Positions 1 through 64,000 of a DNA stretch of 64,000 nucleotides are shown in pieces. How positions within the stretch are numbered: position 1 is the stretch's first letter; the number at the start of each line of letters is the position of its first letter. The notes under the pieces were generated by a model. That model searched no databases. It saw only the letters and a program-made list of their open reading frames with translations, and was not told where the DNA came from. Origin of the DNA: an uncultured Gammaproteobacteria bacterium (GTDB lineage: Bacteria; Patescibacteriota; Microgenomatia; UBA8517); contig CAYSAY010000004.1 in the NCBI GenBank assembly GCA_964429215.1, positions 8,421 through 72,420 of the forward strand, in the 5' to 3' direction. A program made the translations under genes and the position numbers.

Positions 1-1
1 T

Positions 2-202
2 ATGGTTGAAAAAAGAAGTTTATTAAGTAAAGAAGAATATCTAAAAAAATGTATTAAATGTCTAGAAGATTGGCCTCTTAAATATATACTTAACGGTTTA
101 GGTGAACTTGTTGACAACAAAACAAAGGATTGGATTAAAAAAAGTTTAATTAAAGATACGATTTTTTTATTGAAACTTCAGCAAGCCGAATTCAAGGATT
201 GA
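2..202 (+). CDS. C-terminal fragment of a hypothetical protein (5-prime end outside window)
   Basis: Open frame reaching the left window edge; no recognisable motif. Confidence 0.25.
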   Translation: MVEKRSLLSKEEYLKKCIKCLEDWPLKYILNGLGELVDNKTKDWIKKSLIKDTIFLLKLQQAEFKD

Positions 203-686
203 GGACTGAAGAACTAGAGTTTGATGAATCGGGATTAATTTTAGGTAAAACGACACTATTTTTTTGTGGTGGTATTAAAAAATTTGCAATTCCTGCAAAT
301 ATGTAAAAAATCATAGGGATTACAAGCATTGCTCCTCCATAAGAAATAGCCAGAGTCCAAAGAAGGGGAGTAATTGTTGCTCCGGTTGCAAGTTGTTGAA
401 ATGCATAAATCTCTGCAATAAAGGTTAAAAATGAGGATATACCTAACTTTACAAAATATTGCCTTTCCATTACAGATAAAATTAAAGTAACAGATAACAT
501 AATTGCAACAGAACGTACAATAACTGCAACAAATGTCATCGGGTAAAGCGCAAAATAAGTTTTATCTAAAAAGGTAAGTGGACTAAATATGCCAGTTAAA
601 CTTAGCTTGCCTGCGAAGTAGTCCAAAATATAGGCAAGTAAAAAGAGTAATGCACAAATTACAAATGTTATTTCCTTTTTAATCAT
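192..686 (-). CDS. polytopic membrane protein, unknown function
   Basis: 164-aa ORF made almost entirely of hydrophobic helices. Confidence 0.4.
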   Translation of the reverse strand: MIKKEITFVICALLFLLAYILDYFAGKLSLTGIFSPLTFLDKTYFALYPMTFVAVIVRSVAIMLSVTLILSVMERQYFVKLGISSFLTFIAEIYAFQQLATGATITPLLWTLAISYGGAMLVIPMIFYIFAGIANFLIPPQKNSVVLPKINPDSSNSSSSVLNP

Positions 687-766
687 ATTGTTAGATTCAA
701 TATATATTATGTATAGAACTTTGTCTACTTGACAAATACTATACTAAAAGATATACTTTCAGTATA

Positions 767-1987
767 ATGCGGTTATATAAAAGGAAGGTCTTTAATAAAA
801 TCGAGCCATATATAGGGGATGAAACTGTAATTGTGCTTCATGGTGCTAGACAGGTGGGTAAAACTCACATTTTGTATTATTTGCGTGAGTGGCTAAACAA
901 AAGAGACAAAAAGAATTTTTACTATGATCTTGAATACCCTGAATTATTAGAGTTTTTTAATAAGGGGGTAGATTCACTGATCTCTAAAATTACTGATGAG
1001 GGATATCAAAAAGGCGAAGAATGTTACGTAATGATAGACGAGATACAGTATTTAGATAATCCGAGTTCATTTTTAAAAATTATTGCTGATCATCATAAAA
1101 ATATTCACCTTATTGTTTCTGGTTCATCAACTTTTGAAATAAAATCGAAATTTAAAAATTCATTAGCGGGTAGAACCGTTTCATTCGAAGTCTATCCACT
1201 AGATTTCGAAGAATACATAGAGTTTATTGACGAAAATATAAAAATATCAGATTCGTTGTCTGAAATTACTATAGAAAAATTAAAAGGTTTGTATCTTAAA
1301 TTTATAAAATATGGTGGATATCCTAAAGTTGTGCTTGAAAATAATGAAGAGAAGAAAAAACAGCTATTAGTTCAGTTAATTGATACATATATAAGAAAAG
1401 ACATAAAAGATCTTGCAAATATTAGCGATATTAGAAAATTTAACAATATGTTAAAGGTTTTAGCTTCACAATCGGGGCAATTACTTGATATGCAGTCGTT
1501 ATCTCGTGAAATTGAAATATCTTTAATTACGCTCAAGAAATATATTTCAATACTGGAAGAAACTTATGTTATTAAACTTGTTTCACCATATAGTAAGAGT
1601 GCGAGTGTGGAAATAACTAAAAGTCCAAAGATATTTTTTTACGACAGTGGTCTGCAGTCTATTTTATGGCTGAATAACTTTCAAGATGTTGTGTTGGGTT
1701 CTGTTTTTGAAACAAATATTTTTGGAGAATTGACAAAAGTATTTGACAGACGTGATATAGCATTTTGGAGAACTAAAACTCACATGGAAATTGATTTTGT
1801 AATTGAAAAAAATATAGACCCATATTTACCAATCGAAGTAAAATTAAATTTTGGCAATTTTAATCAAAGAGCTATAAATACTTTCAATAAAAAATATAAG
1901 TTAAATAATTGGAAATTAATTGGATTAAATGGTCAGAAAACGAATAATAATTATATTTTTCCATGGGAGATTAATAAGCTGGTATAA
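767..1987 (+). CDS. AAA+ ATPase (AAA_14 / DUF4143 family ATP-binding protein)
   Basis: Walker A GARQVGKT, Walker B VMIDEIQY, length and C-terminal region typical of the DUF4143 ATPase family. Confidence 0.8.
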   Translation: MRLYKRKVFNKIEPYIGDETVIVLHGARQVGKTHILYYLREWLNKRDKKNFYYDLEYPELLEFFNKGVDSLISKITDEGYQKGEECYVMIDEIQYLDNPSSFLKIIADHHKNIHLIVSGSSTFEIKSKFKNSLAGRTVSFEVYPLDFEEYIEFIDENIKISDSLSEITIEKLKGLYLKFIKYGGYPKVVLENNEEKKKQLLVQLIDTYIRKDIKDLANISDIRKFNNMLKVLASQSGQLLDMQSLSREIEISLITLKKYISILEETYVIKLVSPYSKSASVEITKSPKIFFYDSGLQSILWLNNFQDVVLGSVFETNIFGELTKVFDRRDIAFWRTKTHMEIDFVIEKNIDPYLPIEVKLNFGNFNQRAINTFNKKYKLNNWKLIGLNGQKTNNNYIFPWEINKLV

Positions 1988-2002
1988 TTAAATTATGTAT
2001 AT

Positions 2003-2824
2003 TTGGCAGGTTGGAATTTTGGCATTACCTCAGCAATTGAAGGAGCTCCTAATATCTCACTTGGTGTAGTTTTGGGGAGTAATATTGCAAACACTGCCTT
2101 AATTGTAGGTTTAGTTGCCTTAATAATAGACAAAATAAATGTTCATGGAGATTATTTGAAGCGTGATGTCTTTGTTGCTTTAGTAGCTGGACTTTTACCT
2201 CTTGGATTAATGGCAGATGGAATTTTAGGTCGCGTAGATGGATTAATTCTTCTTTTTGGGTATGCAACCTACACTGCAGGTTTTTTCAAAGAAAAGTTTT
2301 CAGAAATTACCAATGAACATGATAGAGAAAGCTTTTATTACAAATTTTTACGGGAAATGAACCATATTAATTTTGATGTTACTAAAGAATATGCAAAGTT
2401 ATTCATAAGCCTTGCTTTAATGCTTTTTTCTTCACAGATGATAATTAGTGCATCTCAAGAGTTGGCAGTAGCAATTGGTATCCCTATCTTTGTGGTTGGA
2501 TTGATAATTTTAGCGATAGGGACATCTCTTCCTGAACTTGTATTTTCACTAAAAAGTATAAAAGGGGGAGAGCCAAAAATGTTTTTTGGCAATTTATTAG
2601 GTTCAACTATTGCTAACTCAACATTAATCGTAGGACTAACTACTGTCATTCATCCAATTGAAATAACTTCATTTGCTGACTATAGAAACGCAATCATTGC
2701 TTTTGTGGTTATCTTTTTAACTTTCTGAGTATTCATTAGAACCAAACACAGATTAGATAGGCTAGAGGGCTTAGTTTTAGTAATAATGTACTTAATTTTT
2801 GTCGTGATTGAATTCGAGTTTTAG
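2003..2824 (+). pseudogene. CaCA-family Na+/Ca2+ exchanger remnant (N-terminally truncated, TTG start, in-frame TGA at 2726-2728)
   Basis: Alpha-repeat signatures GITSAIEGAPNISLGVVLGSNIANT and GTSLPELVFS...GNLLGSTIANSTLIVGL. The frame continues after the TGA as VFIRTKHRLDRLEGLVLVIMYLIFVVIEF, which resembles the normal exchanger C-terminus. The first TM helix is missing. Confidence 0.5.
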
Positions 2825-5428
2825 TTAAGCAGTAGTATCTTCAATTAACGCAACTGTCGTTGTATAACCAGTTGAAGTTAAAGTACCAACAGTTGATGCT
2901 GGATAATATTTAGTAAATCCATCTGAAGATTTTCTAACCCTTATATATATCCCTACATTACCTGAATATTCCACATATTCAGTAGCTATACCACTAGCGT
3001 TAGTATCCTCATTCATAAGTTGCACATCTGTATCGTCCCTATAAACTGCAGTTTGTGCATTTACAATTATATTATTATTTTTATCAACAACAGTAATAGT
3101 TACAGGTACAATCTCCAAAGGATACAAATTATCAGTTTGAGAGGCGAGAGTAGAGGTTGTTGCAATTCTTATATAGGTTAGTAAATTTGTTGTCGAAGTT
3201 GTTGCACAAACTATCCTGTATTTTAATTTAAATCCTGTTGAAGCAGATATTGTTTCACCTGATAAATTTGTAGCAGTTAAATCTTTCCATGTTCCACCAT
3301 AACCACCACCTGTATCAATTTGATAATAAATATTATGGTTGCCCCATGTTGGGCCCGATGAATAGGTGACATTTGTTCCTGTAACAATTGGTGCAGTGTT
3401 TGTCAGGGCTGTACATCCTTTAACAAAATATCCTTGTTCAATTATAATTTCATCGTTTATGTTTGGCATATATAAATTTCCTGCAGAAGTAAAAACAGGA
3501 TTACCAGCTACATAAGTAACTAAACTTGTTGTTTCTGTTGTGGGCTCATTCATTGAAAGAACTACTCGCCCAGCGGTATCAGAGGTAAATGCATCCCAAA
3601 AATGAGTTCCATAGACAGATACTTGTCCTGTTGTTGTATTTGTTCCACCACAGTTTTTAATAACAGAGTTTAAATCTGCTACTGTTATGGTGTCTCCCAT
3701 GTCACCATAAACATGTTCATAGGTCATATTTTTGTCAGAGTTAATTGTGGAAATTGCGCCTGTTCTTGTTGGTGTCATATAAATTCTTTGAAGTTTAACT
3801 GTGTCGTTATTTCCTGCTGAAACAAAAATATATGCAGGGTTGTTTGCTGATCCACCCGATAGAGCTGTTGTCCTGCTACCAACGTTTCTAAGTTTAATGT
3901 TTGACGATTGTCCAACATTAAATATTCCTAGGTACGGATGCACATTTGCAATTGTACCTAAAAGCCCAAAAGTTACCCCATCAACTAAAATATTGTCAGA
4001 TGAAGCTAGTATGTAAATTGTATAAATTCCAGTTGTATTTGTGGTACTAACATATCTGTCACAATGGTCGAAGTCGTTTATTGTACAGTCAAATGATGAG
4101 GTGATTTGGAGCGAGGAGTTAAAGGAATAACAGTTATTTAAAGTAATATTACGAGATTGGGTAATCTGAAAACTCATTCCTGTTGATCTCGCAAAAGTGA
4201 TAATTCCACTTTTAGTGTTACTAACTGTAATATCTTTACAATATAAAATTTCAAAAGCATGATCTGTTGTACCTGCTGAAAATCTTTGGAAATCACAATT
4301 TGCTATTGTTCCTCCGGCGAAACAAGAAGTTGCGTTAAAGGTTCGTTGGTCGATTGACTGTGATGTTGAAGTCCCAAAATTATTAATATCTAAAGCAGTT
4401 GCCACCTCAGATAATAACAAATAATCAAAAGTGGAGGAGTTATGCGTACGAATCAAGTATGGCTGGACAAAGCTTAAATACCAATCTGTTGCAAAATATT
4501 CCATATCAATAGCACCGGCTGATGTTGTGACAAAGTCTGGTCTTGTTCCAGCTGTTGCACTTGGAATAGTATTTGTTGCCCTAGCTGCTGTTGTGCATTG
4601 TCTGCCTAAAATGTTTGGTATTCTTACCTTACATCCCGATGCTGGTACATATCCAACTGTCGTTGTTCCATTATGCCCGATTCTAATATTTCCATTTGTT
4701 TCCATGCAGACAAACTTACTTCTTGCATCAGTTCCTAAATTTGTGGTTGTCATTCCACCTGCATATAATGATGGATAATATTCATAAACATTACTACCAG
4801 AAGATGTTTCAATCCAAACACCTGGAACATAGGCAGTAGAACTGCCGTTTGTAGGGATTTGGATAAGTTGGTTTGCAGCACCTGATGTATTAGAAAGATA
4901 GAACCAAGTCCCTCTTGTTTGGAATTTTCCCAACCTCGGGACAGTTATAGCAATCGATTGATCATGAACGACTTCAATCCAACCAGCAACATCAGCCCCA
5001 CCTGCAGTAGCAGCACCAGCACCACTAAATGTTAAAGCTCCAGCACTAAATGTACCACCTGTGACTTCTCTGAGCTTTATAAACCCTGTAGCCCCAATTG
5101 TTGCAGATGGGGTAGCAGTTAAATTTGACCAAAAACCTAAAAAGTAACCTGAAACACCACCCTGACTAACTGTATCTCCTATTGCAGGTGTTCCGCTTCC
5201 ACCTGTAATTGCAAGCCATCGCACACTTGTTGCATCTATATAATATCCTCCACCTAAAGTTGCAGAAATAGTAACAGCACCCAAGCTACCTGTCATTGAA
5301 GCAGGAGAGTTCGCATGCCATCTTGTGTCCGTCCTGACTGTTAGGACCCCACCGTTACATGTCCATGTTTCGCCGGCAGTTCTTGCCGTGCCTCCATCCA
5401 AGAAAGTATCTGTAGTTATTGTGGCCAT
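2825..5428 (-). CDS. 867-aa Thr/Gly/Ser-rich beta-helix-like fibre protein; no signal peptide
   Basis: Composition and repeated short beta-strand motifs. The C-terminal ~80 aa (VQLMNEDT...YIRVRKSS.G.TKY.P.ST.GT.TSTGY) is paralogous to the C-terminus of the 1492-aa protein. Confidence 0.55.
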   Translation of the reverse strand: MATITTDTFLDGGTARTAGETWTCNGGVLTVRTDTRWHANSPASMTGSLGAVTISATLGGGYYIDATSVRWLAITGGSGTPAIGDTVSQGGVSGYFLGFWSNLTATPSATIGATGFIKLREVTGGTFSAGALTFSGAGAATAGGADVAGWIEVVHDQSIAITVPRLGKFQTRGTWFYLSNTSGAANQLIQIPTNGSSTAYVPGVWIETSSGSNVYEYYPSLYAGGMTTTNLGTDARSKFVCMETNGNIRIGHNGTTTVGYVPASGCKVRIPNILGRQCTTAARATNTIPSATAGTRPDFVTTSAGAIDMEYFATDWYLSFVQPYLIRTHNSSTFDYLLLSEVATALDINNFGTSTSQSIDQRTFNATSCFAGGTIANCDFQRFSAGTTDHAFEILYCKDITVSNTKSGIITFARSTGMSFQITQSRNITLNNCYSFNSSLQITSSFDCTINDFDHCDRYVSTTNTTGIYTIYILASSDNILVDGVTFGLLGTIANVHPYLGIFNVGQSSNIKLRNVGSRTTALSGGSANNPAYIFVSAGNNDTVKLQRIYMTPTRTGAISTINSDKNMTYEHVYGDMGDTITVADLNSVIKNCGGTNTTTGQVSVYGTHFWDAFTSDTAGRVVLSMNEPTTETTSLVTYVAGNPVFTSAGNLYMPNINDEIIIEQGYFVKGCTALTNTAPIVTGTNVTYSSGPTWGNHNIYYQIDTGGGYGGTWKDLTATNLSGETISASTGFKLKYRIVCATTSTTNLLTYIRIATTSTLASQTDNLYPLEIVPVTITVVDKNNNIIVNAQTAVYRDDTDVQLMNEDTNASGIATEYVEYSGNVGIYIRVRKSSDGFTKYYPASTVGTLTSTGYTTTVALIEDTTA

Positions 5429-5448
5429 ATTCCTATTTCATTAAAGCA

Positions 5449-5808
5449 TTAGCTTTTGATATTTCTAACTGCTTTTTTAACAAGTTCGTCTAAGTCTAAT
5501 TCGCTTTTGACAATGTATTCAATAGCTCCAATATGCATCTCTTCATCATTGGGTAAGTTTGATGCAACAATTACAGGAATTGTATTCACTCTCTCGTCTG
5601 ATTTAACTTTTCTTAAAAACTCATAGCCATCAATACCAGGAAGTAAAATGTCTAAAATTATTACATTTGGAATCCATTTTTTAAGAAGTTCTAAACCTTC
5701 CTCTGCAGTTCTGACTGCTCTGACTGTAAATTTATATTCTTCAAATTTATATAGCATTGCCTTTGATATAAATTTGTCATCCTCTATAATTAAAACCTTT
5801 TTTTTCAT
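5449..5808 (-). CDS. response regulator, receiver domain only (CheY-like)
   Basis: KVLIIEDD ... ILDILLPGIDG ... receiver-domain motifs; 119 aa with no output domain. Confidence 0.85.
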   Translation of the reverse strand: MKKKVLIIEDDKFISKAMLYKFEEYKFTVRAVRTAEEGLELLKKWIPNVIILDILLPGIDGYEFLRKVKSDERVNTIPVIVASNLPNDEEMHIGAIEYIVKSELDLDELVKKAVRNIKS

Positions 5809-5820
5809 ATGATTAATAAT

Positions 5821-7443
5821 TTATAATAATGGAATTTGAAAGGAAACGGAAGCACCTTTCTTAACTTCATTAAATTTTATATTGCCACCATGAGCTTTAA
5901 TTATTAATTTACAAAGATAAAGCCCAAGTCCAGCGCCTTCAGTATCTTTAATTTTGGAATTTGTTGCCCTTGAAAACTTTTGAAAAAGAGAACCTAATTC
6001 GTTTTTAGGAATACCAATTCCATTATCAGTAATTTTTACTGAAAAATATTTACCTTGTTTAACAAAATCTATGTTTATTATGCTGTTTTGGTGACTGTAT
6101 TTAAATGAGTTATGCAAAAGGTTTAGCATTACCTGTCTCATTAGTTTTTGATCAACTAATACTTTTGAAGGAAAATTACTAGAAACATTTATCATACATT
6201 TTATTTTCTTATTTCTAAAATTTGTTTTAATTTCCTTGATAACACTATTGGTAATCACTATCATTGAAGTTGGTGACGGGTTAATAGGTAAACTGTTTGA
6301 TTCTAGTTTTGAGATACTAAGAAGTGTGCCTATTAATTCAATCATTCTTTTTGCAGATAGGTGAGTATCTTTTAATATTCTTTCTTGTTTTTTTGTTAAA
6401 CTGCCAGCAGACTTAGATAGTAAGATTTCACTAAACCACTTAATTGCTGTAACAGGGGTTCTAATTTGATGTGAAGCCAGAGAAATAAAATCCCTTTTGA
6501 GACTCTCAAGCTCGTTTATTTTTTTGACAGCTTTACCAATTAGAATATTACCTATATTTATTCCCACCCATATTGATATTGTTGCTGTAACAATAAATAA
6601 AATAATACTCATTTTTAAATCACCCAGATAGCTTTTTAGGATAGTTGACTTTTCTTGCCCCACTATTACATATGGTCCACCGTCTGATGTCTCAATCTTT
6701 TTATAATAATATATTCTTAAAATACCATCTGTTCCTGCAGTTTCAAAAACACCTTCGTTGCTAGTTAATTTAACCGAAAGTTGGTCATTAGAAAAGTTTT
6801 TACCTACCCATTTTTCAGGTTCGGGGTTTCGAGTTAGAATTGTTCCAGACCTATCAACTATAAAAACTGTCATTTTTTCGTCGATACCAATATCAGAAAC
6901 TAAATTATTAAGCCAACTAAGATTTAAAGTCGCATATATAATACCTGTAGAAGAGATAGGATAACCAAAATTTATACTGGATTGGTTTGTAATTTTACTT
7001 ATGACATATTCACCGATTGTAAATGAATTTGTTTTTAAAGTTTGGTTAAAAAAATATCGATCAGATAAATTTACTTGACTCTGAGGTGTTATGGCAGAGC
7101 ATTTAACATTTCCCTGTAAGTCTACAACTCCAAAGTTTCCATATCGCTGATATTTTTTGAGTAAATCAGACAGGTAATTAGAACACAATTTTGGAGTTTG
7201 GCGTATCTCAGGAGAGATAGAAAGTGATATTAAAAGCTGTCTTACTCCTTCAACTATCTGTTCGTTTTCTGAAGCTACTAAATAAGTAACATTTTTAAGT
7301 TGATTTACCTTAATTTCCTGTAACCTATTAAATTGCAGATTAAATATATAGGTCAATAAAATTATAAAAGGTATCAAGATTGATAATGTTAGTAAGACAA
7401 TTCGAAGCCGTATGTTTGATAAATCAGTTTTATTTATCTCCAT
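5821..7443 (-). CDS. sensor histidine kinase with periplasmic sensor domain
   Basis: TM helix, ~250-aa extracytoplasmic domain, second TM, H-box FISLASHQIRTPVTAI, G-box GLGLYLCKLIIKAHGG. Confidence 0.85.
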   Translation of the reverse strand: MEINKTDLSNIRLRIVLLTLSILIPFIILLTYIFNLQFNRLQEIKVNQLKNVTYLVASENEQIVEGVRQLLISLSISPEIRQTPKLCSNYLSDLLKKYQRYGNFGVVDLQGNVKCSAITPQSQVNLSDRYFFNQTLKTNSFTIGEYVISKITNQSSINFGYPISSTGIIYATLNLSWLNNLVSDIGIDEKMTVFIVDRSGTILTRNPEPEKWVGKNFSNDQLSVKLTSNEGVFETAGTDGILRIYYYKKIETSDGGPYVIVGQEKSTILKSYLGDLKMSIILFIVTATISIWVGINIGNILIGKAVKKINELESLKRDFISLASHQIRTPVTAIKWFSEILLSKSAGSLTKKQERILKDTHLSAKRMIELIGTLLSISKLESNSLPINPSPTSMIVITNSVIKEIKTNFRNKKIKCMINVSSNFPSKVLVDQKLMRQVMLNLLHNSFKYSHQNSIINIDFVKQGKYFSVKITDNGIGIPKNELGSLFQKFSRATNSKIKDTEGAGLGLYLCKLIIKAHGGNIKFNEVKKGASVSFQIPLL

Positions 7444-7448
7444 TTTGT

Positions 7449-10400
7449 TTAGGCTATAGTATCAGATGGTAAGGTTACAGTAAGTGAATAACCAGTTGAA
7501 GTAATTGTTCCAGTTGTAGAAACTGGAATATATTTTGTTTCTCCTGTTGACGACTTTCTTATTCTTACATAAATTGGGGTACTTACTGTGTAATTAAAAC
7601 TTTGTGTTGCAACACCATTTGAGGCTGTTCCTGTTGTTCCGCCTCCAACACCTGTTGAGGTAAAAGCAACACCTACAGTATTACTTGCAGCTCCGATTAA
7701 AGTAAAATCAGTATCCCCAACATTTACAATTGTATATTTAACTCCGATAACAAATGCTCCTGTTGTTACTGTTTGGGTATCCTCATTCATGAGTTCTACA
7801 TCATCACTTGTTCTGAAGATTGCAACTTGGGCAGTTGGTACAGGGTTTGTACTGGCATCAATTACTGTTACAGTTAGGTTAACAGAATTATTAACAATAG
7901 TCGATGAACCGTTCGACTCTCTGATTGTTGGGACGTCACCACCGTTTGAAACATTAATTGTTATAGCCCCTCCTGAAGCGTTATAGACATCTGCTTTGGC
8001 AGAATATATATAGTGGGTTTCTGAACCTGTTGAAGTTAAATCAACCTTCGGAGTACCTGCAATGGCAAAAGCTTTTGTAGTATGGAATGAAAGCGATGTT
8101 GTTGTCTGAGCGTTTATATAGTACATTGTTCCATCTGTTAACCCCATTGTGACAGAACCTCCTTGATCTTGATAATAAATTGCATCACCGGAAGCATATC
8201 CATGAATTGCGTCAACTGTCACAATATCTGTTCCCGAAACTACTCCAGTCCCAGTATTAAAACTTCTTTTGGCAACTCCACCTCCAGAAAATTGATGATT
8301 ACTAAATGTATAAGTTCCTGTTGCCGATATCCTAATTGAATGTCCAATGTCGCCATCGTGATTGTTTATAAAAGTTAAGTTAGTTAGCCCGTCACCTTCA
8401 GCTGCAGAAGTTATGGCAACCGCTCCTTGATTTGTAGTTGCTCTGGTATCGCGGATGGTTGAAGATGTTATATCTGCACCATTTAATACAATTTCTGAGC
8501 AATTATTAAAGATAAGTGTAGTAAATGTATAAACAGATCTTAAAGTAACTGTTGCACCTACAATAGTGGATCCTGAAAAGTCCCATGTTGCAGACGCTGA
8601 GGCACTAGCATTAAATCTCCAGTAGTAAGGAGTTCCACCAGTAAACAAACAGCTAGTAAATTTAATTGTATCTCCCGATTGACCGTTAAAATCAAAACCT
8701 ACTTGGTCATCATCAACATGCCACTGGGTAGTTTGTGAGGATGAACTTGCGCGAGTAGGGAATTGAAAACCTTTTAGATCACAAATAATATGTAAATCGT
8801 CTCCACCGCCAAATTGTGTTGGATGCCAAATATCTGCAACATCACCATTAACATCCCAAATAGGAAATAGATTTGTTCCATTAACTAAAGCTGCAGCAGC
8901 CTGCTGAAATGTAAGCGGGGAAGCAGAAGTTCCACCAGCTAATATTTGATTACCGGATTTTATTAAAAGTGACCAAGCACAGACAGTCGCTCCGAACGGA
9001 GCAGAGGCTGTTCCTAAAAATGTATCGACACCTTGTGCGCTAAGTGCTCCATGTTTTGCCCAAGCGGTATTTATGGTTTGGGTTGGTTGAATTGCAATTA
9101 CTTTTCTTTTAGCGCTATTTTGGTCGGCCGCATCTTTTGCTCCACATATCCAAGTTTTTCTTGGATTATCTGTTGTAAATATTGTTTTTATTTCAAGTCC
9201 ACAAACACCCCACTGTGCAGATGTTATAGTATCTCCCGGAGTTCTATCTTGTGTTAAGTTTTGGAAACCAGTGTGCATGGCCTGAGCTGGTGTTGCAGCA
9301 GTAGTGTCTGAAAGTTCTGTATAACCTGCAAGTGGCGCTCCAGCATTTGCAGCTCCTACACCGACAGTATAAAAAGAAGCATTATAGGCCGATCCATAAG
9401 CTGCCAGAGTAGTTAAAGGTTGTGCCGAATTACCTGTTGCCACTGTTTGTTGAACCATACCATCGCTTGTTGTTGTATCTACATTATTAAATTCACTTAG
9501 TGACCAAACTGCACCTGTTTGTGTTGTGCCCCCAAAAGCAATATCAAGCGTCCCTGTATAATCGGCGCCGGGTACACAACTCCAAACTGAAACACGATTT
9601 AAGTTGGTATTAAATAAAGTGGTTGAACGGCTGGTAAATGTTGGAGCTCCACCGCCAGTTGCTGTGATCGCGCTGACTGCCGTTGCAGATGTTCCGTGCG
9701 AATTTTCAACAGACATTAAGTATAATTTTCCTGCTTTCATTACTGCAGAGGCAGTTGTATAGCTAGTTGCATCAGTTGATGATGAGTTGGCGAGGATATG
9801 ACGGGGTGTAATACCTGGATTCATAAGTGTGATAGCAGTACCTTTATGCAAATCGTAAAATCCCAAATCGATGAAATCTCGAGGAAGCTGTAATAATAAT
9901 GATGTTAATAAATACCCACTTGACCAGTCGGGAATACCTAAAGTTCTAAGTGAATCATTTAACGAAACAGAGGCAACAAATTCACCACCAGTGTGTTGAA
10001 GAAGGTTGTTGGCTGTACCTGCAACAGGTATTGCTTGGTAAGATAAATGATAAGGATTAAGACCTGAGTCGGCAAGCCCAGTTGAAGCTCCTCTTAAAAG
10101 TGATCTTCCATCTTTAAGTGATTGGTCGAGAATTGGAGCATTGGTTGTCCAAGTAGCAGTAACCCTGCGTCTTATATAGTAGTAACTTGTGCCTTCACTG
10201 TTAATTGCTGTTGTCGCCCAATCTGTTGGTGGAGTAAAAGTAATATGCCCTTGTCCTGTTACTTGCCAAAGGGCAGTCCAGCTGGCAACATTAGGACGTA
10301 CTACAACTGTTAAAGTCGTCCATGCACCATTCCAATATTCCCATACACCTGTTGGTGTACCTCCGGATGTACCTGCACGAGAAATATCAAAACAAGCTGA

Positions 10401-19691: not shown

Positions 19692-20713
19692 TGAACAAAA
19701 CAATTAAAATTTTATTGATTTTAGCTTTAATTCTTGTTTCCGCTGGTTCTTTGTGGACTCTAAAAAACAAAGTAAGTTCGGATGAAAAATATTCTGGTTC
19801 TATTCAAGAGTTTAACCTTAAACTTAAATGGCTGCATCAAGCGCAGTTTGCAGGAAATTATGTAGCAGTTGAGAAAGGATACTATAAAGAGGAAGGACTC
19901 AAAATTAATATTTTCCCTTTTAGTTTTGATGATCCAACAATCAAATCTGTTTCAGAAGGACGTGATATCTTTGGAATTACAGGTGCAGATGAATTGGTTT
20001 TAGCTAGGGCTAATGGAGTACCCATAAAAGCAATAGCAGTCATTTATAAAATAAATCCAGTTGCTGCATACTCACTACCTAATAGCGGTATTACAAAACC
20101 ACAAGATTTTATTGGTAAAACTGTAGGCATTGAAAGAGCTGGTGACGGAACTGAAATAAATATTGGAATTTTGTACCATGCTATGCTTGAAAAACTTGAT
20201 ATTGATAATAGTAAAATAAATGAAGTAACTATTGGTTATGATGCTAAAGAACTTCTCTCGGGCAAGACTGATGTCTCAACAGGTTATATTATAAATGAAC
20301 CAAATGAAGTTAGAGAAAAAATAGGGAGTGTAAATACAATTCTTATGGCAGACTACGGAGTTAATATGTATGCTGATGTTCTTTTTGCAACTGAGGATAC
20401 TATTAAAAACAAACCTGACATAGTTGAGCGTTTTTTACGCGCCACACTTAAGGGTTGGCAGTATGCGATAGAACACGAAGATGAAGCGGTTAATATGACC
20501 TTAAAGTATTCTAAGGATAGTAATAAAAAACATCAGGCATATATGTTAAAGGCTTCTGTCCCACTTATCCATACAGGTAATTCAAAGCTGGGTTGGATGG
20601 AGGGTAAACAATGGGAGCAACTACATAAAATATTACTTGATCAGAAAATATTAACTAAACCAATTGATATTGATAAAGCATATACGATGCAGTTTTTAGA
20701 AAAAATATATTAA
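19691..20713 (+). CDS. NMT1/THI5-like periplasmic substrate-binding protein
   Basis: Signal peptide; LKWLHQAQFAGNYVAVEKGYYKEEGL signature; start overlaps the upstream stop (ATAATGA). Confidence 0.65.
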   Translation: MNKTIKILLILALILVSAGSLWTLKNKVSSDEKYSGSIQEFNLKLKWLHQAQFAGNYVAVEKGYYKEEGLKINIFPFSFDDPTIKSVSEGRDIFGITGADELVLARANGVPIKAIAVIYKINPVAAYSLPNSGITKPQDFIGKTVGIERAGDGTEINIGILYHAMLEKLDIDNSKINEVTIGYDAKELLSGKTDVSTGYIINEPNEVREKIGSVNTILMADYGVNMYADVLFATEDTIKNKPDIVERFLRATLKGWQYAIEHEDEAVNMTLKYSKDSNKKHQAYMLKASVPLIHTGNSKLGWMEGKQWEQLHKILLDQKILTKPIDIDKAYTMQFLEKIY

Positions 20714-20714
20714 T

Positions 20715-23045
20715 ATGAGGCTGGCAAATAAGTTAGTAATTTTGGTTGAGTCTATTGTTGTGGTGGCTATAATTATAGGCGGTATCTCGACCTTTATAAT
20801 TTCAAGAAAAGTACTGATTGATAAAACTAAACAGCAACTAACTAGCATTTCTGTTTTAAAGGAAAACAATATAAAACGGTTTATTGAAGAAATAAAAGTA
20901 GAAATTGAATATTTAACAATTAATCCTAAAAGTAATAGTTTGTTTGTTAAATATATAAATTCAAACGGCCTAGATTATAGAGAAGAAGCATTTGACATAG
21001 TTCTTGATATTGTTAAACATAAAAAAATACTCCACAGTGTTTACTTAACTGATAATGAGGGTCGTGTGTTACTTTCTACACATTCTGAAGATGTAGGTAA
21101 GTTTAAATCAAATGAAGAATTTTTTGTAAATGGTAAAAAAAATACATATTTACAAAATTTTTATTTTGACACAACTATTAATAAAACTGCAATTTTAGTT
21201 TCTGTCCCAATATTAGACTCAGATGGAAACTTTTTAGGTGTGGTTGCCGGCAGAGTTAACACAGAAGAAATAAGTAATTTAATGACAGAAAGATCAGGTT
21301 TGGGAAAAAGCGGTGAAACTTTTTTAGTAAATTCATCTAATGTAGTAGTTACTGATTTACTGAAAGATCCAGATGCAGCTCTTAAAAAGACAATATTTTT
21401 ACCTCAAATAACGGAATGTCTTAGTGGTAAATCAAATTTTGAAGGTAGAATTGATTATACTAATGACAAAGTTTTAGGATATTGGTATTGGTTTCCCGAA
21501 TTAAATTCATGCCTAGTTTCAAAAATTGATAGTTCTGAAGCTTTTCTAGAGCTTAGGCAGGTTGTCTACATGCTATTAGTCACAGCTGGAATAATTGCAT
21601 TGTTGGTTGGTTTTATGGGTTATATGGTAGGTAAATTCATTGCTGCGCCTATTGTAGAAATGAGAAATGTAGCTAATCAAATTGAAAAGGGTAATTTGTC
21701 TGCTAGAACAAACATAAAATCAGGCGACGAAATCGGAGAATTATCAAATTCCTTAAATGATATGGCAGTTAATTTGGAATCATTATATTCTGGACTTGAA
21801 AAAAAGGTTGAGGATCGAACCAATGAGATTAATTCAAAATTGTTATTAATTGAAGATCAAAATAAAAATCTTGCTGAAAATAAATCAGCTATGCTTAATT
21901 TATTAGAAGACGCAAAAAAACTTGAAGATGAATTAAAAGCCGAGAAATTATCAGTTGAAAAGAAAGTTGATGAAAGGACAAAAGAAGTTGGCGAGGGAAA
22001 AGCAAAATTATTAGCTGCTATTGAGGCGCTTTCTAAAGCTTTTGTAATGATTGATTTAAATGGTGGAATAGTTTTGGTAAATGAAAATTTGAATAAAATA
22101 TTTAATACTGAAAAACAAAATTGGATGCTTTCTGATATTCAGGAGCAATTGGGAACAAGTTTTGATTTTGTTAAGGCGTATAAAAAAAATATTATAGAGA
22201 AGAAAAAGATAATTTATGACGATATCGCTTTTGGTTCAAGGGTTCTGCAAATTCGTTTTAGTCCTGTCTTTAGTGATAGAACAGGTGAAAAAATAATTTC
22301 AGGAATTTTAGCCATAATAGGTGATTTAACTGATGAAAAAGTGCTAGAAAGATCTAAAGATGAGTTTTTCTCAATTGCTAGCCATGAGCTTAGAACTCCA
22401 CTTACAGCAATTCGTGGCAACACCTCAATGATACTTGATTATTATAAAGAACAAGTTAAAGATCCAGATTTAAATCAAATGGTTACAGATACACATGATG
22501 CAAGCATTAGGCTTATAGGGATTGTTAATGACTTTTTAGACCTCTCACGGCTAGAACAAAAAAGAATGGAATACAAAAAGAGTGAATTCAAAATACTTGA
22601 TGTTGTACTTTCGGTGATTAAAGAATTAAAGGTGTCTGCTGAAGAGAAAGGTGTTAAATTGAATACTGATGTTGATAAAGATGTAAAGGTTAATGCAGAT
22701 CCTGATAAAGTTAAGCAAATACTATTTAACATCATTGGTAATTCATTAAAATTCACAGAAAAAGGAAGTGTGAATATTTCATCTTCTGTTGAAGACAATA
22801 AAATTAAAATTAGTGTTACAGATACAGGTGTTGGTATATCAAAAGAGAGCCAATCCTTATTGTTCAGGAAGTTTCAGCAGGCTGGAAAGTCCACAATTAC
22901 TAGAGATGGCGCCAAAGGCACTGGCCTTGGTTTGTACATCTCAAAATTGATGATAGAGGGTATGGGAGGACAAATTGCACTAGAGAGTTCAGTTGAGGGT
23001 AAAGGTTCAGTATTTACATTTACATTGCCGGTGGCAATCAATTAG
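20715..23045 (+). CDS. sensor histidine kinase (TM, Cache-like, TM, HAMP, coiled coil, PAS, HisKA, HATPase)
   Basis: H-box FFSIASHELRTPLTAIRGN, G-boxes GTGLGLYISKLMIEGMGGQI; periplasmic domain between two TM helices. Confidence 0.85.
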   Translation: MRLANKLVILVESIVVVAIIIGGISTFIISRKVLIDKTKQQLTSISVLKENNIKRFIEEIKVEIEYLTINPKSNSLFVKYINSNGLDYREEAFDIVLDIVKHKKILHSVYLTDNEGRVLLSTHSEDVGKFKSNEEFFVNGKKNTYLQNFYFDTTINKTAILVSVPILDSDGNFLGVVAGRVNTEEISNLMTERSGLGKSGETFLVNSSNVVVTDLLKDPDAALKKTIFLPQITECLSGKSNFEGRIDYTNDKVLGYWYWFPELNSCLVSKIDSSEAFLELRQVVYMLLVTAGIIALLVGFMGYMVGKFIAAPIVEMRNVANQIEKGNLSARTNIKSGDEIGELSNSLNDMAVNLESLYSGLEKKVEDRTNEINSKLLLIEDQNKNLAENKSAMLNLLEDAKKLEDELKAEKLSVEKKVDERTKEVGEGKAKLLAAIEALSKAFVMIDLNGGIVLVNENLNKIFNTEKQNWMLSDIQEQLGTSFDFVKAYKKNIIEKKKIIYDDIAFGSRVLQIRFSPVFSDRTGEKIISGILAIIGDLTDEKVLERSKDEFFSIASHELRTPLTAIRGNTSMILDYYKEQVKDPDLNQMVTDTHDASIRLIGIVNDFLDLSRLEQKRMEYKKSEFKILDVVLSVIKELKVSAEEKGVKLNTDVDKDVKVNADPDKVKQILFNIIGNSLKFTEKGSVNISSSVEDNKIKISVTDTGVGISKESQSLLFRKFQQAGKSTITRDGAKGTGLGLYISKLMIEGMGGQIALESSVEGKGSVFTFTLPVAIN

Positions 23046-23155
23046 TTAATAATGAATAGTGAATAGTTAATAATTGGAACATAACAAAAACTAAGAATTA
23101 ATAATGAATAAGCAAAGCTTGCCACTTCGTGGTAGTGAAGAGTTAATAATTTGAA
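23041..23155. repeat. left flank of four-helix-bundle gene: direct copies of AGTTAATAAT(T)
   Basis: Copies at 23043, 23065, 23097 (variant) and 23141; inverted copies are in the right flank at 23504..23545. Confidence 0.5.
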
Positions 23156-23503
23156 ATGATAACAATACAGGATAGATCGTTTAAGTTTGGAGTTGAGATT
23201 GTTAAATTAACATTTTTATTACCCAAATCTCCAGCTGGATATGCATTGGCCAGTCAAATTGTTCGGTCTGGCACTTCGATTGGTGCAAATATTGAAGAAG
23301 CTCAAGGCGCTTCATCAAAGAAGGATTTTGTAAATAAGATGCAAATTTCACTCAAGGAAGCTCGAGAAACTTACTTTTGGCTAAAAATATTAAGAGAATC
23401 TAAATTGGTCCAGTTGGAAAATATAAGCTACTTATTGCAAGAGTGTGAAGAAGTGGTTAAAATCTTAATAACAATAGTCAAAAATTCAAAACTTAATAAA
23501 TAA
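23156..23503 (+). CDS. four-helix-bundle protein (23S rRNA intervening-sequence protein family, TIGR02436-like)
   Basis: FKFGVEIVKLTFLLP...SGTSIGANIEEAQGASSKKDFVNKMQISLKEARETYFWLKI is the typical family signature. Confidence 0.8.
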   Translation: MITIQDRSFKFGVEIVKLTFLLPKSPAGYALASQIVRSGTSIGANIEEAQGASSKKDFVNKMQISLKEARETYFWLKILRESKLVQLENISYLLQECEEVVKILITIVKNSKLNK

Positions 23504-23545
23504 TTTTTGTTTTAATTATTAACTATTAATTATTAACTATTAATT
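23504..23545. repeat. right flank: tandem AATTATTAACT(A) copies, the reverse complement of the left-flank AGTTAATAATT
   Basis: ttaattattaactattaattattaactattaattatg read directly from sequence. Confidence 0.5.
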
Positions 23546-23947
23546 ATGTCAACCAAAGTATTAATTGTTGAGGATGACCCATTGATGAGTCGGATGTATC
23601 AAAAGATATTCACTTTTGAAGGATATGAAGTTGTCATGGCTGGAAACGGCGAAGATGGCTTGGAAAAAGCAAAGAAAGACACCCCAACTATAATTCTTCT
23701 TGATGTCATGATGCCTAAGATGAACGGTTTGGAGATGTTGGAGAAATTAAAACTTGATCCAAAAAGTAAATCCATTCCCGTTATTATGCTCACTAATTTA
23801 GCAGGAGAAAAGGATGCAGAAAATGCATTGTCTAAAGGAGCTGTAAAGTATATTGTAAAGTCTGAATATGAACCCAAACAAGTTGTTGATATGGTCAAAG
23901 AAATTTTGGCAGGTTATACCAGAGATTTAGTTCCAGAAGCAAAATAA
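23546..23947 (+). CDS. response regulator, receiver domain only
   Basis: KVLIVEDDPLM...ILLDVMMPKMNG...; 133 aa with no output domain. Confidence 0.85.
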   Translation: MSTKVLIVEDDPLMSRMYQKIFTFEGYEVVMAGNGEDGLEKAKKDTPTIILLDVMMPKMNGLEMLEKLKLDPKSKSIPVIMLTNLAGEKDAENALSKGAVKYIVKSEYEPKQVVDMVKEILAGYTRDLVPEAK

Positions 23948-23957
23948 ACAACCTCTT

Positions 23958-24575
23958 TTAAAAAATATCGTTGAAGTAGCCATACGTTAGACTTGCTCTA
24001 TTTGGCCAGCCAGTTGTTACGTTAGTAAAGTCTGTAGTGCCTTTTGCATACCTATATGCTCCAGTTGATAACTCTTTTTGTATAAACCAAGCACCATCTT
24101 TATTTACAAAACCATAGTAGACATCAACTCCTGCATCATCAACTTCGGTAATGTTGTAGCCGTCAGTTGGCTTTTTCTCGGCTGGGTCAATTTGCACACC
24201 TGCCAAGTTTTTAACTGCTACAGTTCCTGGTCCTGGCATGCTTCCAAAGAATGCAGCTTCTGTACTTTTGGTAAAAATTGTCATTAAGAAGAGCGATCCT
24301 CCAGCAGCACCAATTAATTTCAAAAATTTTCTGCGCTCAGGATCATAATCTTTATTTTTTACTTTATTTAAGCTATCAGGAATTATATCTAATACTGGGT
24401 CAATTACAACTTTTGCCTGCCTTTTCTTAGGTAGTATTAACATCCCAAAATAGAAGGCGATAGGGAAGAAAATGACGGCACTTATTAACTCTGGATAGCT
24501 TTTTGTATCTAAAAATCCAGCAACAGTCATAAATGTTGTCAGTAGAAATGAATATAAAACAATTAGACCCTTCAT
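23958..24575 (-). CDS. membrane protein with internal twin-arginine-like motif (ERRKFLKLIGAAGGSLF) and C-terminal extracytoplasmic domain
   Basis: Two N-terminal TM helices, then RRKFLK followed by a hydrophobic stretch. Confidence 0.4.
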   Translation of the reverse strand: MKGLIVLYSFLLTTFMTVAGFLDTKSYPELISAVIFFPIAFYFGMLILPKKRQAKVVIDPVLDIIPDSLNKVKNKDYDPERRKFLKLIGAAGGSLFLMTIFTKSTEAAFFGSMPGPGTVAVKNLAGVQIDPAEKKPTDGYNITEVDDAGVDVYYGFVNKDGAWFIQKELSTGAYRYAKGTTDFTNVTTGWPNRASLTYGYFNDIF

Positions 24576-24808
24576 ATAATTTTAGTTAATGTATATAGAA
24601 TTAATATTACTAATATTCCAAGGTAAACTAAAGCAGATTTTTTATGTGTTGTTAGCTGAAAGTCATCAGAGTTTGTAAATAGTTCTGCTAAAAAGTAGGC
24701 GGGGATTGGGAGAAAGAAAAAACCCAAATACGGTGCAGTTGTGGTTGTGGTCAAAAATATAAAAGTTGAAAGCCCTGCCAGTATTATGACAAATAGTTTG
24801 TTGATCAT
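24572..24808 (-). CDS. small two-TM membrane protein
   Basis: Hydrophobic 78-aa ORF; 4-bp overlaps with both neighbours. Confidence 0.3.
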   Translation of the reverse strand: MINKLFVIILAGLSTFIFLTTTTTAPYLGFFFLPIPAYFLAELFTNSDDFQLTTHKKSALVYLGILVILILYTLTKII

Positions 24809-25086
24809 GGTGTAGGTGTCGTTTCTATTAATCCTGTAACGTCTAACGCTTCTCTTAGGGCTCTAATCTCTGCTTTAATTAACGTCAAGTCAGATTGAAT
24901 AGTAGCGGGGGTTGTAGGAACAGTTACGGGTGACGGGTTACCTGCCTGCGCAGGCAGGCGAGTTACGGGTTGCGGGACAGATATTGCAACAGGATTACTT
25001 ACTTTAGATAAAATATATAAATTAAAGCCTAGATTAATTAGGCATAGAAAGAAGATAATAACTAAGACTCTGGCGTACTTTTCCAT
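24805..25086 (-). CDS. small TM protein with Pro/Thr-rich tail
   Basis: N-terminal TM helix, PVTVPTTPATIQ tail, overlap-coupled with neighbours. Confidence 0.3.
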   Translation of the reverse strand: MEKYARVLVIIFFLCLINLGFNLYILSKVSNPVAISVPQPVTRLPAQAGNPSPVTVPTTPATIQSDLTLIKAEIRALREALDVTGLIETTPTP

Positions 25087-25105
25087 GGTTATAATAATAT
25101 TAACA

Positions 25106-27022
25106 CTATTCCTGTGGGATTTGAACTTGAGGATCTATGACTGGCTCTGCAGGTTGTGCTGGTGGGGTAGTTAATTCCTCTGTTGGTGCTGGTAATGTTT
25201 CTTCTTCAGTTGGCTTCTCAACTACTTTCTCATCCATTTTCTCAAGTTCTGACTTTGCAAGTTCGTAATCTTTTGAATCTTTTTCAACCAATTGCAATAC
25301 TAAGGTCATTTGTGCTTTTGCCTTATCTATTTCATTGTTATTTTTATAGGCCATGGCTAAATTATAATGTGAATTAGCAAAATCAGGTTTAGCGAGGACT
25401 GCCAGTTCAAATATCTTAATTGCATCTGAATATTTTTGTTCAGCAAAGTAAATTCCACCTAGTTTTATCCTCAAGATTGGATTAATTGGTTCCAAAAAAA
25501 TTGCTTGACCATAACTTTCGACAGCAAAGGTATTCGCATCTTTTGCGAAAGACGAAATGTTACTGTATATATCGCCAAGAGCCTCCCAGTTTGATGATTT
25601 TCTAGGATTTACTGAAACGCCTGCTTTTCCTTCTCTTATTGCTTGCTGAATAAGTTCTGCAATTGTTCTTTTGTCCTCATCTGTAATATCTGCTTTTTTG
25701 GCTAAATTTGTAGCTATTGCAATGTTTATTTCAGCAGAAGCCTTATGATATCTGTCTATGTAAGGGTTTATGGCGATTGCCTTATTTAAATTGTCATAAG
25801 CCTTCACGCCATCATTTGCAGAAATAGCTTTTAAGGCCACACCGTATATATATTCTGAATAAAATGCCTTGTAGCCAAAAAATATTCCTAATACTATAAA
25901 TGCAATGAGCGGTATAGAAAGTAAAATTATAGGTAACTTTGAAGAAAAACGACCAAAGCTCATATGAGTACTGTTATTTAAGGAGATTAATATAAATATG
26001 ATTGGTAATGTAACAGATGGAATAGGTAAGAGTATTGATATCAGGCTAAGGGCGACCACTCCGTAGTAAACATTATTTTGTTTATTATCTTTACTTAATG
26101 ATTTAACTAATATAATTACAAAGACTACAAGGCCTAGAAGTCCCACTTCAGAAAGAATTGTAAATAAATTATTAGAAGATACAATGAATTTATTGTTCCA
26201 GTTTGGAGTGTTGTTAAATTCAATTGGCCTTAATTTACTAAATCCTTCATTAAAATTTGATGGACCAAAACCAAGTAATGGGCTTTGTTTAATTGTGTCA
26301 ATCGCAATTGACCAACCAGTTTTGATTGATGGTAATTTTAATGACGTTTCTTTGCCCGGAAGAAGTGCAAAAATATTAAATCCAAGTGCTACTAAAATAA
26401 CTAAACTTGAAGCTCCATAAATCGCTTTTTGAGTTAGGTTTGAAACCTTAAGAGTTTTATTTATTGATACTGAAACTATTGTGACAAAAAATACTATAGT
26501 GCTCAGTAAATTGCCGAATATTTGGAAATTTTTTGGGACTACCCCAAAGAATGAAAATAACTGTACCAAAGACGCAGTAATTGCGGACATGATTAAAGTA
26601 TTTTCCACAATGGCTTTATCTTTATTGTCTAGTTGGTTAGTAAAGAAGTAGAGAATTGCCCCAAAAATTACAAATGCAGAAGCTCCGGGTAAAAATAAAG
26701 AATCATATTTATTTGGGGAGATAAAGATACTTGATAATATATAGGCTAGGGTAAATAAAAGTACGTAAAAATCAAGTTTTCCTACCTTAAACTCAAAACC
26801 TCCGTCAGTAAAATACTTAACTATTTTAATTACTGCCATTAAGATAACAGAAACTGATAGTAACAATAATTTTCCTGTTTCAAATGGATTATTAAAGACT
26901 GGTAAGAGGAACAGGGGGAATAAAAATATAGTCCCAAATAACAAATATTTATCAATTAGTTTTAATAATTTAATTAGCTTCATTGTGTGTTTAAGTTTTA
27001 CAAATTTTTTGATTCTTGTCAA
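25106..27022 (-). CDS. large polytopic membrane protein with C-terminal TPR repeats and Pro-rich tail (O-antigen ligase / O-oligosaccharyltransferase-like architecture suspected)
   Basis: About ten or more TM helices and a large loop, followed by TPR-like repeats (AIAINPYIDRYHKASAEINIAIATNLAKK, YNLAMAYKNNNEIDKAKAQ). Confidence 0.45.
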   Translation of the reverse strand: MTRIKKFVKLKHTMKLIKLLKLIDKYLLFGTIFLFPLFLLPVFNNPFETGKLLLLSVSVILMAVIKIVKYFTDGGFEFKVGKLDFYVLLFTLAYILSSIFISPNKYDSLFLPGASAFVIFGAILYFFTNQLDNKDKAIVENTLIMSAITASLVQLFSFFGVVPKNFQIFGNLLSTIVFFVTIVSVSINKTLKVSNLTQKAIYGASSLVILVALGFNIFALLPGKETSLKLPSIKTGWSIAIDTIKQSPLLGFGPSNFNEGFSKLRPIEFNNTPNWNNKFIVSSNNLFTILSEVGLLGLVVFVIILVKSLSKDNKQNNVYYGVVALSLISILLPIPSVTLPIIFILISLNNSTHMSFGRFSSKLPIILLSIPLIAFIVLGIFFGYKAFYSEYIYGVALKAISANDGVKAYDNLNKAIAINPYIDRYHKASAEINIAIATNLAKKADITDEDKRTIAELIQQAIREGKAGVSVNPRKSSNWEALGDIYSNISSFAKDANTFAVESYGQAIFLEPINPILRIKLGGIYFAEQKYSDAIKIFELAVLAKPDFANSHYNLAMAYKNNNEIDKAKAQMTLVLQLVEKDSKDYELAKSELEKMDEKVVEKPTEEETLPAPTEELTTPPAQPAEPVIDPQVQIPQE

Positions 27023-27086
27023 TACTATCTATTTCAAAATGTATATAAAGATATCTTTTGATATACTAATATAACTTTTAATATTT

Positions 27087-30000
27087 CTAATTTAGATCAA
27101 TAATCCACCAGTTAAATTCAACATCGGTATCAATTGCTTCATTAAAACCAATTGTAAATTCGTTTAAATCTTTTGATTTGACATACAAAACTTTATTTTG
27201 GGTTGATGATACTGGCGTTACATATATCAAAGAATTAGTTTTTACTTTATTGTTTATAATTTTTAATTCAGTTGTGTTTGCTGTCAAAATTGCAGTTCCT
27301 GCAATTGAATTCGAATTTATTTGACCTTCAATAATTGTTGCAGATTCTGTTGCAATATCTGTAGTATTACTTCCAATAATTAAATTACCAAGAACCTTCA
27401 GATTGCCGGCAACCTCAAGGTTTCCTGTAAACAATGCGTTTCCGTCTGTGTCAATTTTGATTTTTCCAGCCATAATTTCAATTGGTGCTATTGCCAAAGA
27501 TTGGATGGATAAGGTGCCATCAATTGAGTCAAGCGATTTTGCAGTTAAGTTTTCTGCAACGAATAGGGAAGTGACAGTTGCATTTCCTGTTACAAAAAGA
27601 TTACTTGCGATAACGTCTGATATAGTTGCTGATGATGTTGCAGTATCAGTTGACCAATTAATTGCTTCTGCAAATAATGCTTGGTTGCCTTCAACTTCAG
27701 CCAAAAGTGCTTCAATCTCATCAAGTCTTTCAGACTCTATTTGATTTGCATATAATGTTCCAGAAATTGTTGCATCACCTGCAAATTCTGCATTTCCAGC
27801 TCCATCAATTACTGCAACTTCCTCATTATTATCTCCTTTTATAACAAGTTTTGAAGCAGTTTGGCTGTCATCAGGTTGCAAATCAATTATTAAATCAGTG
27901 TTAGCAATAGGGGAGATGATTTCAGATGTTTTCATACTTTCTATTTTTCGGTCTAATTCTTGAATTGCTCCAGCGAGTACGGCGGTTAATTTGCTGTAAT
28001 CTAGATTTTTATAACCTGCGGTGTCTGTGATGACAAGCTCTGGGAAAATCTGTTCGACATCTTGGGCAAGGAAACCAAGTGAGTTAGCGTCCCCTGTATT
28101 GTATTCGCCGTTCCAGGTGAAGCGAACGGGTTTGAGTTGTTGCACTAGTTCTAGATTGTCGGTAATGGAGGTAATATTTGTTTTTAAACGCGCATCTGAG
28201 AGGGCGGCAGTATTGTCGGTACAGGCCTCGTCGGCATTTAAGTCTAGACAAACATTACCCTTAACATCAAATAACCTGTCGGGAGTGGTGTCGCCTACAC
28301 CGACGTTGCCGGCATTAGGGTTGAGAGCGATATCTCGATAGGCAGTGCCAGGCTTCATTGCCTGAATCCAAGAATAATCCCCATCATGTACTCCAAAGAA
28401 AAGTGACTCGTCAGTGGACGTACCAGTGCCAGTGGTAAGACCCAACATACTAGACCCATTATATACAGAGGATGATCCGGTGATCTGCAATTTTGAACCA
28501 GGAGAAGTAACTCCGATGCCGACGTTGCCCCTCAGGGCTGTGGTCCCAATGCTCGTATTACCTAGTACGACCGTGTTTGTCCCAAGACCGGTGGCGTTGT
28601 AACCAATCACAATTTCGTTGGTATCGCCGTTTGCCAATGCTTTTGTCGAGTTACCAAGATATAGACTTGTATTGCTAGTCTGGTTGGCAGTTGCTCCACC
28701 TGAGATATATCTTCCAGCGTTTACACCGATTGCGTCGTTATAATAGCCAGTAGTGATGTTATAGAGAGCGTTTAGTCCTATAGCAGTGTTTTGATAACCA
28801 GTTGTATTTGATAGAAGAGTATTTATCCCTACTGCGGTGTTGTGCCAGCCAGTATTTACACTCAGAGCGTTTAAGCCTAAAGCAGTTGTACCAGGATCTA
28901 TAATCCCTGCTCTTGTTGTGCCATTGTAGATGACACCACCTGTCGTGTTGACTCTAGGCTCTTTGACACCTAGAGAGGCATCGGCAATATTATCGGTATA
29001 GGTAGTAGTGGTGTTGTCTGCAATAGTGGCTACCAATGCCAAAAGACTATTTAAGCCTCCTGCCGTAGATCGATATATCTTTCTAGATGTGACTGATGTA
29101 TCTGCTGAAACAGGAATAGCTGATAAATTGACCTGCTGATTGACAGGACTGACTACTGATGAGACTATGCCGCTTTCGGTTTCTCCGACAGCTGTGACAA
29201 AGGAGATGCGGTAGTAATAGGCTCCGTTAAGGTTGCCCGCCGTCGCATTGACGGCAACCGTAGGCGCTCCAGGGGCATCGACTTGATCGAAGCGTAGATG
29301 ACCATTTTTGAGATTGAGCTTTTGAGTAGGAGTTGTTGTCCCGATGCCGACGTTGCCAGAGTTGTTTATAGTCATTCTGTAGGATGGGGTAAATGTATTT
29401 CCGATAGCAGTAGTACTGTCAGTATGAAACGATATCGCGCCTCCTGATTGCCAGATGCCTGAGGCACCTCCAGCAGCTCTGAATGTCCACGCATTGGCGT
29501 CGGTAATAGCAGTTCCAGTATATTCAGCTCCTCCGGAAATCAAAGCTTGACCTCCGCCATCTGAAGTGAGATAGAGGCCTTCATTAGTTGTACTTTGTCT
29601 TAAGTTAAACCCAGATTTATTTGCAGCATTTGCTACTGTAACGAGCTGATCTGGAGCTGTTATCCCGATGCCGACGTTGCCAGAGGTAGGGGCCAAAAGT
29701 ATGTTGTTAAAGCCTGTCTGATTACCTTGGATTGATAAAGCACCAGTCGCACTAATTCTAGTAAAATCAAAACCACTTGTATCGCTAGCATTACTAAGTC
29801 TGAGAATGATTGCATCACTAGTAACTTGAGAAACAACGAGTTTACCACCCGGTGCAGTCGTTCCAATACCGACATTGCCAGTGGAATCAATCCTCATCCT
29901 TTCGTTTGTAGCGGAATTTCCTGTGCCAAAACGAATATCACCTGAATATCCAGATGTGCCACTTGTTCCGAACTCTATCCAAGATAAGTTGTTATATCCA

Positions 30001-33000
30001 TTATCTATTGCATACGAACCAGAGGCAATAGAAGAGTTTAATCTAATACCAGTATAACTCCAATCTGCAGAGGCTGAATTTTTCGAAGATGTCATGGTCA
30101 ATCCACGCCAAAGATTACTACCACCCTCTTTGTACTCGAATTTATCTAAGAAGCTATGGCTAGAATAGGTAGTACTGTTTGGTGCAGTAAAACCTTGAAG
30201 ATGGAGATTGGCGGCTGGAGCTGTGACTCCTATTCCAACATAACCTAAATCAGTCCCCGCACCACCTTTGATTGTCATCCTTGTAGCATTAGTATCACCG
30301 GTTGAGACCGTGACATCGTCTGTAGATGTGCCACCAGCCAGTACTAATCCTCCACCAGTTGAGTTAACTGTGTACGAACCAGTTCCTATACTAGTATTTG
30401 TGTAGTTGCCGACCGATACATGTTGCAAGGTAATTCCATCAGTTCTACCTGCGCCAACTAATCTAAAATCATCATCTCCAACCACATCTAATTGATAATT
30501 AGGTAAATTTGTTCCAACGCCAACTCTGCCTGCGTTTGTAATAACAAACTTTGGTGTACCTGAAGCACTGGCTGTAAACAAATCTCCCGCTTTGGTTTGG
30601 TTTACTATTAATGCAGCGTGACCTACATTTCCACCTGCGGGATTTTCTATTACCCAGTTTGTTGCTGTTAAATAATTAGCAAGTGTCGTTGGTGTTGCTG
30701 AAAATGTAATTGTAGATGCCCCCGCTGAATTTGCCAGAATTCCACCATCCATAAAGAGTGTGCCATCAATCTCGAGATCTTGTAATAATAAGTCGTTTGA
30801 TGCACTAATGTTTCCACCATGCGCTGTAGTTGCGATTCCTAACCTTGAATAAGTAGCGGCAGTTGTACCTCCAACTTGAAGAACTCCAGATATAGCTAAA
30901 TCATCACTTATATCAACTTCATCAGTTCCATCAGAAATAGCACCTCCTGAAAATGTTAAATTCCCAGCATTAATAACTGCTGAATTACCTAGATCTATTC
31001 CTGCAGTTGTAAATGTTCCTGAAAGAACTATACCTTTGTTTATAGTTCCTGTTGTATCAGCAATATCTATTCCATTTGTGATATTTCCTACAGTGTTTGA
31101 AATGTGTATTGCGTCCGTTATTCCTGAGTTTCCTGCACTATCAATTAACAATGCATCAGTTACTGCAGTTGTTCCTCCTACTGTTGTATCTAATTGTTGT
31201 AGTTTAAGTAGACTTTCAGTTGCAGTATCAGTAAATAATCCAACCACAGCATTATTAATTACTAAACCATTTTGATTAGTAGCAGATCCACCATTGTTAT
31301 TTATATTAAAAGTAAATGCATCAAGTGCTCCTGTTGGTGTCCATCCAAAGGTTGTTGGATTCACTCCCATTGCTAGAGTTAAAGAGGTGGATGGAGCTGT
31401 TAATTGATCCCATCTTAAAGCAGAGGCTGTAATCCCAACAGTACATGTCAATGTTCCTGTTGCATTAGCCACAGTACAACCAGTACTTCCAGATCCACCA
31501 CCTATTAAAATATCACCAGTTGCAGTTCCATTTAAGTTGAGTGCTCCTGAACCTTTTCCATCGATGGACATTGCGACATTTGTATCGGATCCAAATGCGG
31601 TTTGAGCAACTGTATTACCAGTTGCAGATGGCGTAAAAGTAAATCCGTTAGCTGCTGTTCCCGAAACTCTGGCTAAATTAAATACAGGTATACCTGACTG
31701 GGATGCTGTTAATATATTTTGGTTACCAGTTTCGTTGAAGATGGCAAGAGCTTTACCTGTTGAAATACCGTTGACATGTAGTTTGGATGTCGGACCTGTT
31801 GTCCCAATTCCTACATAACCATTATATTGGATAGTCAATCTTGCATCAGAAACATCTGCGTTTGACGAATCACCAGTACCATCAACAGTAAGGTGAAGAC
31901 TGCCTAGTCCAAAACCAACCGCCGTGTTTTCGAATATAATTCCTGCCTTTGCATAAGAATCTGAGGGTTGGGCCAAAGTTCTAAATCTCATACCTACAGC
32001 AGTTCCTGATCCTCCTGCATTTGCGGGGTTATCAAGTGTTAAGGCGTTGACAAACGCAGTCGTTGCTGGTGTTGAAACATGTAATGGTGATGCAGAGATT
32101 CTACTACCAATACCAACCCTACCAAGTGTTAATTCTGAAACTCCAAGTGTCGATGGGTAGGCTATTGTCCCTGTTGTTCCTGTGTCTAAATATGGTGTTG
32201 CAGTATCTGACCAGTATTGGTCTTGTGCTGCTGTTGATCTTCCATATATTCTATATGCGGTGAAGCCTGTTATGTCTGTCCATGCGACGGAGCAAGATCC
32301 TGTAGATCCAGTTGTAACTGTGCTAGAAGTTTCTGATGAAGCAATTGATTCAAGACCATTTCCGTCTGTGTAACTTACTTTATAATAATATGTACCTGCA
32401 ACAAGTGTTCCTCCTGTATCGGAACATGTAGCTACAACACCTGTAGGGGCTACAAGAGTACGAAGATAAGCACCACCTCCAGTGATTTGTAATGATGAAG
32501 ATGGAGTGGTTGTTCCAATTCCAACATTAGCACCTGAAAAATAAAACGCGTCGCTTGTGTTAAAACCAAATGTTCCTGCATCTGAATCTGTGGCTTCAAA
32601 GTTAAGTGTTGGATTGGCAGATTGATCACCGCCAAATAAAAATGTTCCTAAAGATTCATCAATAGAAAATATGGAGGCGGCAAGTGTTGTGCCACCTATG
32701 GCAAAGTCATTTGTTGTCGTCGTTGGTGATATTACTGCTGATGCAAGTGACCAGATTGAAGATCCTCCACCCGTCGTTATCGCAGCGTCTAAATCATCTA
32801 GAACATCCTGAACAGTAGTTGAAGCACTATTATCAAATTCGTCGAATGCACCGATTAAAGATGCTCCAGATGTGATATTGGTTGACCCAACATCGTTTAA
32901 GCCAATTGCTCCAATCGTTAAATCTGTGCCTGTTGCCAAGGTAAGACCTCCACCTGATGTAAAATCAGTGCCTGCGGCACCAATATTTGTAATAATTGAG

Positions 33001-34820
33001 TTTCCAGCATCTATTCCAGCAGTTGTAAATGTTCCAGAAAGTACAATACCTTTATCAATTGTTCCAGTAGTATCAGCAATATCAATTGCATTTGTAATAT
33101 TTCCTACGGTATTTGAAATATGAATTGCGTCCGTTATTCCAGAATTTCCTGCAGAATCAATTAATAATGCGTCTGTAACAGCAGTTGTACCAGTTCCTGT
33201 AGTGTCTAATTGTTGAAGTTTAAGTAATGATTCAGTAGCAACATCAGTAAATGCTCCTACAACTGCATTATTTATCACAAGTCCATTTTGTGCTGTTGTA
33301 GATCCACCATTATTGTTTACATTCATTGTAAATGCATCTAATGCTCCTGTTGGTGTCCATCCAAAGGTTGTTGGATTCACTCCCATTGCTAGAGTTAAAG
33401 CCCCATCAGGAGCCGTCAAGGCATTCCATTTTGATGTAGTAGCAAAAGTAGAGAAGTCAGTTACACAGTTTGTTTCTCCATCTCCTGTACAGAATTTTCC
33501 AGCTTCTACCGTGTCATCTGTTACTGCATTATTGTAAAGTGAGATTCCTGATGAAACATATAAATCTGCTCCAACTGTGGTAAGTCCTGTTGAATCAACT
33601 GAAAATTTGGAAGTAGGGGAAACACCACTTAAAAAATTAATAAAATTATAACCACTGGCTGCACTTGCAACTGTTCCAGAATAAAGAGAACCAGAAGTTA
33701 TGTTTGCATTAGTTGCATTTACGAATCCATTTGCAGATAGCCCAGGAGCTGCACCTTCAAAAGTTAAATCGAGTGTTCCAACACCATCTGGATTAATTGT
33801 TACCACACCATTACTTGTGTTTGGTGTGCTGATTGTCATTGCTAAGCCTTCAACTGCAAAAGTTCCAGAAGTTGATTGTAATTTTGGAGATGCGTTAGCA
33901 AGAACAAGTGTTCCTGAAGAATTTATGTAAGGTATTGTAGAAGTTCCTGTACCTGCTGGGAAGCCTTGAAGTGTTTCAGAGTTTAAAGCATAGGCAACTG
34001 TAGCAATCTGTATCCTAGGGGTCGCTTCTGCATCAGCCGCAACTGTAACTCCTACCCAGACTGCAGAGTTTTCAGAGAATACTGATGAAGCAATTTCAGC
34101 TCCACAGCTAGAACCTAAAAGAGTTGAAAATATTCCATCTTGATCAGGTGTTATGGAACAAGTTCCAGAGTTCCAAAGAGTAGTTCCACCTGAACTTGCA
34201 TCATATAACCTAAAAACTACGTTTGTGGCAGTTGTAATTGGGTTACCAACATTACTTGTCAGTCTTCCTTGAAAAGATAAAAATCTATTAGGTCTGGTTA
34301 ATGCTGCAGGGAAAGCAAGTGATCTATCAGCTGAATAAAAGACTTGATCATAGAAGGCATAACCAGATACTGAAGTGAATAGGATTAATATAGCTATGTG
34401 AATGTAAGTAGCCAAAGGATATGAGTGATATTTTTTGTACCAGTTTGGTCTTGTAAAGAACACTTTGAACAAAGCATTTTTAATTTTTGGTTTAGTCTCA
34501 AATTTTGCCAAAATTCTATCTTGCCATGACTTAATTATCTTCTTGTAGCTAGAAACGTTTTCAACACCTTCCATAAAGTTGTGTCCCATAAAGCTTGAAT
34601 AGCTACGAAGTGTAGAAAGCCTTCTGTTAAGTGTGGAAAGTGGGGTAGTTAATTTCTCAGTCTCAATATATTCTGTAACTAAGCTTCTGTCGATCTTTCT
34701 ATCCTTTGAAAAGTGTAAGAAATTGACGATATCAGACTTGTAATACTTCAAAGACTTCTGTGAAACACCACGAAGACTTAAATATTTCAAAAACTCTTCA
34801 ATTTTGTTTGTGGCAGTCAT
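27087..34820 (-). CDS. 2577-aa giant protein: N-terminal integrase-type SAM-like domain, one TM helix, huge Thr/Gly/Ala-rich fibre region with GNVGIGTTxPxxKL tail-fibre repeats, Peptidase_S74 intramolecular chaperone domain, ~290-aa C-terminal extension
   Basis: N-terminus IEEFLKYLSLRGVSQKSLKYYKSDIVNFLHFS...LSTLNRRLSTLRSYSSFM resembles the XerD N-terminal SAM-like fold. TM helix is YPLATYIHIAILILFTSVSGYAFY. Chaperone domain is LSDARLKTNITSITDNLELVQQLKPVRFTWNGEYNTGDANSLGFLAQDVEQIFPELVITDTAGYKNLDYSKLTAVLAGAIQELDRKIE. Confidence 0.75.
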   Translation of the reverse strand: MTATNKIEEFLKYLSLRGVSQKSLKYYKSDIVNFLHFSKDRKIDRSLVTEYIETEKLTTPLSTLNRRLSTLRSYSSFMGHNFMEGVENVSSYKKIIKSWQDRILAKFETKPKIKNALFKVFFTRPNWYKKYHSYPLATYIHIAILILFTSVSGYAFYDQVFYSADRSLAFPAALTRPNRFLSFQGRLTSNVGNPITTATNVVFRLYDASSGGTTLWNSGTCSITPDQDGIFSTLLGSSCGAEIASSVFSENSAVWVGVTVAADAEATPRIQIATVAYALNSETLQGFPAGTGTSTIPYINSSGTLVLANASPKLQSTSGTFAVEGLAMTISTPNTSNGVVTINPDGVGTLDLTFEGAAPGLSANGFVNATNANITSGSLYSGTVASAASGYNFINFLSGVSPTSKFSVDSTGLTTVGADLYVSSGISLYNNAVTDDTVEAGKFCTGDGETNCVTDFSTFATTSKWNALTAPDGALTLAMGVNPTTFGWTPTGALDAFTMNVNNNGGSTTAQNGLVINNAVVGAFTDVATESLLKLQQLDTTGTGTTAVTDALLIDSAGNSGITDAIHISNTVGNITNAIDIADTTGTIDKGIVLSGTFTTAGIDAGNSIITNIGAAGTDFTSGGGLTLATGTDLTIGAIGLNDVGSTNITSGASLIGAFDEFDNSASTTVQDVLDDLDAAITTGGGSSIWSLASAVISPTTTTNDFAIGGTTLAASIFSIDESLGTFLFGGDQSANPTLNFEATDSDAGTFGFNTSDAFYFSGANVGIGTTTPSSSLQITGGGAYLRTLVAPTGVVATCSDTGGTLVAGTYYYKVSYTDGNGLESIASSETSSTVTTGSTGSCSVAWTDITGFTAYRIYGRSTAAQDQYWSDTATPYLDTGTTGTIAYPSTLGVSELTLGRVGIGSRISASPLHVSTPATTAFVNALTLDNPANAGGSGTAVGMRFRTLAQPSDSYAKAGIIFENTAVGFGLGSLHLTVDGTGDSSNADVSDARLTIQYNGYVGIGTTGPTSKLHVNGISTGKALAIFNETGNQNILTASQSGIPVFNLARVSGTAANGFTFTPSATGNTVAQTAFGSDTNVAMSIDGKGSGALNLNGTATGDILIGGGSGSTGCTVANATGTLTCTVGITASALRWDQLTAPSTSLTLAMGVNPTTFGWTPTGALDAFTFNINNNGGSATNQNGLVINNAVVGLFTDTATESLLKLQQLDTTVGGTTAVTDALLIDSAGNSGITDAIHISNTVGNITNGIDIADTTGTINKGIVLSGTFTTAGIDLGNSAVINAGNLTFSGGAISDGTDEVDISDDLAISGVLQVGGTTAATYSRLGIATTAHGGNISASNDLLLQDLEIDGTLFMDGGILANSAGASTITFSATPTTLANYLTATNWVIENPAGGNVGHAALIVNQTKAGDLFTASASGTPKFVITNAGRVGVGTNLPNYQLDVVGDDDFRLVGAGRTDGITLQHVSVGNYTNTSIGTGSYTVNSTGGGLVLAGGTSTDDVTVSTGDTNATRMTIKGGAGTDLGYVGIGVTAPAANLHLQGFTAPNSTTYSSHSFLDKFEYKEGGSNLWRGLTMTSSKNSASADWSYTGIRLNSSIASGSYAIDNGYNNLSWIEFGTSGTSGYSGDIRFGTGNSATNERMRIDSTGNVGIGTTAPGGKLVVSQVTSDAIILRLSNASDTSGFDFTRISATGALSIQGNQTGFNNILLAPTSGNVGIGITAPDQLVTVANAANKSGFNLRQSTTNEGLYLTSDGGGQALISGGAEYTGTAITDANAWTFRAAGGASGIWQSGGAISFHTDSTTAIGNTFTPSYRMTINNSGNVGIGTTTPTQKLNLKNGHLRFDQVDAPGAPTVAVNATAGNLNGAYYYRISFVTAVGETESGIVSSVVSPVNQQVNLSAIPVSADTSVTSRKIYRSTAGGLNSLLALVATIADNTTTTYTDNIADASLGVKEPRVNTTGGVIYNGTTRAGIIDPGTTALGLNALSVNTGWHNTAVGINTLLSNTTGYQNTAIGLNALYNITTGYYNDAIGVNAGRYISGGATANQTSNTSLYLGNSTKALANGDTNEIVIGYNATGLGTNTVVLGNTSIGTTALRGNVGIGVTSPGSKLQITGSSSVYNGSSMLGLTTGTGTSTDESLFFGVHDGDYSWIQAMKPGTAYRDIALNPNAGNVGVGDTTPDRLFDVKGNVCLDLNADEACTDNTAALSDARLKTNITSITDNLELVQQLKPVRFTWNGEYNTGDANSLGFLAQDVEQIFPELVITDTAGYKNLDYSKLTAVLAGAIQELDRKIESMKTSEIISPIANTDLIIDLQPDDSQTASKLVIKGDNNEEVAVIDGAGNAEFAGDATISGTLYANQIESERLDEIEALLAEVEGNQALFAEAINWSTDTATSSATISDVIASNLFVTGNATVTSLFVAENLTAKSLDSIDGTLSIQSLAIAPIEIMAGKIKIDTDGNALFTGNLEVAGNLKVLGNLIIGSNTTDIATESATIIEGQINSNSIAGTAILTANTTELKIINNKVKTNSLIYVTPVSSTQNKVLYVKSKDLNEFTIGFNEAIDTDVEFNWWIIDLN
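30930..31420 (-). repeat. internal long direct repeat, copy B, of the giant gene
   Basis: Near-identical DNA to 32940..33430 at a constant 2010-bp offset; encodes RWDQLTAPSTSLTLAMGVNPTTFGWTPTGALDAFTFNINNNGG... Confidence 0.7.
32940..33430 (-). repeat. internal long direct repeat, copy A, of the giant gene
   Basis: e.g. ggtgtccatccaaaggttgttggattcactcccattgctagagttaaag is present in both copies. Confidence 0.7.
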
Positions 34821-35210
34821 TTTCCGCGTTCTTTTCTTTAGCCTCGAATTATATACATTATACCGAGGTATACTAATATTAATATATACATGGGGTATGT
34901 CAACCCCGATTTAATCGGGGTCAAGAGGCTAAATAAATTTATTGTAAATAATTACAAATACATAGTTTCACACAACTTATAACAAAATTACCGCAAGCTA
35001 ATTTATCGACTTAAATATATCAGACAGTACCAAGTACATAGTGCATAGTACAAAGATAATCATCTATAGGTTGTAAATTTACGTGCCTGAGCTCTCAAAA
35101 AATCACAAATGCGGTAATTTGCGGAGAATAAAAATGGCGTTTATTAATTACTTCAAGAGTGCGGAAATCATTTTTTAACTGAAGAATATGAGGAATATAA
35201 TGTAGGTGAT

Positions 35211-35254
35211 ATAAAGGTCAGACCTTTATATAGTGCTTCAGAAGGTCTGACCTT
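35211..35254. promoter_or_regulatory. two related palindromes ATAAAGGTC-A-GACCTTTAT (35211..35229) and AAGGTC-T-GACCTT (35242..35254), upstream of gene 35384
   Basis: Read directly; shared half-site AAGGTC/GACCTT. Confidence 0.4.
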
Positions 35255-35383
35255 TGTAATTAAATTTGAATATAAATTATTAACTATGAGTAATTTTTGA
35301 TTCGTAAGTTAGCAATTAAAAAGTTTCGGTGCCAGGCTTATTTTACTATTGTTTTGTCCCAAATTTATGAGTATATTTAATAC

Positions 35384-35830
35384 ATGGAGCACGAAGAAGT
35401 AAAAAAAGAGAAAAATTACATTTGGCCTGTAGTAATTATACTAATACTACTACTTATCATGGGTCTCGTCATCTATTATCTGAAGTTTGCTGTTTTTTTA
35501 ACTCCTAAGGCAGATACTCCAAATTTAACTAACTCAATTTCGGTAAATAATTCATATATTTTTGCATCGCCCGTACGAGCAAGTGTTGATGGAGATTTAA
35601 TTAGAGTTACAGTATTTTTACTAGATGAAACAGGTTATGGTGTATTTGATAAAGAAGTTAAATTATCTAATAGTAATAGCTCAATTGTGGTTAATAATGT
35701 TCAAAGTTTGACTGACGATACTGGTAAAGCGATTTTTGACATTTCAGGAAAAAGTGCAGGAACGTATTTTCTTGAAGCTACAGTTGAAAATATAACACTT
35801 CCTCAAAGAGTTAAGATGGTTTTTTACTAG
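35384..35830 (+). CDS. membrane-anchored protein with Ig-like extracellular domain
   Basis: N-terminal TM helix, beta-rich C-terminal domain. Confidence 0.4.
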   Translation: MEHEEVKKEKNYIWPVVIILILLLIMGLVIYYLKFAVFLTPKADTPNLTNSISVNNSYIFASPVRASVDGDLIRVTVFLLDETGYGVFDKEVKLSNSNSSIVVNNVQSLTDDTGKAIFDISGKSAGTYFLEATVENITLPQRVKMVFY

Positions 35831-35831
35831 T

Positions 35832-36809
35832 ATGTTTAATTTACTTGCAGAAGTTGATGTCACAGCACAGATCGGTGCTGTAGTAGGGCCTACAGCTACC
35901 CCGACTGGGTCGGGGCAAGCAGCAACTCCGATACCAACATCAATCCCAACATTTAAACCTGTTTTTACACCTATTCCAACATTTACCCCGATTCAATCGG
36001 GGCCAACAATAGTTCCAGAAAAGCAGTTCAGAAAAGGATCATTTGCAATATATGGTTATGGCCCTGTTAATTCTGAAGTTAATTTAAATGGAATTGGGGT
36101 ATCTGCCAAAACAACTAGTGATAGCCAAGGATTTTTTGTGTTTAGCCCAATTTACTCTACATCTGCATTTTATCCTGAGCTTTGTATCCAAGCAGTTGAT
36201 AAGGATAAAAAAACAACTCAGCCTTCTTGCATTCCTGCTTTTCCTGCTACAAATAAACTTCCTTCTGTCGTTGGTCCTGTACTTCTTTCTCCTACCATAT
36301 CGCTTAGCAACAACAAAGTAGTTGTAGGAAGTAGTGCACATGCTTCAGGCATGACAATTCCAAATGCAGAAGTAGATATATATATAGCCAAAAAGGATCA
36401 AAGGCTATCACTTGTCAAGACTGCCAATGCCTATTACATACCAACAATAAAAACAAAGTCAAACGATGAAGGTCAATTTGAAATTAGTTTGCCAACAGGG
36501 GAGATATCAGGGGCAAATTTTCAGGCAGAATATAAAATTTTCGTTTCTAATAAATATGGTGAGGACTTGTCTTCAAAAAGTAACACCTTAAGTTTTGCTG
36601 TTATAACCTCTGCAAAGTCACTACTAGAAAGAATAATAGAATACTTAATAGCAAATAAAATAAGAGTGGTAGTGTTACTTGAGGCAATGGTAGCTATAAT
36701 TCTTGGTTTGATGGCCTTAAAATCAACTACACATCGCCACAAAAAGCATTCTGAAAAGGATTATGACGAAGTTGAATCTCATTTGGAGCAGTTAAAAAAA
36801 TTATCTTGA
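35832..36809 (+). CDS. Pro/Thr-rich surface protein with C-terminal TM anchor and basic tail
   Basis: ATPTGSGQAATPIPTSIPTFKPVFTPIPTFTPIQ low-complexity region; C-terminal RVVVLLEAMVAIILGLMALK then HRHKKH. Confidence 0.4.
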   Translation: MFNLLAEVDVTAQIGAVVGPTATPTGSGQAATPIPTSIPTFKPVFTPIPTFTPIQSGPTIVPEKQFRKGSFAIYGYGPVNSEVNLNGIGVSAKTTSDSQGFFVFSPIYSTSAFYPELCIQAVDKDKKTTQPSCIPAFPATNKLPSVVGPVLLSPTISLSNNKVVVGSSAHASGMTIPNAEVDIYIAKKDQRLSLVKTANAYYIPTIKTKSNDEGQFEISLPTGEISGANFQAEYKIFVSNKYGEDLSSKSNTLSFAVITSAKSLLERIIEYLIANKIRVVVLLEAMVAIILGLMALKSTTHRHKKHSEKDYDEVESHLEQLKKLS

Positions 36810-37177
36810 AGACTTTGGATAACCTTTTCTTGTGTTGTCTACAAAAATAATAATAGCGACTGCCAATAACACATAATATGTGTATGGGCTATTGATAATT
36901 GATACTATAAATTGTGTCATTTTTTTATTTTGGCAAACCGCATTAAAATAAGCAACAAAATCGCAAAAATAATTCCAAGTATTGTAGCTAAATTGTAAAT
37001 ATCTATTTTTTCCATATATCTATAAATCTCTTGCTAATTTTAATGATATCACGAAAAATATTAATCCATTTAGAACACCTGCAAATGATTTAATTGAATA
37101 ATCTGAATTCGATATAAAGGCAAACACTAGCCAGGCAATAGAGAAGTTGGATGAAAATTCCGAAACTAGTTTCCTTG

Positions 37178-38182
37178 TTACTTAGGTAAATTATCTTTGA
37201 ATTTATTCTTTAGGGCTTCAAGCTCTGAGATTTCTTCTTCAAGTTTTTCTTCAAGTACAACTTGTCTTGCTTTAACCTTTTGTGAGATTAAGAATGCTAC
37301 AAACCCTATGATTAATATTGTAAATATTACAAGTAAGATTACAGTTACAGGAACTATCCAAATAAATCTTGTTTCAGTTAGTGCTTTGCCACTCTCACCA
37401 TAGTTTGCAGTTAATTCAACAGCATATTTACCAAACATCCATTGTTTACCTATTTTTGATTCATAAGCTCTCTTTGCACTAGGGAAAATGTTGTAGTCAT
37501 CAATTGTAACTCTTGAAACTTCTTTACCCATCCAGTCAGTTAGAGTAATTTGACCCTTAGGATTTATGTGGTAACCACCTTGATTTAAGATATCAAAGCT
37601 AACTTTAACTGGTCCGAATTCAAGGAAACTTGGAACTTTAAATTTGTCTATAAATGCGTATTCAACTACTGGTCCATTAACTCTAATGCTCAAAAGTCCA
37701 ACTATTCTAGGTGCTACTGCAGTCTGGCTTCCATCAGCATCTGCTGTCTGTGATAGTTGCCCTGTTTGTTCGAATATAATTGCTACATATTTTCCACCCG
37801 GTTTTGCGTCATTAGGAACTTTAACTTTAAAATTTACCTTTAAAACGTCACCTGATGCAATTGATGCACGGTCATAAGGTAATTCCACCCAATCGTTTGG
37901 TTGGTCTTCAAGTAGGATAGGCGAGCCATCATTTCCTGTAACTATAAAATCAACAGCTTTAATATTTCCTGAAATTGGTGAAATTGATTCGTTAAAAAAC
38001 TTAATCTGTAAATTCTCAGACTTTCCTGGGTCAATAGCTACTGTTTGTCTTGCTGGTGCTACAACTAAAGGAATTCTTGCCTGGGCAAGAGATTCCTTAG
38101 TTAATAATGAAAAGTTAATAGTTAATAATGCAAACACGAAAACTGCAATTGCAATTGTTTTATTGTTTTTTAATTTTTTCAT
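37178..38182 (-). CDS. cell-surface protein: signal peptide, beta-rich ectodomain, C-terminal TM anchor and cytoplasmic coiled coil
   Basis: N-terminal signal, C-terminal WIVPVTVILLVIFTILIIGFVAFLI, then charged coiled coil. Confidence 0.5.
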   Translation of the reverse strand: MKKLKNNKTIAIAVFVFALLTINFSLLTKESLAQARIPLVVAPARQTVAIDPGKSENLQIKFFNESISPISGNIKAVDFIVTGNDGSPILLEDQPNDWVELPYDRASIASGDVLKVNFKVKVPNDAKPGGKYVAIIFEQTGQLSQTADADGSQTAVAPRIVGLLSIRVNGPVVEYAFIDKFKVPSFLEFGPVKVSFDILNQGGYHINPKGQITLTDWMGKEVSRVTIDDYNIFPSAKRAYESKIGKQWMFGKYAVELTANYGESGKALTETRFIWIVPVTVILLVIFTILIIGFVAFLISQKVKARQVVLEEKLEEEISELEALKNKFKDNLPK

Positions 38183-38229
38183 AATTTTTAATTCTTAACT
38201 ATTAATTCTTAATTCTTAATTACCTTCGT

Positions 38230-39723
38230 TTAGAAGGTAGGAACAGCTGTATATTTAACCTTATTAAAGTAAAATCCTGCTGGCTGTGTTGCTGTAATAT
38301 CTATTCTATAACAAACATAGGCACTTGATGAGTCAACTGGTCCTGCATTTGTCATCAAATGTGCGGTTGATGCAGCTCTATCTTCTGATGCCTCTTGGTC
38401 CGCAAATTGCTTAGCATTAAATGTTCCTGCGCTAGTATTGTATTCAAATATGCCATCAGTACCTGTTACGTTTTGCAATGAATATCCAAGTCCTGGGAAT
38501 GATGTAGGGTCTGAACCCCAGTCTCTTAATGTTTGGTGAGTACAGCCAGTTCCGTCACATACAGTGTCTTGAATACAATCTACAGATTCTCCAGCTCCTG
38601 CACCAGTACATGCAACGCCATCTTTACCCATCTGATCGTTTTCTTCTGCGTACACCTTGTATCCTGCTGTTGAATTAGTTGAAACTGTTAGTTGGTGATT
38701 TGTGTTATGAGTTGCCGCTAAATATGTTGATGATAATGTACCCCAGGCAACAGATGTCGCGGTAGTATCAGGTGAACTCGCGGTTCTTGTTATTCCGCAA
38801 TATGAACCAGAATCAGCAGAAATTCCTGCAATTGTAAATGATAATGTTTCATCAACTGTTGCAGAGATCAATACTCCTTCAATAGGGGAAACTACGACAT
38901 CTGATTGGTCAAGTGTATTATCTCCACCATCTCTTGACTTAATATTTATCTGATACGAATCTGCTTGGCCTTGAGTATGGGTTGTAAGCGGTGCAGGATT
39001 AATTAAACCTGGTGCTGAATCAATTGTAATTGTTAGTGTGGTTCCTGCTGCGCAAGTCGTAGTTGCTCTATTGATTTGTAATAAGTGATCAGTTGATGCG
39101 GTTCCTGCAGTTAACGATGCAACTGTCCAGTTAACATCAGTACAACCTGTAATTGTGATATCAGAGGTTGTCATAGGACCAATATCAAATCCGTTTGTAG
39201 CTTTTGTTGCTGCAGTATCTGGAATACCATCGTTTGTTTTTCCAGTTACGTCAACCGCAGGTATTGTAATTAACAAGTCCCCGTTTGCTGGAATTACTGA
39301 AGTTGTTACAAATGAGAGAATTAAACTTCCTGATTGTGTTGCAACTACGTAATCTGTTGCTAATAATGTGGAAGATAGAGCCGTTGACATATTAAAAGTA
39401 TTTGCCCCAATGATGTTTGCGACAGAATAGTTCACGTTTCCGTTACATCCGTTTTCAGTTGCGTTAGGAAAACAAACTGTGTCTTTTGGAAAGAGGTGAT
39501 TGGTATTATTGTCTGCATTTCCTGAAGCATCAGTTGTAACTGTTGAGGAACCAGAAGTTCCTGAAGCTACACCACCTTTATAAGAAAATCTTGCATTTGA
39601 TAAGGTTGCAGAAGCAGAAGTAAAGTTTGCTGAATAAGTTTTTTTGGAAGGTAGTACAAAACGATACACAAGACCACAAAACACTAAAATTAAAGCAAAA
39701 GTAAGTATTTTGTTTTTGGTCAT
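38230..39723 (-). CDS. secreted Thr-rich protein, C-terminal domain paralogous to the 241-aa protein
   Basis: Signal peptide; C-terminus ...KQFADQEASEDRAAS...YRIDITATQPAGFYFNKVKYTAVPTF, compare ...RQFADRSNTES...YKVNIGTGQPSGVYQNVITFIAIPSY. Confidence 0.5.
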   Translation of the reverse strand: MTKNKILTFALILVFCGLVYRFVLPSKKTYSANFTSASATLSNARFSYKGGVASGTSGSSTVTTDASGNADNNTNHLFPKDTVCFPNATENGCNGNVNYSVANIIGANTFNMSTALSSTLLATDYVVATQSGSLILSFVTTSVIPANGDLLITIPAVDVTGKTNDGIPDTAATKATNGFDIGPMTTSDITITGCTDVNWTVASLTAGTASTDHLLQINRATTTCAAGTTLTITIDSAPGLINPAPLTTHTQGQADSYQINIKSRDGGDNTLDQSDVVVSPIEGVLISATVDETLSFTIAGISADSGSYCGITRTASSPDTTATSVAWGTLSSTYLAATHNTNHQLTVSTNSTAGYKVYAEENDQMGKDGVACTGAGAGESVDCIQDTVCDGTGCTHQTLRDWGSDPTSFPGLGYSLQNVTGTDGIFEYNTSAGTFNAKQFADQEASEDRAASTAHLMTNAGPVDSSSAYVCYRIDITATQPAGFYFNKVKYTAVPTF

Positions 39724-40655
39724 TTTTTTAAGATTGGTAATTTAAATATCCTACGATATCTAAATGTTGTCAATAGGAATATAAGTATCGCAACTAACAT
39801 AAATGGAAAAACGTAAGTCACAGTTTCTGCTTTATAAATTTTAGTATCATCATCCATCTGAAATTCTAATTTATGGGTAATTTTACCTAAAAATATGTTA
39901 TGAGTTGCTTTGCATTCATCTAAGTTTTCATCTTTCAAACATAATAAATTTCTGTTTGATCCTGAAAGAATATTTAAGTTTGCAAGCTTTAAAGTTTCAT
40001 CACCAGAAATAATTTTGCCATTAGGTTTCCAAAATGAATTTCCATTGTTTCTTAAAACAAGGGTATAGGGTATAGGGTTTAGGAAGGAGTCGATGAGTTT
40101 AGGAGCTGTAAATTCAATAATTTCAGCAGATTTTTTAGGGTTACCATCTTTTGAAACTGTAACCAGTATGTTTGAACCTATTATAGTTTTATAAAAAGTA
40201 CTTGCCTGACCCAAAACATCTGTAGGGACTGTTGTCTCAATTATTAAAGTCAAAAAATGATCGGTTTCTTCAGTGCCTTCCGGTGGATTTATGGTTACTG
40301 TAAAATCAGTTCTGTTTCCGTTTTTAAGAGAGAAAGCATCTTGATTGAATTTAACCCAATCTGGAGCCACTTCGTCAGTAAGTTCAACTGTACCATCAGT
40401 TGAATCTGGGATAAAGTATAAAATTTTTGGAATTAAAATTACATCCCCACCATCGTTTGTTATAGTAAATACTTGTTTAATCTCTTTACCAGGAGCAATC
40501 ATAACCTCAAAAAGGGGAGGGGTGATAGAAAGATTTATTGCTTGAGCGCTAACTGTTTTAGGGTATAGGGTGTAGGGTATAGCGTATAAACAGGACAATA
40601 ATACAAATATTTTTATCAATCTAAACCCTAAACCCTTTTCCTTGTAGTTTTTCAT
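39720..40655 (-). CDS. cell-surface protein with signal peptide and C-terminal TM anchor
   Basis: N-terminal signal; C-terminal FPFMLVAILIFLLTTF followed by RYRRIFK. Confidence 0.5.
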   Translation of the reverse strand: MKNYKEKGLGFRLIKIFVLLSCLYAIPYTLYPKTVSAQAINLSITPPLFEVMIAPGKEIKQVFTITNDGGDVILIPKILYFIPDSTDGTVELTDEVAPDWVKFNQDAFSLKNGNRTDFTVTINPPEGTEETDHFLTLIIETTVPTDVLGQASTFYKTIIGSNILVTVSKDGNPKKSAEIIEFTAPKLIDSFLNPIPYTLVLRNNGNSFWKPNGKIISGDETLKLANLNILSGSNRNLLCLKDENLDECKATHNIFLGKITHKLEFQMDDDTKIYKAETVTYVFPFMLVAILIFLLTTFRYRRIFKLPILKK

Positions 40656-40656
40656 A

Positions 40657-41382
40657 TTAATAAGATGGTATTGCTATAAAAGTAATCACATTTTGATAAA
40701 CTCCACTAGGTTGTCCAGTTCCGATATTCACTTTATAAGTAATAGTAGCAGTTCTACTTCTTCCTACATTTCCAGAAGTCATAATTGTTGCAGGGCTTTC
40801 TGTGTTACTCCTATCAGCAAACTGCCTGTAATATGTTGAGTTGGTAAAGTCTGTAGATACATCATCCCCAGTCATGTTAAATCCAAACCCGTATTTGGCT
40901 GAAGATGTCCAGACTGCAGCTGCAGTCTCAGAGCAAGTAGTATCACAAAGAGTATCAATAATAGTTCCTGATCCTGTCCTTGTTTTTAATGGATTATTTT
41001 CAGAAGCTTTTACAGAATATCCTCCAGCTCCACCAGCAGAAACAACTATAGTTGAGGTTGTTGTAACTGGTGTATTTGGAGATAAAGTTCCAAAGTTCTT
41101 TTGAATGTCACTTATTGAAAATGAAAATGGAATAATCGAATTTATGTATTGGAAACCTGCCTTAACTCTGTATCCTGTCGATGAATATTCTCCCGGTCCT
41201 GTTTGTCCTAGCGTCGTATTTAATCTGTAATTAGAGGAAGTTGGAATCCCTGCACCAGAGTTAAAATTAGGAAATATAATACGGTAGTTTGCGGACTCAA
41301 CTCTTTCCTGTGCGTAGACAGAAAAAGTACTAAGAACTAAGTACAAAGTACTTAGAAAAAGAATTTTAAGATTTTTTCTCAT
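40657..41382 (-). CDS. secreted protein sharing its C-terminal domain with the 497-aa protein
   Basis: Signal peptide plus paralogous C-terminal ~60 aa. Confidence 0.5.
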   Translation of the reverse strand: MRKNLKILFLSTLYLVLSTFSVYAQERVESANYRIIFPNFNSGAGIPTSSNYRLNTTLGQTGPGEYSSTGYRVKAGFQYINSIIPFSFSISDIQKNFGTLSPNTPVTTTSTIVVSAGGAGGYSVKASENNPLKTRTGSGTIIDTLCDTTCSETAAAVWTSSAKYGFGFNMTGDDVSTDFTNSTYYRQFADRSNTESPATIMTSGNVGRSRTATITYKVNIGTGQPSGVYQNVITFIAIPSY

Positions 41383-41704
41383 TTTCTAATACCTCAATTT
41401 GGCTTTCCAATACTTTTTCTTCTGTTTTTAGTTCTTTAATTACTTCCTCTGCCTTAACTTTCTTTACCTCTAATAGTCGAATTCGATGAAAAAGAAATGC
41501 TATTAAAGCTAATGAAATTAAAAAATAAACAATAATTAAAAATGAATAGTCAAATACTTCAACCCATGTAATTACAAATATCGTAGTAACAATTACGGTA
41601 GCAAGGTCAATCCACTTTCGAACCTTAATATAAATTTCATTCTTTTTAAATACAAAATGAGCTGAAGTATAAAGAATAATAATAATTGCAAGTATATAGA
41701 GCAT
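41366..41704 (-). CDS. small membrane protein with C-terminal coiled coil
   Basis: Two TM helices, EEVIKELKTEEKVLESQIEVLENEKK. Confidence 0.4.
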   Translation of the reverse strand: MLYILAIIIILYTSAHFVFKKNEIYIKVRKWIDLATVIVTTIFVITWVEVFDYSFLIIVYFLISLALIAFLFHRIRLLEVKKVKAEEVIKELKTEEKVLESQIEVLENEKKS

Positions 41705-41741
41705 ATTTTCAGTTTAGTCAAAAAGAGGTAGAATATCAAAT

Positions 41742-44219
41742 ATGATATACAACCACAAAACAGTTGAAAAGAAGTGGCAAGAAAAGTGGGAGAAGGATGG
41801 ACTCTATACCCCAGATATAAAAAATACCAAGTCAAAAGACACTTTCTACAACTTATGGATGTTTCCATATCCTTCTGCAGAAGGTCTACATGCAGGTCAC
41901 GCCTTTGCCTCAACAGGAAGTGATATCTATGGAAGATTTATGAGAATGAATGGTAAAACAGTCTTTCAGCCTATTGGCTATGATTCATTTGGGATACACA
42001 GCGAAAACTATGCAATTAAAATTGGAGAAAACCCCCACGAAGTAGTGAAAAGAACAACTGCAAACTATGAATTACAAATGAGAGCCTTGGGTCATGGCTA
42101 TGACTGGACTAGAACAGTGACCACTTCTGATAGTAATTATTATAGATGGACACAGTGGCTGTTTGTCGAAATGTATAAGGCTGGTCTTGCCTACAGGAAA
42201 AATGCAGAAGTAAACTTTTGCCCTAGTTGTAAAACAGTTCTTGCTGATGAGCAAGTAATGACCCCAAAGCAAGCAGGTAAAGAGCCAAAAGACAAAGACG
42301 GAAATATTGTTCCAGATAGTGATGAGCTAAAAGTCTGCGAGAGATGTGGAACAATTGCAGAAAAAAGAAACTTGGATCAATGGTTTTTCAAAATTACAGA
42401 TTATGCAGACAGGTTGTTATCAGGACTTAATGAAATTGATTGGAGTCCAAGAGTTGCCATGGCGCAAAAAGAGTGGATAGGTAAAAAAGAAGGTGTAAAA
42501 ATAAATCATAAGGTAAAAGATTTGGACATAACGTTAACTGCATTCAGTGCATATCCGGCATGGCTTTTTGCAGACACCTTTTTGGTAGTTGCCCCAGAAC
42601 ATCCAATTGTTTCTGAGTTGGTAAGAGGTACTAAGTTTCAGATTGATGTAGAAAAATTTGTTGAAAATTTCAAAAAAAACAAAAACAGTAGGGGTAGTAA
42701 ATTGGACGATAAAGAAGGAATTTTTACAGGTAGGTTTGTAATAGATCCATTTAATGGAATAGAAATGCCAGTATATCTTGCAAACTTTGCATTAATGGGT
42801 TTTGGAACGGGTATTATAAGATGTTCTGCACATGACCCTAGAGATTATGAATTTGCAAAGAAATACGATATTGAGTTAAAAGAAATAGTTGAAAGAACTG
42901 ATCCAGAATTACCTGTTAACGCACACACTAATGAGGGAAACCTAAAAGATTCAGGTCTTTTTACGAATAAATCAATAACTCCAAAGTTAATTTCTGAAAT
43001 GCTTGATTGGATTGAGAATCAAAAAATAGGTGAAAGAAATACAAATTATCATCTTCGTGATTGGTTAGTCAGTCGTCAAAGATACTGGGGTCCACCAATC
43101 CCAATGATTAATTGTTCTAAATGTGGCTGGCAAGTAGAAGAAAATTTACCAGTTTTATTACCTGATATAAAAGACTATCAACCTGAAGGAAATGGTAGAG
43201 GTCCTTTGGCGAATCATCCAGAGTTTTTTGAGGTCAAATGTCCAAGTTGTGGAGGTGATGCAAAAAGGGAAACTGATGTAATGGATACATTTGTTGATTC
43301 AAGCTGGTATTTCTTGCGTTATCCATCGGTAGATTTGGACAATAACGCCTTCGATAAAGAAATTAGCAAAAATTGGCTTCCAGTTGATTTATATTTTGGA
43401 GGCGCAGAACATTCCGTACTTCATTTAATGTATGCAAGGTTTGTAAATATGGTTATGAAGGATAGGGGATATCTGGATCATGATGAACCATTTCCAAAGT
43501 TTTTTGCTCATGGTCTGATGATTAAAGATGGAGCAAAAATGAGTAAAAGTAGAGGTAATGTAATAAATCCCGACCAGTATGTAGAAAAGTATGGGTCTGA
43601 TACATTAAGACTATATGTGATGTTCATGGGACCTATGGATGGATATCCAGATTTTAGGGATTCAGGCATAGAAGGAATGAGCAAATTTATTAAAAGAATA
43701 TTGAATTTGTTTGATAAGCAAAGCTTGCCACTTCGTGGTAAAAAACCTACCAAAGATGATTTGCTAAGTAAGATGCATTTGACTATCAAAGCAGTAACAG
43801 ATGATATCAAGCAATTTAAGTACAATACATCGATTGCTAAAATCATGGAATTTGTTAATGAGCTTACTAAGTACAAAGTACTAAGTACTAAGTACTTGGC
43901 TGTGCTTACACAACTATTAGCCCCATTTGCACCTCATATTGCAGAAGAGCTTTGGAGTGAAGTATTAAAGCAAAAGGGATCAGTCCACCTTTCGTCTTGG
44001 CCAGAATATGATGAAAAATACTTAAAGAGCGAAACGATAACAATAGCAATTCAAGTAAATGGAAAGTTAAGATCAACAGTTACAGTTAGTAACAACGCTG
44101 ACAAAGAAAGTATTATTAGCCTTGCAAAATCTGATGAAAAAATGAAAACATGGATTGAAGGTAATGAAATTAAAAAAGAAATCTTCGTTGCTGGAAAATT
44201 AGTTAACTTTGTAATATAA
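41742..44219 (+). CDS. leuS: leucyl-tRNA synthetase
   Basis: HAGHAFASTGSDIYGRF (HIGH-type), KMSKSRGN, editing-domain and anticodon-binding regions (LAPFAPHIAEELW). Confidence 0.95.
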   Translation: MIYNHKTVEKKWQEKWEKDGLYTPDIKNTKSKDTFYNLWMFPYPSAEGLHAGHAFASTGSDIYGRFMRMNGKTVFQPIGYDSFGIHSENYAIKIGENPHEVVKRTTANYELQMRALGHGYDWTRTVTTSDSNYYRWTQWLFVEMYKAGLAYRKNAEVNFCPSCKTVLADEQVMTPKQAGKEPKDKDGNIVPDSDELKVCERCGTIAEKRNLDQWFFKITDYADRLLSGLNEIDWSPRVAMAQKEWIGKKEGVKINHKVKDLDITLTAFSAYPAWLFADTFLVVAPEHPIVSELVRGTKFQIDVEKFVENFKKNKNSRGSKLDDKEGIFTGRFVIDPFNGIEMPVYLANFALMGFGTGIIRCSAHDPRDYEFAKKYDIELKEIVERTDPELPVNAHTNEGNLKDSGLFTNKSITPKLISEMLDWIENQKIGERNTNYHLRDWLVSRQRYWGPPIPMINCSKCGWQVEENLPVLLPDIKDYQPEGNGRGPLANHPEFFEVKCPSCGGDAKRETDVMDTFVDSSWYFLRYPSVDLDNNAFDKEISKNWLPVDLYFGGAEHSVLHLMYARFVNMVMKDRGYLDHDEPFPKFFAHGLMIKDGAKMSKSRGNVINPDQYVEKYGSDTLRLYVMFMGPMDGYPDFRDSGIEGMSKFIKRILNLFDKQSLPLRGKKPTKDDLLSKMHLTIKAVTDDIKQFKYNTSIAKIMEFVNELTKYKVLSTKYLAVLTQLLAPFAPHIAEELWSEVLKQKGSVHLSSWPEYDEKYLKSETITIAIQVNGKLRSTVTVSNNADKESIISLAKSDEKMKTWIEGNEIKKEIFVAGKLVNFVI

Positions 44220-44226
44220 CTATTTT

Positions 44227-44853
44227 GTGGAGGATTTTATTCAAAAAAATCAAAAGCTTTTAATTTTTATTCTTCTAGGGCTTATCTTAATCGGTTTTGG
44301 AGTACTGACTTATAAAATAAATATCTTTTCATCTGGAGATACTGTTGAGGTCTTAAATTCTACTACAGAAAGTCAGAACATATCTTCTGACGGCAATCAA
44401 GAAATTATTGTTGAGATTTCTGGAAGTGTTGAAAATCCAGGGGTCTACAAATTAAAACTAGGGGACAGAATCGATGACCTTTTAGTAATTTCTGGTGGAC
44501 TTTCGTTAAATGCTGATAGGGACTGGGTTACAAAAAATGTTAATAGGGCAGCCAAATTAATTGACGGTCAAAAGTACTACATATATCACTCGGGAGAAAT
44601 AACTGCTAAAGACAATGGGGGTATCAAACTAGATCAGGGTGTTTTAGGGTCTAAAACACAAGACACTAAAGGTTTGGTAAATATTAACACAGGAAGCCAG
44701 TCAGAATTGGAAAAACTAGTAGGAATTGGCCCTGTTTACGCCCTAAACATAATTGAACACAGACCTTACTCAAACACAGAAGAGTTGCTTACAAAAGATA
44801 TTTTAAATAAAAATGTCTACGAAAAAATTAAAAATTCCATTACAGCAAATTAG
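44227..44853 (+). CDS. comEA: competence protein ComEA (helix-hairpin-helix DNA-binding)
   Basis: N-terminal TM helix, C-terminal INTGSQSELEKLVGIGPVYALNIIEHRP HhH motif. Confidence 0.85.
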   Translation: MEDFIQKNQKLLIFILLGLILIGFGVLTYKINIFSSGDTVEVLNSTTESQNISSDGNQEIIVEISGSVENPGVYKLKLGDRIDDLLVISGGLSLNADRDWVTKNVNRAAKLIDGQKYYIYHSGEITAKDNGGIKLDQGVLGSKTQDTKGLVNINTGSQSELEKLVGIGPVYALNIIEHRPYSNTEELLTKDILNKNVYEKIKNSITAN

Positions 44854-45898
44854 TTTCCTTTTAATAATTCTTTTAATTTTTGTAAGATATTATTCAACTA
44901 GACCTATTTTTAAAAATGGAGATTTAGTAAAAATTACATCAAAAGTTTACAACGAACCACTTGTTTTTGACAAACAACAATATTTTAAAATCCAGAGTTT
45001 AAAAGTATATCTTCCAAAATATCCAACAGTTAATTACGGCGATATAGTAGTTATTACAGGAACTATAAGTGGAGATAAATTAGTAAGTCCCAAACTTTTA
45101 GAAATCAAAGAGACAAGTAATGTTTTCTACAAAATGCGGCAAAAATTAATCTTCTTTTATAAGTCCAATCTGCCTGAACCAATGGCAAGTTTGGTAGCAG
45201 GTATAGTAATAGGCTCAAAAAACATGCCAGAAGAATTCTGGGATAAATTAAAAGCAACAGGAACAGCCCATGTTGTGGTTGCTTCGGGTACTAACGTCTC
45301 ATTACTTGCAGGATTCTTAATTTCTAGCCTCACAATTTTTCTTTCCCGCAAATATGCGGTTTTCATAGCGATTGCGGGAATCGGAATTTATGTAATTATT
45401 TCGGGTTTTGACGCCCCAATCGTGCGTGCTGGAATAATGGGTTGCATTTTATTTTTAGGTCAAGAAAAGGGAAGACTAATAAATACTTGGAGAATTCTGA
45501 TTTACTCTGCACTTATAATGCTTCTTGTAAAACCAGTTTGGATTACAGATCTTGGCTTCATTCTGTCATTTGTGGCAACTATTTCTTTACTTATTTTTCA
45601 AAAACCAATTGATTCAAGGCTAAAATTCGTTCCAAACATCTTAAGGGAGGGATTGTCGACTTCACTTGCTGCACAAATTGGGGTTGCTCCAATTATTTTT
45701 GTCACTTTTGGCAAGTTTAATATACTTTCGCCAATAATTAATGCCCTTATACTGTGGACGGTTTCCTTTATAATGATTCTGGGTGCATTAAGTGGGGTAA
45801 TAGGTTTAATCGTGCCTATATTTGGTAAAATGATGCTATATGTTTTATATCCTTTGCTTTGGTACTTCGTAAACATAGTAGGAATTTTCAATTTTTAA
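44813..45898 (+). CDS. comEC: ComEC/Rec2 N-terminal plus competence channel domain (split gene, part 1)
   Basis: MASLVAGIVIGSKNMPEEFWDKLKATGTAHVVVASGTNVSLLAGFL competence-domain signature; polytopic. Confidence 0.75.
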   Translation: MSTKKLKIPLQQISFLLIILLIFVRYYSTRPIFKNGDLVKITSKVYNEPLVFDKQQYFKIQSLKVYLPKYPTVNYGDIVVITGTISGDKLVSPKLLEIKETSNVFYKMRQKLIFFYKSNLPEPMASLVAGIVIGSKNMPEEFWDKLKATGTAHVVVASGTNVSLLAGFLISSLTIFLSRKYAVFIAIAGIGIYVIISGFDAPIVRAGIMGCILFLGQEKGRLINTWRILIYSALIMLLVKPVWITDLGFILSFVATISLLIFQKPIDSRLKFVPNILREGLSTSLAAQIGVAPIIFVTFGKFNILSPIINALILWTVSFIMILGALSGVIGLIVPIFGKMMLYVLYPLLWYFVNIVGIFNF

Positions 45899-45979
45899 TT
45901 TGCAATTTTCATTCAATTTTCATTTGACCATTGTTTCATTGTAAATTCATTGTAAATTGGAAATTGATAACTGTAAATT

Positions 45980-46819
45980 ATGCGACGAATAATAGGTTTA
46001 TTAACCCTCATTACTATAACAGTATGGATTAGTGTTTTTACTATCGATAGTGATCTTCATGTAATAGCCTGTGATGTCGGTCAAGGTGATGCAATCTTGA
46101 TACAAAAATCAACTACACAAGTTTTAATTGATGGCGGACCAAACAATTCTGTGGTAAATTGTTTAGGAAAGTACATGCCGTACTGGGACAGGACTATAGA
46201 ACTTGTAATTTTGACTCATCCTCAGGCCGATCACCACGAAGGCTTAATAGATGTCTTTAAAAGCTATAAAGTAGCTAATTTTGGACAATACAACACTAAT
46301 TCTAGCAATCAAGGGTATTCAGTGCTAAGAAACTTGGTGGGGGGTACCACCACGCATGGTATACACCTTACTAAGGGTACTAACCTTAGGCTTGGTATGA
46401 TGCAGTTAGATATACTCTGGCCAAATGAAAATAGTGATCTAACAAACATTGAATCTAAGAGCCATAATGTAAACGACGATGGTGTAGTAGTTAAGCTTAA
46501 ATACGCACAGTTTAGTGCATTATTCACAGCAGATGTCGAAAATGAAGTCTCCGATGAACTTTCAACCCTGAGCGAAGTCGAAGGGCTTAACTATATCAAA
46601 GTGAATCACCATGGTTCAAGGAACGGAATGTCTGAAAAGCTTCTGTCTGCTGTTGAGCCTAAAGTTGCCATAATCAGTAACGCCAAAAAAAATAGCTATG
46701 GACATCCACATCAAGAGATATTAAATTTACTGGATAAATATAAAGTTAAAGTTTTAAGGACTGATGAAATTGGAAATGTTGAAATAATTACAAATGGAGA
46801 GAATTTTTGGTTAAAATAA
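45980..46819 (+). CDS. ComEC metallo-beta-lactamase domain encoded as a separate ORF (split gene, part 2)
   Basis: N-terminal TM helix, ACDVGQGDAILIQ, HPQADHHEGL, VNHHGS metal-binding motifs. Confidence 0.75.
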   Translation: MRRIIGLLTLITITVWISVFTIDSDLHVIACDVGQGDAILIQKSTTQVLIDGGPNNSVVNCLGKYMPYWDRTIELVILTHPQADHHEGLIDVFKSYKVANFGQYNTNSSNQGYSVLRNLVGGTTTHGIHLTKGTNLRLGMMQLDILWPNENSDLTNIESKSHNVNDDGVVVKLKYAQFSALFTADVENEVSDELSTLSEVEGLNYIKVNHHGSRNGMSEKLLSAVEPKVAIISNAKKNSYGHPHQEILNLLDKYKVKVLRTDEIGNVEIITNGENFWLK

Positions 46820-46826
46820 ATAAATT

Positions 46827-47933
46827 ATGGAAGTATCAGCAGTTGAAAATATAAAAACTATACCAACAAGATCACGACCAAAAGTTGATTTTATAGTTGC
46901 TCCAGCACCAGCTGAAGTAAAAGGAAGAAACAAAGAAAAATACGAAGATATTTATACTGTTAAACTAGAGGTGAAAGATAATCCAGATAATTTAAGAAAA
47001 TTACAAGAGGAAACAAATTTAGAAAACTTTAGAGTTGATGCTATTTTATCAAATCAAAATGAGCTTGAAGTTGGCCAAACTCTAGAAGATAAGCTTAACA
47101 ATGCTTCCCAAGTTTATATAGTACGAGGAGGATGGTGTTCAGATAAAGAAACCCTGCTTCAGCTTGCAAATGATATCTTAAAAGTTGATTCAAACGGTGT
47201 CGTCTTGATGCTAGATCACCCAGGGCAAAGCAAAAGCGGTTTTATAGACTCTGCAAACATTGAAATAACTGATGAAATGGCGAGTCTTGAGTTTTTGAAT
47301 AGCTCAGTAAGCAAGGGAATGGACATGTTGGGAGTAAGTAGAGAAAATTTACTTGAAAAAGGCAAAAAAGTTGTTGAAATTTATCATTCAAGATCTGCTG
47401 CGGCAGGATTACTGCAAGTCTCGGACAATCCAGATGTAAAACAACTATTTTTGGCACCAGTTTTTGGTCATGAAGGGATAAAGCCAACTATCGCGAAGCG
47501 TTTGTTACCAGCAATTACGCTCTTGGGGAAAGTTATTTATAATAAAATACCAGTTTTAAGTGAATCAATAGCTGACCCAATAAGGAATTTGTTAATTGCT
47601 GCATATTCAGGTAAAGAACATAAAGAAATACTACCTCTATACGAATTTGTTTTTAGGTACACAGATAAAAGAGTACTTGCCAAATTTTTTTACAATTTGA
47701 CACAAGTTAAAATGGAGGAATTTCAAAAAGACATCTTTGATCCTAAAAGACACAGAGTAGTAGTCTATGGAAATGATATGTTTGTAGATTCAGTTGGAAT
47801 GAAAGATGAGCTACAAAGAACAATGGGCGAGAAAGCATTTAAAGAATGTGTTGAGGTTCAAGAAGGTGATCACCATGCCTTTTTAGATGTCCCAAAGGCT
47901 AATAAAGCAGCTGTCGATTTTGCCACAAGTTAA
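46827..47933 (+). CDS. hypothetical protein, possible alpha/beta-hydrolase fold
   Basis: HSRSAAAG nucleophile-elbow-like motif and C-terminal EGDHHAFLD; weak. Confidence 0.3.
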   Translation: MEVSAVENIKTIPTRSRPKVDFIVAPAPAEVKGRNKEKYEDIYTVKLEVKDNPDNLRKLQEETNLENFRVDAILSNQNELEVGQTLEDKLNNASQVYIVRGGWCSDKETLLQLANDILKVDSNGVVLMLDHPGQSKSGFIDSANIEITDEMASLEFLNSSVSKGMDMLGVSRENLLEKGKKVVEIYHSRSAAAGLLQVSDNPDVKQLFLAPVFGHEGIKPTIAKRLLPAITLLGKVIYNKIPVLSESIADPIRNLLIAAYSGKEHKEILPLYEFVFRYTDKRVLAKFFYNLTQVKMEEFQKDIFDPKRHRVVVYGNDMFVDSVGMKDELQRTMGEKAFKECVEVQEGDHHAFLDVPKANKAAVDFATS

Positions 47934-48562
47934 ATAAACAAAATTACGACTGAAGCGATCAAAAATAGTAGAGTTACATAAACAAATGGTTTTGAAATTT
48001 TTGTTAAATCAAATTTTTGTTCATTAACTAAGGGTAAACTTGTTTTGGTTGGCTTCCCCAAAATTTCTCCAAAAGTATTTCCTGAAAAACTTTGCGAAGT
48101 AGGATTTTGTGTTGTTGTGGCTGTTGATGTAGGTTCGGCTGTTGGAACCAAAGTTCCCAAAGCCGTAGCAGTCGGTTTTGCTGTCGCCGTTGCCTGCCCC
48201 GACTCAGTCGGGGTTGCAGTAGGAGTTTGGGTTGGAGCAACGCTAGTACAAAAAGGTGCAACTTTTGTATTGTTAAATTTTGATAAAACACTACCCACAA
48301 AATGCAAGTTAGGTATAATACTATCAACATTCATTCCGCAATCGTGACCTCTATGTGGTCTATTTCTAGTTCCCATTTCGTAGACATCATTTTGATAAAC
48401 ATAAAGACATCTTGGGTCTGCATCAATTTGCGATTGGTTCATACAAGGTTCATCTGCTGCTTTGGTAAAGATAAGAAGTGCAATAGATGTATTTGCAATA
48501 AAAAACAAAATAATTAAATGTATAAGATATTTTTTAAGTAGCTTTTTAAATGTTTTTTTCAT
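47930..48562 (-). CDS. membrane-anchored protein with Thr/Pro/Ala-rich low-complexity region
   Basis: N- and C-terminal hydrophobic helices, TQTPTATPTESGQATATAKPTATALG. Confidence 0.4.
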   Translation of the reverse strand: MKKTFKKLLKKYLIHLIILFFIANTSIALLIFTKAADEPCMNQSQIDADPRCLYVYQNDVYEMGTRNRPHRGHDCGMNVDSIIPNLHFVGSVLSKFNNTKVAPFCTSVAPTQTPTATPTESGQATATAKPTATALGTLVPTAEPTSTATTTQNPTSQSFSGNTFGEILGKPTKTSLPLVNEQKFDLTKISKPFVYVTLLFLIASVVILFI

Positions 48563-49818
48563 ATATAGTTAAATTCTTCAGTGTGGATTCGACCATTTTT
48601 AATACCAAGTTGTAAAAGTTGGGAACGAAGTGTGTTCATGAAGTTGATTGGTCCACAAATAAAAAATTCTGCTGAATCAAAGTTTTTTGAATTTTCCTTG
48701 ATGTAACTAGCCGTGATGTGTCCCATGTCTTTACTAAAAAACGGCTTTAAGTTTACATTTTTAACAGCAATTCCCAATTTTTCATTCTCATCTTTTAGAC
48801 AATTATATAAATCAATAGAAAAGTCATTTTCACTGGTTATTGCTTTTGACATTCCCACAAATGGTGTGATCCCAATTCCACCTGCAATCCAAACTTGATT
48901 TGGGTTAGGAAAGTAGTGGTATGAAAATCTGCCATACGCGCCTTCAATAAGTGCTGTTGATCCAACTTCTATGTCAGTTAATTTTTTTGTGTAATCTCCT
49001 TCAATTTTTGAAATAATTACCATTTTATTTGTGTCGCTACTAGCAATAGAAAAAGGATGGATTTCGTCTGTCACTTTTTCTGATTTAAAACTAATGAATA
49101 CAAATTGACCAGGGTAATACTCAATCTTTTTATTTACATCTGTGGGTAAAAGTGTGATTTCTACTACTTTTTCGTTTAATTTTCTGACAGTTGAAACGGT
49201 ATAGTTGTATCTTTTAACAAACAACTTAAAAAAGACTGTGCGGTATAAATAAGCAGATATTCCAGAAATGACGACAAACAACATATAAAACCAAAGAGGT
49301 TTAAAACTTGAGATTGTGGATGGTATTAAAAAGCTATGAAAAACTGCAATTAAAAAGACTAACCCTGTAAATTTATGTGACATTTTCCACAAATGGTAGG
49401 GAATTTTGGCAAATAAAGTTAAGATTAATAGTGCAGATATTGAGTAAAGTGAAATTAAGCCTAAATCTACAAAAAAATCTTTGCCTGGAATTATTAAATC
49501 AAGTGCGTAAGTAAAGCTAACTGTAATTCTTGATAAAAAGATTGAAATTGGGTGGATTATCATCAATAAAAATGCATATTTACCAATTTTATGATGTTCT
49601 TTGTAAACAATATTTAGGCCGTTGAAATAATTTTCAATAATTGCAAGCCTTGCTGACAAAAATAAGTTAATAGAATACATTGTAAGTCCCACAAGTCCTG
49701 TAATTTGGCCAATGGAAAGTAAGACTGAATAGAAATCGCTAAAATAGACAGAAATTGGTAAATGCGCAAAAATCCAAAGTAACACTGGAATAATAGAAAT
49801 TAAGGCAACAATGACCAT
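48559..49818 (-). CDS. ferric-reductase / NADPH-oxidase-like flavocytochrome (6-TM heme domain plus FAD plus NAD(P)H domains)
   Basis: Paired His in TM helices (HHKIGKYAFLLMIIHP, HLWKMSHKF...AVFH), FAD motif HPFSIASS, NAD motif IAGGIGITPF, CGP motif FFICGPINF. Confidence 0.75.
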   Translation of the reverse strand: MVIVALISIIPVLLWIFAHLPISVYFSDFYSVLLSIGQITGLVGLTMYSINLFLSARLAIIENYFNGLNIVYKEHHKIGKYAFLLMIIHPISIFLSRITVSFTYALDLIIPGKDFFVDLGLISLYSISALLILTLFAKIPYHLWKMSHKFTGLVFLIAVFHSFLIPSTISSFKPLWFYMLFVVISGISAYLYRTVFFKLFVKRYNYTVSTVRKLNEKVVEITLLPTDVNKKIEYYPGQFVFISFKSEKVTDEIHPFSIASSDTNKMVIISKIEGDYTKKLTDIEVGSTALIEGAYGRFSYHYFPNPNQVWIAGGIGITPFVGMSKAITSENDFSIDLYNCLKDENEKLGIAVKNVNLKPFFSKDMGHITASYIKENSKNFDSAEFFICGPINFMNTLRSQLLQLGIKNGRIHTEEFNYI

Positions 49819-49870
49819 ATATTAATAATAGCGTATTTTGATACATAATTTATATTAACTTTCCATAAAT

Positions 49871-49899
49871 ATTGATTAGTACAAAAATTTAATATAAAA
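49871..49899 (+). promoter_or_regulatory. promoter candidate: TTGATT (49871..49876), 17-bp spacer, TAAAAT (49894..49899)
   Basis: Hexamers read from sequence; positioned to drive the T-box leader. Confidence 0.4.
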
Positions 49900-49905
49900 T
49901 GTAAA

Positions 49906-50034
49906 AAGATAAGCGTTTGCATTAGGCTTAGGAACCTAAGAGCTTAGAGGTAATAAAGAGTTAAATGTAAGGGTGGTAACGTCGAAAGACCCCTTTGAGT
50001 ATCAATTAATTTTGATATCCAAAGGGGTTTTTTG
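49906..50034 (+). promoter_or_regulatory. T-box riboswitch leader (antiterminator/terminator) upstream of a small ORF and argS
   Basis: T-box sequence AAGGGUGGUAACGUCG (49969..49984). A1 helix AGGG(49970-73)/CCCU(49991-94) encloses the 7-nt bulge UGGUAAC. A2 hairpin is GUC-GAAA-GAC (49981..49990). Competing terminator follows at 49988..50034. Confidence 0.7.
49988..50034 (+). terminator. rho-independent terminator (T-box expression platform)
   Basis: GACCCCUUUG / loop / CAAAGGGGU stem followed by UUUUUUGUUUUU. Confidence 0.75.
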
Positions 50035-50050
50035 TTTTTGATAAAAATAT

Positions 50051-50278
50051 ATGAATATTAATGACGCAATAAAATTACTTAATAAATTAGCATTACCTAA
50101 TGATGCCAGTGCTGTCATGGAAGACCATCAGGGTGATTTTGTCTTGATTAACACAAAAGGTGAACTTGCCGATGATCAAGCCCAGAAAGAATTTGATGCG
50201 CTTGTTTTCAAAGCTGAACATCCACTTGCACCAAAAGGTTGGAGAAAATGGATATCAAAGAGAGGCAAAGAATTTTAA
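50051..50278 (+). CDS. small hypothetical protein (75 aa)
   Basis: ORF only; lies between the T-box terminator and argS. Confidence 0.3.
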   Translation: MNINDAIKLLNKLALPNDASAVMEDHQGDFVLINTKGELADDQAQKEFDALVFKAEHPLAPKGWRKWISKRGKEF

Positions 50279-50303
50279 TAATATAGTACAATAAATAAAT
50301 AAC

Positions 50304-51938
50304 ATGAATATTAAAAATAAAATTGCAAAAGTCTTAGAAGATGTCACCAGAATTAAAAATCCGAGTGTAGAGTTCACATCTGATGAAAAATTTGGCGACT
50401 ATTCATCCAATGTTGCCTTGAAAAATAAGGATCTGAACATTGATTCGATTGTGCAAAAAATCAATGAATTCAGTAATGATTTTACTGCAGAAAAATTGGG
50501 GAGATTTGTTAACTTTAGAGTTAAAAATGATGTACTAGTTGATAATTTGATGCAGATTGATAGTCAAAAAGAGAACTATGGAAAATCGGACTTTTTGAAA
50601 GGTAAAAAAATAATGTTTGAGTTTGCTCATCCAAATACTCACAAGGCATTCCATATTGGTCATTTGAGAAACATTACAACGGGAGAAGCATTATCAAGAA
50701 TGTATGAAGCAACTGGAACTAAGGTCGTTAGAGCAAATTATCAGGGTGACGTTGGACTGCATATTGCTAAAGCACTATATGGAATAGAAATAAAAGGTTT
50801 TGATGATCCAAAAGATATTAAAAAGAGAGCTGAATATTTAGGAAAAGTTTACGCAATTGGTGCAACAAAGTTTGAAGAGAGTGACATTGATAAAAATAAA
50901 GTCGCAGAAATTAATAAAAAAATATATGACAAGAGTGATGAAAAGATTACTAATTTATATAAAACAACAAGGCAATGGAGTCTAGACTATTTTGCGACAA
51001 TTTATGAAAGGGTCTATGTAAAGTTTGATAGGTTGTATTTTGAGAGTGAAACAGCTGAAAGTGGTAAGAAAATAGCATTAGAAGCACTTAAAAAAGGAAT
51101 TTTAGTAGAAAGTGATGGCGCTATTATTTTTGAAGGGACTAAATATGGGTTACACGACAGAGTTTTTATATCGAGTAAAGGTGTTCCTACATACGAGGCC
51201 AAAGATTTTGGGCTAGTTAAATTGCAACTTAAAGAATATAGCCCTGATAAAATAATACATGTTCTAGGACCCGAACAGCTTGGGTACACTTCAGTTATTT
51301 TTAAGGCACAGGAACTAGCAATTCCGGAAACAATTGGTAAGCAGTTACATCTTCCTTACGGTTGGGTAAAGCTTAAAGAGGGAAAAATGAGTTCGAGAAC
51401 GGGTAATGTTATTCTTGGTGAGTCCATACTTGATCAGGCAAAAGAAAATATATTAAAAAGTTACAAAATAGATGACGTAACTGCCGAAAAAATTGCAGTT
51501 GGTGCGGTGAAGTACTCGTTTTTAAAAAGCGGTTTAGGTCAAGAAATTGCATTTGATTTAAAAGAATCAATATCTTTAGAGGGTAATAGCGGACCATATT
51601 TGCAATACACAATTGCGCGTTGTAATAGTGTTGTTGCTCGTGGTAATGTTGTTAATCTAAACCTTGAACCTTTAACCCTAAACCCTGTGGAGTTATCAGT
51701 CTTGCGTAAATTATCCCTATTTGGTGAGATAATATCGACTGCAACAAAAAATTACTCACCAAACATTCTTTGCAATTATTTATATGAATTAGCCTCAAAA
51801 TATAATACTTTTTACAATGCTGAAAAGATTATTGGTGGAGAAAATGAGGAGTTTAAACTACTATTGACCAAATCAACTGCTCAAGTACTTAAAAATGGAC
51901 TTAATCTATTGGGAATTCAGTCTCCTGAGAAGATGTGA
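50304..51938 (+). CDS. argS: arginyl-tRNA synthetase
   Basis: HPNTHKAFHIGHLRN (HIGH), class I fold, C-terminal anticodon-binding domain, length 544 aa. Confidence 0.95.
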   Translation: MNIKNKIAKVLEDVTRIKNPSVEFTSDEKFGDYSSNVALKNKDLNIDSIVQKINEFSNDFTAEKLGRFVNFRVKNDVLVDNLMQIDSQKENYGKSDFLKGKKIMFEFAHPNTHKAFHIGHLRNITTGEALSRMYEATGTKVVRANYQGDVGLHIAKALYGIEIKGFDDPKDIKKRAEYLGKVYAIGATKFEESDIDKNKVAEINKKIYDKSDEKITNLYKTTRQWSLDYFATIYERVYVKFDRLYFESETAESGKKIALEALKKGILVESDGAIIFEGTKYGLHDRVFISSKGVPTYEAKDFGLVKLQLKEYSPDKIIHVLGPEQLGYTSVIFKAQELAIPETIGKQLHLPYGWVKLKEGKMSSRTGNVILGESILDQAKENILKSYKIDDVTAEKIAVGAVKYSFLKSGLGQEIAFDLKESISLEGNSGPYLQYTIARCNSVVARGNVVNLNLEPLTLNPVELSVLRKLSLFGEIISTATKNYSPNILCNYLYELASKYNTFYNAEKIIGGENEEFKLLLTKSTAQVLKNGLNLLGIQSPEKM

Positions 51939-52475
51939 TTAATTTTTAGGAATTATAGTTTCTCCAACTCTATCAACAACCCTTTGAAGTGGGTTAGTGT
52001 GTCTATTTTCAAGTTGCTCTGCAAGCTTTCTTTCTAAATATGAAACTTCAATAACTTTAAGCATTTCTTCAAGATCAGCATCATTTAGTTTAATTCCTTG
52101 TTTTTCTGCAATCTTGGTTAAAATCTGCAATATTTTTGTAATTTCTCGTTCTGATGTAATATTCACTTGCATATCAATCTCTTCTCGAAGATTACTAATA
52201 AAGCTTTGTCTGTTCTGACTCATAAGAACAATAAGAGTAAGTATGATTGCTTCCAAAGACACAATTGTTGTCATAAGAGGAAATGGAAAGGGATCAAGGA
52301 CTGGAAGCCCAGGAATTTTACCCATATTCATCATTATCCAAAATATAAAAAATAAAGTATTAAAAGTTAAAAAGGGGATACTGCCAAATAACGATGTCAA
52401 ATCATCTGCCAAGCGCACTGACCAAGATCTTTTTCTTAGTTCTTTGGCTTCAAATGACTGTATGATTTTGGACAT
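51939..52475 (-). CDS. DUF1003-family membrane protein (start taken at internal Met MSKIIQ; ORF extends to 52577)
   Basis: RKRSWSVRLADDLTSLFGSIPFLTFNTLFFIFWIMMN...DPFPFPLMTTIVSLEAIILTLIVLMSQNRQ matches the DUF1003 pattern. Confidence 0.6.
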   Translation of the reverse strand: MSKIIQSFEAKELRKRSWSVRLADDLTSLFGSIPFLTFNTLFFIFWIMMNMGKIPGLPVLDPFPFPLMTTIVSLEAIILTLIVLMSQNRQSFISNLREEIDMQVNITSEREITKILQILTKIAEKQGIKLNDADLEEMLKVIEVSYLERKLAEQLENRHTNPLQRVVDRVGETIIPKN

Positions 52476-52512
52476 AAGTAGTATATGGTATTTAGTATAT
52501 AGTATATAGGGA
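52476..52512. repeat. left inverted-repeat arm (GTAGTATATGGTATTTAGTATATAGTATATAGGGAGG) flanking the second four-helix-bundle gene
   Basis: The reverse complement of 52887..52925 reads GTATGTAGTATATAGTATATGGTACATAGGGGGAAC. Confidence 0.5.
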
Positions 52513-52532
52513 GGACAAAACAATAATACAAA

Positions 52533-52886
52533 ATGATAACGAAATTTACAGACTTGATTGCATGGAAAGAGGCACATAAATTAGTTTTAATGTCATATAA
52601 ATATTTGAATAAATTTCCAAAAAATGAAACATTTGCGCTATGTGATCAAATAAGAAGGTGTTCAGTTTCGATTAGTGCAAATATTGCAGAAGGATTTTCA
52701 AGACATGGTAAAAAAGAAAAGTCACAATTTTATTTTATTTCAAAAGGTTCATTAACTGAACTTGAGAATCATTTTTTAATTGCAAAAGATTTAGATTATA
52801 TTGATATTACAGAACTTAGAAACATGCAGGAACAAATGGAGCACGTTGGCAGGCTATTGACAGGATTAGTTCGTTCGGCAATTTAG
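52533..52886 (+). CDS. four-helix-bundle protein (TIGR02436-like), second copy
   Basis: IAWKEAHKLVLMSYKYLNKFPKNETFALCDQIRRCSVSISANIAEGFSRHGKKEKSQFYFISKGSLTE family signature. Confidence 0.8.
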   Translation: MITKFTDLIAWKEAHKLVLMSYKYLNKFPKNETFALCDQIRRCSVSISANIAEGFSRHGKKEKSQFYFISKGSLTELENHFLIAKDLDYIDITELRNMQEQMEHVGRLLTGLVRSAI

Positions 52887-52925
52887 CAGTTCCCCCTATG
52901 TACCATATACTATATACTACATACT
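52887..52925. repeat. right inverted-repeat arm of the four-helix-bundle cassette
   Basis: gcagttccccctatgtaccatatactatatactacatact, reverse-complementary to the left arm. Confidence 0.5.
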
Positions 52926-52934
52926 GTTTATACA

Positions 52935-54215
52935 ATGAATTATCATAAATCTATACTTAGTAACGGTCTTCGAGTAATCACAATTCCAATGCCTTCCCTT
53001 GAATCTGTAACAGTATCGGTGTGGATGAAAACAGGTTCAAGAAATGAAAATAAAAATAATAATGGGGTAAGTCACTTTTTGGAACATATGTTTTTTAAAG
53101 GAACAATTAATCGTCCAACTGCCAAACAAATTGCAGAAGAAATTGACCAAATCGGAGGGGTCCAAAATGCGGGAACTTCAAAAGAATATACAGAATATTA
53201 CATCAAGTGTCGTGCAGATAAAATTGAGATAGCATTTGATCTGCTCTCTGATATGACCCTAAATTCTCTTCTTGATGCCAAAGAAATAGAAAGAGAAAAG
53301 GGGACAATAATTGAAGAAATTAGAATGTATGAAGATACTCCAATGATGAATATCGGGGAAGTGTTTGAAGGTTTAATTTACGAGAATTCGCCACTCGGAA
53401 TGGACATTGCAGGTACAGAACAAACTGTTCAAGGAATGAAAAGAAGTGACTTCCTAAGTTATAGAAAATCATATTATGTACCAGAAAATATGATCATTAC
53501 TGTGGCTGGTGGAGTAACTGAAAAAGTATCAGTACACTTAGCTGAAAAATACTTTTCAAAACTTAAAAATCAAAATTCAAAAGAATTAGACTTTAAACCA
53601 GTATTTGAAAATAAACAGAACGCAACAAAAATAAAGTTGCATAACAAAAAGAAAGAGCAAACTCATGTCATTTTAGGTTTCCTTGCAGATGGTAAAAATT
53701 ACAAATTTAAATATGCTCAGACTCTACTTGCCACAGTTTTAGGTGGGGGAATGAGTTCCAGAATGTTTACAGAGGTAAGTGAAAGAAGAGGTTTGGCATA
53801 TTCAATTAGAACATCAATGGATAGATACACTGATTGCGGATACATGGGAACATATGCCGGTCTTGATACTAAAAGAGCAGAGGAAGCAGTTAAAGTAATG
53901 CTTGATGAACATTACAAAATCACCGATCACCGTTCACAGATCACAGTTCACGAGTTGGCCAAATCCAAGGAGTTCTTAAAGGGTCATTTAGCCTTGGCTT
54001 TAGAAGATACCAGTGATGTATCGGGCTTTTTTGGAGATCAAGAACTATTTAGTCAAAAAGTTTTGACACCTGAAGAAGTGTTTAAATTAATTGACAAAGT
54101 AAACATGGACGAAGTAAATTTCGAGGCAAAAAGATTGTTTGTTCCAGAACGCCTAAACCTTGCAATTATTGGACCATATGAAAACGATGAAAAATTTAAG
54201 AAAATTTTAAAATAA
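52935..54215 (+). CDS. M16-family zinc peptidase (insulinase/pitrilysin-like)
   Basis: HFLEHMFFKGT inverted zincin motif HxxEH, downstream Glu region, ~420-aa two-domain length. Confidence 0.85.
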   Translation: MNYHKSILSNGLRVITIPMPSLESVTVSVWMKTGSRNENKNNNGVSHFLEHMFFKGTINRPTAKQIAEEIDQIGGVQNAGTSKEYTEYYIKCRADKIEIAFDLLSDMTLNSLLDAKEIEREKGTIIEEIRMYEDTPMMNIGEVFEGLIYENSPLGMDIAGTEQTVQGMKRSDFLSYRKSYYVPENMIITVAGGVTEKVSVHLAEKYFSKLKNQNSKELDFKPVFENKQNATKIKLHNKKKEQTHVILGFLADGKNYKFKYAQTLLATVLGGGMSSRMFTEVSERRGLAYSIRTSMDRYTDCGYMGTYAGLDTKRAEEAVKVMLDEHYKITDHRSQITVHELAKSKEFLKGHLALALEDTSDVSGFFGDQELFSQKVLTPEEVFKLIDKVNMDEVNFEAKRLFVPERLNLAIIGPYENDEKFKKILK

Positions 54216-54217
54216 AT

Positions 54218-55195
54218 TCAACTAAACTTCTTTTTAATAATTTCCACGGCTTCATCAGTATCAATGTGTTCCAATTCATTATGGAGTTCTTTGTCTGTTA
54301 ACACTTTTCGTACATTTTCAGAAGATACACCGGCTGATAATAATCTTTCAGCAAGTTTTGCTTCACCTTTTAAGAAATCTATTGCAAATGGAACATGTAA
54401 GAAATTATCTATCTCAAATAGTGCTTCAGTTGGCCCTGCAGATAAATGCATTATGTTATTTTCAATCCCAACTTTTTTAAATCCATAATCACTAGATTTT
54501 GCAAAAATTGAACCACGGATAGAGTCGGGGAGTGCCTTTTCAGGAAATGTGCTTCCTAGCATCTCATCACGAAGTTTTGCCCATGGAGTGTCTGAAGTAA
54601 CAAGCATGACACCAAGATTCCTGTCAGATTCGGTGTAGTGAGCTAATTGATGTGGGTGGAAGCCGTCAACGACTACCGTTTCTTCACCATTAATTGTCAT
54701 TGTCCTAACATAGAAACCACTTTTAACCTTTTCAGACTTTGTTTCAAGCCAGTAATTGTCAAAATCATATGTATTTTTTACTCCTGCTATCTCAAAGGCT
54801 TCATGACCACCCAAAATCTTAGTGTTTTTATTTGTAATTCCAAGTGTTTTAAATACCAAATCTTTTTCTTCATCAGATAGTATTTTGGATGCGTTTTTTG
54901 AAAGAGTGTTAATTACGCCATAATGCCTGTCCATTATTTGAAACTTGCCTACTGCAGATCCAGGAAATAGGGCAGTACCGTCTACCGTTACTTCATACTT
55001 TTCAAGTTTTTCAAAAACAAGCTTCATTATTTTTTCTATTTGTTCAGGTTTTTTATCTAGGAATACTTCAGGTTTAAAAAATGCCAAAAGCTGATTCTTT
55101 TTGTTAGTTTTAAGCTTGAAGTCCGTTAGAATAGTGGGATTTATTTTGTCTTTCCCTAGTGAATTAACAAACGAATCAATTATTTTCCTGCTCAT
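54218..55195 (-). CDS. hypothetical protein with distant nucleoside-diphosphate-kinase-like features
   Basis: FFKPEVF...DRHYGV and NNIMHLSAGPTEA loosely resemble NDK motifs; weak. Confidence 0.25.
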   Translation of the reverse strand: MSRKIIDSFVNSLGKDKINPTILTDFKLKTNKKNQLLAFFKPEVFLDKKPEQIEKIMKLVFEKLEKYEVTVDGTALFPGSAVGKFQIMDRHYGVINTLSKNASKILSDEEKDLVFKTLGITNKNTKILGGHEAFEIAGVKNTYDFDNYWLETKSEKVKSGFYVRTMTINGEETVVVDGFHPHQLAHYTESDRNLGVMLVTSDTPWAKLRDEMLGSTFPEKALPDSIRGSIFAKSSDYGFKKVGIENNIMHLSAGPTEALFEIDNFLHVPFAIDFLKGEAKLAERLLSAGVSSENVRKVLTDKELHNELEHIDTDEAVEIIKKKFS

Positions 55196-55239
55196 ACAGT
55201 TATTTTAACAGAAAAAAATAATTTTACAGCGGACAAGGA

Positions 55240-55467
55240 TCAGCTTTCTACTTTTGCATCAATTTCATTTTTAATATCTGTTGGCATACTTGGCTCACAA
55301 CCATTACCTCGATATGGACAACCACCACAAACAAACAATAATATAGGTGCTGCAGGCACTCCTGAATTCTCCATAATTATTCCTTGTCTACCTTGTCCTG
55401 TAATACTGAAACCCATTTTTAAAAGCGGACATTTTTCTTCAAAATTGCTGCAATTTATTTTTTCCAT
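55240..55467 (-). CDS. small Cys-rich protein (CGGCPYRGNGCEP)
   Basis: 75-aa ORF with clustered cysteines, possible metal-binding ribbon. Confidence 0.3.
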   Translation of the reverse strand: MEKINCSNFEEKCPLLKMGFSITGQGRQGIIMENSGVPAAPILLFVCGGCPYRGNGCEPSMPTDIKNEIDAKVES

Positions 55468-55508
55468 GGAGGAATTATACAGATAATTTGGTCATAATTG
55501 TATTATGC

Positions 55509-55538
55509 TTGACAAGTTGTATACAGTTTAATTATAAT
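55509..55538 (+). promoter_or_regulatory. promoter: TTGACA (55509..55514), 18-bp spacer, TATAAT (55533..55538) for the abiE operon; likely near-leaderless
   Basis: Consensus hexamers read directly; ATG at 55547. Confidence 0.55.
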
Positions 55539-55546
55539 ATACAAAA

Positions 55547-56086
55547 ATGTATATCATGAAAAAACTTAAATCATTATTTCAATCAGAACAGAAATTATTT
55601 CATACGCAAGACTTAGCTTTAATTTTAGGAATAACTAATAGGCATAATTTAAGGATGACTATTTCTCGATACATTAAAAATGGTTATTTACAACCAATAT
55701 ACAGGGGGTTATATTCGACTGTTCCCATAGATGATTTAGAGAAGTTTCAATTAGGAATGTCTTTGATTCATAAATATTGTTATGTAAGTTTAGGATCTAT
55801 CTTTGAAATTCATGGCGTAATTAATCAAAAAGTTTATTCCGTGAATTTCGTTTCGTCAGTTTCCAAGAAAATTGAATTTGATGGCAAATTATTTGTTTAT
55901 CGACAAATGAATCCACAATTTTTACTTAACGCTGAAGGAATAACATTGGAAAATGGAATATATAAAGCAAGTTTGGAAAGAGCTGTTGCAGACAGCCAGT
56001 ATTTTAATTTAAGTACTTATTTTGATAGTCCAGATCTGATAAATTGGGATAGAGTAGCAGAAATAAAAGCAATAATAGGCTATTAA
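55547..56086 (+). CDS. AbiEi-family antitoxin / transcriptional regulator (type IV TA)
   Basis: N-terminal wHTH region with FHTQDLALILGI...RYIKNGYLQPIYRGLYS typical of AbiEi; upstream partner of AbiEii. Confidence 0.7.
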   Translation: MYIMKKLKSLFQSEQKLFHTQDLALILGITNRHNLRMTISRYIKNGYLQPIYRGLYSTVPIDDLEKFQLGMSLIHKYCYVSLGSIFEIHGVINQKVYSVNFVSSVSKKIEFDGKLFVYRQMNPQFLLNAEGITLENGIYKASLERAVADSQYFNLSTYFDSPDLINWDRVAEIKAIIGY

Positions 56087-56091
56087 AAAAT

Positions 56092-56814
56092 ATGATATCA
56101 GATAAAAAAACAGATATATTACACAAATTTCAGTTGCAACAGCTATTAACAGCCGTTGTAGATGACCAATATATATCGCAACATGTTTGTTTTAAAGGTG
56201 GAACTTGTGCTGAAATGTCAGGATTTTTGGATAGGTTTTCAGTTGATTTAGACTTTGATCTCATTGATAGTATTGACGAAAAATTATTTAGATCTCGTGT
56301 TAGTAAAATTGCCACAAAACTAGGTTTAATTGATGATAATAAAAACACAATATCACTTTTTTTTAATTTCAAATACAAATCCGTTGCCAACCAGAGAAAC
56401 AAAATTAAATTTAGTTTTTTTCAAAATTTGGTAATTTCAAACGATTATGAAGCTAGATTTTTACCTGAAATAAATAGAACTGTAATGTGCCAAACCATTG
56501 AAACCATGTTTGCTAATAAACTAGTAACAGTAATAGATAGATATAACAGGCACAAAGAGGTGGAAGGTCGTGATATTTACGATATTCATTATTTTTTCTC
56601 ACAAGGTTATAAATATAAAGAAGAAATAATCAAAGAAAGAACTGGACTTGAAGTTTCTGTATACTTTAAAAAATTAATTGATTTCATAAATATTAAAGTG
56701 ACCCAAAAAATGATTGATGAAGATTTAAATATGCTTTTACCTTTAGAAAAGTTTAATAAAATAAGAAAAATATTAAAACAAGAAACTCTCCTGTATCTTA
56801 GAAATTGTATCTAG
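56092..56814 (+). CDS. AbiEii/AbiGii-family nucleotidyltransferase toxin (DUF1814)
   Basis: CFKGGTCAEMSGFLDRFSVDLDFDL matches the FKGGTAL...RfSeDlDf signature. Confidence 0.8.
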   Translation: MISDKKTDILHKFQLQQLLTAVVDDQYISQHVCFKGGTCAEMSGFLDRFSVDLDFDLIDSIDEKLFRSRVSKIATKLGLIDDNKNTISLFFNFKYKSVANQRNKIKFSFFQNLVISNDYEARFLPEINRTVMCQTIETMFANKLVTVIDRYNRHKEVEGRDIYDIHYFFSQGYKYKEEIIKERTGLEVSVYFKKLIDFINIKVTQKMIDEDLNMLLPLEKFNKIRKILKQETLLYLRNCI

Positions 56815-56886
56815 TCGGAATGCTGGGAATTGAACCCAGTGTCTCTTCGTCCCGAACGAAGCGTGATACCGATTCACTACATTCCG
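56815..56886 (-). tRNA. tRNA-Pro (anticodon CGG)
   Basis: Reverse complement folds as acceptor CGGAATG/CATTCCG, D-arm GTGA-ATCGGTA-TCAC, anticodon stem CTTCG/CGAAG with loop TTCGGGA, T-arm CTGGG-TTCAATT-CCCAG, discriminator A; CCA not encoded. Confidence 0.8.
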
Positions 56887-56962
56887 AAGCGATGCGAGGA
56901 ATGCAAGCTATGCTTACAGTCCCTGCTAATAGTGGACATTAGTATTCTACCAAATCTGAAGC

Positions 56963-57457
56963 TTAGTTACTCAAATCAACTTTTACTCGTACATCAAGCC
57001 TGGAGTTTGGATCATTCATCCAAATTGTAGTAGGTGATATTTTATAAATTCTATATTTTTTACCCTTTAAAACCATAGATTTAATAAAATTAGTAGCAAC
57101 TTTAGTGTTAATCCCACCATATGGATACTTTCTTAAGGCATAAATTTTAGACACTCTTATAGATTCCTTTAAATTTAAAACTTCTGAATTAGCCTCAATT
57201 TGTAAACCTACGCCTTCACCCCATTTTTGCCTTGAATCAAATATTGCACAGGCAACTTTGTTATTAGTACTTAAGTTTGAGCAGTGTCTTGATGTTGGCA
57301 TGGATACAAAATAAATGTTCCAATTTTCATCATAACAATAGACAACAGGGGAGATCCAAGGAACCCCTTTTTTATCAGCACTGGCAATTGTTACATATTG
57401 ATTCTTTTCAACAATCTTCCTTGCCAGTTTATTTAAATCGCTAATTTGTTTTGTCAT
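56963..57457 (-). CDS. pyridoxamine 5-prime-phosphate oxidase-like FMN-binding family protein
   Basis: YVTIASADKKGVPWISPVVYCYDENWNIYFVS pattern of the PNPOx-like split-barrel family. Confidence 0.65.
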   Translation of the reverse strand: MTKQISDLNKLARKIVEKNQYVTIASADKKGVPWISPVVYCYDENWNIYFVSMPTSRHCSNLSTNNKVACAIFDSRQKWGEGVGLQIEANSEVLNLKESIRVSKIYALRKYPYGGINTKVATNFIKSMVLKGKKYRIYKISPTTIWMNDPNSRLDVRVKVDLSN

Positions 57458-57498
57458 GGAGGTACTTTATTTTATTTAGCTGAAAGTGTAAAATTGTT

Positions 57499-58344
57499 GT
57501 GCAAAATATGAACAAACAAGAAAAAATTATTAGTGAATTTTTAATGCAGCTTGGTTATGCAGTTGAAGCAATAGAAATTTATTTGGCCTTAATAAAAAAT
57601 GGACCATCAACACTACTTAAAATTGCAAAAAGTTGTGGTGTAGAACGCACAAAACTATATAGAACTGTAGACAAGCTAATAGAAAGTGGAATTCTAGAAG
57701 AAGTTCCAGAATATAAAAGGAGGACTGTCAAAGCTGTTGATATTAATACAATTGAAGGACTAGTTAGAGAAAAAGAATTAGAAGCACTAAACTTAAAGTC
57801 ATCACTTTCTCTGTTTACGTCCACTGTTCAGGAATATTCAAAAGATGATACACCAAAAGTAAATGTTGTCTATTACAAAGGTCAAGAGGGGTTAAAACAA
57901 ATGATATGGCATATTACAAATTGCAAAGGTTTATACAGAACCTATTCCTACCGTTTTTGGAATGATATTGCAGGGGATAAATTTACTTTAGAAATTAATA
58001 AAGAAATGCTAGCGAAAAAATTTAAAGTTCATGATTTATATTCAGATCAGTATTTAAAATATAAAGAAAATTGGATGAAAACAAAAGGTAAAAAACCGGC
58101 AGGGGACTGGAGTTTTTGGGATGCTAGGTTTATTTCAGAAAAAATAGTAAAAATTAACCAAAATATAGATATCTATAATGATATTGTGGCTTATTCATAC
58201 TGGGATGGAACAGATATGTTTGGCGTAGAAATTCAAAACCAAAGGGTCGCGGATATGCAAAAGCAAATTCATGATACATTGTGGAAGCTAAGTAAAAGAG
58301 TCAATCACTTTGACTGGGCCAACCCAAAGTGGGTGAAAAGATAA
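57499..58344 (+). CDS. TrmB-family HTH transcriptional regulator
   Basis: N-terminal EAIEIYLALIKNGPSTLLKIAKSCGVERTKLYRTVDKLIESGIL wHTH; C-terminal TrmB-like domain. Confidence 0.6.
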   Translation: MQNMNKQEKIISEFLMQLGYAVEAIEIYLALIKNGPSTLLKIAKSCGVERTKLYRTVDKLIESGILEEVPEYKRRTVKAVDINTIEGLVREKELEALNLKSSLSLFTSTVQEYSKDDTPKVNVVYYKGQEGLKQMIWHITNCKGLYRTYSYRFWNDIAGDKFTLEINKEMLAKKFKVHDLYSDQYLKYKENWMKTKGKKPAGDWSFWDARFISEKIVKINQNIDIYNDIVAYSYWDGTDMFGVEIQNQRVADMQKQIHDTLWKLSKRVNHFDWANPKWVKR

Positions 58345-58354
58345 CTTTTTTTTG

Positions 58355-58426
58355 TGTCCTCGTTCAGAATCGGACTGAAATCTAGGGATTAGGAATCCCT
58401 CGTTCTATCCATTGAACTACGAGGAC
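58355..58426 (-). tRNA. tRNA-Arg (anticodon CCU), with atypical T-loop
   Basis: Reverse complement folds as acceptor GTCCTCG/CGAGGAC, U8 A9, D-arm GTTC-AATGGATA-GAAC, anticodon stem AGGGA/TCCCT with loop TTCCTAA, 4-nt variable loop, T-arm TTCAG-TCCGATT-CTGAA (C at position 55), discriminator A. The opposite strand fails at the T-arm/acceptor junction. Confidence 0.55.
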
Positions 58427-58443
58427 ATAGATCTACGAGTTCA

Positions 58444-59586
58444 TTATTTAATGCTTAATGAATATAAATTTGGGGCTGATGAATCAGACCCTAAATTAGT
58501 CAAGATTAAAAGTTTACTTGCATTAACAAATGGGTATGCATGTGGGGCAATGTAATTACCAGAAAATACTGTTTGTCTGTTTGTCCCATCATAGTCCATA
58601 ATTACGATTTTTCCCTCATCTGGGTATACCAAATGTCTTGAAGTAGGTAACCAATAAAGGGATCTTCCATTGTCCAATACCTCAAAATTCTTATCTTCTT
58701 TGATATCGTAAATATAGGTTTTACCTACTTTGATAGCCCTAGATTCTAGTTGTGTAGAACTGCCCGGAAGTTTAGAAATTAGGTCTGGTTTTAATGTCGC
58801 CTCAGAACTTGCAGTGTACATTACCATGTTGTCATCAGGCGAAAATATATAGTTTTTAGTTTTATTTTTTAATATTAAAGATAATTCGTCAGGTACATAT
58901 TTAAACTGTGCCTCATCTCTTGTTTTCTTTTCAAGTTGCCATTCCTTCTGTATTTCAGGAAGTTTTGTTGTGATGTTAGTCATTTCCGATTGTGAATTAA
59001 GTTGGTTTGAATCAAGTAAAAAGTTACCAGTTTTAGTGGTAAGCAATATCTGTCTTGAGTTTGGTGAAAAGATATAACTTGCCTCAGTATCAGTTATTAC
59101 TGCAATCTTCTTAGGTTCATTAGGGAACCCAATTGGAAGAGTAGAAACAGACATTACCCATAAACCCTCATCGTTTGTGTATGCAATCCTACTAAAGTCA
59201 GAAGAAGCTACTGGGTTTTTAACTCCACTATATGTAACAGGCGACAATGCTGGAGCGACTTTGAAAAGTTGTGCAGTTACTTGTGTTACTTCTTCCTTTT
59301 TAATAGTCAATCTTTTTTTCCAAGATAAATAGCCGTCCTTTTTAATTTCAACATCATAAGTATTTGGCGCCAACTTCAAATTAGTATTAGTTGCTCCTTT
59401 TAAACTGTTGTTTACAACAATTGAAGCACCATCAGGGTCTGATTTAGCAACCAATATGCCGTTTTCTAAAAACTTAAATGTACCTGTATCAAACTGGTAC
59501 CCTCTAGCTATCAGTGCTACAAAATAACCTACAATTCCCACAACTGCAAAGGTTGAAAATAAAACAAACACTCTTAGTTTAGTCAT
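58444..59586 (-). CDS. membrane-anchored PEGA-domain protein with beta-propeller-like region
   Basis: N-terminal TM helix, PEGA-like DPDGASIVVNNSLKGATNTNLKLAPNTYDVEIKKDGY, then a beta-rich repeat region. Confidence 0.55.
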   Translation of the reverse strand: MTKLRVFVLFSTFAVVGIVGYFVALIARGYQFDTGTFKFLENGILVAKSDPDGASIVVNNSLKGATNTNLKLAPNTYDVEIKKDGYLSWKKRLTIKKEEVTQVTAQLFKVAPALSPVTYSGVKNPVASSDFSRIAYTNDEGLWVMSVSTLPIGFPNEPKKIAVITDTEASYIFSPNSRQILLTTKTGNFLLDSNQLNSQSEMTNITTKLPEIQKEWQLEKKTRDEAQFKYVPDELSLILKNKTKNYIFSPDDNMVMYTASSEATLKPDLISKLPGSSTQLESRAIKVGKTYIYDIKEDKNFEVLDNGRSLYWLPTSRHLVYPDEGKIVIMDYDGTNRQTVFSGNYIAPHAYPFVNASKLLILTNLGSDSSAPNLYSLSIK

Positions 59587-59618
59587 ATGAAGAATTATAC
59601 TATATAATTAGCTTAAAT

Positions 59619-60671
59619 ATGTTTAACAGGAAAAAAATCGCAATTGATTTAGGAACTGCAAACACTCTTGTTTGGGTTGCAGGGCAAGGTTTAGTAGCAA
59701 ACGAGCCAACAGTTGTAGCAACATCAGTTGATGATAATAAAATCGTAGCCGTCGGAATTGAGGCTAAAAAAATGTTAGGCAGAACTCCAGAAGCATTACT
59801 TGCCAACAGGCCAATGAGAGATGGGGTTATTGCAGATTATTCAGCTACTGAAGCCATGCTTAGATATTTCATATCTAAAGCTCTTGGTGTCGCCGGTGAA
59901 GCCGGTCTTGTGAAGTCTCTTTCCCGATTTTCCTCTTTTCTTCTCCGTCCTGATGTTATGGTTTGTGTCCCAGCAGGTTGCACTCAAGTTGAAAGGCGAG
60001 CAGCCTTAGATGCAACACTTAGTGCAGGCGCAGCACATGCCTATTTAATTGATGAGCCATTAGCAGCAGCAATTGGTGCAGGCATACCTGTTTCAGCTCC
60101 ATCTGGGCATATGATAGTAGATAGTGGTGGAGGGTCAACTGAGGCAGCAGTAATTTCACTTGGTGGTGTAGTTGTGCATAAATCTACACGTACAGCTGGT
60201 ACAAAAATCGATGAAGCAATAATTGCCTTTATGAAGAAGAAGCACAATTTGGTAATAGGCGATACCACAGCAGAGGATATAAAAATAAAGATAGGGTCTG
60301 CAATAAAGTTACCAAAAGAAGAGAAGCTTGAGATATCAGGCCGCGATCTTGTTTTTGGTCTACCAAGAACTGTAACTATTACATCAACTGACGTGACTAC
60401 AGCAATTAAACCAGTACTAATGTTAATGATTGGTGCAGTTAAGGCTGTACTTGAAGATACCCCTCCAGAACTTGCTGCAGATATTATCGATAAGGGAATA
60501 ATTATGAGTGGAGGAACTTCCAGTTTAAGAAATTTGAATAAACTTCTAACAGAAGAAACAGGTGTTCCTGCCCATGTCGCAGATGAACCATTGCTTTGTG
60601 TTGTTCGTGGTACAGGTTTGGTACTTGAAAACATTGAGTTATGGAAGAGAAGTGTCACAACTAAAGGGTAA
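59619..60671 (+). CDS. mreB: rod-shape-determining protein MreB
   Basis: IAIDLGTANTLVW phosphate-1 motif, actin-fold motifs throughout, 350 aa. Confidence 0.95.
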   Translation: MFNRKKIAIDLGTANTLVWVAGQGLVANEPTVVATSVDDNKIVAVGIEAKKMLGRTPEALLANRPMRDGVIADYSATEAMLRYFISKALGVAGEAGLVKSLSRFSSFLLRPDVMVCVPAGCTQVERRAALDATLSAGAAHAYLIDEPLAAAIGAGIPVSAPSGHMIVDSGGGSTEAAVISLGGVVVHKSTRTAGTKIDEAIIAFMKKKHNLVIGDTTAEDIKIKIGSAIKLPKEEKLEISGRDLVFGLPRTVTITSTDVTTAIKPVLMLMIGAVKAVLEDTPPELAADIIDKGIIMSGGTSSLRNLNKLLTEETGVPAHVADEPLLCVVRGTGLVLENIELWKRSVTTKG

Positions 60672-60870
60672 AGTAGTATATAGGGAGTGGTATATAGTAT
60701 ATTGGAGTCAAAACAAAACGAATGTTAGCAACTTGAGGATAACTCCTTAAAAGTGAAGCTAAGAATTGAACTATATTTTTATACATTTGTGTTAGTAATT
60801 AAAAATTAATAACGACATTATATGTCTATAGTAATTCACAATATACTATATACTATATACAATATACTTT
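60672..60870. repeat. MITE-like element with terminal inverted repeats of the AGTATATAGTATATTG family
   Basis: Left agtagtatatagggagtggtatatagtatattgg; right cacaatatactatatactatatacaatatact (reverse complement agtatattgtatatagtatatagtatattgtg). Same repeat family as the flanks of the gene at 52533. Confidence 0.4.
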
Positions 60871-60993
60871 TTCTTTATGCGGAATAAATACGGTAAATTT
60901 TTAAGTAAAATATTAAAATAAATTATAAAATTGTTAGAAATATAACAAGTAAATTGAATTTAGATAGTTAAAATTTGAACTTAGTAATAAAAT

Positions 60994-61923
60994 ATGCCAA
61001 GTAATTATAAAACATTAGAGCGAAAAGAAGGCTATATCTTAGGAATCAAGATATCTATCACTTCAAAGAGGGAAGTGCTAGACTTTGTATCCTCTAGGCT
61101 CGACACTAAAGAAAAATTTTACATTGTCACACCAAATCCAGAGAATTTATTACTTGCTACAAAGGATTGGCTATTGGCAAAGGCTATAAGAAGATCCGAC
61201 TTTTCAGTGCCAGATGGTATTGGTTTGTCCCAAGCAAATAAATTTTTAAGTTTTAAAGAAAATAGAAACAATATTTTTAGGCCGGTAATACTAATGTGTC
61301 AAGGGCTTTTGGTTGGAGCATCAACTTTTATTAATAAAAGTTATTTAACCAAAGATCTAGAAGTTATAAAAGGGAGAGAATTATTCTTGGATATAATGAA
61401 TATCTTAAACCAGAAGAAATTAAGAGTTTATTTATTTGGTGGAGAGCATGGAGAGCAAGAAACTACACTTAAGGAATTACAAAAATTATATCCCAACATT
61501 ACTTACAAGACTAGTTATAAATTCCCACACTATGGAAAAAATGGACAACCTGTATCAGTAGGAGATAGAAAGATGCACAAAAATATAGTAGGATCCATCA
61601 AATTATTTGAGCCAGATTTCATATTTGTTGCGATGAACACACCAAAGCAAGAGAATTGGATATATAGAAACTTCTTCAGACTTACTAATGTAACAGGAGC
61701 TATGACCGTGGGAGGAACATATAACTACATTGCAGGTAATATGAAAACTCCACCAAAATGGGTAGAGAATATTGGTCTTGAGTGGCTTTATAGATTTATC
61801 CAAGAACCAAAAAGATTTAGAAGAATACTAAATGCAGTTATAATATTTCCTTGGAATGTTTTTAAGTATAAATTAAACCTACCAAACTACAGTAAGTTAC
61901 GTACGGCCGTCAAAGTTAAATAG
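60994..61923 (+). CDS. WecB/TagA/CpsF-family glycosyltransferase (GT26)
   Basis: FYIVTPNPENLLLATKD, VYLFGGEHGEQE, FIFVAMNTPKQENWI family pattern. Confidence 0.7.
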   Translation: MPSNYKTLERKEGYILGIKISITSKREVLDFVSSRLDTKEKFYIVTPNPENLLLATKDWLLAKAIRRSDFSVPDGIGLSQANKFLSFKENRNNIFRPVILMCQGLLVGASTFINKSYLTKDLEVIKGRELFLDIMNILNQKKLRVYLFGGEHGEQETTLKELQKLYPNITYKTSYKFPHYGKNGQPVSVGDRKMHKNIVGSIKLFEPDFIFVAMNTPKQENWIYRNFFRLTNVTGAMTVGGTYNYIAGNMKTPPKWVENIGLEWLYRFIQEPKRFRRILNAVIIFPWNVFKYKLNLPNYSKLRTAVKVK

Positions 61924-62409
61924 TTTGACAAAAGCCTTCTTTGCTCTATATATTTTACCTTCGACCGCACGGGGAGAGATCTTCATTACAACTGAAATCT
62001 CTTTATATGACAAATCGCGGTAGTATCTATACTGTAATAATTTCCTTTTATCCTCCGGTAATAGATCTAAAATTTCATTAACCTTTAATCGGAGCTCATC
62101 TAAGGCCATTTTTTCCTCTATTGGTATATCTTTTGATTCAATTTGAGAAAGCCACTTAAGAGTGGGTACAACTAGGTGAGACCGTTTATTAACCTGATCT
62201 CGGTAGTAATCTGCAATTTTATTTAGTGCTATTCGGCAGAGCCAAGTAAAAAAGGTAGATTTGTGTTCAAATTTTTTATATCCTTTCCATGCTGCCTCAA
62301 AAGTTTCAGTTACTATTAAGTCAGCTGCTTCTGGGTCACTTCCAATCTTTTTGAATACAAAGCGAGTAAGTGGGGACATAAATTGCTTGTAAAGCGACTC
62401 GAAATGCAT
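61897..62409 (-). CDS. ECF-type RNA polymerase sigma-70 family factor
   Basis: Region 2 FTWLCRIALNKIADYYR, region 4 LSYKEISVVMKISPRAVEGKIYRAKKAF. Confidence 0.8.
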   Translation of the reverse strand: MHFESLYKQFMSPLTRFVFKKIGSDPEAADLIVTETFEAAWKGYKKFEHKSTFFTWLCRIALNKIADYYRDQVNKRSHLVVPTLKWLSQIESKDIPIEEKMALDELRLKVNEILDLLPEDKRKLLQYRYYRDLSYKEISVVMKISPRAVEGKIYRAKKAFVKLFNFDGRT

Positions 62410-62472
62410 ATGTGTAGTATATCAAAATCCAGAGCGTGGGATTTTCAGATTTTAAAAGACTAACTAATTACC

Positions 62473-62685
62473 ATGACACGGTTTTTAACTAGAGGTATAG
62501 CATCAAAGGTAAATTTACCAAGACTGGATCTAGTTAAATTAAAAGATACTATTGAAGCTAGAATTGATGATATAATCGAATATCCAGGTAGTAAAAAAGG
62601 GGATTCAGGCATTTGGTATATGTCTGATTGGATTGACCATCAAGTTAAAAAAGCAGTTGAAGGTAAAAGTCGAGAAAGAAAATGA
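62473..62685 (+). CDS. small hypothetical protein
   Basis: ORF only. Confidence 0.25.
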   Translation: MTRFLTRGIASKVNLPRLDLVKLKDTIEARIDDIIEYPGSKKGDSGIWYMSDWIDHQVKKAVEGKSRERK

Positions 62686-62697
62686 TAATAATAAAAC

Positions 62698-62928
62698 ATG
62701 GGAATAGAAGTTAAAACTGATAATAATTCTGATGAAAGTGATGAAATTAAATTTTCTGACCTAGAACTTTTGGGACGTGGAAAAAGTCATCAACAGAAAG
62801 AATCTTCTCCTATAAGGCGAGCAATTGCCAGAGCGCTTCGAAAAAACAGAAAAGTAGGCCCCGATGATGGAGATACACTTGGTTTAAGTTCTGTCTTCAA
62901 AAATGATCCGTTTAAAAAAGAAGATTAA
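62698..62928 (+). CDS. small hypothetical charged protein
   Basis: ORF only. Confidence 0.25.
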   Translation: MGIEVKTDNNSDESDEIKFSDLELLGRGKSHQQKESSPIRRAIARALRKNRKVGPDDGDTLGLSSVFKNDPFKKED

Positions 62929-63803
62929 TATTCTCTTTCTAAAATGAAGTCGATTAGCTCGATGAGCTTTGATCTTGCGGGTTCATCTGATAAAAATTGC
63001 AACTCATTGTCAAATATTTTTCTTGCTAATTCTTTCTCATTTTCAGCTAGTTTTTTTGTAAACTCAACACCTTTATCTGTTGCTAAAGTGGATTTTCCTT
63101 CCTTTTTGTCTTGCTCCAAATCTAATATATCGTCAACTAGTTGAAAACATCTTCCTAAGTGCAAACCAAAGTCGGTCAATTTATCTAATTGTTCGCTAGT
63201 GGCACCAGCCAAAATAGCTCCTAATCTCATGGGTCCTGCTATTGAATAATATGCTGATTTGCTATCCGCTACAAAAAAGTACTGATCACTAGAAGTCTTT
63301 GTTTTTTTATTCGTCCATATTTGTTCAACAGCCTGTCCAAGTGTTGTACGTATCATTATTCTATAAAACTCGTCTACTATTTCAGAATTTTTACAGTCAA
63401 TAGTCATTTTCCACATTATGTTTTCAAGGGTATCACTGGCGTTAATTGCAAGTTCTGTTCCATAAATTTTGTGAAGTGTAGGGCCTCCTCTTCGTTCATC
63501 AGAATCGTCTTCAATATCATCAGAAATTAATATCCATTCTTCAGAAAGTTGCATTGCACCAGCTACATTTGTAGCTATTTTTGAATCAATTCCCATTGCG
63601 GTTGCAATTAGTATTACTAGTGTAGGTCGAAGGTATTTGCCTTTTCTCTCAGGATAAACTCTGTTTATTTTCCAAAATTCATCTGCCTCATTTTTAAATT
63701 GTGAGGGAATTTCAAACTGTTTGGGATATTTAGGATCCTCCAAATATTTTTCAATTACCGGCCAGACTAATTCCTTTGTTTCCTCAAGTGTTTGCTGTAT
63801 CAT
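62925..63803 (-). CDS. polyprenyl diphosphate synthase (trans-isoprenyl diphosphate synthase family)
   Basis: First Asp-rich motif LISDDIEDDSDERRG and second motif FQLVDDILD. Confidence 0.85.
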   Translation of the reverse strand: MIQQTLEETKELVWPVIEKYLEDPKYPKQFEIPSQFKNEADEFWKINRVYPERKGKYLRPTLVILIATAMGIDSKIATNVAGAMQLSEEWILISDDIEDDSDERRGGPTLHKIYGTELAINASDTLENIMWKMTIDCKNSEIVDEFYRIMIRTTLGQAVEQIWTNKKTKTSSDQYFFVADSKSAYYSIAGPMRLGAILAGATSEQLDKLTDFGLHLGRCFQLVDDILDLEQDKKEGKSTLATDKGVEFTKKLAENEKELARKIFDNELQFLSDEPARSKLIELIDFILEREY

Positions 63804-63806
63804 TAA

Positions 63807-63824
63807 TATGTATTATATAATACA
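63807..63824. promoter_or_regulatory. perfect 18-bp palindrome ATGTATTATATAATACAT in the divergent promoter region between the polyprenyl synthase and uppS
   Basis: Read directly; contains a TATATAAT -10-like core. Confidence 0.45.
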
Positions 63825-63829
63825 TTCTC

Positions 63830-64000
63830 AATGGCTAATACAATCACTCTTCCAAAGAATACCACGGTGCCTAACCATATTGCTATGATCCTAGATGGAA
63901 ACAGAAGATGGGCTAGAGCAAGAGGACTTAAACCATGGGAAGGCCACTACAATGGATATTTAGCAGTAGAAGCTCTTGCAAAAGCAGTCAGAAATTTGGG
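63830..64000 (+). CDS. uppS: undecaprenyl diphosphate synthase (cis-prenyltransferase), N-terminal part, continues beyond the window
   Basis: [18 protein letters not shown] signature. Confidence 0.85.

Follow-up and report, generated by a model that had tools for sequence, protein, structure and literature searches.

A gene cluster that probably encodes a Pam-type donor-strand pilus in a Microgenomates bacterium

The gene cluster and its flanks

Within the window (the whole stretch of 64,000 nucleotides that was analysed), the ORF list places five co-directional minus-strand genes with tight junctions, as the first-pass annotation had claimed (Table 1). From the first gene to the last, neighbours overlap by 17 nt, are 1 nt apart, overlap by 4 nt and are 47 nt apart, and cluster proteins have N-termini that resemble signal peptides by sequence, e.g., VYA/QE, VSA/QA and SLA/QA. 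The set that had been described is borne out: two secreted proteins, one small and one large, with a C-terminal domain in common, and their anchored partners. Neighbours of the cluster are comEA/comEC and leuS, and a Pfam scan of about 20 of the roughly 45 other window ORFs found no ATP synthase genes among them.

Table 1. Positions of the cluster genes, large-subunit domains and flanking genes in the window
Feature	Position	Strand	Remark
112-aa small membrane protein gene	41704..41366	-	ORF; heads the cluster
241-aa secreted small subunit, PamT-like	41382..40657	-	ORF
311-aa membrane-anchored chaperone-like protein	40655..39720	-	ORF; directly after the small subunit
497-aa secreted large subunit, PamA-like two-domain pilin	39723..38230	-	ORF
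Large subunit, N-terminal beta-sandwich domain (residues ~31-280)	38884..39633	-	
Large subunit, inter-domain linker GVLISATVDET (residues ~281-293)	38845..38883	-	Candidate donor strand
Large subunit, C-terminal domain (residues ~294-497)	38233..38844	-	Shared Pam-pilin C-terminal module
334-aa membrane-anchored chaperone-like protein, WxLIP/PapD-like	38182..37178	-	ORF
Two tiny overlapping hydrophobic ORFs, 39 aa + 32 aa	36801..37015	-	ORFs (36801..36920, 36917..37015)
325-aa protein, Pro/Thr-rich N-terminus and C-terminal TM	35832..36809	+	
148-aa N-terminally anchored Ig-like (Big_1) protein	35384..35830	+	
2577-aa giant protein with Peptidase_S74 (endosialidase-chaperone) domain, tail-fibre-like	27087..34820	-	

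The secreted subunits and their anchored partners

The 241-aa and 497-aa proteins are related through their C-terminal domains, which share 31% identity over 171 columns (BLASTP, E=5e-13). The common module had been put at ~60 aa; its true extent is the whole C-terminal domain of ~160 aa, with a profile of 163 positions. A search with this profile returned 2136 clusters at 50% identity (E<=1e-3), and in 150 of the 150 listed clusters the module forms the extreme C-terminus. Cysteines C146 and C150 are both invariant in the shared domain, and are found together with W158 and a C-terminal Q-P-x-G-x-Y-x-N motif among the 53 invariant columns of the small-subunit family alignment.

The smaller protein consists of a signal peptide, three short conserved strands (~27-80) and the shared domain (~80-241). 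It matches the NCBIfam models NF058579 (CPR_pilus_PamT; E=1.5e-14, 5-241 of 241 aligned, 54 bits for a cut-off of 240) and NF058581 (CPR_Pam_pilin_C; E=1.3e-9, 38 bits for a cut-off of 55); because every NCBIfam Pam score falls below its curated cut-off, membership is to be read as remote homology. When 150 proteins were scanned (149 representatives from the profile search and the window's 241-aa protein), 123 matched CPR_Pam_pilin_C (best E=7.9e-14) and 71 the PamT model (best E=1.2e-16). The window's 497-aa protein has no NCBIfam match at E<=1, and CPR_Pam_pilin_C is matched by 10 of its 32 homologs.

The large subunit is 59% identical to a protein of Roizmanbacteria GW2011_GWA2_35_19. In its AlphaFold2 model (mean pLDDT 76.9), the N-terminal beta-sandwich is predicted with confidence and the linker with low confidence, and the C-terminal beta domain has a moderate pLDDT of 50-86, as expected for a fold without its complementing strand. 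Linker residues 285-290 have a pLDDT below 50 in the monomer model, and the linker is nonetheless strongly conserved: S287, A288 and T289 do not vary, D291, E292 and L294 hardly do, and V[LF][VI]SAT[VI]DE belongs to the two best-conserved stretches in the large-subunit family. By analogy with Pam pilins, this linker is a candidate donor strand. Fold searches with the model gave generic beta-sandwich matches only, in libraries that do not include the PamA and PamB structures (25PZ, 25QA), and no sequence similarity to chaperone-usher proteins was detected beyond two weak SCPU matches (E=0.011).

The 311-aa and 334-aa proteins are full-length paralogs (22% identity, 300 columns, E=3e-11), the former scoring 234.9 bits with the chaperone family HMM. 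It has a signal peptide, two beta-sandwich domains, a C-terminal TM helix and a short basic tail; the 334-aa protein has a signal peptide, two beta-sandwiches (39-168 and 176-276) and a C-terminus (279-329) that joins a TM helix to a conserved charged cytoplasmic helix. The AlphaFold models of the 497-aa and 334-aa proteins contain helices at the N-terminus (residues 3-23 and 7-25), and that of the 334-aa protein also has a long helix at the C-terminus (279-329).

When the AlphaFold2 model of the 334-aa protein (pLDDT 86.3) was compared with the PDB by Foldseek, the top matches were to the WxLIP of E. faecium, namely 9i25_C, in which it is bound to a long WxL protein (E=1.3e-11, TM 0.57), and 9i1y (5e-11); these were followed by CfaA, YadV, CsuC, FimC, DraB, CupB2, Caf1M and SafB (E ~1e-8 to 1e-7, TM 0.5-0.6). 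In addition, Pfam PF06030 (WxLIP_PGBD) is matched by 19 of 38 members of the anchored-protein family (best E=1.1e-7), and an hhalign comparison of the family with 10 real WxLIP proteins has a probability of 93.7% (E=1.9e-7). The anchored partners are true, if remote, homologs of CscA/WxLIP (DUF916-DUF3324-TM).

Conservation across Microgenomates loci

Synteny was sampled in 81 related Microgenomates loci, 80 of them from species-representative genomes. Both subunit genes are present in all 81; of the two chaperone genes, the 334-aa one occurs in 75 and the 311-aa one in 66. The order (small subunit, chaperone, large subunit, chaperone) and the orientation are kept. Large-subunit identity across the loci is 42-79%. 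The small-subunit gene and the 311-aa-type chaperone stay paired even with 3.5 kb between the two subunit-chaperone pairs.

The gene that heads the cluster encodes the 112-aa protein, in which some three hydrophobic helices precede a coiled-coil tail rich in charges. This protein gave weak sub-threshold matches only in Pfam and NCBIfam (DivIC, FtsL-like coil), and by tblastn its gene is found in only 12 of the 81 loci, those of the closest relatives. It aligns weakly (20-26% identity) with the centre of polytopic membrane proteins of 207-283 aa that, in Woesebacteria and Roizmanbacteria loci, occupy the same slot ahead of the small-subunit gene, and this position suggests a role in the system. 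The two tiny ORFs reported at the other end do exist. They are kept in a single related genome (L004; 64% and 81%), their intergenic stretch has shrunk to ~90 nt in L002, the one close relative inspected, and they probably lie outside the system.

Three further surface-protein genes are kept beside the core cluster across loci. A homolog of the 325-aa protein is present in 63 of the 81; in the Woesebacteria and Roizmanbacteria loci inspected, it directly follows the 334-aa homolog on the same strand and has a signal peptide and a C-terminal TM, whereas in the window's clade the gene is inverted and lacks the signal peptide. This protein has weak sub-threshold matches of the Ig/CarboxypepD_reg type, and no family match above threshold. 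It ends in a TM helix and a charged tail; apart from that tail it is unrelated to the chaperone family. Its position is PamR-like, and we consider it a candidate anchor or terminator of a filament. The 148-aa protein (Pfam Big_1, E=4.2e-9) has homologs adjoining the 325-aa homolog in 60 of the 81 loci. The 2577-aa giant (Pfam Peptidase_S74, E=1.1e-16) is a conserved neighbour outside the five-gene cluster, its homolog adjoining the cluster in 56 of the 81.

Interpretation and relation to known systems

The Pam pilus is a thin surface filament of ultra-small CPR bacteria that was first described in 2026, from cryo-EM of Candidatus Mycosynbacter amalyticus (bioRxiv 10.64898/2026.03.03.709456). 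It is interpreted there as a filament built by donor-strand exchange, not by static docking; its chaperones, PamC and PamD, have an unusual C-terminal TM helix, and its pilins have paired cysteines and are most conserved in the donated linker and the groove of the C-terminal domain (10.64898/2026.03.03.709456). The same study reports that a tail-fibre-like protein is consistently co-localised with pam operons, that ATP synthase genes are neighbours, and that Microgenomatia carry remote PamA homologs, with an example from Roizmanbacteria (10.64898/2026.03.03.709456).

The cluster is likely to be an operon for a Pam-type donor-strand pilus in a Microgenomates (CPR/Patescibacteria) bacterium. This reading is based on the anatomy of the genes, on a shared domain homologous to Pam pilin models, on anchored proteins whose fold is akin to that of WxLIP and PapD, and on strong synteny. 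The three-part model of the 497-aa protein and its invariant linker match the PamA architecture and the published pattern of conservation, and the sandwiches, TM helix and WxLIP and chaperone-usher matches of the anchored proteins are as described for PamC/PamD. The suggestion that the system was undescribed is now out of date, since Pam models match it and the preprint describes its architecture (10.64898/2026.03.03.709456).

From the cryo-EM work on M. amalyticus we infer, by analogy, how polymerisation, strand exchange, subunit order and function might proceed. [quoted passage not shown] Each subunit gene is followed by the gene for what would be its own chaperone (311 aa and 334 aa, respectively), a two-Ig-domain protein of PapD/WxLIP fold held in the cytoplasmic membrane by its C-terminal helix. 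The chaperone would use a strand of its own to close the groove left open in the C-terminal domain of the subunit, until the linker of the next large subunit displaced that strand in a donor-strand exchange. A linear fibre of large subunits would then grow from the membrane with the small subunit at its distal tip, and the C-terminally anchored 325-aa protein may end and tether it. The most likely role of such a fibre would be attachment to a host or partner cell.

An alternative is a non-covalent display of the WxL/Csc type, in which the secreted pair would not polymerise and would dock one to one, as adhesins, on WxLIP-like anchors. The anchored proteins, as true WxLIP homologs by Pfam, Foldseek and hhalign, speak for it, as do the best structural match, 9i25, which is a crystal complex of a WxLIP with a long WxL protein, and a gene content that mirrors the minimal WxL cluster (PMC9772566, PMC10599100). 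There are also weak, co-linear motif resemblances: in both families G-x-Y-x-x-x-[IL]-T-[FYW] closes the sequence and G-[YW]-x-[VL] comes earlier, and none of 150 column-permuted controls reached the real local hhalign score of the C-terminal motif. However, Pfam WxL has no match in 209 family members (59 + 150), in keeping with the earlier statement that no WxL motif is evident, and profile-profile comparison of the shared domain with 16 small and 8 large WxL sequences by hhalign gives P of only 0.047-0.23. The analogy drawn by the first-pass annotation holds for the anchored partner, and is unproven for the secreted pair (P ~0.05). The shared domain instead matches models of Pam pilins, whose relatives form filaments by cryo-EM; the large protein is most conserved in its inter-domain linker, which suits a donated strand more than static docking; and LPXTG proteins, part of most WxL clusters, are missing from this one. 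We regard one-to-one docking as unlikely.

Far less probable is a sortase-assembled pilus of Gram-positive type or an MSCRAMM-like adhesin set, with Ig-like domains covalently linked or anchored to the wall. The structural matches reflect generic beta-sandwich similarity (TM ~0.15, identity 6-15%), and no sortase was found in the cluster or its conserved neighbourhood. The small protein ends in ...AIPSY and the large one in ...AVPTF, and neither C-terminus carries an LPXTG sorting motif, a stretch of hydrophobic residues or a basic tail. Homology to pilins or sortase substrates had been named as evidence against the display idea; it was found for Pam pilins and not for sortase substrates. That unrelated secreted and membrane proteins lie together incidentally, with no joint function, is scarcely credible, because the genes overlap or nearly abut, the four core genes keep their order and orientation in 66-81 of the 81 loci, and a locus typically has two shared-domain and two anchored proteins: the arrangement is not chance.

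The probable Pam-type operon can be compared with three known systems. Chaperone-usher pili (Pap, Fim, CFA/I, Csu, Caf1, Saf) share the two-Ig-domain boomerang fold of the chaperone, as the Foldseek matches to CfaA, FimC, CsuC, Caf1M and SafB indicate, and the proposed principle, in which a donated strand completes an Ig-like subunit domain that is incomplete by itself. They differ in that no usher or outer membrane is involved here, the chaperones are membrane-anchored, the subunits have an extra N-terminal domain, and the putative donor strand lies in an internal linker, not in an extension at the N-terminus.

The likeness to Pam pili (PamA/PamB/PamE pilins, PamT tip, PamC/PamD chaperones, PamR anchor) is remote in sequence. 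It extends to secreted subunits with a common acceptor domain matching Pam models, a small subunit of ~240 aa that lacks the N-terminal sandwich, a three-part subunit of ~500 aa, chaperones that have two Ig domains and a C-terminal TM helix, a giant tail-fibre-like protein close by, and a host lineage, Microgenomatia, already on record for remote PamA homologs. In contrast to the PamA, PamB and PamE of M. amalyticus, there is one large pilin gene and no recognisable PamB or PamE; two subunit-chaperone pairs alternate, each behaving as a unit; the operon opens with a gene for a polytopic membrane protein; no similarity to any other protein was detected for the candidate anchor, whose gene is inverted in the window's clade; and the neighbours are comEA/comEC and leuS, not ATP synthase. 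The filament has been seen in M. amalyticus; the literature searched contained no observation of a Microgenomates filament.

Finally, WxL clusters consist of CscA (WxLIP: DUF916+DUF3324+TM), CscB (small WxL), CscC (large WxL) and CscD (LPXTG) (PMC1534035, PMC9772566, PMC10599100). They differ from the present cluster in that its shared domain is not recognised as WxL, has Tyr/Phe in place of tryptophan at both motif positions (provided that the motifs do correspond) and lacks the Asp-x-Arg-Gly motif; in that no LPXTG partner is present; in that anchored partners number two rather than, most commonly, one; and in that WxL proteins are thought to bind peptidoglycan, not to polymerise. Common to both are a TM-anchored tandem-Ig partner homologous to WxLIP (PDB 9i25, 9i1y), a small protein that is mostly shared domain, and a large protein that carries this domain at its extreme C-terminus behind others. 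WxLIP is itself predicted to insert a strand into the WxL domain, and Pam pili and the WxL clusters of Firmicutes may be one system.

Anatomy and conservation of the gene cluster

The five minus-strand ORFs that the first-pass annotation had assigned to one cluster were confirmed at its coordinates in the ORF listing, and consecutive genes overlap by 17 nt, lie 1 nt apart, overlap by 4 nt and lie 47 nt apart, in that order. Promoter and terminator scans returned sites no more commonly than in shuffled controls and are silent on the operon limits. The N-termini of the 241-aa and 497-aa proteins are signal-peptide-like, and neither C-terminus (...AIPSY and ...AVPTF, respectively) carries a sorting signal. 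The 311-aa and 334-aa proteins each have the predicted signal peptide, single C-terminal hydrophobic helix and following basic residues, and are paralogs along their full length (E=3e-11). The C-terminal sharing between the two secreted proteins is also real, but it involves a whole domain (31% identity over 171 columns, E=5e-13) rather than the module of about 60 residues first described.

Coordinates of the cluster and other features in the window, with the number of related loci (of 81) matched by tblastn of the window protein
Feature	Coordinates	Strand	Loci matched
112-aa ORF, first gene of cluster	41704..41366	-	12
241-aa ORF, small secreted subunit	41382..40657	-	81
311-aa ORF, anchored chaperone-like protein	40655..39720	-	66
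497-aa ORF, large secreted subunit	39723..38230	-	81
334-aa ORF, anchored chaperone-like protein	38182..37178	-	75
Tail of 334-aa protein (residues ~304-334)	37178-37270	-	
Tiny hydrophobic ORFs (39, 32 and 35 aa)	36801-37127	-	
325-aa downstream protein, candidate anchor	35832..36809	+	63
148-aa Big_1 protein	35384-35830	+	60
2577-aa Peptidase_S74 protein	27087-34820	-	56
comEA, comEC and MBL-fold genes	44227-46819	+	57 (comEA)
leuS			29
Sensor kinases, response regulator, RhuM-family and Fic-domain genes	5449-7443, 11931-12941, 15194-16246, 18165-23045	-, -, +, +	
1492-aa protein	7449-11927		
867-aa protein	2825-5428		

The 81 related loci comprise 80 from one scan of species-representative genomes and one ENA fragment (L001), and all informative titles among the 80 scan loci are those of Microgenomates or Patescibacteria. 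Many species-representative records with the cluster, for example those of loci L005, L011, L013 and L017, bear the titles 'uncultured Gammaproteobacteria', 'Pseudomonadales', 'Nevskiaceae' or 'Omnitrophota'; these names or bins look mislabelled, because the gene content is that of a Microgenomates-type cluster. The common order is polytopic membrane protein, small subunit, chaperone, large subunit, chaperone, a homolog of the 325-aa protein with a signal peptide and C-terminal TM helix, and, on the opposite strand, a Big_1 protein. A weak alignment connects the 112-aa protein with the core of the polytopic proteins, which are longer. There are exactly two copies each of the shared-domain and anchored families in the window, and mostly two in related loci. 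In Roizmanbacteria, comEA, comEC, MBL-fold and paaX-like genes lie between the two subunit-chaperone pairs (L015, 4708-6970; L040, 4528-6920). Because both pairs stay intact despite this insertion, we infer that each chaperone acts on the subunit whose gene precedes its own. In the window, comEA (HHH_3/SLBB), comEC (Competence) and the MBL-fold gene adjoin the cluster beyond leuS, so that the cluster and the competence genes are persistently linked.

Downstream of the cluster, the 325-aa protein is C-terminally anchored and in most loci holds the position matching that of PamR, the RbmA-like anchor of the Pam pilus (10.64898/2026.03.03.709456). No family match was found for it, and its candidacy as a third chaperone paralog was rejected, as the charged tail alone aligns, with 10% probability. 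In the window's clade the gene runs in the opposite direction to its counterparts in the inspected loci of Woesebacteria and Roizmanbacteria, and the signal peptide has been lost, with a Pro/Thr-rich stretch of ~70 aa in its place. It starts 1 nt past the stop codon of the 148-aa Big_1 protein, which is anchored at its N-terminus and read in a different frame, and a frameshift fusion of the two is conceivable.

Several other features of the surroundings may be recorded. The 369-nt spacer after the cluster contains three tiny hydrophobic ORFs, of which the 39-aa and 32-aa ORFs are kept with the same overlap in L004 alone (64% and 81%), and the 35-aa ORF is conserved in none of the related loci. 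The 2577-aa Peptidase_S74 protein (endosialidase chaperone, tail-fibre-like) has a GC content of 0.40-0.46 against ~0.32 around it, and its first ~100 residues match a phage-integrase SAM-like domain. This region is a separate ORF of 170-181 aa in L040 (12491-13036) and L077 (12614-13126), and the window ORF may therefore be a fusion or have a mis-joined start. The sensor kinases elsewhere in the window carry dCache, CHASE4, HAMP and PAS domains, the RhuM-family gene is matched at E=6e-103, and the large 1492-aa and 867-aa proteins have no Pfam match.

The secreted subunits and Pam pilins

The NCBIfam Pam models derive from a 2026 preprint in which two filaments were solved by cryo-EM, both from Mycosynbacter amalyticus, a parasite of the Saccharimonadia (10.64898/2026.03.03.709456). 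The C-terminal domain of a Pam pilin takes up the linker of the subunit next to it, conservation in the pilin is highest in this donated linker and in its groove, and the tip subunit, PamT, has a single domain (10.64898/2026.03.03.709456).

None of the five cluster proteins gave a Pfam match above threshold. The 241-aa protein matches NF058579, "CPR-type pilus protein PamT", from end to end (E=1.5e-14; 54 bits, below the 240-bit cut-off), and also the C-terminal domain of NF058581, "Pam pilus system pilin subunit" (E=1.3e-9; 38 bits, below the 55-bit cut-off). The 497-aa protein of the window itself matches none of the NCBIfam Pam models, and 10 of 32 homologs match NF058581. Homology to the Pam system is clear, at scores under the curated limits. 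Its close homologs, which number in the hundreds and are all unnamed, occur in Woesebacteria, Roizmanbacteria and other Microgenomates, with 59% identity to a Roizmanbacteria GW2011 protein.

Searching with A5, a 163-position profile restricted to the shared domain, retrieved 2136 clusters (50% identity) at E<=1e-3 and 995 at 1e-10. All 150 of the A5 matches listed end with the domain at their extreme C-terminus; most are ~210-290 aa or ~465-550 aa long, some have intermediate lengths, and one reaches 820 aa. When 149 A5 representatives were scanned together with the window's 241-aa protein, NF058581 was matched by 123 of the 150 and PamT by 71. Some of the members P0372-P0520 have a Laminin_G_3 (lectin-like), right-handed beta-helix, fn3 or BNR/PSII_BNR domain ahead of the Pam-type C-terminal domain, an arrangement reminiscent of large WxL proteins, whose host-binding N-termini vary, and two give weak matches to SCPU, the archaic chaperone-usher pilin family (E=0.011).

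As modelled by AlphaFold2 (pLDDT 76.9 overall), the 497-aa protein consists of a confident all-beta N-terminal domain (residues 31-280, pLDDT about 90), a linker (281-293) with low confidence at 285-290, and a C-terminal beta domain of moderate confidence (294-497). The low-confidence linker contains the best-conserved sequence of the family, V-L-I-S-A-T-V-D-E, in which S287, A288 and T289 are invariant. A conserved linker at this point fits the donated linker and groove of the Pam pilins. Sequence and profile searches of the PDB found nothing meaningful, whether started from the 497-aa protein, from the 241-aa or the anchored family, or from a DUF916-positive homolog; they reached neither the Pam entries 25PZ and 25QA nor the WxLIP chains.

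The anchored proteins and the WxL connection

In the WxL/Csc surface clusters of Bacillota, the WxL domain (Pfam PF13731) has two Trp-x-Leu motifs, with Asp-x-Arg-Gly ahead of the first. Its partner, CscA or WxLIP, consists of DUF916, DUF3324 and a C-terminal TM helix; CscD, a small LPXTG-anchored protein, is frequent in the clusters and not obligatory.

The model of the 334-aa protein (pLDDT 86.3) has two beta-sandwiches (39-168 and 176-276) followed by a helix (279-329), and its 311-aa paralog has the same layout. In a Foldseek search of the PDB with this model, the first match is an Enterococcus faecium WxLIP (9i25_C, "WxLIP bound to long WxL"; E=1.3e-11, TM 0.57), which like 9i1y (E=5e-11) is matched over both domains. 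There follow the chaperones CfaA, YadV, CsuC, FimC, DraB, CupB2, Caf1M and SafB (E ~1e-8 to 1e-7, TM 0.5-0.6), and the chaperone-usher chaperones are matched with probability 1.0. An RbmA-like identity was set aside, as RbmA ranks fourth with TM 0.26-0.36 against 0.5-0.6 for WxLIP and the chaperones. By sequence, PF06030 (WxLIP_PGBD, formerly DUF916) is matched by 19 of 38 members of the anchored family (best E=1.1e-7), and DUF3324 by none. Aligned by hhalign to ten real WxLIP proteins from plasmid WxL clusters (Enterococcus, Melissococcus, Lactiplantibacillus, Bacillus, Vagococcus, Lactococcus and Listeria), the family matches over 124 columns of domain 1 (93.7% probability, E=1.9e-7), with a second co-linear match at the end of domain 2. 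For the anchored partners, then, the likeness to WxL clusters that had been proposed is upheld by PF06030, Foldseek and hhalign, which make both anchored proteins remote homologs of WxLIP as well. This connection is absent from the literature searched, and the words WxL and DUF916 have zero occurrences in the Pam preprint (10.64898/2026.03.03.709456).

The cytoplasmic tail of the 334-aa protein after the TM helix is strongly conserved, with Q307, L310, E311, L314, E317, E322, K325, K327, K329 and D330 nearly invariant; that of the 311-aa protein is only short and basic. The conserved tail suggests that one of the two chaperones has a partner in the cytoplasm or pairs through a coiled coil.

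The secreted pair is a different matter. As the first-pass annotation had noted, it has no W-x-L; Tyr or Phe stands at the candidate positions, and PF13731 matched none of 209 family members (59 + 150). Alignment by hhalign to 16 small and 8 large WxL sequences was non-significant (P=0.047-0.23), and on these results the pair is not classed with the WxL-domain proteins. With the 16 small sequences, the best local match to the 241-aa family joins the extreme C-termini of both (P=0.047), pairing G-x-Y-x-x-x-[IL]-T-W-x-L...P-end of WxL with G-x-Y-x-N-x-I-T-[FY]-x-A-x-P-end of the CPR family; with 8 WxL sequences P was 0.009, and the score was reached by 0 of 150 column-permuted controls. Neither P value was taken as significant. 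The region of the first WxL motif pairs with the conserved G-Y-x-V strand (P about 0.05-0.2). Blocks taken from earlier WxL alignments, in a machine-read supplement of Siezen et al. 2006 legible in its first-motif and C-terminal blocks, were aligned by hhalign to the CPR domain where expected and in co-linear order (P=0.24 and 0.30). No solved WxL chain was found among the top structural matches of the 497-aa model, in libraries without the PamA/PamB coordinates (25PZ, 25QA).

Most small WxL proteins of Enterococcus and Melissococcus (L082, L084-L086, L088 and L090-L093) have a conserved Y-x-[ST]-[ND]-G-x-[IV]-x-F strand after the signal peptide. The CPR subunits begin with S-x-N-Y-x-I-x-F (small) and S-A-N-F (large), an apparent third, weak co-linear resemblance.

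A probable Pam-type pilus and its relation to known systems

The best-supported reading is that the cluster encodes a Pam-type pilus. The evidence presented here concerns anatomy, homologies, folds and synteny, and polymerisation and the order of subunits would follow by analogy with the work on M. amalyticus. All parts would be exported by Sec, after which each tethered chaperone would cap the open C-terminal domain of its own subunit, until the chaperone strand is displaced by the linker strand of an incoming large subunit (donor-strand exchange). The small subunit would be the tip, and the 325-aa anchored protein may end and tether the fibre. The system had been proposed as undescribed; one of the same kind was, however, described in 2026, and remote PamA homologs were already reported in Microgenomatia, with a Roizmanbacteria example of ~21% similarity (10.64898/2026.03.03.709456).

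The main rival explanation is a WxL-like docking complex that does not polymerise, in which the secreted proteins would bind partners of the WxLIP type; the homology of the anchored pair accords with it, and the Pam-model matches and conserved linker of the subunits favour a Pam-type pilus. A sortase pilus and a chance co-location of the genes are effectively excluded, the one because no LPXTG was found in the cluster and no sortase in it or in the neighbours scanned, the other because synteny is strong.

It is also possible, and we propose it tentatively, that a single ancient chaperone-subunit system of single-membrane bacteria has branched into the Pam pili and the WxL/Csc systems of Bacillota. 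WxLIP (DUF916-DUF3324-TM) may then be a PapD-like chaperone tethered to the membrane, and the WxL domain may correspond, in diverged form, to the Pam-pilin C-terminal domain. The chaperone half of this link is well supported; the evidence for the subunit half consists of shared cluster logic and a weak co-linear motif resemblance. An implication, if it is true, is that Pam pili are not exclusive to CPR in origin, and that WxL proteins are dealt with through strand complementation and could even assemble into short polymers. The mode of WxL attachment has been debated since 2006. The link between Pam-type chaperones and WxLIP (lactic acid bacteria, enterococci, Listeria) is a testable bridge from a CPR filament to a Firmicute surface-protein system of importance for virulence and for colonisation of the gut, and has a bearing on the working of WxL proteins.

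The uncultured, ultra-small Microgenomates are thought to live attached to other cells. With its four to six genes, compact and strongly conserved, the cluster is a candidate for the fibre by which they would attach. It also gives the Pam system a simpler layout, with one small and one large subunit, each with a tethered chaperone, which is very widespread and should be easier to reconstitute; the shared domain, too, is very widespread (2136 clusters at 50% identity).

Finally, the cluster can be set against known systems. Sortase-dependent pili have LPXTG pilins and a pilin-specific sortase, whereas the window subunits end in ...AIPSY and ...AVPTF, and no sortase was found in the cluster or the neighbours scanned. 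The plasmid WxL clusters compared mostly include an LPXTG protein; in contrast, no LPXTG-type (CscD-like) C-terminus occurs among the cluster proteins. Chaperone-usher pili use an outer-membrane usher and a soluble periplasmic chaperone; no usher-like protein was found in the cluster or its conserved neighbours, and the chaperone-like proteins are membrane-anchored instead. PamC and PamD are PapD-like chaperones, unusual in their C-terminal TM helix (10.64898/2026.03.03.709456), and the anchored pair of the window has the same fold and membrane anchor as described for them.

Follow-up and report, generated by a model that had tools for sequence, protein, structure and literature searches.

A T-box-derived leader of minimal form upstream of argS in a Woesebacteria-like bacterium, with tRNA-Arg as its probable ligand

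Canonical transcriptional T-boxes (RF00230; e.g. Bacillus subtilis tyrS) combine a Stem I, which has a GA/K-turn motif at its base and carries a codon followed by a purine, with an antiterminator made of helix A1, a 7-nt UGGN bulge and helix A2. The purine strings RRRxG and AA stand before A1, an intrinsic terminator competes with the antiterminator, and an aminoacyl-tRNA synthetase gene lies downstream. Canonical elements also possess a distal Stem I platform on the tRNA elbow (AG bulge and distal loop, with interdigitated T-loops), a codon located in an internal loop, a Stem II S-turn, a IIA/B pseudoknot (F-box), Stem III and a G.U closing pair in A2, and their sensing part measures ~180-250 nt. 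In the T-boxes studied so far a truncated Stem I by itself hardly binds tRNA, and Stem II together with the IIA/B pseudoknot is needed for tRNA binding where Stem I is short (PMC7583486). The discriminator includes, as an integral component that cannot be dispensed with, Stem III together with its flanks (5'-RRRxG-Stem III-AA-3'), and the 3'-aminoacyl group is sensed sterically above all by a conserved G.U wobble at the foot of A2 (PMC7583486).

Two described groups depart from this scheme. The glyQS T-boxes dispense with Stem II, for which the strong pairing between the GGC codon and the GCC anticodon has been argued to be the cause, and keep a long Stem I with its elbow platform as well as Stem III (PMC7583486). 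The ileS T-boxes of Actinobacteria (Sherwood et al. 2015; class II of the TBDB) have a naturally truncated Stem I with no elbow platform, rely on Stem II and the IIA/B pseudoknot, and keep Stem III (PMC7583486). These elements are described as translational, with sequestration of the Shine-Dalgarno sequence (PMC7583486, PMC7778990), and according to the TBDB paper the search for class II T-boxes covered Actinobacteria as well as class I matches with a truncated Stem I (PMC7778990). No paper in the literature we searched connects T-boxes to Patescibacteria or to the candidate phyla radiation (CPR), and within that literature T-boxes of the CPR appear to be undescribed.

The window analysed here, i.e. 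the whole stretch of 64,000 nucleotides, has a G+C content of ~33% and encodes an ArgRS whose closest named relatives belong to Candidatus Woesebacteria / Microgenomates (candidate phyla radiation, Patescibacteria). The argS operon is preceded by a leader which, from 5' to 3', consists of P1, an internal loop, a 5-bp helix, an 8-nt terminal loop, a 23-nt linker, an antiterminator and a terminator. That this is a T-box-type argS leader, as an earlier sequence-only reading had proposed, follows from its orthologues, from covariation and from the Arg codon in its loop. The element is T-box-derived by homology, yet it fails several defining structural features as well as the family model. Judged from its sequence, it is with a probability of roughly 65% a minimal transcriptional T-box that would sense tRNA-Arg and control the operon formed by a 75-aa ORF (ORF75) and argS. 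The features are as follows.

48559-49818, strand opposite to the leader: upstream gene, ferric-reductase-like
49872-49900, + strand: promoter-like site TTGATT-17-TAAAAT (consensus scan, 9/12 matches)
49911-49945, + strand: Stem I module (RNAalifold, covariation, RF00230 base consensus)
49911-14 paired with 49942-45: P1, AAGC with GCUU
49915-21 opposite 49940-41: K-turn-like internal loop, GUUUGCA opposite GA
49922-26 paired with 49935-39: 5-bp helix of Stem I, UUAGG with CCUAA
49927-49934, + strand: terminal specifier loop CUUAGGAA (cUU-AGG-Aa)
49930-49932: specifier, Arg codon AGG, with U 49929 before it and the purine A 49933 after it
49946-49968, + strand: A-rich single-stranded linker AGAGGUAAUAAAGAGUUAAAUGU, 23 nt
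49969-49995, + strand: antiterminator, i.e. the T-box sequence (sequence; A2 covariation)
49969-73 paired with 49991-95: helix A1, including AGGG (49970-49973) and CCCU (49991-49994)
49974-49980: 7-nt bulge UGGUAAC, with UGGU (49974-77) as the proposed partner of the tRNA 3'-ACCA end
49981-49990: helix A2, GUC-GAAA-GAC
49988-50040, + strand: intrinsic terminator (hairpin 49988-50029, 10 + 7 bp, loop UUAAUU)
50051-50278, + strand: ORF75, 75 aa, first gene of the putatively regulated operon
50304-51938, + strand: argS, arginyl-tRNA synthetase, 544 aa (Pfam tRNA-synt_1d, DALR_1, Arg_tRNA_synt_N)
58354-58426, - strand: tRNA-Arg(CCU), candidate ligand (ARAGORN, Rfam), ~8 kb from the leader

Of the features of canonical T-boxes named first above, the codon and its purine, the purine strings before A1, A1, the UGGN bulge, A2, the competing terminator and the synthetase gene downstream recur in the window, and the base of Stem I has a sequence resembling the GA/K-turn motif. 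The features named second do not, since the codon stands in a terminal instead of an internal loop, the elbow platform, Stem II, the pseudoknot and Stem III are all missing, and the sensing part is only ~85 nt long. With the glyQS type the leader has in common a flexible single-stranded linker from the K-turn-like base of Stem I to the discriminator, the lack of Stem II, a G+C-rich codon-anticodon pairing and control by transcription termination, but it lacks the long Stem I with elbow platform and the Stem III of that type. The truncated Stem I with no elbow platform is shared with the actinobacterial ileS elements, from which the leader differs in having a terminator and U-run as well as in lacking the Stem II, pseudoknot and Stem III on which those elements draw.

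The antiterminator contains the combination of A1, 7-nt UGGN bulge and A2 that marks membership of the T-box class, and AGGG, the UGGUAAC bulge, GUC-GAAA-GAC and CCCU are located exactly where the sequence-only reading had placed them. Its description of the antiterminator as "textbook" holds for the outline and fails in the details: AAC takes the place of the conserved ACC at the 3' end of the bulge (AAC, ACC or ACA among the leaders compared), A2 is closed by G49981-C49990 and not by G.U, and Stem III, Stem II and the IIA/B pseudoknot are absent. A G-C closing pair was found in 10/10 argS leaders. Similarly, the match to the T-box consensus is present but needs one mismatch and one insertion. 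The designated antiterminator structure has a predicted energy of -5.6 kcal/mol.

The terminator is formed by the arms GACCCCUUUG...CAAAGGGGU (49988-50029) followed by the U-run UUUUUUGUUUUU, and its hairpin alone reaches -29 kcal/mol. The 3' strands of A2 and A1 (49988-49995) serve a second time in its 5' arm, and the two structures are consequently mutually exclusive; the fold of 49988-50029 and the covariation described below bear out the overlapping terminator with U-tract that had been predicted. The leader region as a whole folds with -43 kcal/mol (z = -5.4 versus shuffles). A simple terminator scan missed the hairpin because its search pattern excludes such a long interrupted stem. The upstream gene lies on the other strand, and the terminator is therefore inside a 5' leader and not at the end of an upstream + strand gene. 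All orthologues have an extended G+C-rich hairpin as their expression platform, with a U-run behind it that lies 15-20 nt upstream of the start of the ORF. A translational platform of the class II, actinobacterial kind, hiding a Shine-Dalgarno sequence, was considered and rejected, since a hairpin and U-run terminator was found in its stead. We also rejected a helix between 49915-49923 and 49963-49972 that appears in the single-sequence MFE structure, as it is not conserved in the orthologues.

P1 and the Stem I hairpin were predicted unaided by RNAalifold. The base of Stem I resembles the RF00230 consensus agCgaUGA...GAGcu (agCgaUGAaagGG...CCcugGAGcu) and is reminiscent of the T-box GA/K-turn motif. 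In three of the related leaders (L001, L167 and L170) the arrangement AAGC-GUUU-GA-stem opposite stem-GA-GCUU fits the K-turn consensus; the window has GCA where these have GA, i.e. an extra C within the G-A step, and a bulge of 4 nt. The base of Stem I may fold as a K-turn. An alternative register of the helix, CUUAG-GAAC-CUAAG, was discarded because UUAGG/CCUAA agrees better with homology, with covariation and with the module's MFE.

The promoter TTGATT-17-TAAAAT proposed earlier was recovered by our consensus scan, and transcription would start at ~49906-49908, a few nucleotides 5' of the leader. A -10-like box is located 5-17 nt before AAGCG/CAGCG in every orthologous leader, which leaves no room for a longer Stem I in the RNA. 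The suspicion that Stem I would be very short thus proved correct, with a 5-bp helix, an 8-nt loop and the promoter directly upstream. As for the specifier, which was to be sought in Stem I, the candidates put forward earlier were a CGU near 49914 and AGA/AGG at 49946-49950. They fall within P1 and the linker, and none of them is preserved as an Arg codon in L001/L170; the CGU, although present, occupies 49914-49916 instead of 49913-49915. The actual specifier is the AGG of the terminal loop.

Within the linker (49946-49968) we found no RNAalifold helix, no covarying helix and no CCGUUA F-box. GGUAA (49949-53) takes the position of AGUA in the relatives and appears as a GUAA/AGUA remnant. AAAGAG (49955-60) and AAA (49963-65), both conserved, are the counterparts of the purine strings RRRxG and AA that flank Stem III. 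Stem III itself is replaced by UU (49961-62), such that aaAGuG-[Stem III]-AAaUaGGGUGG in RF00230 becomes AAAGAG-UU-AAAUGUAAGGGUGG.

For comparison, 173 loci around ArgRS genes were collected. Seven distinct orthologous leaders, the window included, precede argS operons on Woesebacteria-like contigs: those of the window, L081, L082 (= L083), L001 (= L085, L086, L166), L167, L170 and L162 (= L163). More distant T-box-like leaders of argS are present in L065, L031 (Collierbacteria) and L168, the last of which keeps the 3' half and has a 5' half unlike the Stem I module of the others. The distribution among close relatives is patchy, and argS has no such leader in L084, L164, L165, L169, L171, L172 and L173. 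A covariance model (R2) built from L001, L167, L170 and L162 only, i.e. excluding the window, L081 and L082, gives 49909-49997 in the window a score of 68.7 bits (E = 6e-15), and no other R2 match in the 64 kb is better than E = 2.8. Neither R2 nor a further model, R1, revealed a second copy of the leader in the window. When viral contigs were scanned for AAANNTAAGGGTGGTA, at least 120 chance matches were obtained, and the sole R1 match there (L222) was a plain hairpin. The leader of a second synthetase gene in the window was also looked for: the spacer upstream of leuS (41742-44219) is just 37 nt long and holds no leader.

About 7-10 distinct leader sequences underlie the comparison. Since MAFFT misaligned L162 and L065, pairs were counted in an alignment of segments from 10 leaders, assembled by hand and padded with N (A4), which leans towards the structure; in it 97.4% of the cells of the antiterminator state pair, with double changes in 8 pairs. 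These values were reached by 0/500 shuffles, and slid registers gave 20-66%. In Stem I, 5/5 pairs covary and pairing is 100% in 9 sequences (UUAGG/CCUAA, UUGGG/CCCAA, UUGGA/UCCAA, AAGGG/CCCUU and GCAGA/UCUGU). In A2, 3 pairs covary and pairing is 100% in 10 sequences (GUC/GAC, GUUCU/AGAAC, GUCC/GGAC, GCCU/AGGC and GUCA/UGAC). Neither UGGU nor helix A1 varies among the 10 sequences, save for one A-C mismatch in the A1 of L031, and this near-invariance neither supports nor opposes the pairing of A1. The terminator state is 94.4% paired in A4, with 3 covarying pairs in the terminator helix, and the base of that helix covaries across the orthologues (93% paired). The ArgRS proteins of the lineages that carry the leader are only ~65-76% identical.

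Two lines of evidence point to an arginine tRNA as the ligand. First, the loop triplet is always an Arg codon, with a U on its 5' side and a purine on its 3' side, in all compared argS leaders that carry the Stem I module. It is AGG in L081 and L082 as in the window, CGA in L001, and CGC in L167, L170, L162 (loop GUCGCGU), L065 and L031 (both with loop GUCGCGA); codon and 3' purine read CGA-A, CGC-A or CGC-G in these other leaders. AGG and CGC differ at 2/3 bases and both encode Arg. In the ileS-type T-boxes of Patescibacteria (L129, L145, L153 and L155) the equivalent terminal loop carries AUC; ileS lies downstream in L129, L145 and L153, and the contig of L155 stops before the next gene. A conserved complement to the loop triplet is found nowhere else in the leaders, so that its partner presumably acts in trans. 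Secondly, the window itself encodes a tRNA-Arg(CCU) whose anticodon complements AGG and whose discriminator base A73 complements the U of UGGU, in this one genome. Its CCA end is not encoded, as read directly from the 3' end of the gene. AGG makes up 18% of the Arg codons in the long ORFs of the window.

An RF00230 scan had been suggested as a check on the T-box assignment, and taken alone its outcome would count against a T-box: the model has no match on the whole window at the gathering score (93 bits), nor in 49780-50320 at E<=10. At gathering scores Rfam 15 reports two tRNAs only in the window, and weak matches to Srn266, to plastid 3'UTR models and to MIR6027 were dismissed, as they merely reflect the terminator hairpin. 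On the orthologues L162, L167, L168 and L170 RF00230 likewise finds nothing at E<=1. Other Patescibacterial leaders, however, give significant matches below the gathering score, with E = 5e-11 to 0.03 under permissive settings: L155 (E = 4.6e-11), L129 (E = 4e-8), L026 (E = 1.3e-7), L145 (E = 1.5e-4), L153 (E = 3.5e-4) and L006 (E = 0.026). Those of the ileS type span E = 5e-11 to 4e-4, whereas the window type scores nothing; the fuller argS leaders stand at E = 0.67 (L031) and no score (L065). In the alignments of L155, L129 and L026, 71-80 Stem I positions of the model are reduced to 6-19 nt, and L129 and L065 are devoid of Stem III and keep Stem II and/or the CCGUUA pseudoknot sequence.

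The Patescibacterial ileS T-boxes (L129, L145, L153, and also L155) and the fuller argS T-boxes (L065, L031) resemble the window element in their short Stem I, in the codon of the terminal loop, in the GAGC motif after Stem I and in the terminator. They differ in having kept the Stem II region (UUGGGAAGAA...AGUAGAACCC) and/or the CCGUUA F-box, which the window type lacks. These intermediate forms constitute a graded series of reduced T-boxes in Patescibacteria, with the Woesebacterial argS type at its most reduced end. The window element descends from fuller T-boxes still found in other Patescibacteria, and along the way it has lost Stem II with the IIA/B pseudoknot, Stem III and the distal platform of Stem I.

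Such extensive loss could also mean that the leader is the relic of a decaying T-box which no longer senses tRNA and now serves as an attenuator, either constitutive or leaky, or is heading for loss. The element is without the Stem II and pseudoknot needed with a short Stem I, and without Stem III and the G.U wobble; the leader has been lost entirely in several close relatives, and in L168 only the 3' half is recognizable beside a divergent 5' half. However, an unselected relic would not be expected to keep its Arg codon, its pairing and its UGGU. The specifier has stayed an Arg codon through the changes between AGG, CGA and CGC, the pairing of Stem I, A2 and the terminator has been preserved by compensatory changes across lineages as diverged as those compared here, and UGGU and the purine flanks are invariant. 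Hence we regard decay as an unlikely explanation, though one to be taken seriously.

A second alternative, which we hold to be less probable still, is that a protein holds the tRNA, or senses its charging, on the minimal RNA. The candidates are ORF75, a K-turn-binding protein of the L7Ae type and the tRNA-binding domains of these operons. Several observations speak for such a helper. The gene next to the leader is a small conserved ORF in the window, L001/L166 and L168; the controlled operon of L166 and L170 includes a free-standing tRNA_bind (PF01588) ORF; the ArgRS of L162, L167 and L168 bears a fused B3_4 domain; and K-turn-binding proteins may assist suboptimal K-turns (PMC7583486). Nevertheless, this is co-occurrence only, the operon partners vary, and L162 and L167 have no small ORF. 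Moreover, tRNA-binding domains adjacent or fused to a synthetase are more simply understood as aids to aminoacylation, and ORF75 has no recognizable fold or family.

The 75-aa ORF that the sequence-only reading had placed between the terminator and argS is present, and it proved to be conserved, a point which that reading had suggested checking. ORF75 is 42-67% identical to P0122 and to the ORFs that occupy the corresponding position in L001/L166 and L168, and the copy in L081 is frameshifted. A word-index protein search returned one homologue only, besides ORF75 itself; no Pfam or NCBIfam family was matched, and a single-sequence AlphaFold model is of low confidence (pLDDT 62.6). By its sequence conservation ORF75 is a genuine gene. 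Leader-peptide attenuation was rejected, since ORF75 has just 2 Arg among its 75 aa and shows conservation at the protein level, and is thus not a leader peptide. Between ORF75 and argS, a -10-like TACAAT at 50287-50292 could drive argS independently of the T-box.

Finally, a chance T-box-like sequence beside an ordinary terminator and promoter region can be excluded, for although the 8-mer GGGTGGTA occurs three times in the window and is not significant alone, and RF00230 is silent at the site, the whole 125-nt leader is conserved with covariation at the same place before argS operons elsewhere, it is matched by an independent covariance model at the E-value given above, and the upstream gene runs on the opposite strand.

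We thus return to a minimal transcriptional T-box as the preferred reading. Transcription would begin a few nucleotides before 49911, and the nascent RNA would fold into the K-turn-like base and the 5-bp Stem I, with the 8-nt loop presenting U-AGG-A. Uncharged tRNA-Arg(CCU) could then pair through its anticodon with AGG and through its 3'-ACCA with the UGGU of the 7-nt bulge. The weak antiterminator (A1 and A2, ~-6 kcal/mol), held by the tRNA, would block the -29 kcal/mol terminator and allow the polymerase to read through, while with charged tRNA, or with none, the terminator would form. From this arrangement we infer that the leader binds tRNA and discriminates between its charged and uncharged forms. 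Whether these two Watson-Crick contacts, i.e. between loop codon and anticodon and between bulge and NCCA end, suffice is a narrower claim. We would give only an even chance to a naturally minimal T-box (~85 nt of sensing RNA, present in Woesebacteria-like CPR bacteria) that reads tRNA-Arg through them alone, with no part played by an elbow platform, a Stem II S-turn or pseudoknot, Stem III or a G.U wobble. By analogy with glyQS, the G+C-rich duplexes of Arg codons may explain why an argS leader could lose Stem II and the ileS leaders, with AUC, could not.

In conclusion, our results raise the question of a minimal RNA able to read both the identity and the charging of a tRNA. If the preferred reading is true, modules deemed indispensable from Firmicute and Actinobacterial models would not be universal, or they would be supplied in trans by CPR cells. 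A working element would be the smallest natural T-box so far, an example of RNA reduction in the CPR and a compact natural scaffold for engineered tRNA-responsive switches; a non-working one would give a picture of riboswitch decay. Moreover, these Patescibacterial T-boxes escape the Rfam T-box model when its gathering score is applied, and censuses of riboswitches in the CPR therefore probably undercount them.

T-box leaders adjoining argS on its 3' side are found in Patescibacteria at four of the loci collected around ArgRS genes:

L129, 4223-4354: T-box leader on the 3' side of argS, then ileS
L145, 4273-4421: T-box leader on the 3' side of argS, then ileS
L153, 4307-4492: T-box leader on the 3' side of argS, then ileS
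L155, 2399-2534: T-box leader on the 3' side of argS; the contig ends before any next gene

In all of these leaders Stem I is ultrashort, its terminal loop contains AUC, and a terminator closes the leader; that of L129 is also devoid of Stem III. Their matches to the Rfam T-box model RF00230 are significant (E = 5e-11 to 4e-4), with scores far under the gathering score of 93 bits. RF00230 also gave sub-threshold matches at two other loci:

L006, 660-900: T-box leader 5' of a 229-aa protein
L026, 624-835: T-box leader 5' of a 250-aa protein

No Pfam family was found for either downstream protein. The bulge of the L026 leader reads UGGC, implying a tRNA partner with G73.

Two loci have T-box leaders upstream of argS itself:

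L168, 1-190: leader of the argS operon
L031, 2570-2977: spacing from T-box terminator to argS start codon, ∼400 nt (Collierbacteria)

The L168 leader retains the T-box, antiterminator and terminator. Its 5' half is different, with no recognisable counterpart of the Stem I module; the contig begins at position 1, and upstream sequence is thus absent. A terminator-like CCGCGGUAGAUGCGG-U6 lies just 5' of this leader, a copy that may have been rearranged or be degenerating.

The argS operons of some relatives also encode tRNA-related domains, as N-terminal B3_4 domains (PF03483) of ArgRS proteins of 812-814 aa or as free-standing tRNA_bind (PF01588) ORFs within operons predicted to be under T-box control:

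L162/L163, 2501-4939: ArgRS with B3_4
L167, 1019-3463: ArgRS with B3_4
L168, 850-3294: ArgRS with B3_4
L166, 1611-1901: tRNA_bind ORF
L170, 357-704: tRNA_bind ORF

The locus L081, whose argS leader is orthologous to that of the window, has two further features:

L081, ∼2522-2570: GGGAGTGTTACTTTAAGTACGAATCTTAAAGCTTCCCTCCCTCGTGATAG, conserved element of ∼45 nt folding as a GGGAG...CUCCC hairpin
L081, 2750-2995: frameshifted orthologue of the 75-aa ORF (Logan assembly)

The hairpin element, shared with L082/L083, L084, L164, L166 and L167, immediately precedes argS or the promoter of its leader, and some of the relatives bearing it are without a T-box. In the window, no copy was noticed around argS. 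In the orthologue the frame breaks mid-gene: 33 aa at the N-terminus are read in one frame and AEHPLAPKGWRKW...GKEF at the C-terminus in another. Either the assembly has an indel here or the gene is a pseudogene.

Two further sites lie within the window:

41705-44219: leuS (825 aa) with its upstream spacer
50287-50292: -10-like TACAAT, part of TAGTACAAT, 11 nt 5' of the argS start codon

Besides argS, leuS is the other aminoacyl-tRNA synthetase gene among the large ORFs scanned; its upstream spacer measures only 37 nt, and no T-box-like leader was found 5' of it. The TACAAT is conserved between the window and L081, and the promoter scan returned no -35 match to it. It could be an internal promoter, allowing argS to be expressed independently of the leader.

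Follow-up and report, generated by a model that had tools for sequence, protein, structure and literature searches.

The 23S rRNA intervening sequences (IVSs) of Leptospira, Coxiella, and Brucella harbor an S23p ORF. The Coxiella IVS is 428 nt long and has a 28-bp terminal inverted-repeat stem around this ORF, and it is cleaved by RNase III in vitro (PMC4990558). The corresponding protein family, PF05635 (23S_rRNA_IVP), is large and lacks an assigned function; its genes are scattered in operons (cas, accBC, nrdAB, parAB) and rRNA genes. A GxxRxxxSxxxNxxE motif has been described for the PF05635/S23p family (PMC3936711), and XCC0516 (PDB 2GSC) has been described as a homopentameric toroid (PMC4990558). 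Avd, the accessory protein of diversity-generating retroelements (DGRs), belongs to a homologous four-helix-bundle fold family (PMC10053308).

Tandem repeats of heptanucleotides have long been an orphan feature of the genomes of cyanobacteria, Xanthomonas, and Beggiatoa, to which candidate-phyla-radiation (CPR) genomes are added here. In cyanobacteria, STRR (short tandemly repeated repetitive) elements form inverted 7-bp hairpins between genes (PMC2670836). Xanthomonas genomes contain ~70 inverted GGGAATC pairs each, and polymerase slippage has been proposed as the source of heptamer repeats (PMC4692102). STRR and the orphan heptamers, which include GGGAATC of Xanthomonas, GGGGA(C/T)T of Nostoc, and TAACTGA of Beggiatoaceae, cyanobacteria, and Bacteroidetes, are 7-nt intergenic repeats of unknown function that often occur as hairpin-capable inverted pairs in convergent orientation and sometimes abut start codons (PMC2670836, PMC4692102, PMC4679880). 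The terms PF05635 and S23p have zero matches in two of these papers (PMC4692102, PMC4679880), and our literature searches for a link between PF05635/S23p and heptanucleotide or STRR repeats found nothing.

We analyzed a stretch of 64 kb, referred to as the window, from a relative of Woesebacteria/Microgenomates. Both PF05635 genes of the window, at 52.5 and 23 kb, are enclosed by inverted arrays of 7-nt units, and a third inverted pair lies downstream of mreB. Delimited by its inverted repeats, the cassette represents a genuine and heritable unit.

Anatomy of the cassettes and the ORF-less element

Table 1. Positions in the window of the two cassettes and the ORF-less element
Feature	Position	Strand	Description
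5′ arm, 52.5-kb cassette	52474..52516	+	heptamers TAGTATA TGGTATT TAGTATA TAGTATA TAGGGAG; inner end G-rich
Four-helix-bundle gene	52533..52886	+	117 aa; PF05635 / 23S rRNA intervening-sequence protein family; nearest solved relative XCC0516 (PDB 2GSC)
3′ arm, 52.5-kb cassette	52889..52931	+	CCCCC, then inverted heptamer array (TATACTA type)
5′ arm, 23-kb cassette	23043..23084	+	heptamers TAGTTAA TAATGAA TAGTGAA TAGTTAA TAATTGG; begins at stop codon of upstream histidine kinase gene
Second four-helix-bundle gene	23156..23503	+	115 aa; PF05635
3′ arm, 23-kb cassette	23505..23547	+	(TTAATTATTAACTA) x2.6 = 5 heptamers, inverted relative to 5′ arm
5′ arm, ORF-less element	60672..60708	+	from directly after mreB stop codon; TAGTATA-type heptamers, two units G-rich (TAGGGAG, TTGGAGT)
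Interior, ORF-less element	60709..60834	.	boxes TTGAGGATAA and GTCTATAGTA, conserved in mreB-downstream spacer of relatives
3′ arm, ORF-less element	60835..60870	+	inverted heptamer array (ATATACT x4)

The 52.5-kb gene is bracketed by 43-nt arms with a complementarity of 79%, and the inner sub-alignments reach 94–95%. In agreement with the preliminary description, TAGGGAGG closes the left arm and CCCCCTATG opens the right one. TRF assigns a period of 7 and 4.4 copies to the 5′ arm (52479–52509). This arm directly adjoins the start codon of the DUF1003 gene (CAT, 52473–52475), and the start codon of the M16 peptidase gene at 52935 is 3 nt past the end of the 3′ arm. As these two genes are divergent, the cassette receives no read-through from an upstream gene.

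The arms of the 23-kb cassette form an overall inverted repeat of 42 nt with 81% complementarity (23043–23084 and 23505–23546). The direct copies on the left and their reverse complement on the right were again found, each twice: AGTTAATAATT lies within the repeats 23057–23079 and 23133–23155, and AATTATTAACT forms a 14-nt tandem repeat at 23512–23539. The repeat at 23133–23155 is a second, partial copy of the 5′ arm just upstream of the ATG of the four-helix-bundle gene. The 3′ arm extends as far as the response-regulator gene and enters its ATG at 23546. The neighboring histidine kinase was typed by Pfam, while the response regulator bears a label given in the preliminary description from the sequence alone.

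The inverted pair that had been noted in the ORF-less spacer downstream of mreB is likewise present. It has 30-nt arms with 80% complementarity (60675–60704 and 60839–60868), including a perfect 13-nt core (60690–60702 and 60848–60860). Alignment of this element with the 52.5-kb cassette shows that the arms match and the interiors do not align. From mreB to position 60994, no ORF of at least 90 aa is listed. A decayed four-helix-bundle gene inside the element was rejected, as a maximum-sensitivity hmmsearch in six frames gave no match, and so was the presence of a known RNA downstream of mreB, where the spacer matches no Rfam family. Across the window, Rfam identifies two tRNAs only and no rRNA.

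The arm units are of TAGTATA type at 52.5 and 60.7 kb and of TAGTTAA type at 23 kb, and TRF gives period 7 at all six arms. The preliminary description had spoken of AGTATATAG/GTATAT units; the repeats themselves are real, but the arms consist of four to five tandem heptamers with periods of 7 and 14 and are not unique terminal repeats. The TAGTATA unit is common to only two sites in the window, the 52.5- and 60.7-kb elements. Allowing up to two mismatches, TAGTATATAGTATA has 12 matches in the 64-kb window against 1.23 expected, a number reached by none of 100 shuffles, and apart from a single weak site at 59596 the matches are confined to these two elements. The TAGTTAATAATTAA motif shows less specificity, with 20 matches against 4.5 expected, part of them within coding sequence. 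In both MFE and centroid folds, the arms are predicted to pair as the closing stem of each element, with z values of −3.5, −3.3, and −5.3 for the 52.5-, 23-, and 60.7-kb elements, respectively.

Both encoded proteins match PF05635 (cutoff 33.8 bits), the 52.5-kb protein with an E value of 1.7e-34 (118.7 bits) and the 23-kb protein with 1.8e-25 (89.7 bits). PF05635 is the sole family above cutoff in the cargo, and the Pfam profile search found no transposase-like, recombinase, or nuclease domain in the cassette ORF. The GxxRxxxSxxxNxxE motif is recognizable in the alignment of four-helix-bundle proteins, where Q39, R42, S46, N50, and E53 are invariant, and a polar helix face QxxRxxxSxxxNIxE is conserved. 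Residues 8–114 of the window protein align with XCC0516 (phmmer E 3.7e-16), whose 2GSC entry contains five chains of one sequence. A search for phage homologues found none. None of 20 four-helix-bundle loci is embedded in rRNA, where only neighboring tRNA and 5S genes were seen. The idea that three loci (L106, L109, L122) have an intron-like insertion within an integrase-like gene was rejected; at these, a 171-aa ORF whose SAM-like domains are repeated is simply followed by the four-helix-bundle gene.

Heptamer arrays beside four-helix-bundle genes

The association of arrays with this gene family was measured in a CPR set of 79 four-helix-bundle genes and 148 control ORFs from the same contigs. 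The lag-7 self-identity of the two flanks is 0.58 and 0.52 for the four-helix-bundle genes against 0.31 and 0.29 for the controls (p 1e-24 and 2e-19), and the median inverted-repeat score is 14 against 6 (p 3e-23). Arrays are 13- to 15-fold enriched beside the four-helix-bundle genes, and they occupy both flanks of 25% of these genes and of 0% of the controls. The polarity is fixed: of the 79 loci, 52 carry the G-rich arm on the 5′ side and none has it reversed, the 3′ arm being the C-rich one, whereas the controls divide into 27 and 23. The array-ORF-array layout, statistically specific to the gene family, surrounds ~80 homologous genes in many differing gene contexts. Insertion is tight, into short spacers of roughly 15–60 nt, about one array length. 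The cassettes are mostly co-directional with their neighbors, upstream in 65 of 74 cases and downstream in 57 of 68, these being raw counts.

The unit is composed of a conserved 4–5-nt core and two to three free positions. Arrays usually contain four to five units, with extremes of two and more than 15, and periods of 8 and 11 nt also occur. They are in phase with the start and stop codons, with the upstream array extending over the four-helix-bundle start codon. Among pairing registers, the maximum is at 0 mod 7, which pairs the A of the ATG with the T of the stop codon. A shift of the arms by 7 nt, to register −7, pairs them as well as register 0; the complementarity hence derives from the constant unit core and not from position-specific covariation. 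Cognate arms pair at −23.1 kcal/mol, against −18.7 kcal/mol when arms sharing a unit family are combined non-cognately (p 1e-5). RNA-sense selection on the stem was unsupported, since the arm mismatches (37 G.U and 42 A.C) fall into classes that look random. Some loci have direct instead of inverted arrays (L190, L128, L133, L193). Array unit types cluster on the four-helix-bundle protein tree, showing that unit type is co-inherited with the protein lineage; types can also mix in single arrays, for example GTAT and GAAT at L145, L148, and L162.

Period 7 also dominates the tandem repeats at large, with 13 arrays in the window and 127 in 1.33 Mb of other CPR loci, where other periods between 5 and 12 give 0–33. 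Among the arrays of the window are AGTAC-type ones at 35033, 41325, and 43865. The TAGTATA-type motif is almost absent from this 1.33 Mb. Period-7 arrays are frequent in CPR DNA devoid of four-helix-bundle cargo, coding regions included, and run in frame within ArgS, LeuRS, and tgt; part of the pattern could therefore be a general mutational bias. Other cargo between longer inverted array pairs was rejected, as the pairs at two candidate loci (L033, L037) are in-frame arrays inside LeuRS and tgt. In another locus (L038), ORF-less inverted pairs of a shared unit type occur in three copies.

The bracketing of the four-helix-bundle gene is conserved in five phyla. In cyanobacteria, the flanks carry (TCAGGAG)n in Nostoc, (GGGTGTA)n in Calothrix, and (AAGGGAA)n in Geminocystis. 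(GACRGAG)n and (CCTCCTG)n surround the genes of Azospirillum and Gemmatirosa, respectively. In Xanthomonas, arrays of GGGAATC, a unit identical to the published one, flank the XCC0516-type gene between accB and accC. All of these show the CPR-like layout with GC-rich units.

Origin and role of the cassette

Among relatives of the window organism, the orthologous DUF1003–M16 junction displays the cassette in several states. It is present in the window and two other loci (L005, L100), inverted in two (L007, L015), and absent from L020, while L021, L022, and L023 keep only one or two repeat units as footprints. These 'empty' sites retain a TATACT-like unit just 5′ of the M16 gene.

We tentatively favor a reading in which the cassette is an intervening-sequence-like 'ORF in a hairpin loop' outside rRNA, including processing of its stem at the RNA level. 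A long imperfect hairpin, with the inverted 7-nt arrays abutting the start and stop codons as its arms, would hold a PF05635 ORF of ~117 aa in its loop. The cassette would then be the intergenic counterpart of the ORF-bearing 23S rRNA IVS, and the CPR version of a layout found in several phyla. In a spanning transcript, the arms would pair, the ORF would be looped out, and the start codon would come to lie at the base of the stem. By analogy with rRNA IVSs, the double-strand-specific RNase III would cut this stem, which would part the flanking messages and free a four-helix-bundle message with a short leader. Because the cut would separate the messages, insertion inside operons might be tolerated. 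The arrays may be kept alike by replication slippage, favoring 7-nt units genome-wide, together with arm-to-arm templated correction. Inheritance would be mainly vertical, with loss occurring through hairpin-mediated deletion that leaves one or two units, and the cassette could flip via recombination between its arms. Against this model speak the lack of an RNA-sense signature, the equally good arm pairing at register −7, the location of the 52.5-kb cassette between divergent genes, the direct arrays at some loci, and the frequency of period-7 arrays in CPR DNA devoid of this cargo.

The preliminary description had suggested mobility. As a mobile element, the array-ORF-array would be the ORF-bearing copy and the ORF-less pairs its MITE-like derivatives, and the palindromic arrays would serve as ends or landing pads and thus allow insertion in either orientation. 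Presence, absence, and inversion at one orthologous junction are consistent with this, as are the many differing contexts of cassettes, the ORF-less pairs of a common unit type within a genome (one pair at 60.7 kb of the window, three copies in L038), and the ~70 GGGAATC pairs per Xanthomonas genome (PMC4692102), with the gene lying within the accB–accC pair. The four-helix-bundle protein is 74–76% identical across clades while neighboring proteins are at 50–64%; however, the vertically inherited MreB is at 77%, as conserved as the four-helix-bundle protein. No target-site duplication was found: the arms have no direct repeat outside them, and the empty sites L020 and L021 reveal none when compared; a recombinase or nuclease domain is lacking as well. 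The two window proteins are only 23% identical and hence give no sign of recent transposition. Recent transposition was rejected, as identical proteins never occur in differing contexts: two such proteins on 15 and 23 contigs (P0015 and P0043) and the window protein on five have a single context each. In both clades, the 'empty' sites bear same-unit footprints, and repeated loss of an ancestral cassette explains these no worse than repeated insertion does. What stands of the suggestion is a heritable cassette with variants at one junction and ORF-less pairs, but it comes with no target-site duplication, transposase, or second context, and we consider a mobile element unlikely.

Alternatively, the arrays could be protein-binding sites. 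A pentameric four-helix-bundle ring would bind the heptads, one unit per subunit as in TRAP, on its own message or DNA, resulting in autoregulation and possibly in control of other array-bearing genes. The five chains of 2GSC and its homopentameric toroid (PMC4990558), the conserved polar face, and the typical four to five units per array agree with such a ring. So do the conserved unit core with its free positions, the upstream array overlapping the start codon, and the tracking of protein clade by unit type; random arm mismatches without G.U bias would be expected if the motif matters and not the pairing. On the other hand, unit types mix within arrays, arrays can have as few as two or over 15 units, periods may also be 8 or 11 nt, arrays far outnumber four-helix-bundle genes, and the reverse-complement arm would not be recognizable by a single-strand binder. 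We regard protein binding as a distinctly unlikely explanation. We are equally doubtful of a broader proposal, in which PF05635 pentamers are the missing trans-acting partners of heptanucleotide repeats (STRR, GGGAATC, TAACTGA, and the CPR arrays) and either bind the arrays or help to generate and maintain them. Under this proposal, the array-ORF-array units would be 'autonomous' copies, and the commoner ORF-less hairpin arrays would be dependents or regulatory targets.

The arrays might instead be a neutral by-product of a genome-wide heptamer slippage bias and accrue in any unconstrained spacer, for example beside a dispensable gene. The dominance of period 7, both in the window and across 1.33 Mb of other CPR loci, the in-frame arrays in ArgS, LeuRS, and tgt, and the earlier proposal of polymerase slippage (PMC4692102) are in line with this. 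It is disfavored by the enrichment beside four-helix-bundle genes with both flanks occupied, by the phase-locking of arrays to start and stop codons, and by the inverted arrangement with its polarity of 52 to 0. The locus-specific matching of arms and the conservation of the layout in five phyla also disagree with it, making a purely neutral origin improbable.

Ordinary promoter or terminator low-complexity sequence, raised in the preliminary description as what would undo its claim, is a most improbable explanation: TAGTAT and TATACT resemble −10 hexamers, AT-rich units resemble TANNAT, and a TATACT-like unit is kept 5′ of the M16 gene at 'empty' sites, but the scan gave four promoter-like matches against 4.1 expected and zero terminator-like sites, the motif is restricted to two loci in 64 kb and nearly absent from 1.33 Mb of CPR DNA, and the GGGTGTA, GACGGAG, and GGGAATC units of other phyla are GC-rich and not −10-like, so that −10 promoter arrays were rejected as a general explanation. 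Beside this result stands the commonness of period-7 arrays elsewhere in CPR DNA that has no four-helix-bundle cargo.

Implications and comparison with described systems

The phased and polar bracketing in five phyla links the PF05635 gene to heptamer arrays and extends the concept of the intervening sequence from rRNA to intergenic spacers. If PF05635 pentamers were indeed trans-acting partners of the repeats, this would provide a function for a very large orphan protein family and for repeats that have been unexplained since 1990. Experiments become possible in tractable organisms, for instance on Xanthomonas XCC0516 between accB and accC. A practical effect is that short-read assemblies break at four-helix-bundle genes owing to the arrays.

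The cassette proteins share the homologous four-helix-bundle fold with Avd, and PF22296 (bAvd) matches with an E value of 1e-9, but its score of 39.3 falls short of the cutoff of 40 bits. Different from DGRs, there is no adjacent reverse transcriptase; the neighbors are DUF1003 and the M16 peptidase in one case and the histidine kinase and the putative response regulator in the other. MITEs and TIR transposons resemble the cassettes in being intergenic, in having short inverted ends and ORF-less relatives that share these ends, and in presence/absence polymorphism. In the 64-kb window, however, the cassette is without a target-site duplication, a transposase, or a near-identical high-copy family, and its ends vary in length and are made of internal repeats.

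The likeness to 23S rRNA IVSs comprises the PF05635 ORF, the similar size (~450 vs. 428 nt), the stem formed around the ORF by complementary termini, and the sporadic distribution among relatives. The window cassettes differ in being located between protein-coding genes and not within a 16S or 23S rRNA gene, and in having tandem heptamer arrays phased with start and stop codons as arms; their excision by RNase III would be an analogy to the rRNA case. With STRR-type repeats, the window arms share the tandem 7-nt, non-coding units in inverted, hairpin-forming pairs. The host, in contrast, is a CPR bacterium and not a cyanobacterium, the units (TAGTATA, TAGTTAA) are AT-rich and lineage-specific, and the arrays of the window and other CPR loci bracket one specific gene family.

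Heptamer arrays bracketing the window elements

The window holds two genes of the four-helix-bundle (4HB) family, whose products share only 23% protein identity, and an ORF-less element after mreB. The preliminary description had these 4HB genes bracketed by inverted repeats, and a related ORF-less pair located after mreB. Arm alignments confirm both, and with motif counts they bear out its coordinates and sequences (table). The arms are tandem heptamer arrays rather than unique terminal repeats, with period 7 in all six (TRF). Specifically, the 5′ arm at 52.5 kb consists of TAGTATA, TGGTATT, TAGTATA, TAGTATA and TAGGGAG, and the 3′ arm is its reverse complement. The 5′ arm at 23 kb consists of TAGTTAA, TAATGAA, TAGTGAA, TAGTTAA and TAATTGG, and the 3′ arm is (TTAATTATTAACTA) x2.6. 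With at most 2 mismatches, TAGTATATAGTATA has 12 matches versus 1.2 expected, essentially confined to the 52.5 and 60.7 kb elements, while the TAGTTAA-type motif is less exclusive (20 versus 4.5 expected, some within coding sequence). In both MFE and centroid folds, the arms are the predicted closing stem of all three elements (z -3.5 at 52.5 kb, -3.3 at 23 kb, -5.3 at 60.7 kb). Two contigs with the 23 kb 4HB gene (L194, L195) stop 39 nt past the stop codon, within the downstream array; hence, such arrays break short-read assemblies.

Elements of the window and mreB-downstream spacers of relatives
Feature	Source	Position	Strand	Description
4HB gene	window	52533-52886	+	PF05635 (23S_rRNA_IVP), E 1.7e-34; product 117 aa
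Second 4HB gene	window	23156-23503	+	PF05635, E 1.8e-25
52.5 kb arms	window	52474-52516 / 52889-52931		43 nt, 79% complementary; inner segments 94-95%
23 kb arms	window	23043-23084 / 23505-23546		42 nt, 81% complementary
Arm pair after mreB	window	60675-60704 / 60839-60868		52.5 kb repeat family
mreB-downstream spacer	window	60672-60993
mreB-downstream spacer	L020	15583-15870
mreB-downstream spacer	L021	17793-18060
mreB-downstream spacer	L022	14455-14891
mreB-downstream spacer	L023	16115-16505

Cassette layout in CPR and other phyla

A metagenome scan yielded 80 candidate phyla radiation (CPR) loci whose 4HB genes share 50-85% identity with the window gene. In nearly all of them, the upstream array reaches and often includes the ATG, and the reverse-complement array begins at the stop codon. 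The layout is statistically specific to 4HB genes. Compared with 148 control ORFs of the same contigs, their flanks have higher lag-7 self-identity (0.58/0.52 versus 0.31/0.29; p 1e-24, 2e-19) and a higher median inverted-repeat score (14 versus 6; p 3e-23), and periodicity occurs on both flanks in 25% versus 0%. Pairing of the arms peaks at register 0 mod 7, which sets the A of ATG opposite the T of the stop codon. The arrays also have a fixed polarity: 52 of 79 loci combine a G-rich 5′ arm with a C-rich 3′ arm and none shows the reverse, versus 27 and 23 for controls. Units vary among loci (xAGTATx, GAATxxx, GTAGxxx, GATTxxx, AGTACxx), yet both arms agree within each locus. Gene and arms are co-inherited, with unit type clustering on the 4HB protein tree. 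Within a unit family, pairing is stronger between cognate than between non-cognate arms (-23.1 versus -18.7 kcal/mol, p 1e-5). Insertion is tight, with spacers about one array long; by raw count, neighbours are co-directional upstream in 65 of 74 and downstream in 57 of 68 cases.

Several CPR cassettes (L103, L125, L175, L177) lie 20-70 nt from tRNA or 5S rRNA genes. Three distinct 4HB genes (L106, L109, L122) are downstream of an ORF (171 aa in L109) made up of integrase-type SAM-like N-terminal domains in repeated copies; similar sequence picks up again past the 4HB gene, and the array is upstream only. A divergent 4HB gene (L036 3356-3784) has more than 10 copies of an 11-nt unit, GAAACTAATGG, with inverted copies downstream.

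Plasmid tblastn returned 24 records, mostly cyanobacterial. Outside CPR, the array-ORF-array architecture is kept, with units that are GC-rich and unrelated: (TCAGGAG)n, (GTAGGGA)n and (GGGAAAA)n in Nostoc, (GGGTGTA)n in Calothrix, (AAGGGAA)n in Geminocystis, (GACRGAG)n in Azospirillum, (CCTCCTG)n in Gemmatirosa and an 8-nt unit in Picosynechococcus. The cassette is located between cmr2 and cmr3 in Picosynechococcus, between cas6 and cas4 in Anabaena and Pseudanabaena, and between nrd genes in N. edaphicum. The Xanthomonas orthologue of crystallised XCC0516 (2GSC) sits between accB and accC, bracketed by GGGAATC arrays and their inverse. Conserved operons split by the cassette are cmr2-cmr3, cas6-cas4, nrd alpha/beta, parA-parB and accB-accC (L181, L190, L192, L186, L182, L197, L200). 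A conserved pan-bacterial cassette architecture joins the intervening sequence (IVS) protein family to heptanucleotide repeats.

Variants at the DUF1003-M16 junction and after mreB

The source of the window is a Woesebacteria/Microgenomates relative. A homologous 4HB gene with TAGTATA-type arrays lies between DUF1003 and M16 peptidase, in the window orientation, in L100 and in L005 (84% protein identity), and in L007-L014 and L015-L018 (4HB 74-76% identity) the whole cassette is flipped with respect to the flanking genes. L020, with an 81% identical M16, has a gap of only 27 nt containing neither gene nor repeats. The 22-nt spacer of L021 contains a 12-nt palindrome, TAGTATATACTA, equal to one unit per arm, and L022 and L023 retain one or two TATAC-type units ahead of M16. 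In L019 the upstream gene differs. Both of the two M16-tree clades contain carriers and non-carriers; cross-clade identity is 74-76% for 4HB and 77% for MreB, and 53%, 51% and 50% for M16, DUF1003 and the PEGA protein. The pattern fits an old resident cassette under purifying selection that was lost several times, leaving footprints, and underwent a single inversion between its inverted arms. Recurrent insertion at a palindromic site is a possible alternative.

The mobility suggested earlier finds partial support in these presence, loss and inversion variants. Against it, no target-site duplication was found at the cassettes, and no identical 4HB protein in two genomic contexts. A mobile system of autonomous and non-autonomous elements is an unlikely explanation.

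A PF05635 paralogue of ~179 aa without heptamer arms is found downstream of the PEGA gene in relatives (L007 2015-2554, L015 2299-2835, L034 7295-7864). In comparisons with L005, L019, L020 and L021, window ArgS (50304-51938) shares just 37-41% identity with the ArgS of relatives that match the window M16 at 80-82%, but 69% with the ArgS of L021, a more distant genome. This points to replacement of ArgS in some lineages.

The mreB-downstream spacer is 270-440 nt long and ORF-less in all relatives compared. The boxes TTGAGGATAA, GTCTATAGTA and TGCGGAAAAA are common to the window and relatives, and the heptamer stretch between the latter two varies by genome. No Rfam family matched this spacer, which may harbour an undescribed RNA or regulatory region.

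Possible roles and relation to known systems

The best-supported reading, tentatively preferred, is a cassette that resembles an IVS but sits outside rRNA, with its ORF in the loop of a hairpin. By IVS precedent, the arms would pair within a transcript spanning the cassette, and RNase III would process them. Three findings argue against a role at the RNA level alone. Mismatches between the arms (37 G.U versus 42 A.C) look random with no G.U excess, register -7 pairs as well as register 0, and the 52.5 kb cassette is flanked by divergent genes. At the DNA level, slippage and arm-to-arm templated correction could explain arms that are concerted but imprecise.

Rather doubtful is the idea that the heptad arrays are binding sites of the pentameric 4HB protein. 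That they are a neutral by-product of heptamer slippage bias across the genome is improbable. Period 7 does dominate the tandem repeats, with 13 arrays in the window and 127 across 1.33 Mb from other CPR loci (L019-L098; 0-33 for periods 5-12), and ORF-less hairpin pairs and in-frame coding arrays occur in CPR DNA, but this leaves the 13- to 15-fold enrichment at 4HB genes, the phasing and the polarity unexplained. Ordinary promoter or terminator sequence is very improbable; GC-rich units in other phyla exclude AT-rich low complexity and -10 boxes as a general explanation, and a promoter scan of the window locus gave matches at chance level.

Most period-7 arrays, in the window and other CPR loci, are not adjacent to a 4HB gene. 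In-frame arrays contribute low-complexity peptide segments to ArgS ((CTAAACC)x4, window 51657-51686), LeuRS and tgt (L033 16873-17644, L037 2635-3343). Close to the 40655/40657 gene boundary, (TAGGGTA)x4 (40557-40588) and (CTAAACC)x2 (40621-40636) form an inverted pair ~33 nt apart, with a unit similar to TTTAGGG, the telomere repeat of plant type; (AGGGTAT)x3 occurs at 40060-40083. TAGTTAA- and TTAAGAA-type arrays (38098-38127 / 38178-38221), of the unit family of the 23 kb cassette, form an inverted pair across the start of gene 37178-38182(-), and one arm codes for part of its N-terminal hydrophobic segment. The AGTAC-type arrays at 35033-35052, 41325-41363 and 43865-43896 lie away from any 4HB gene; elsewhere, arms of this type flank the 4HB gene at L152 2510.

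Orphan tandem repeats with heptanucleotide units are already known, and cyanobacterial short tandemly repeated repetitive (STRR) hairpins are intergenic (PMC2670836). Xanthomonas has ~186 GGGAATC arrays per genome, 70-75 of these as convergent pairs (PMC4692102), and TAACTGA repeats adjoin start codons (PMC4679880). No link between such repeats and PF05635 was found in searchable papers, whose coverage is incomplete, so an earlier description is possible. 23S_rRNA_IVP ORFs have been found inside cas loci (PMC3936711) and in CPR rRNA insertions (bioRxiv 10.1101/2024.02.27.582315). The terminal inverted-repeat stem of the Coxiella IVS is cut by RNase III in vitro (PMC4990558), and ORF-bearing rRNA IVSs resemble the cassettes in PF05635 family, size and terminal inverted-repeat stem (PMC4990558).
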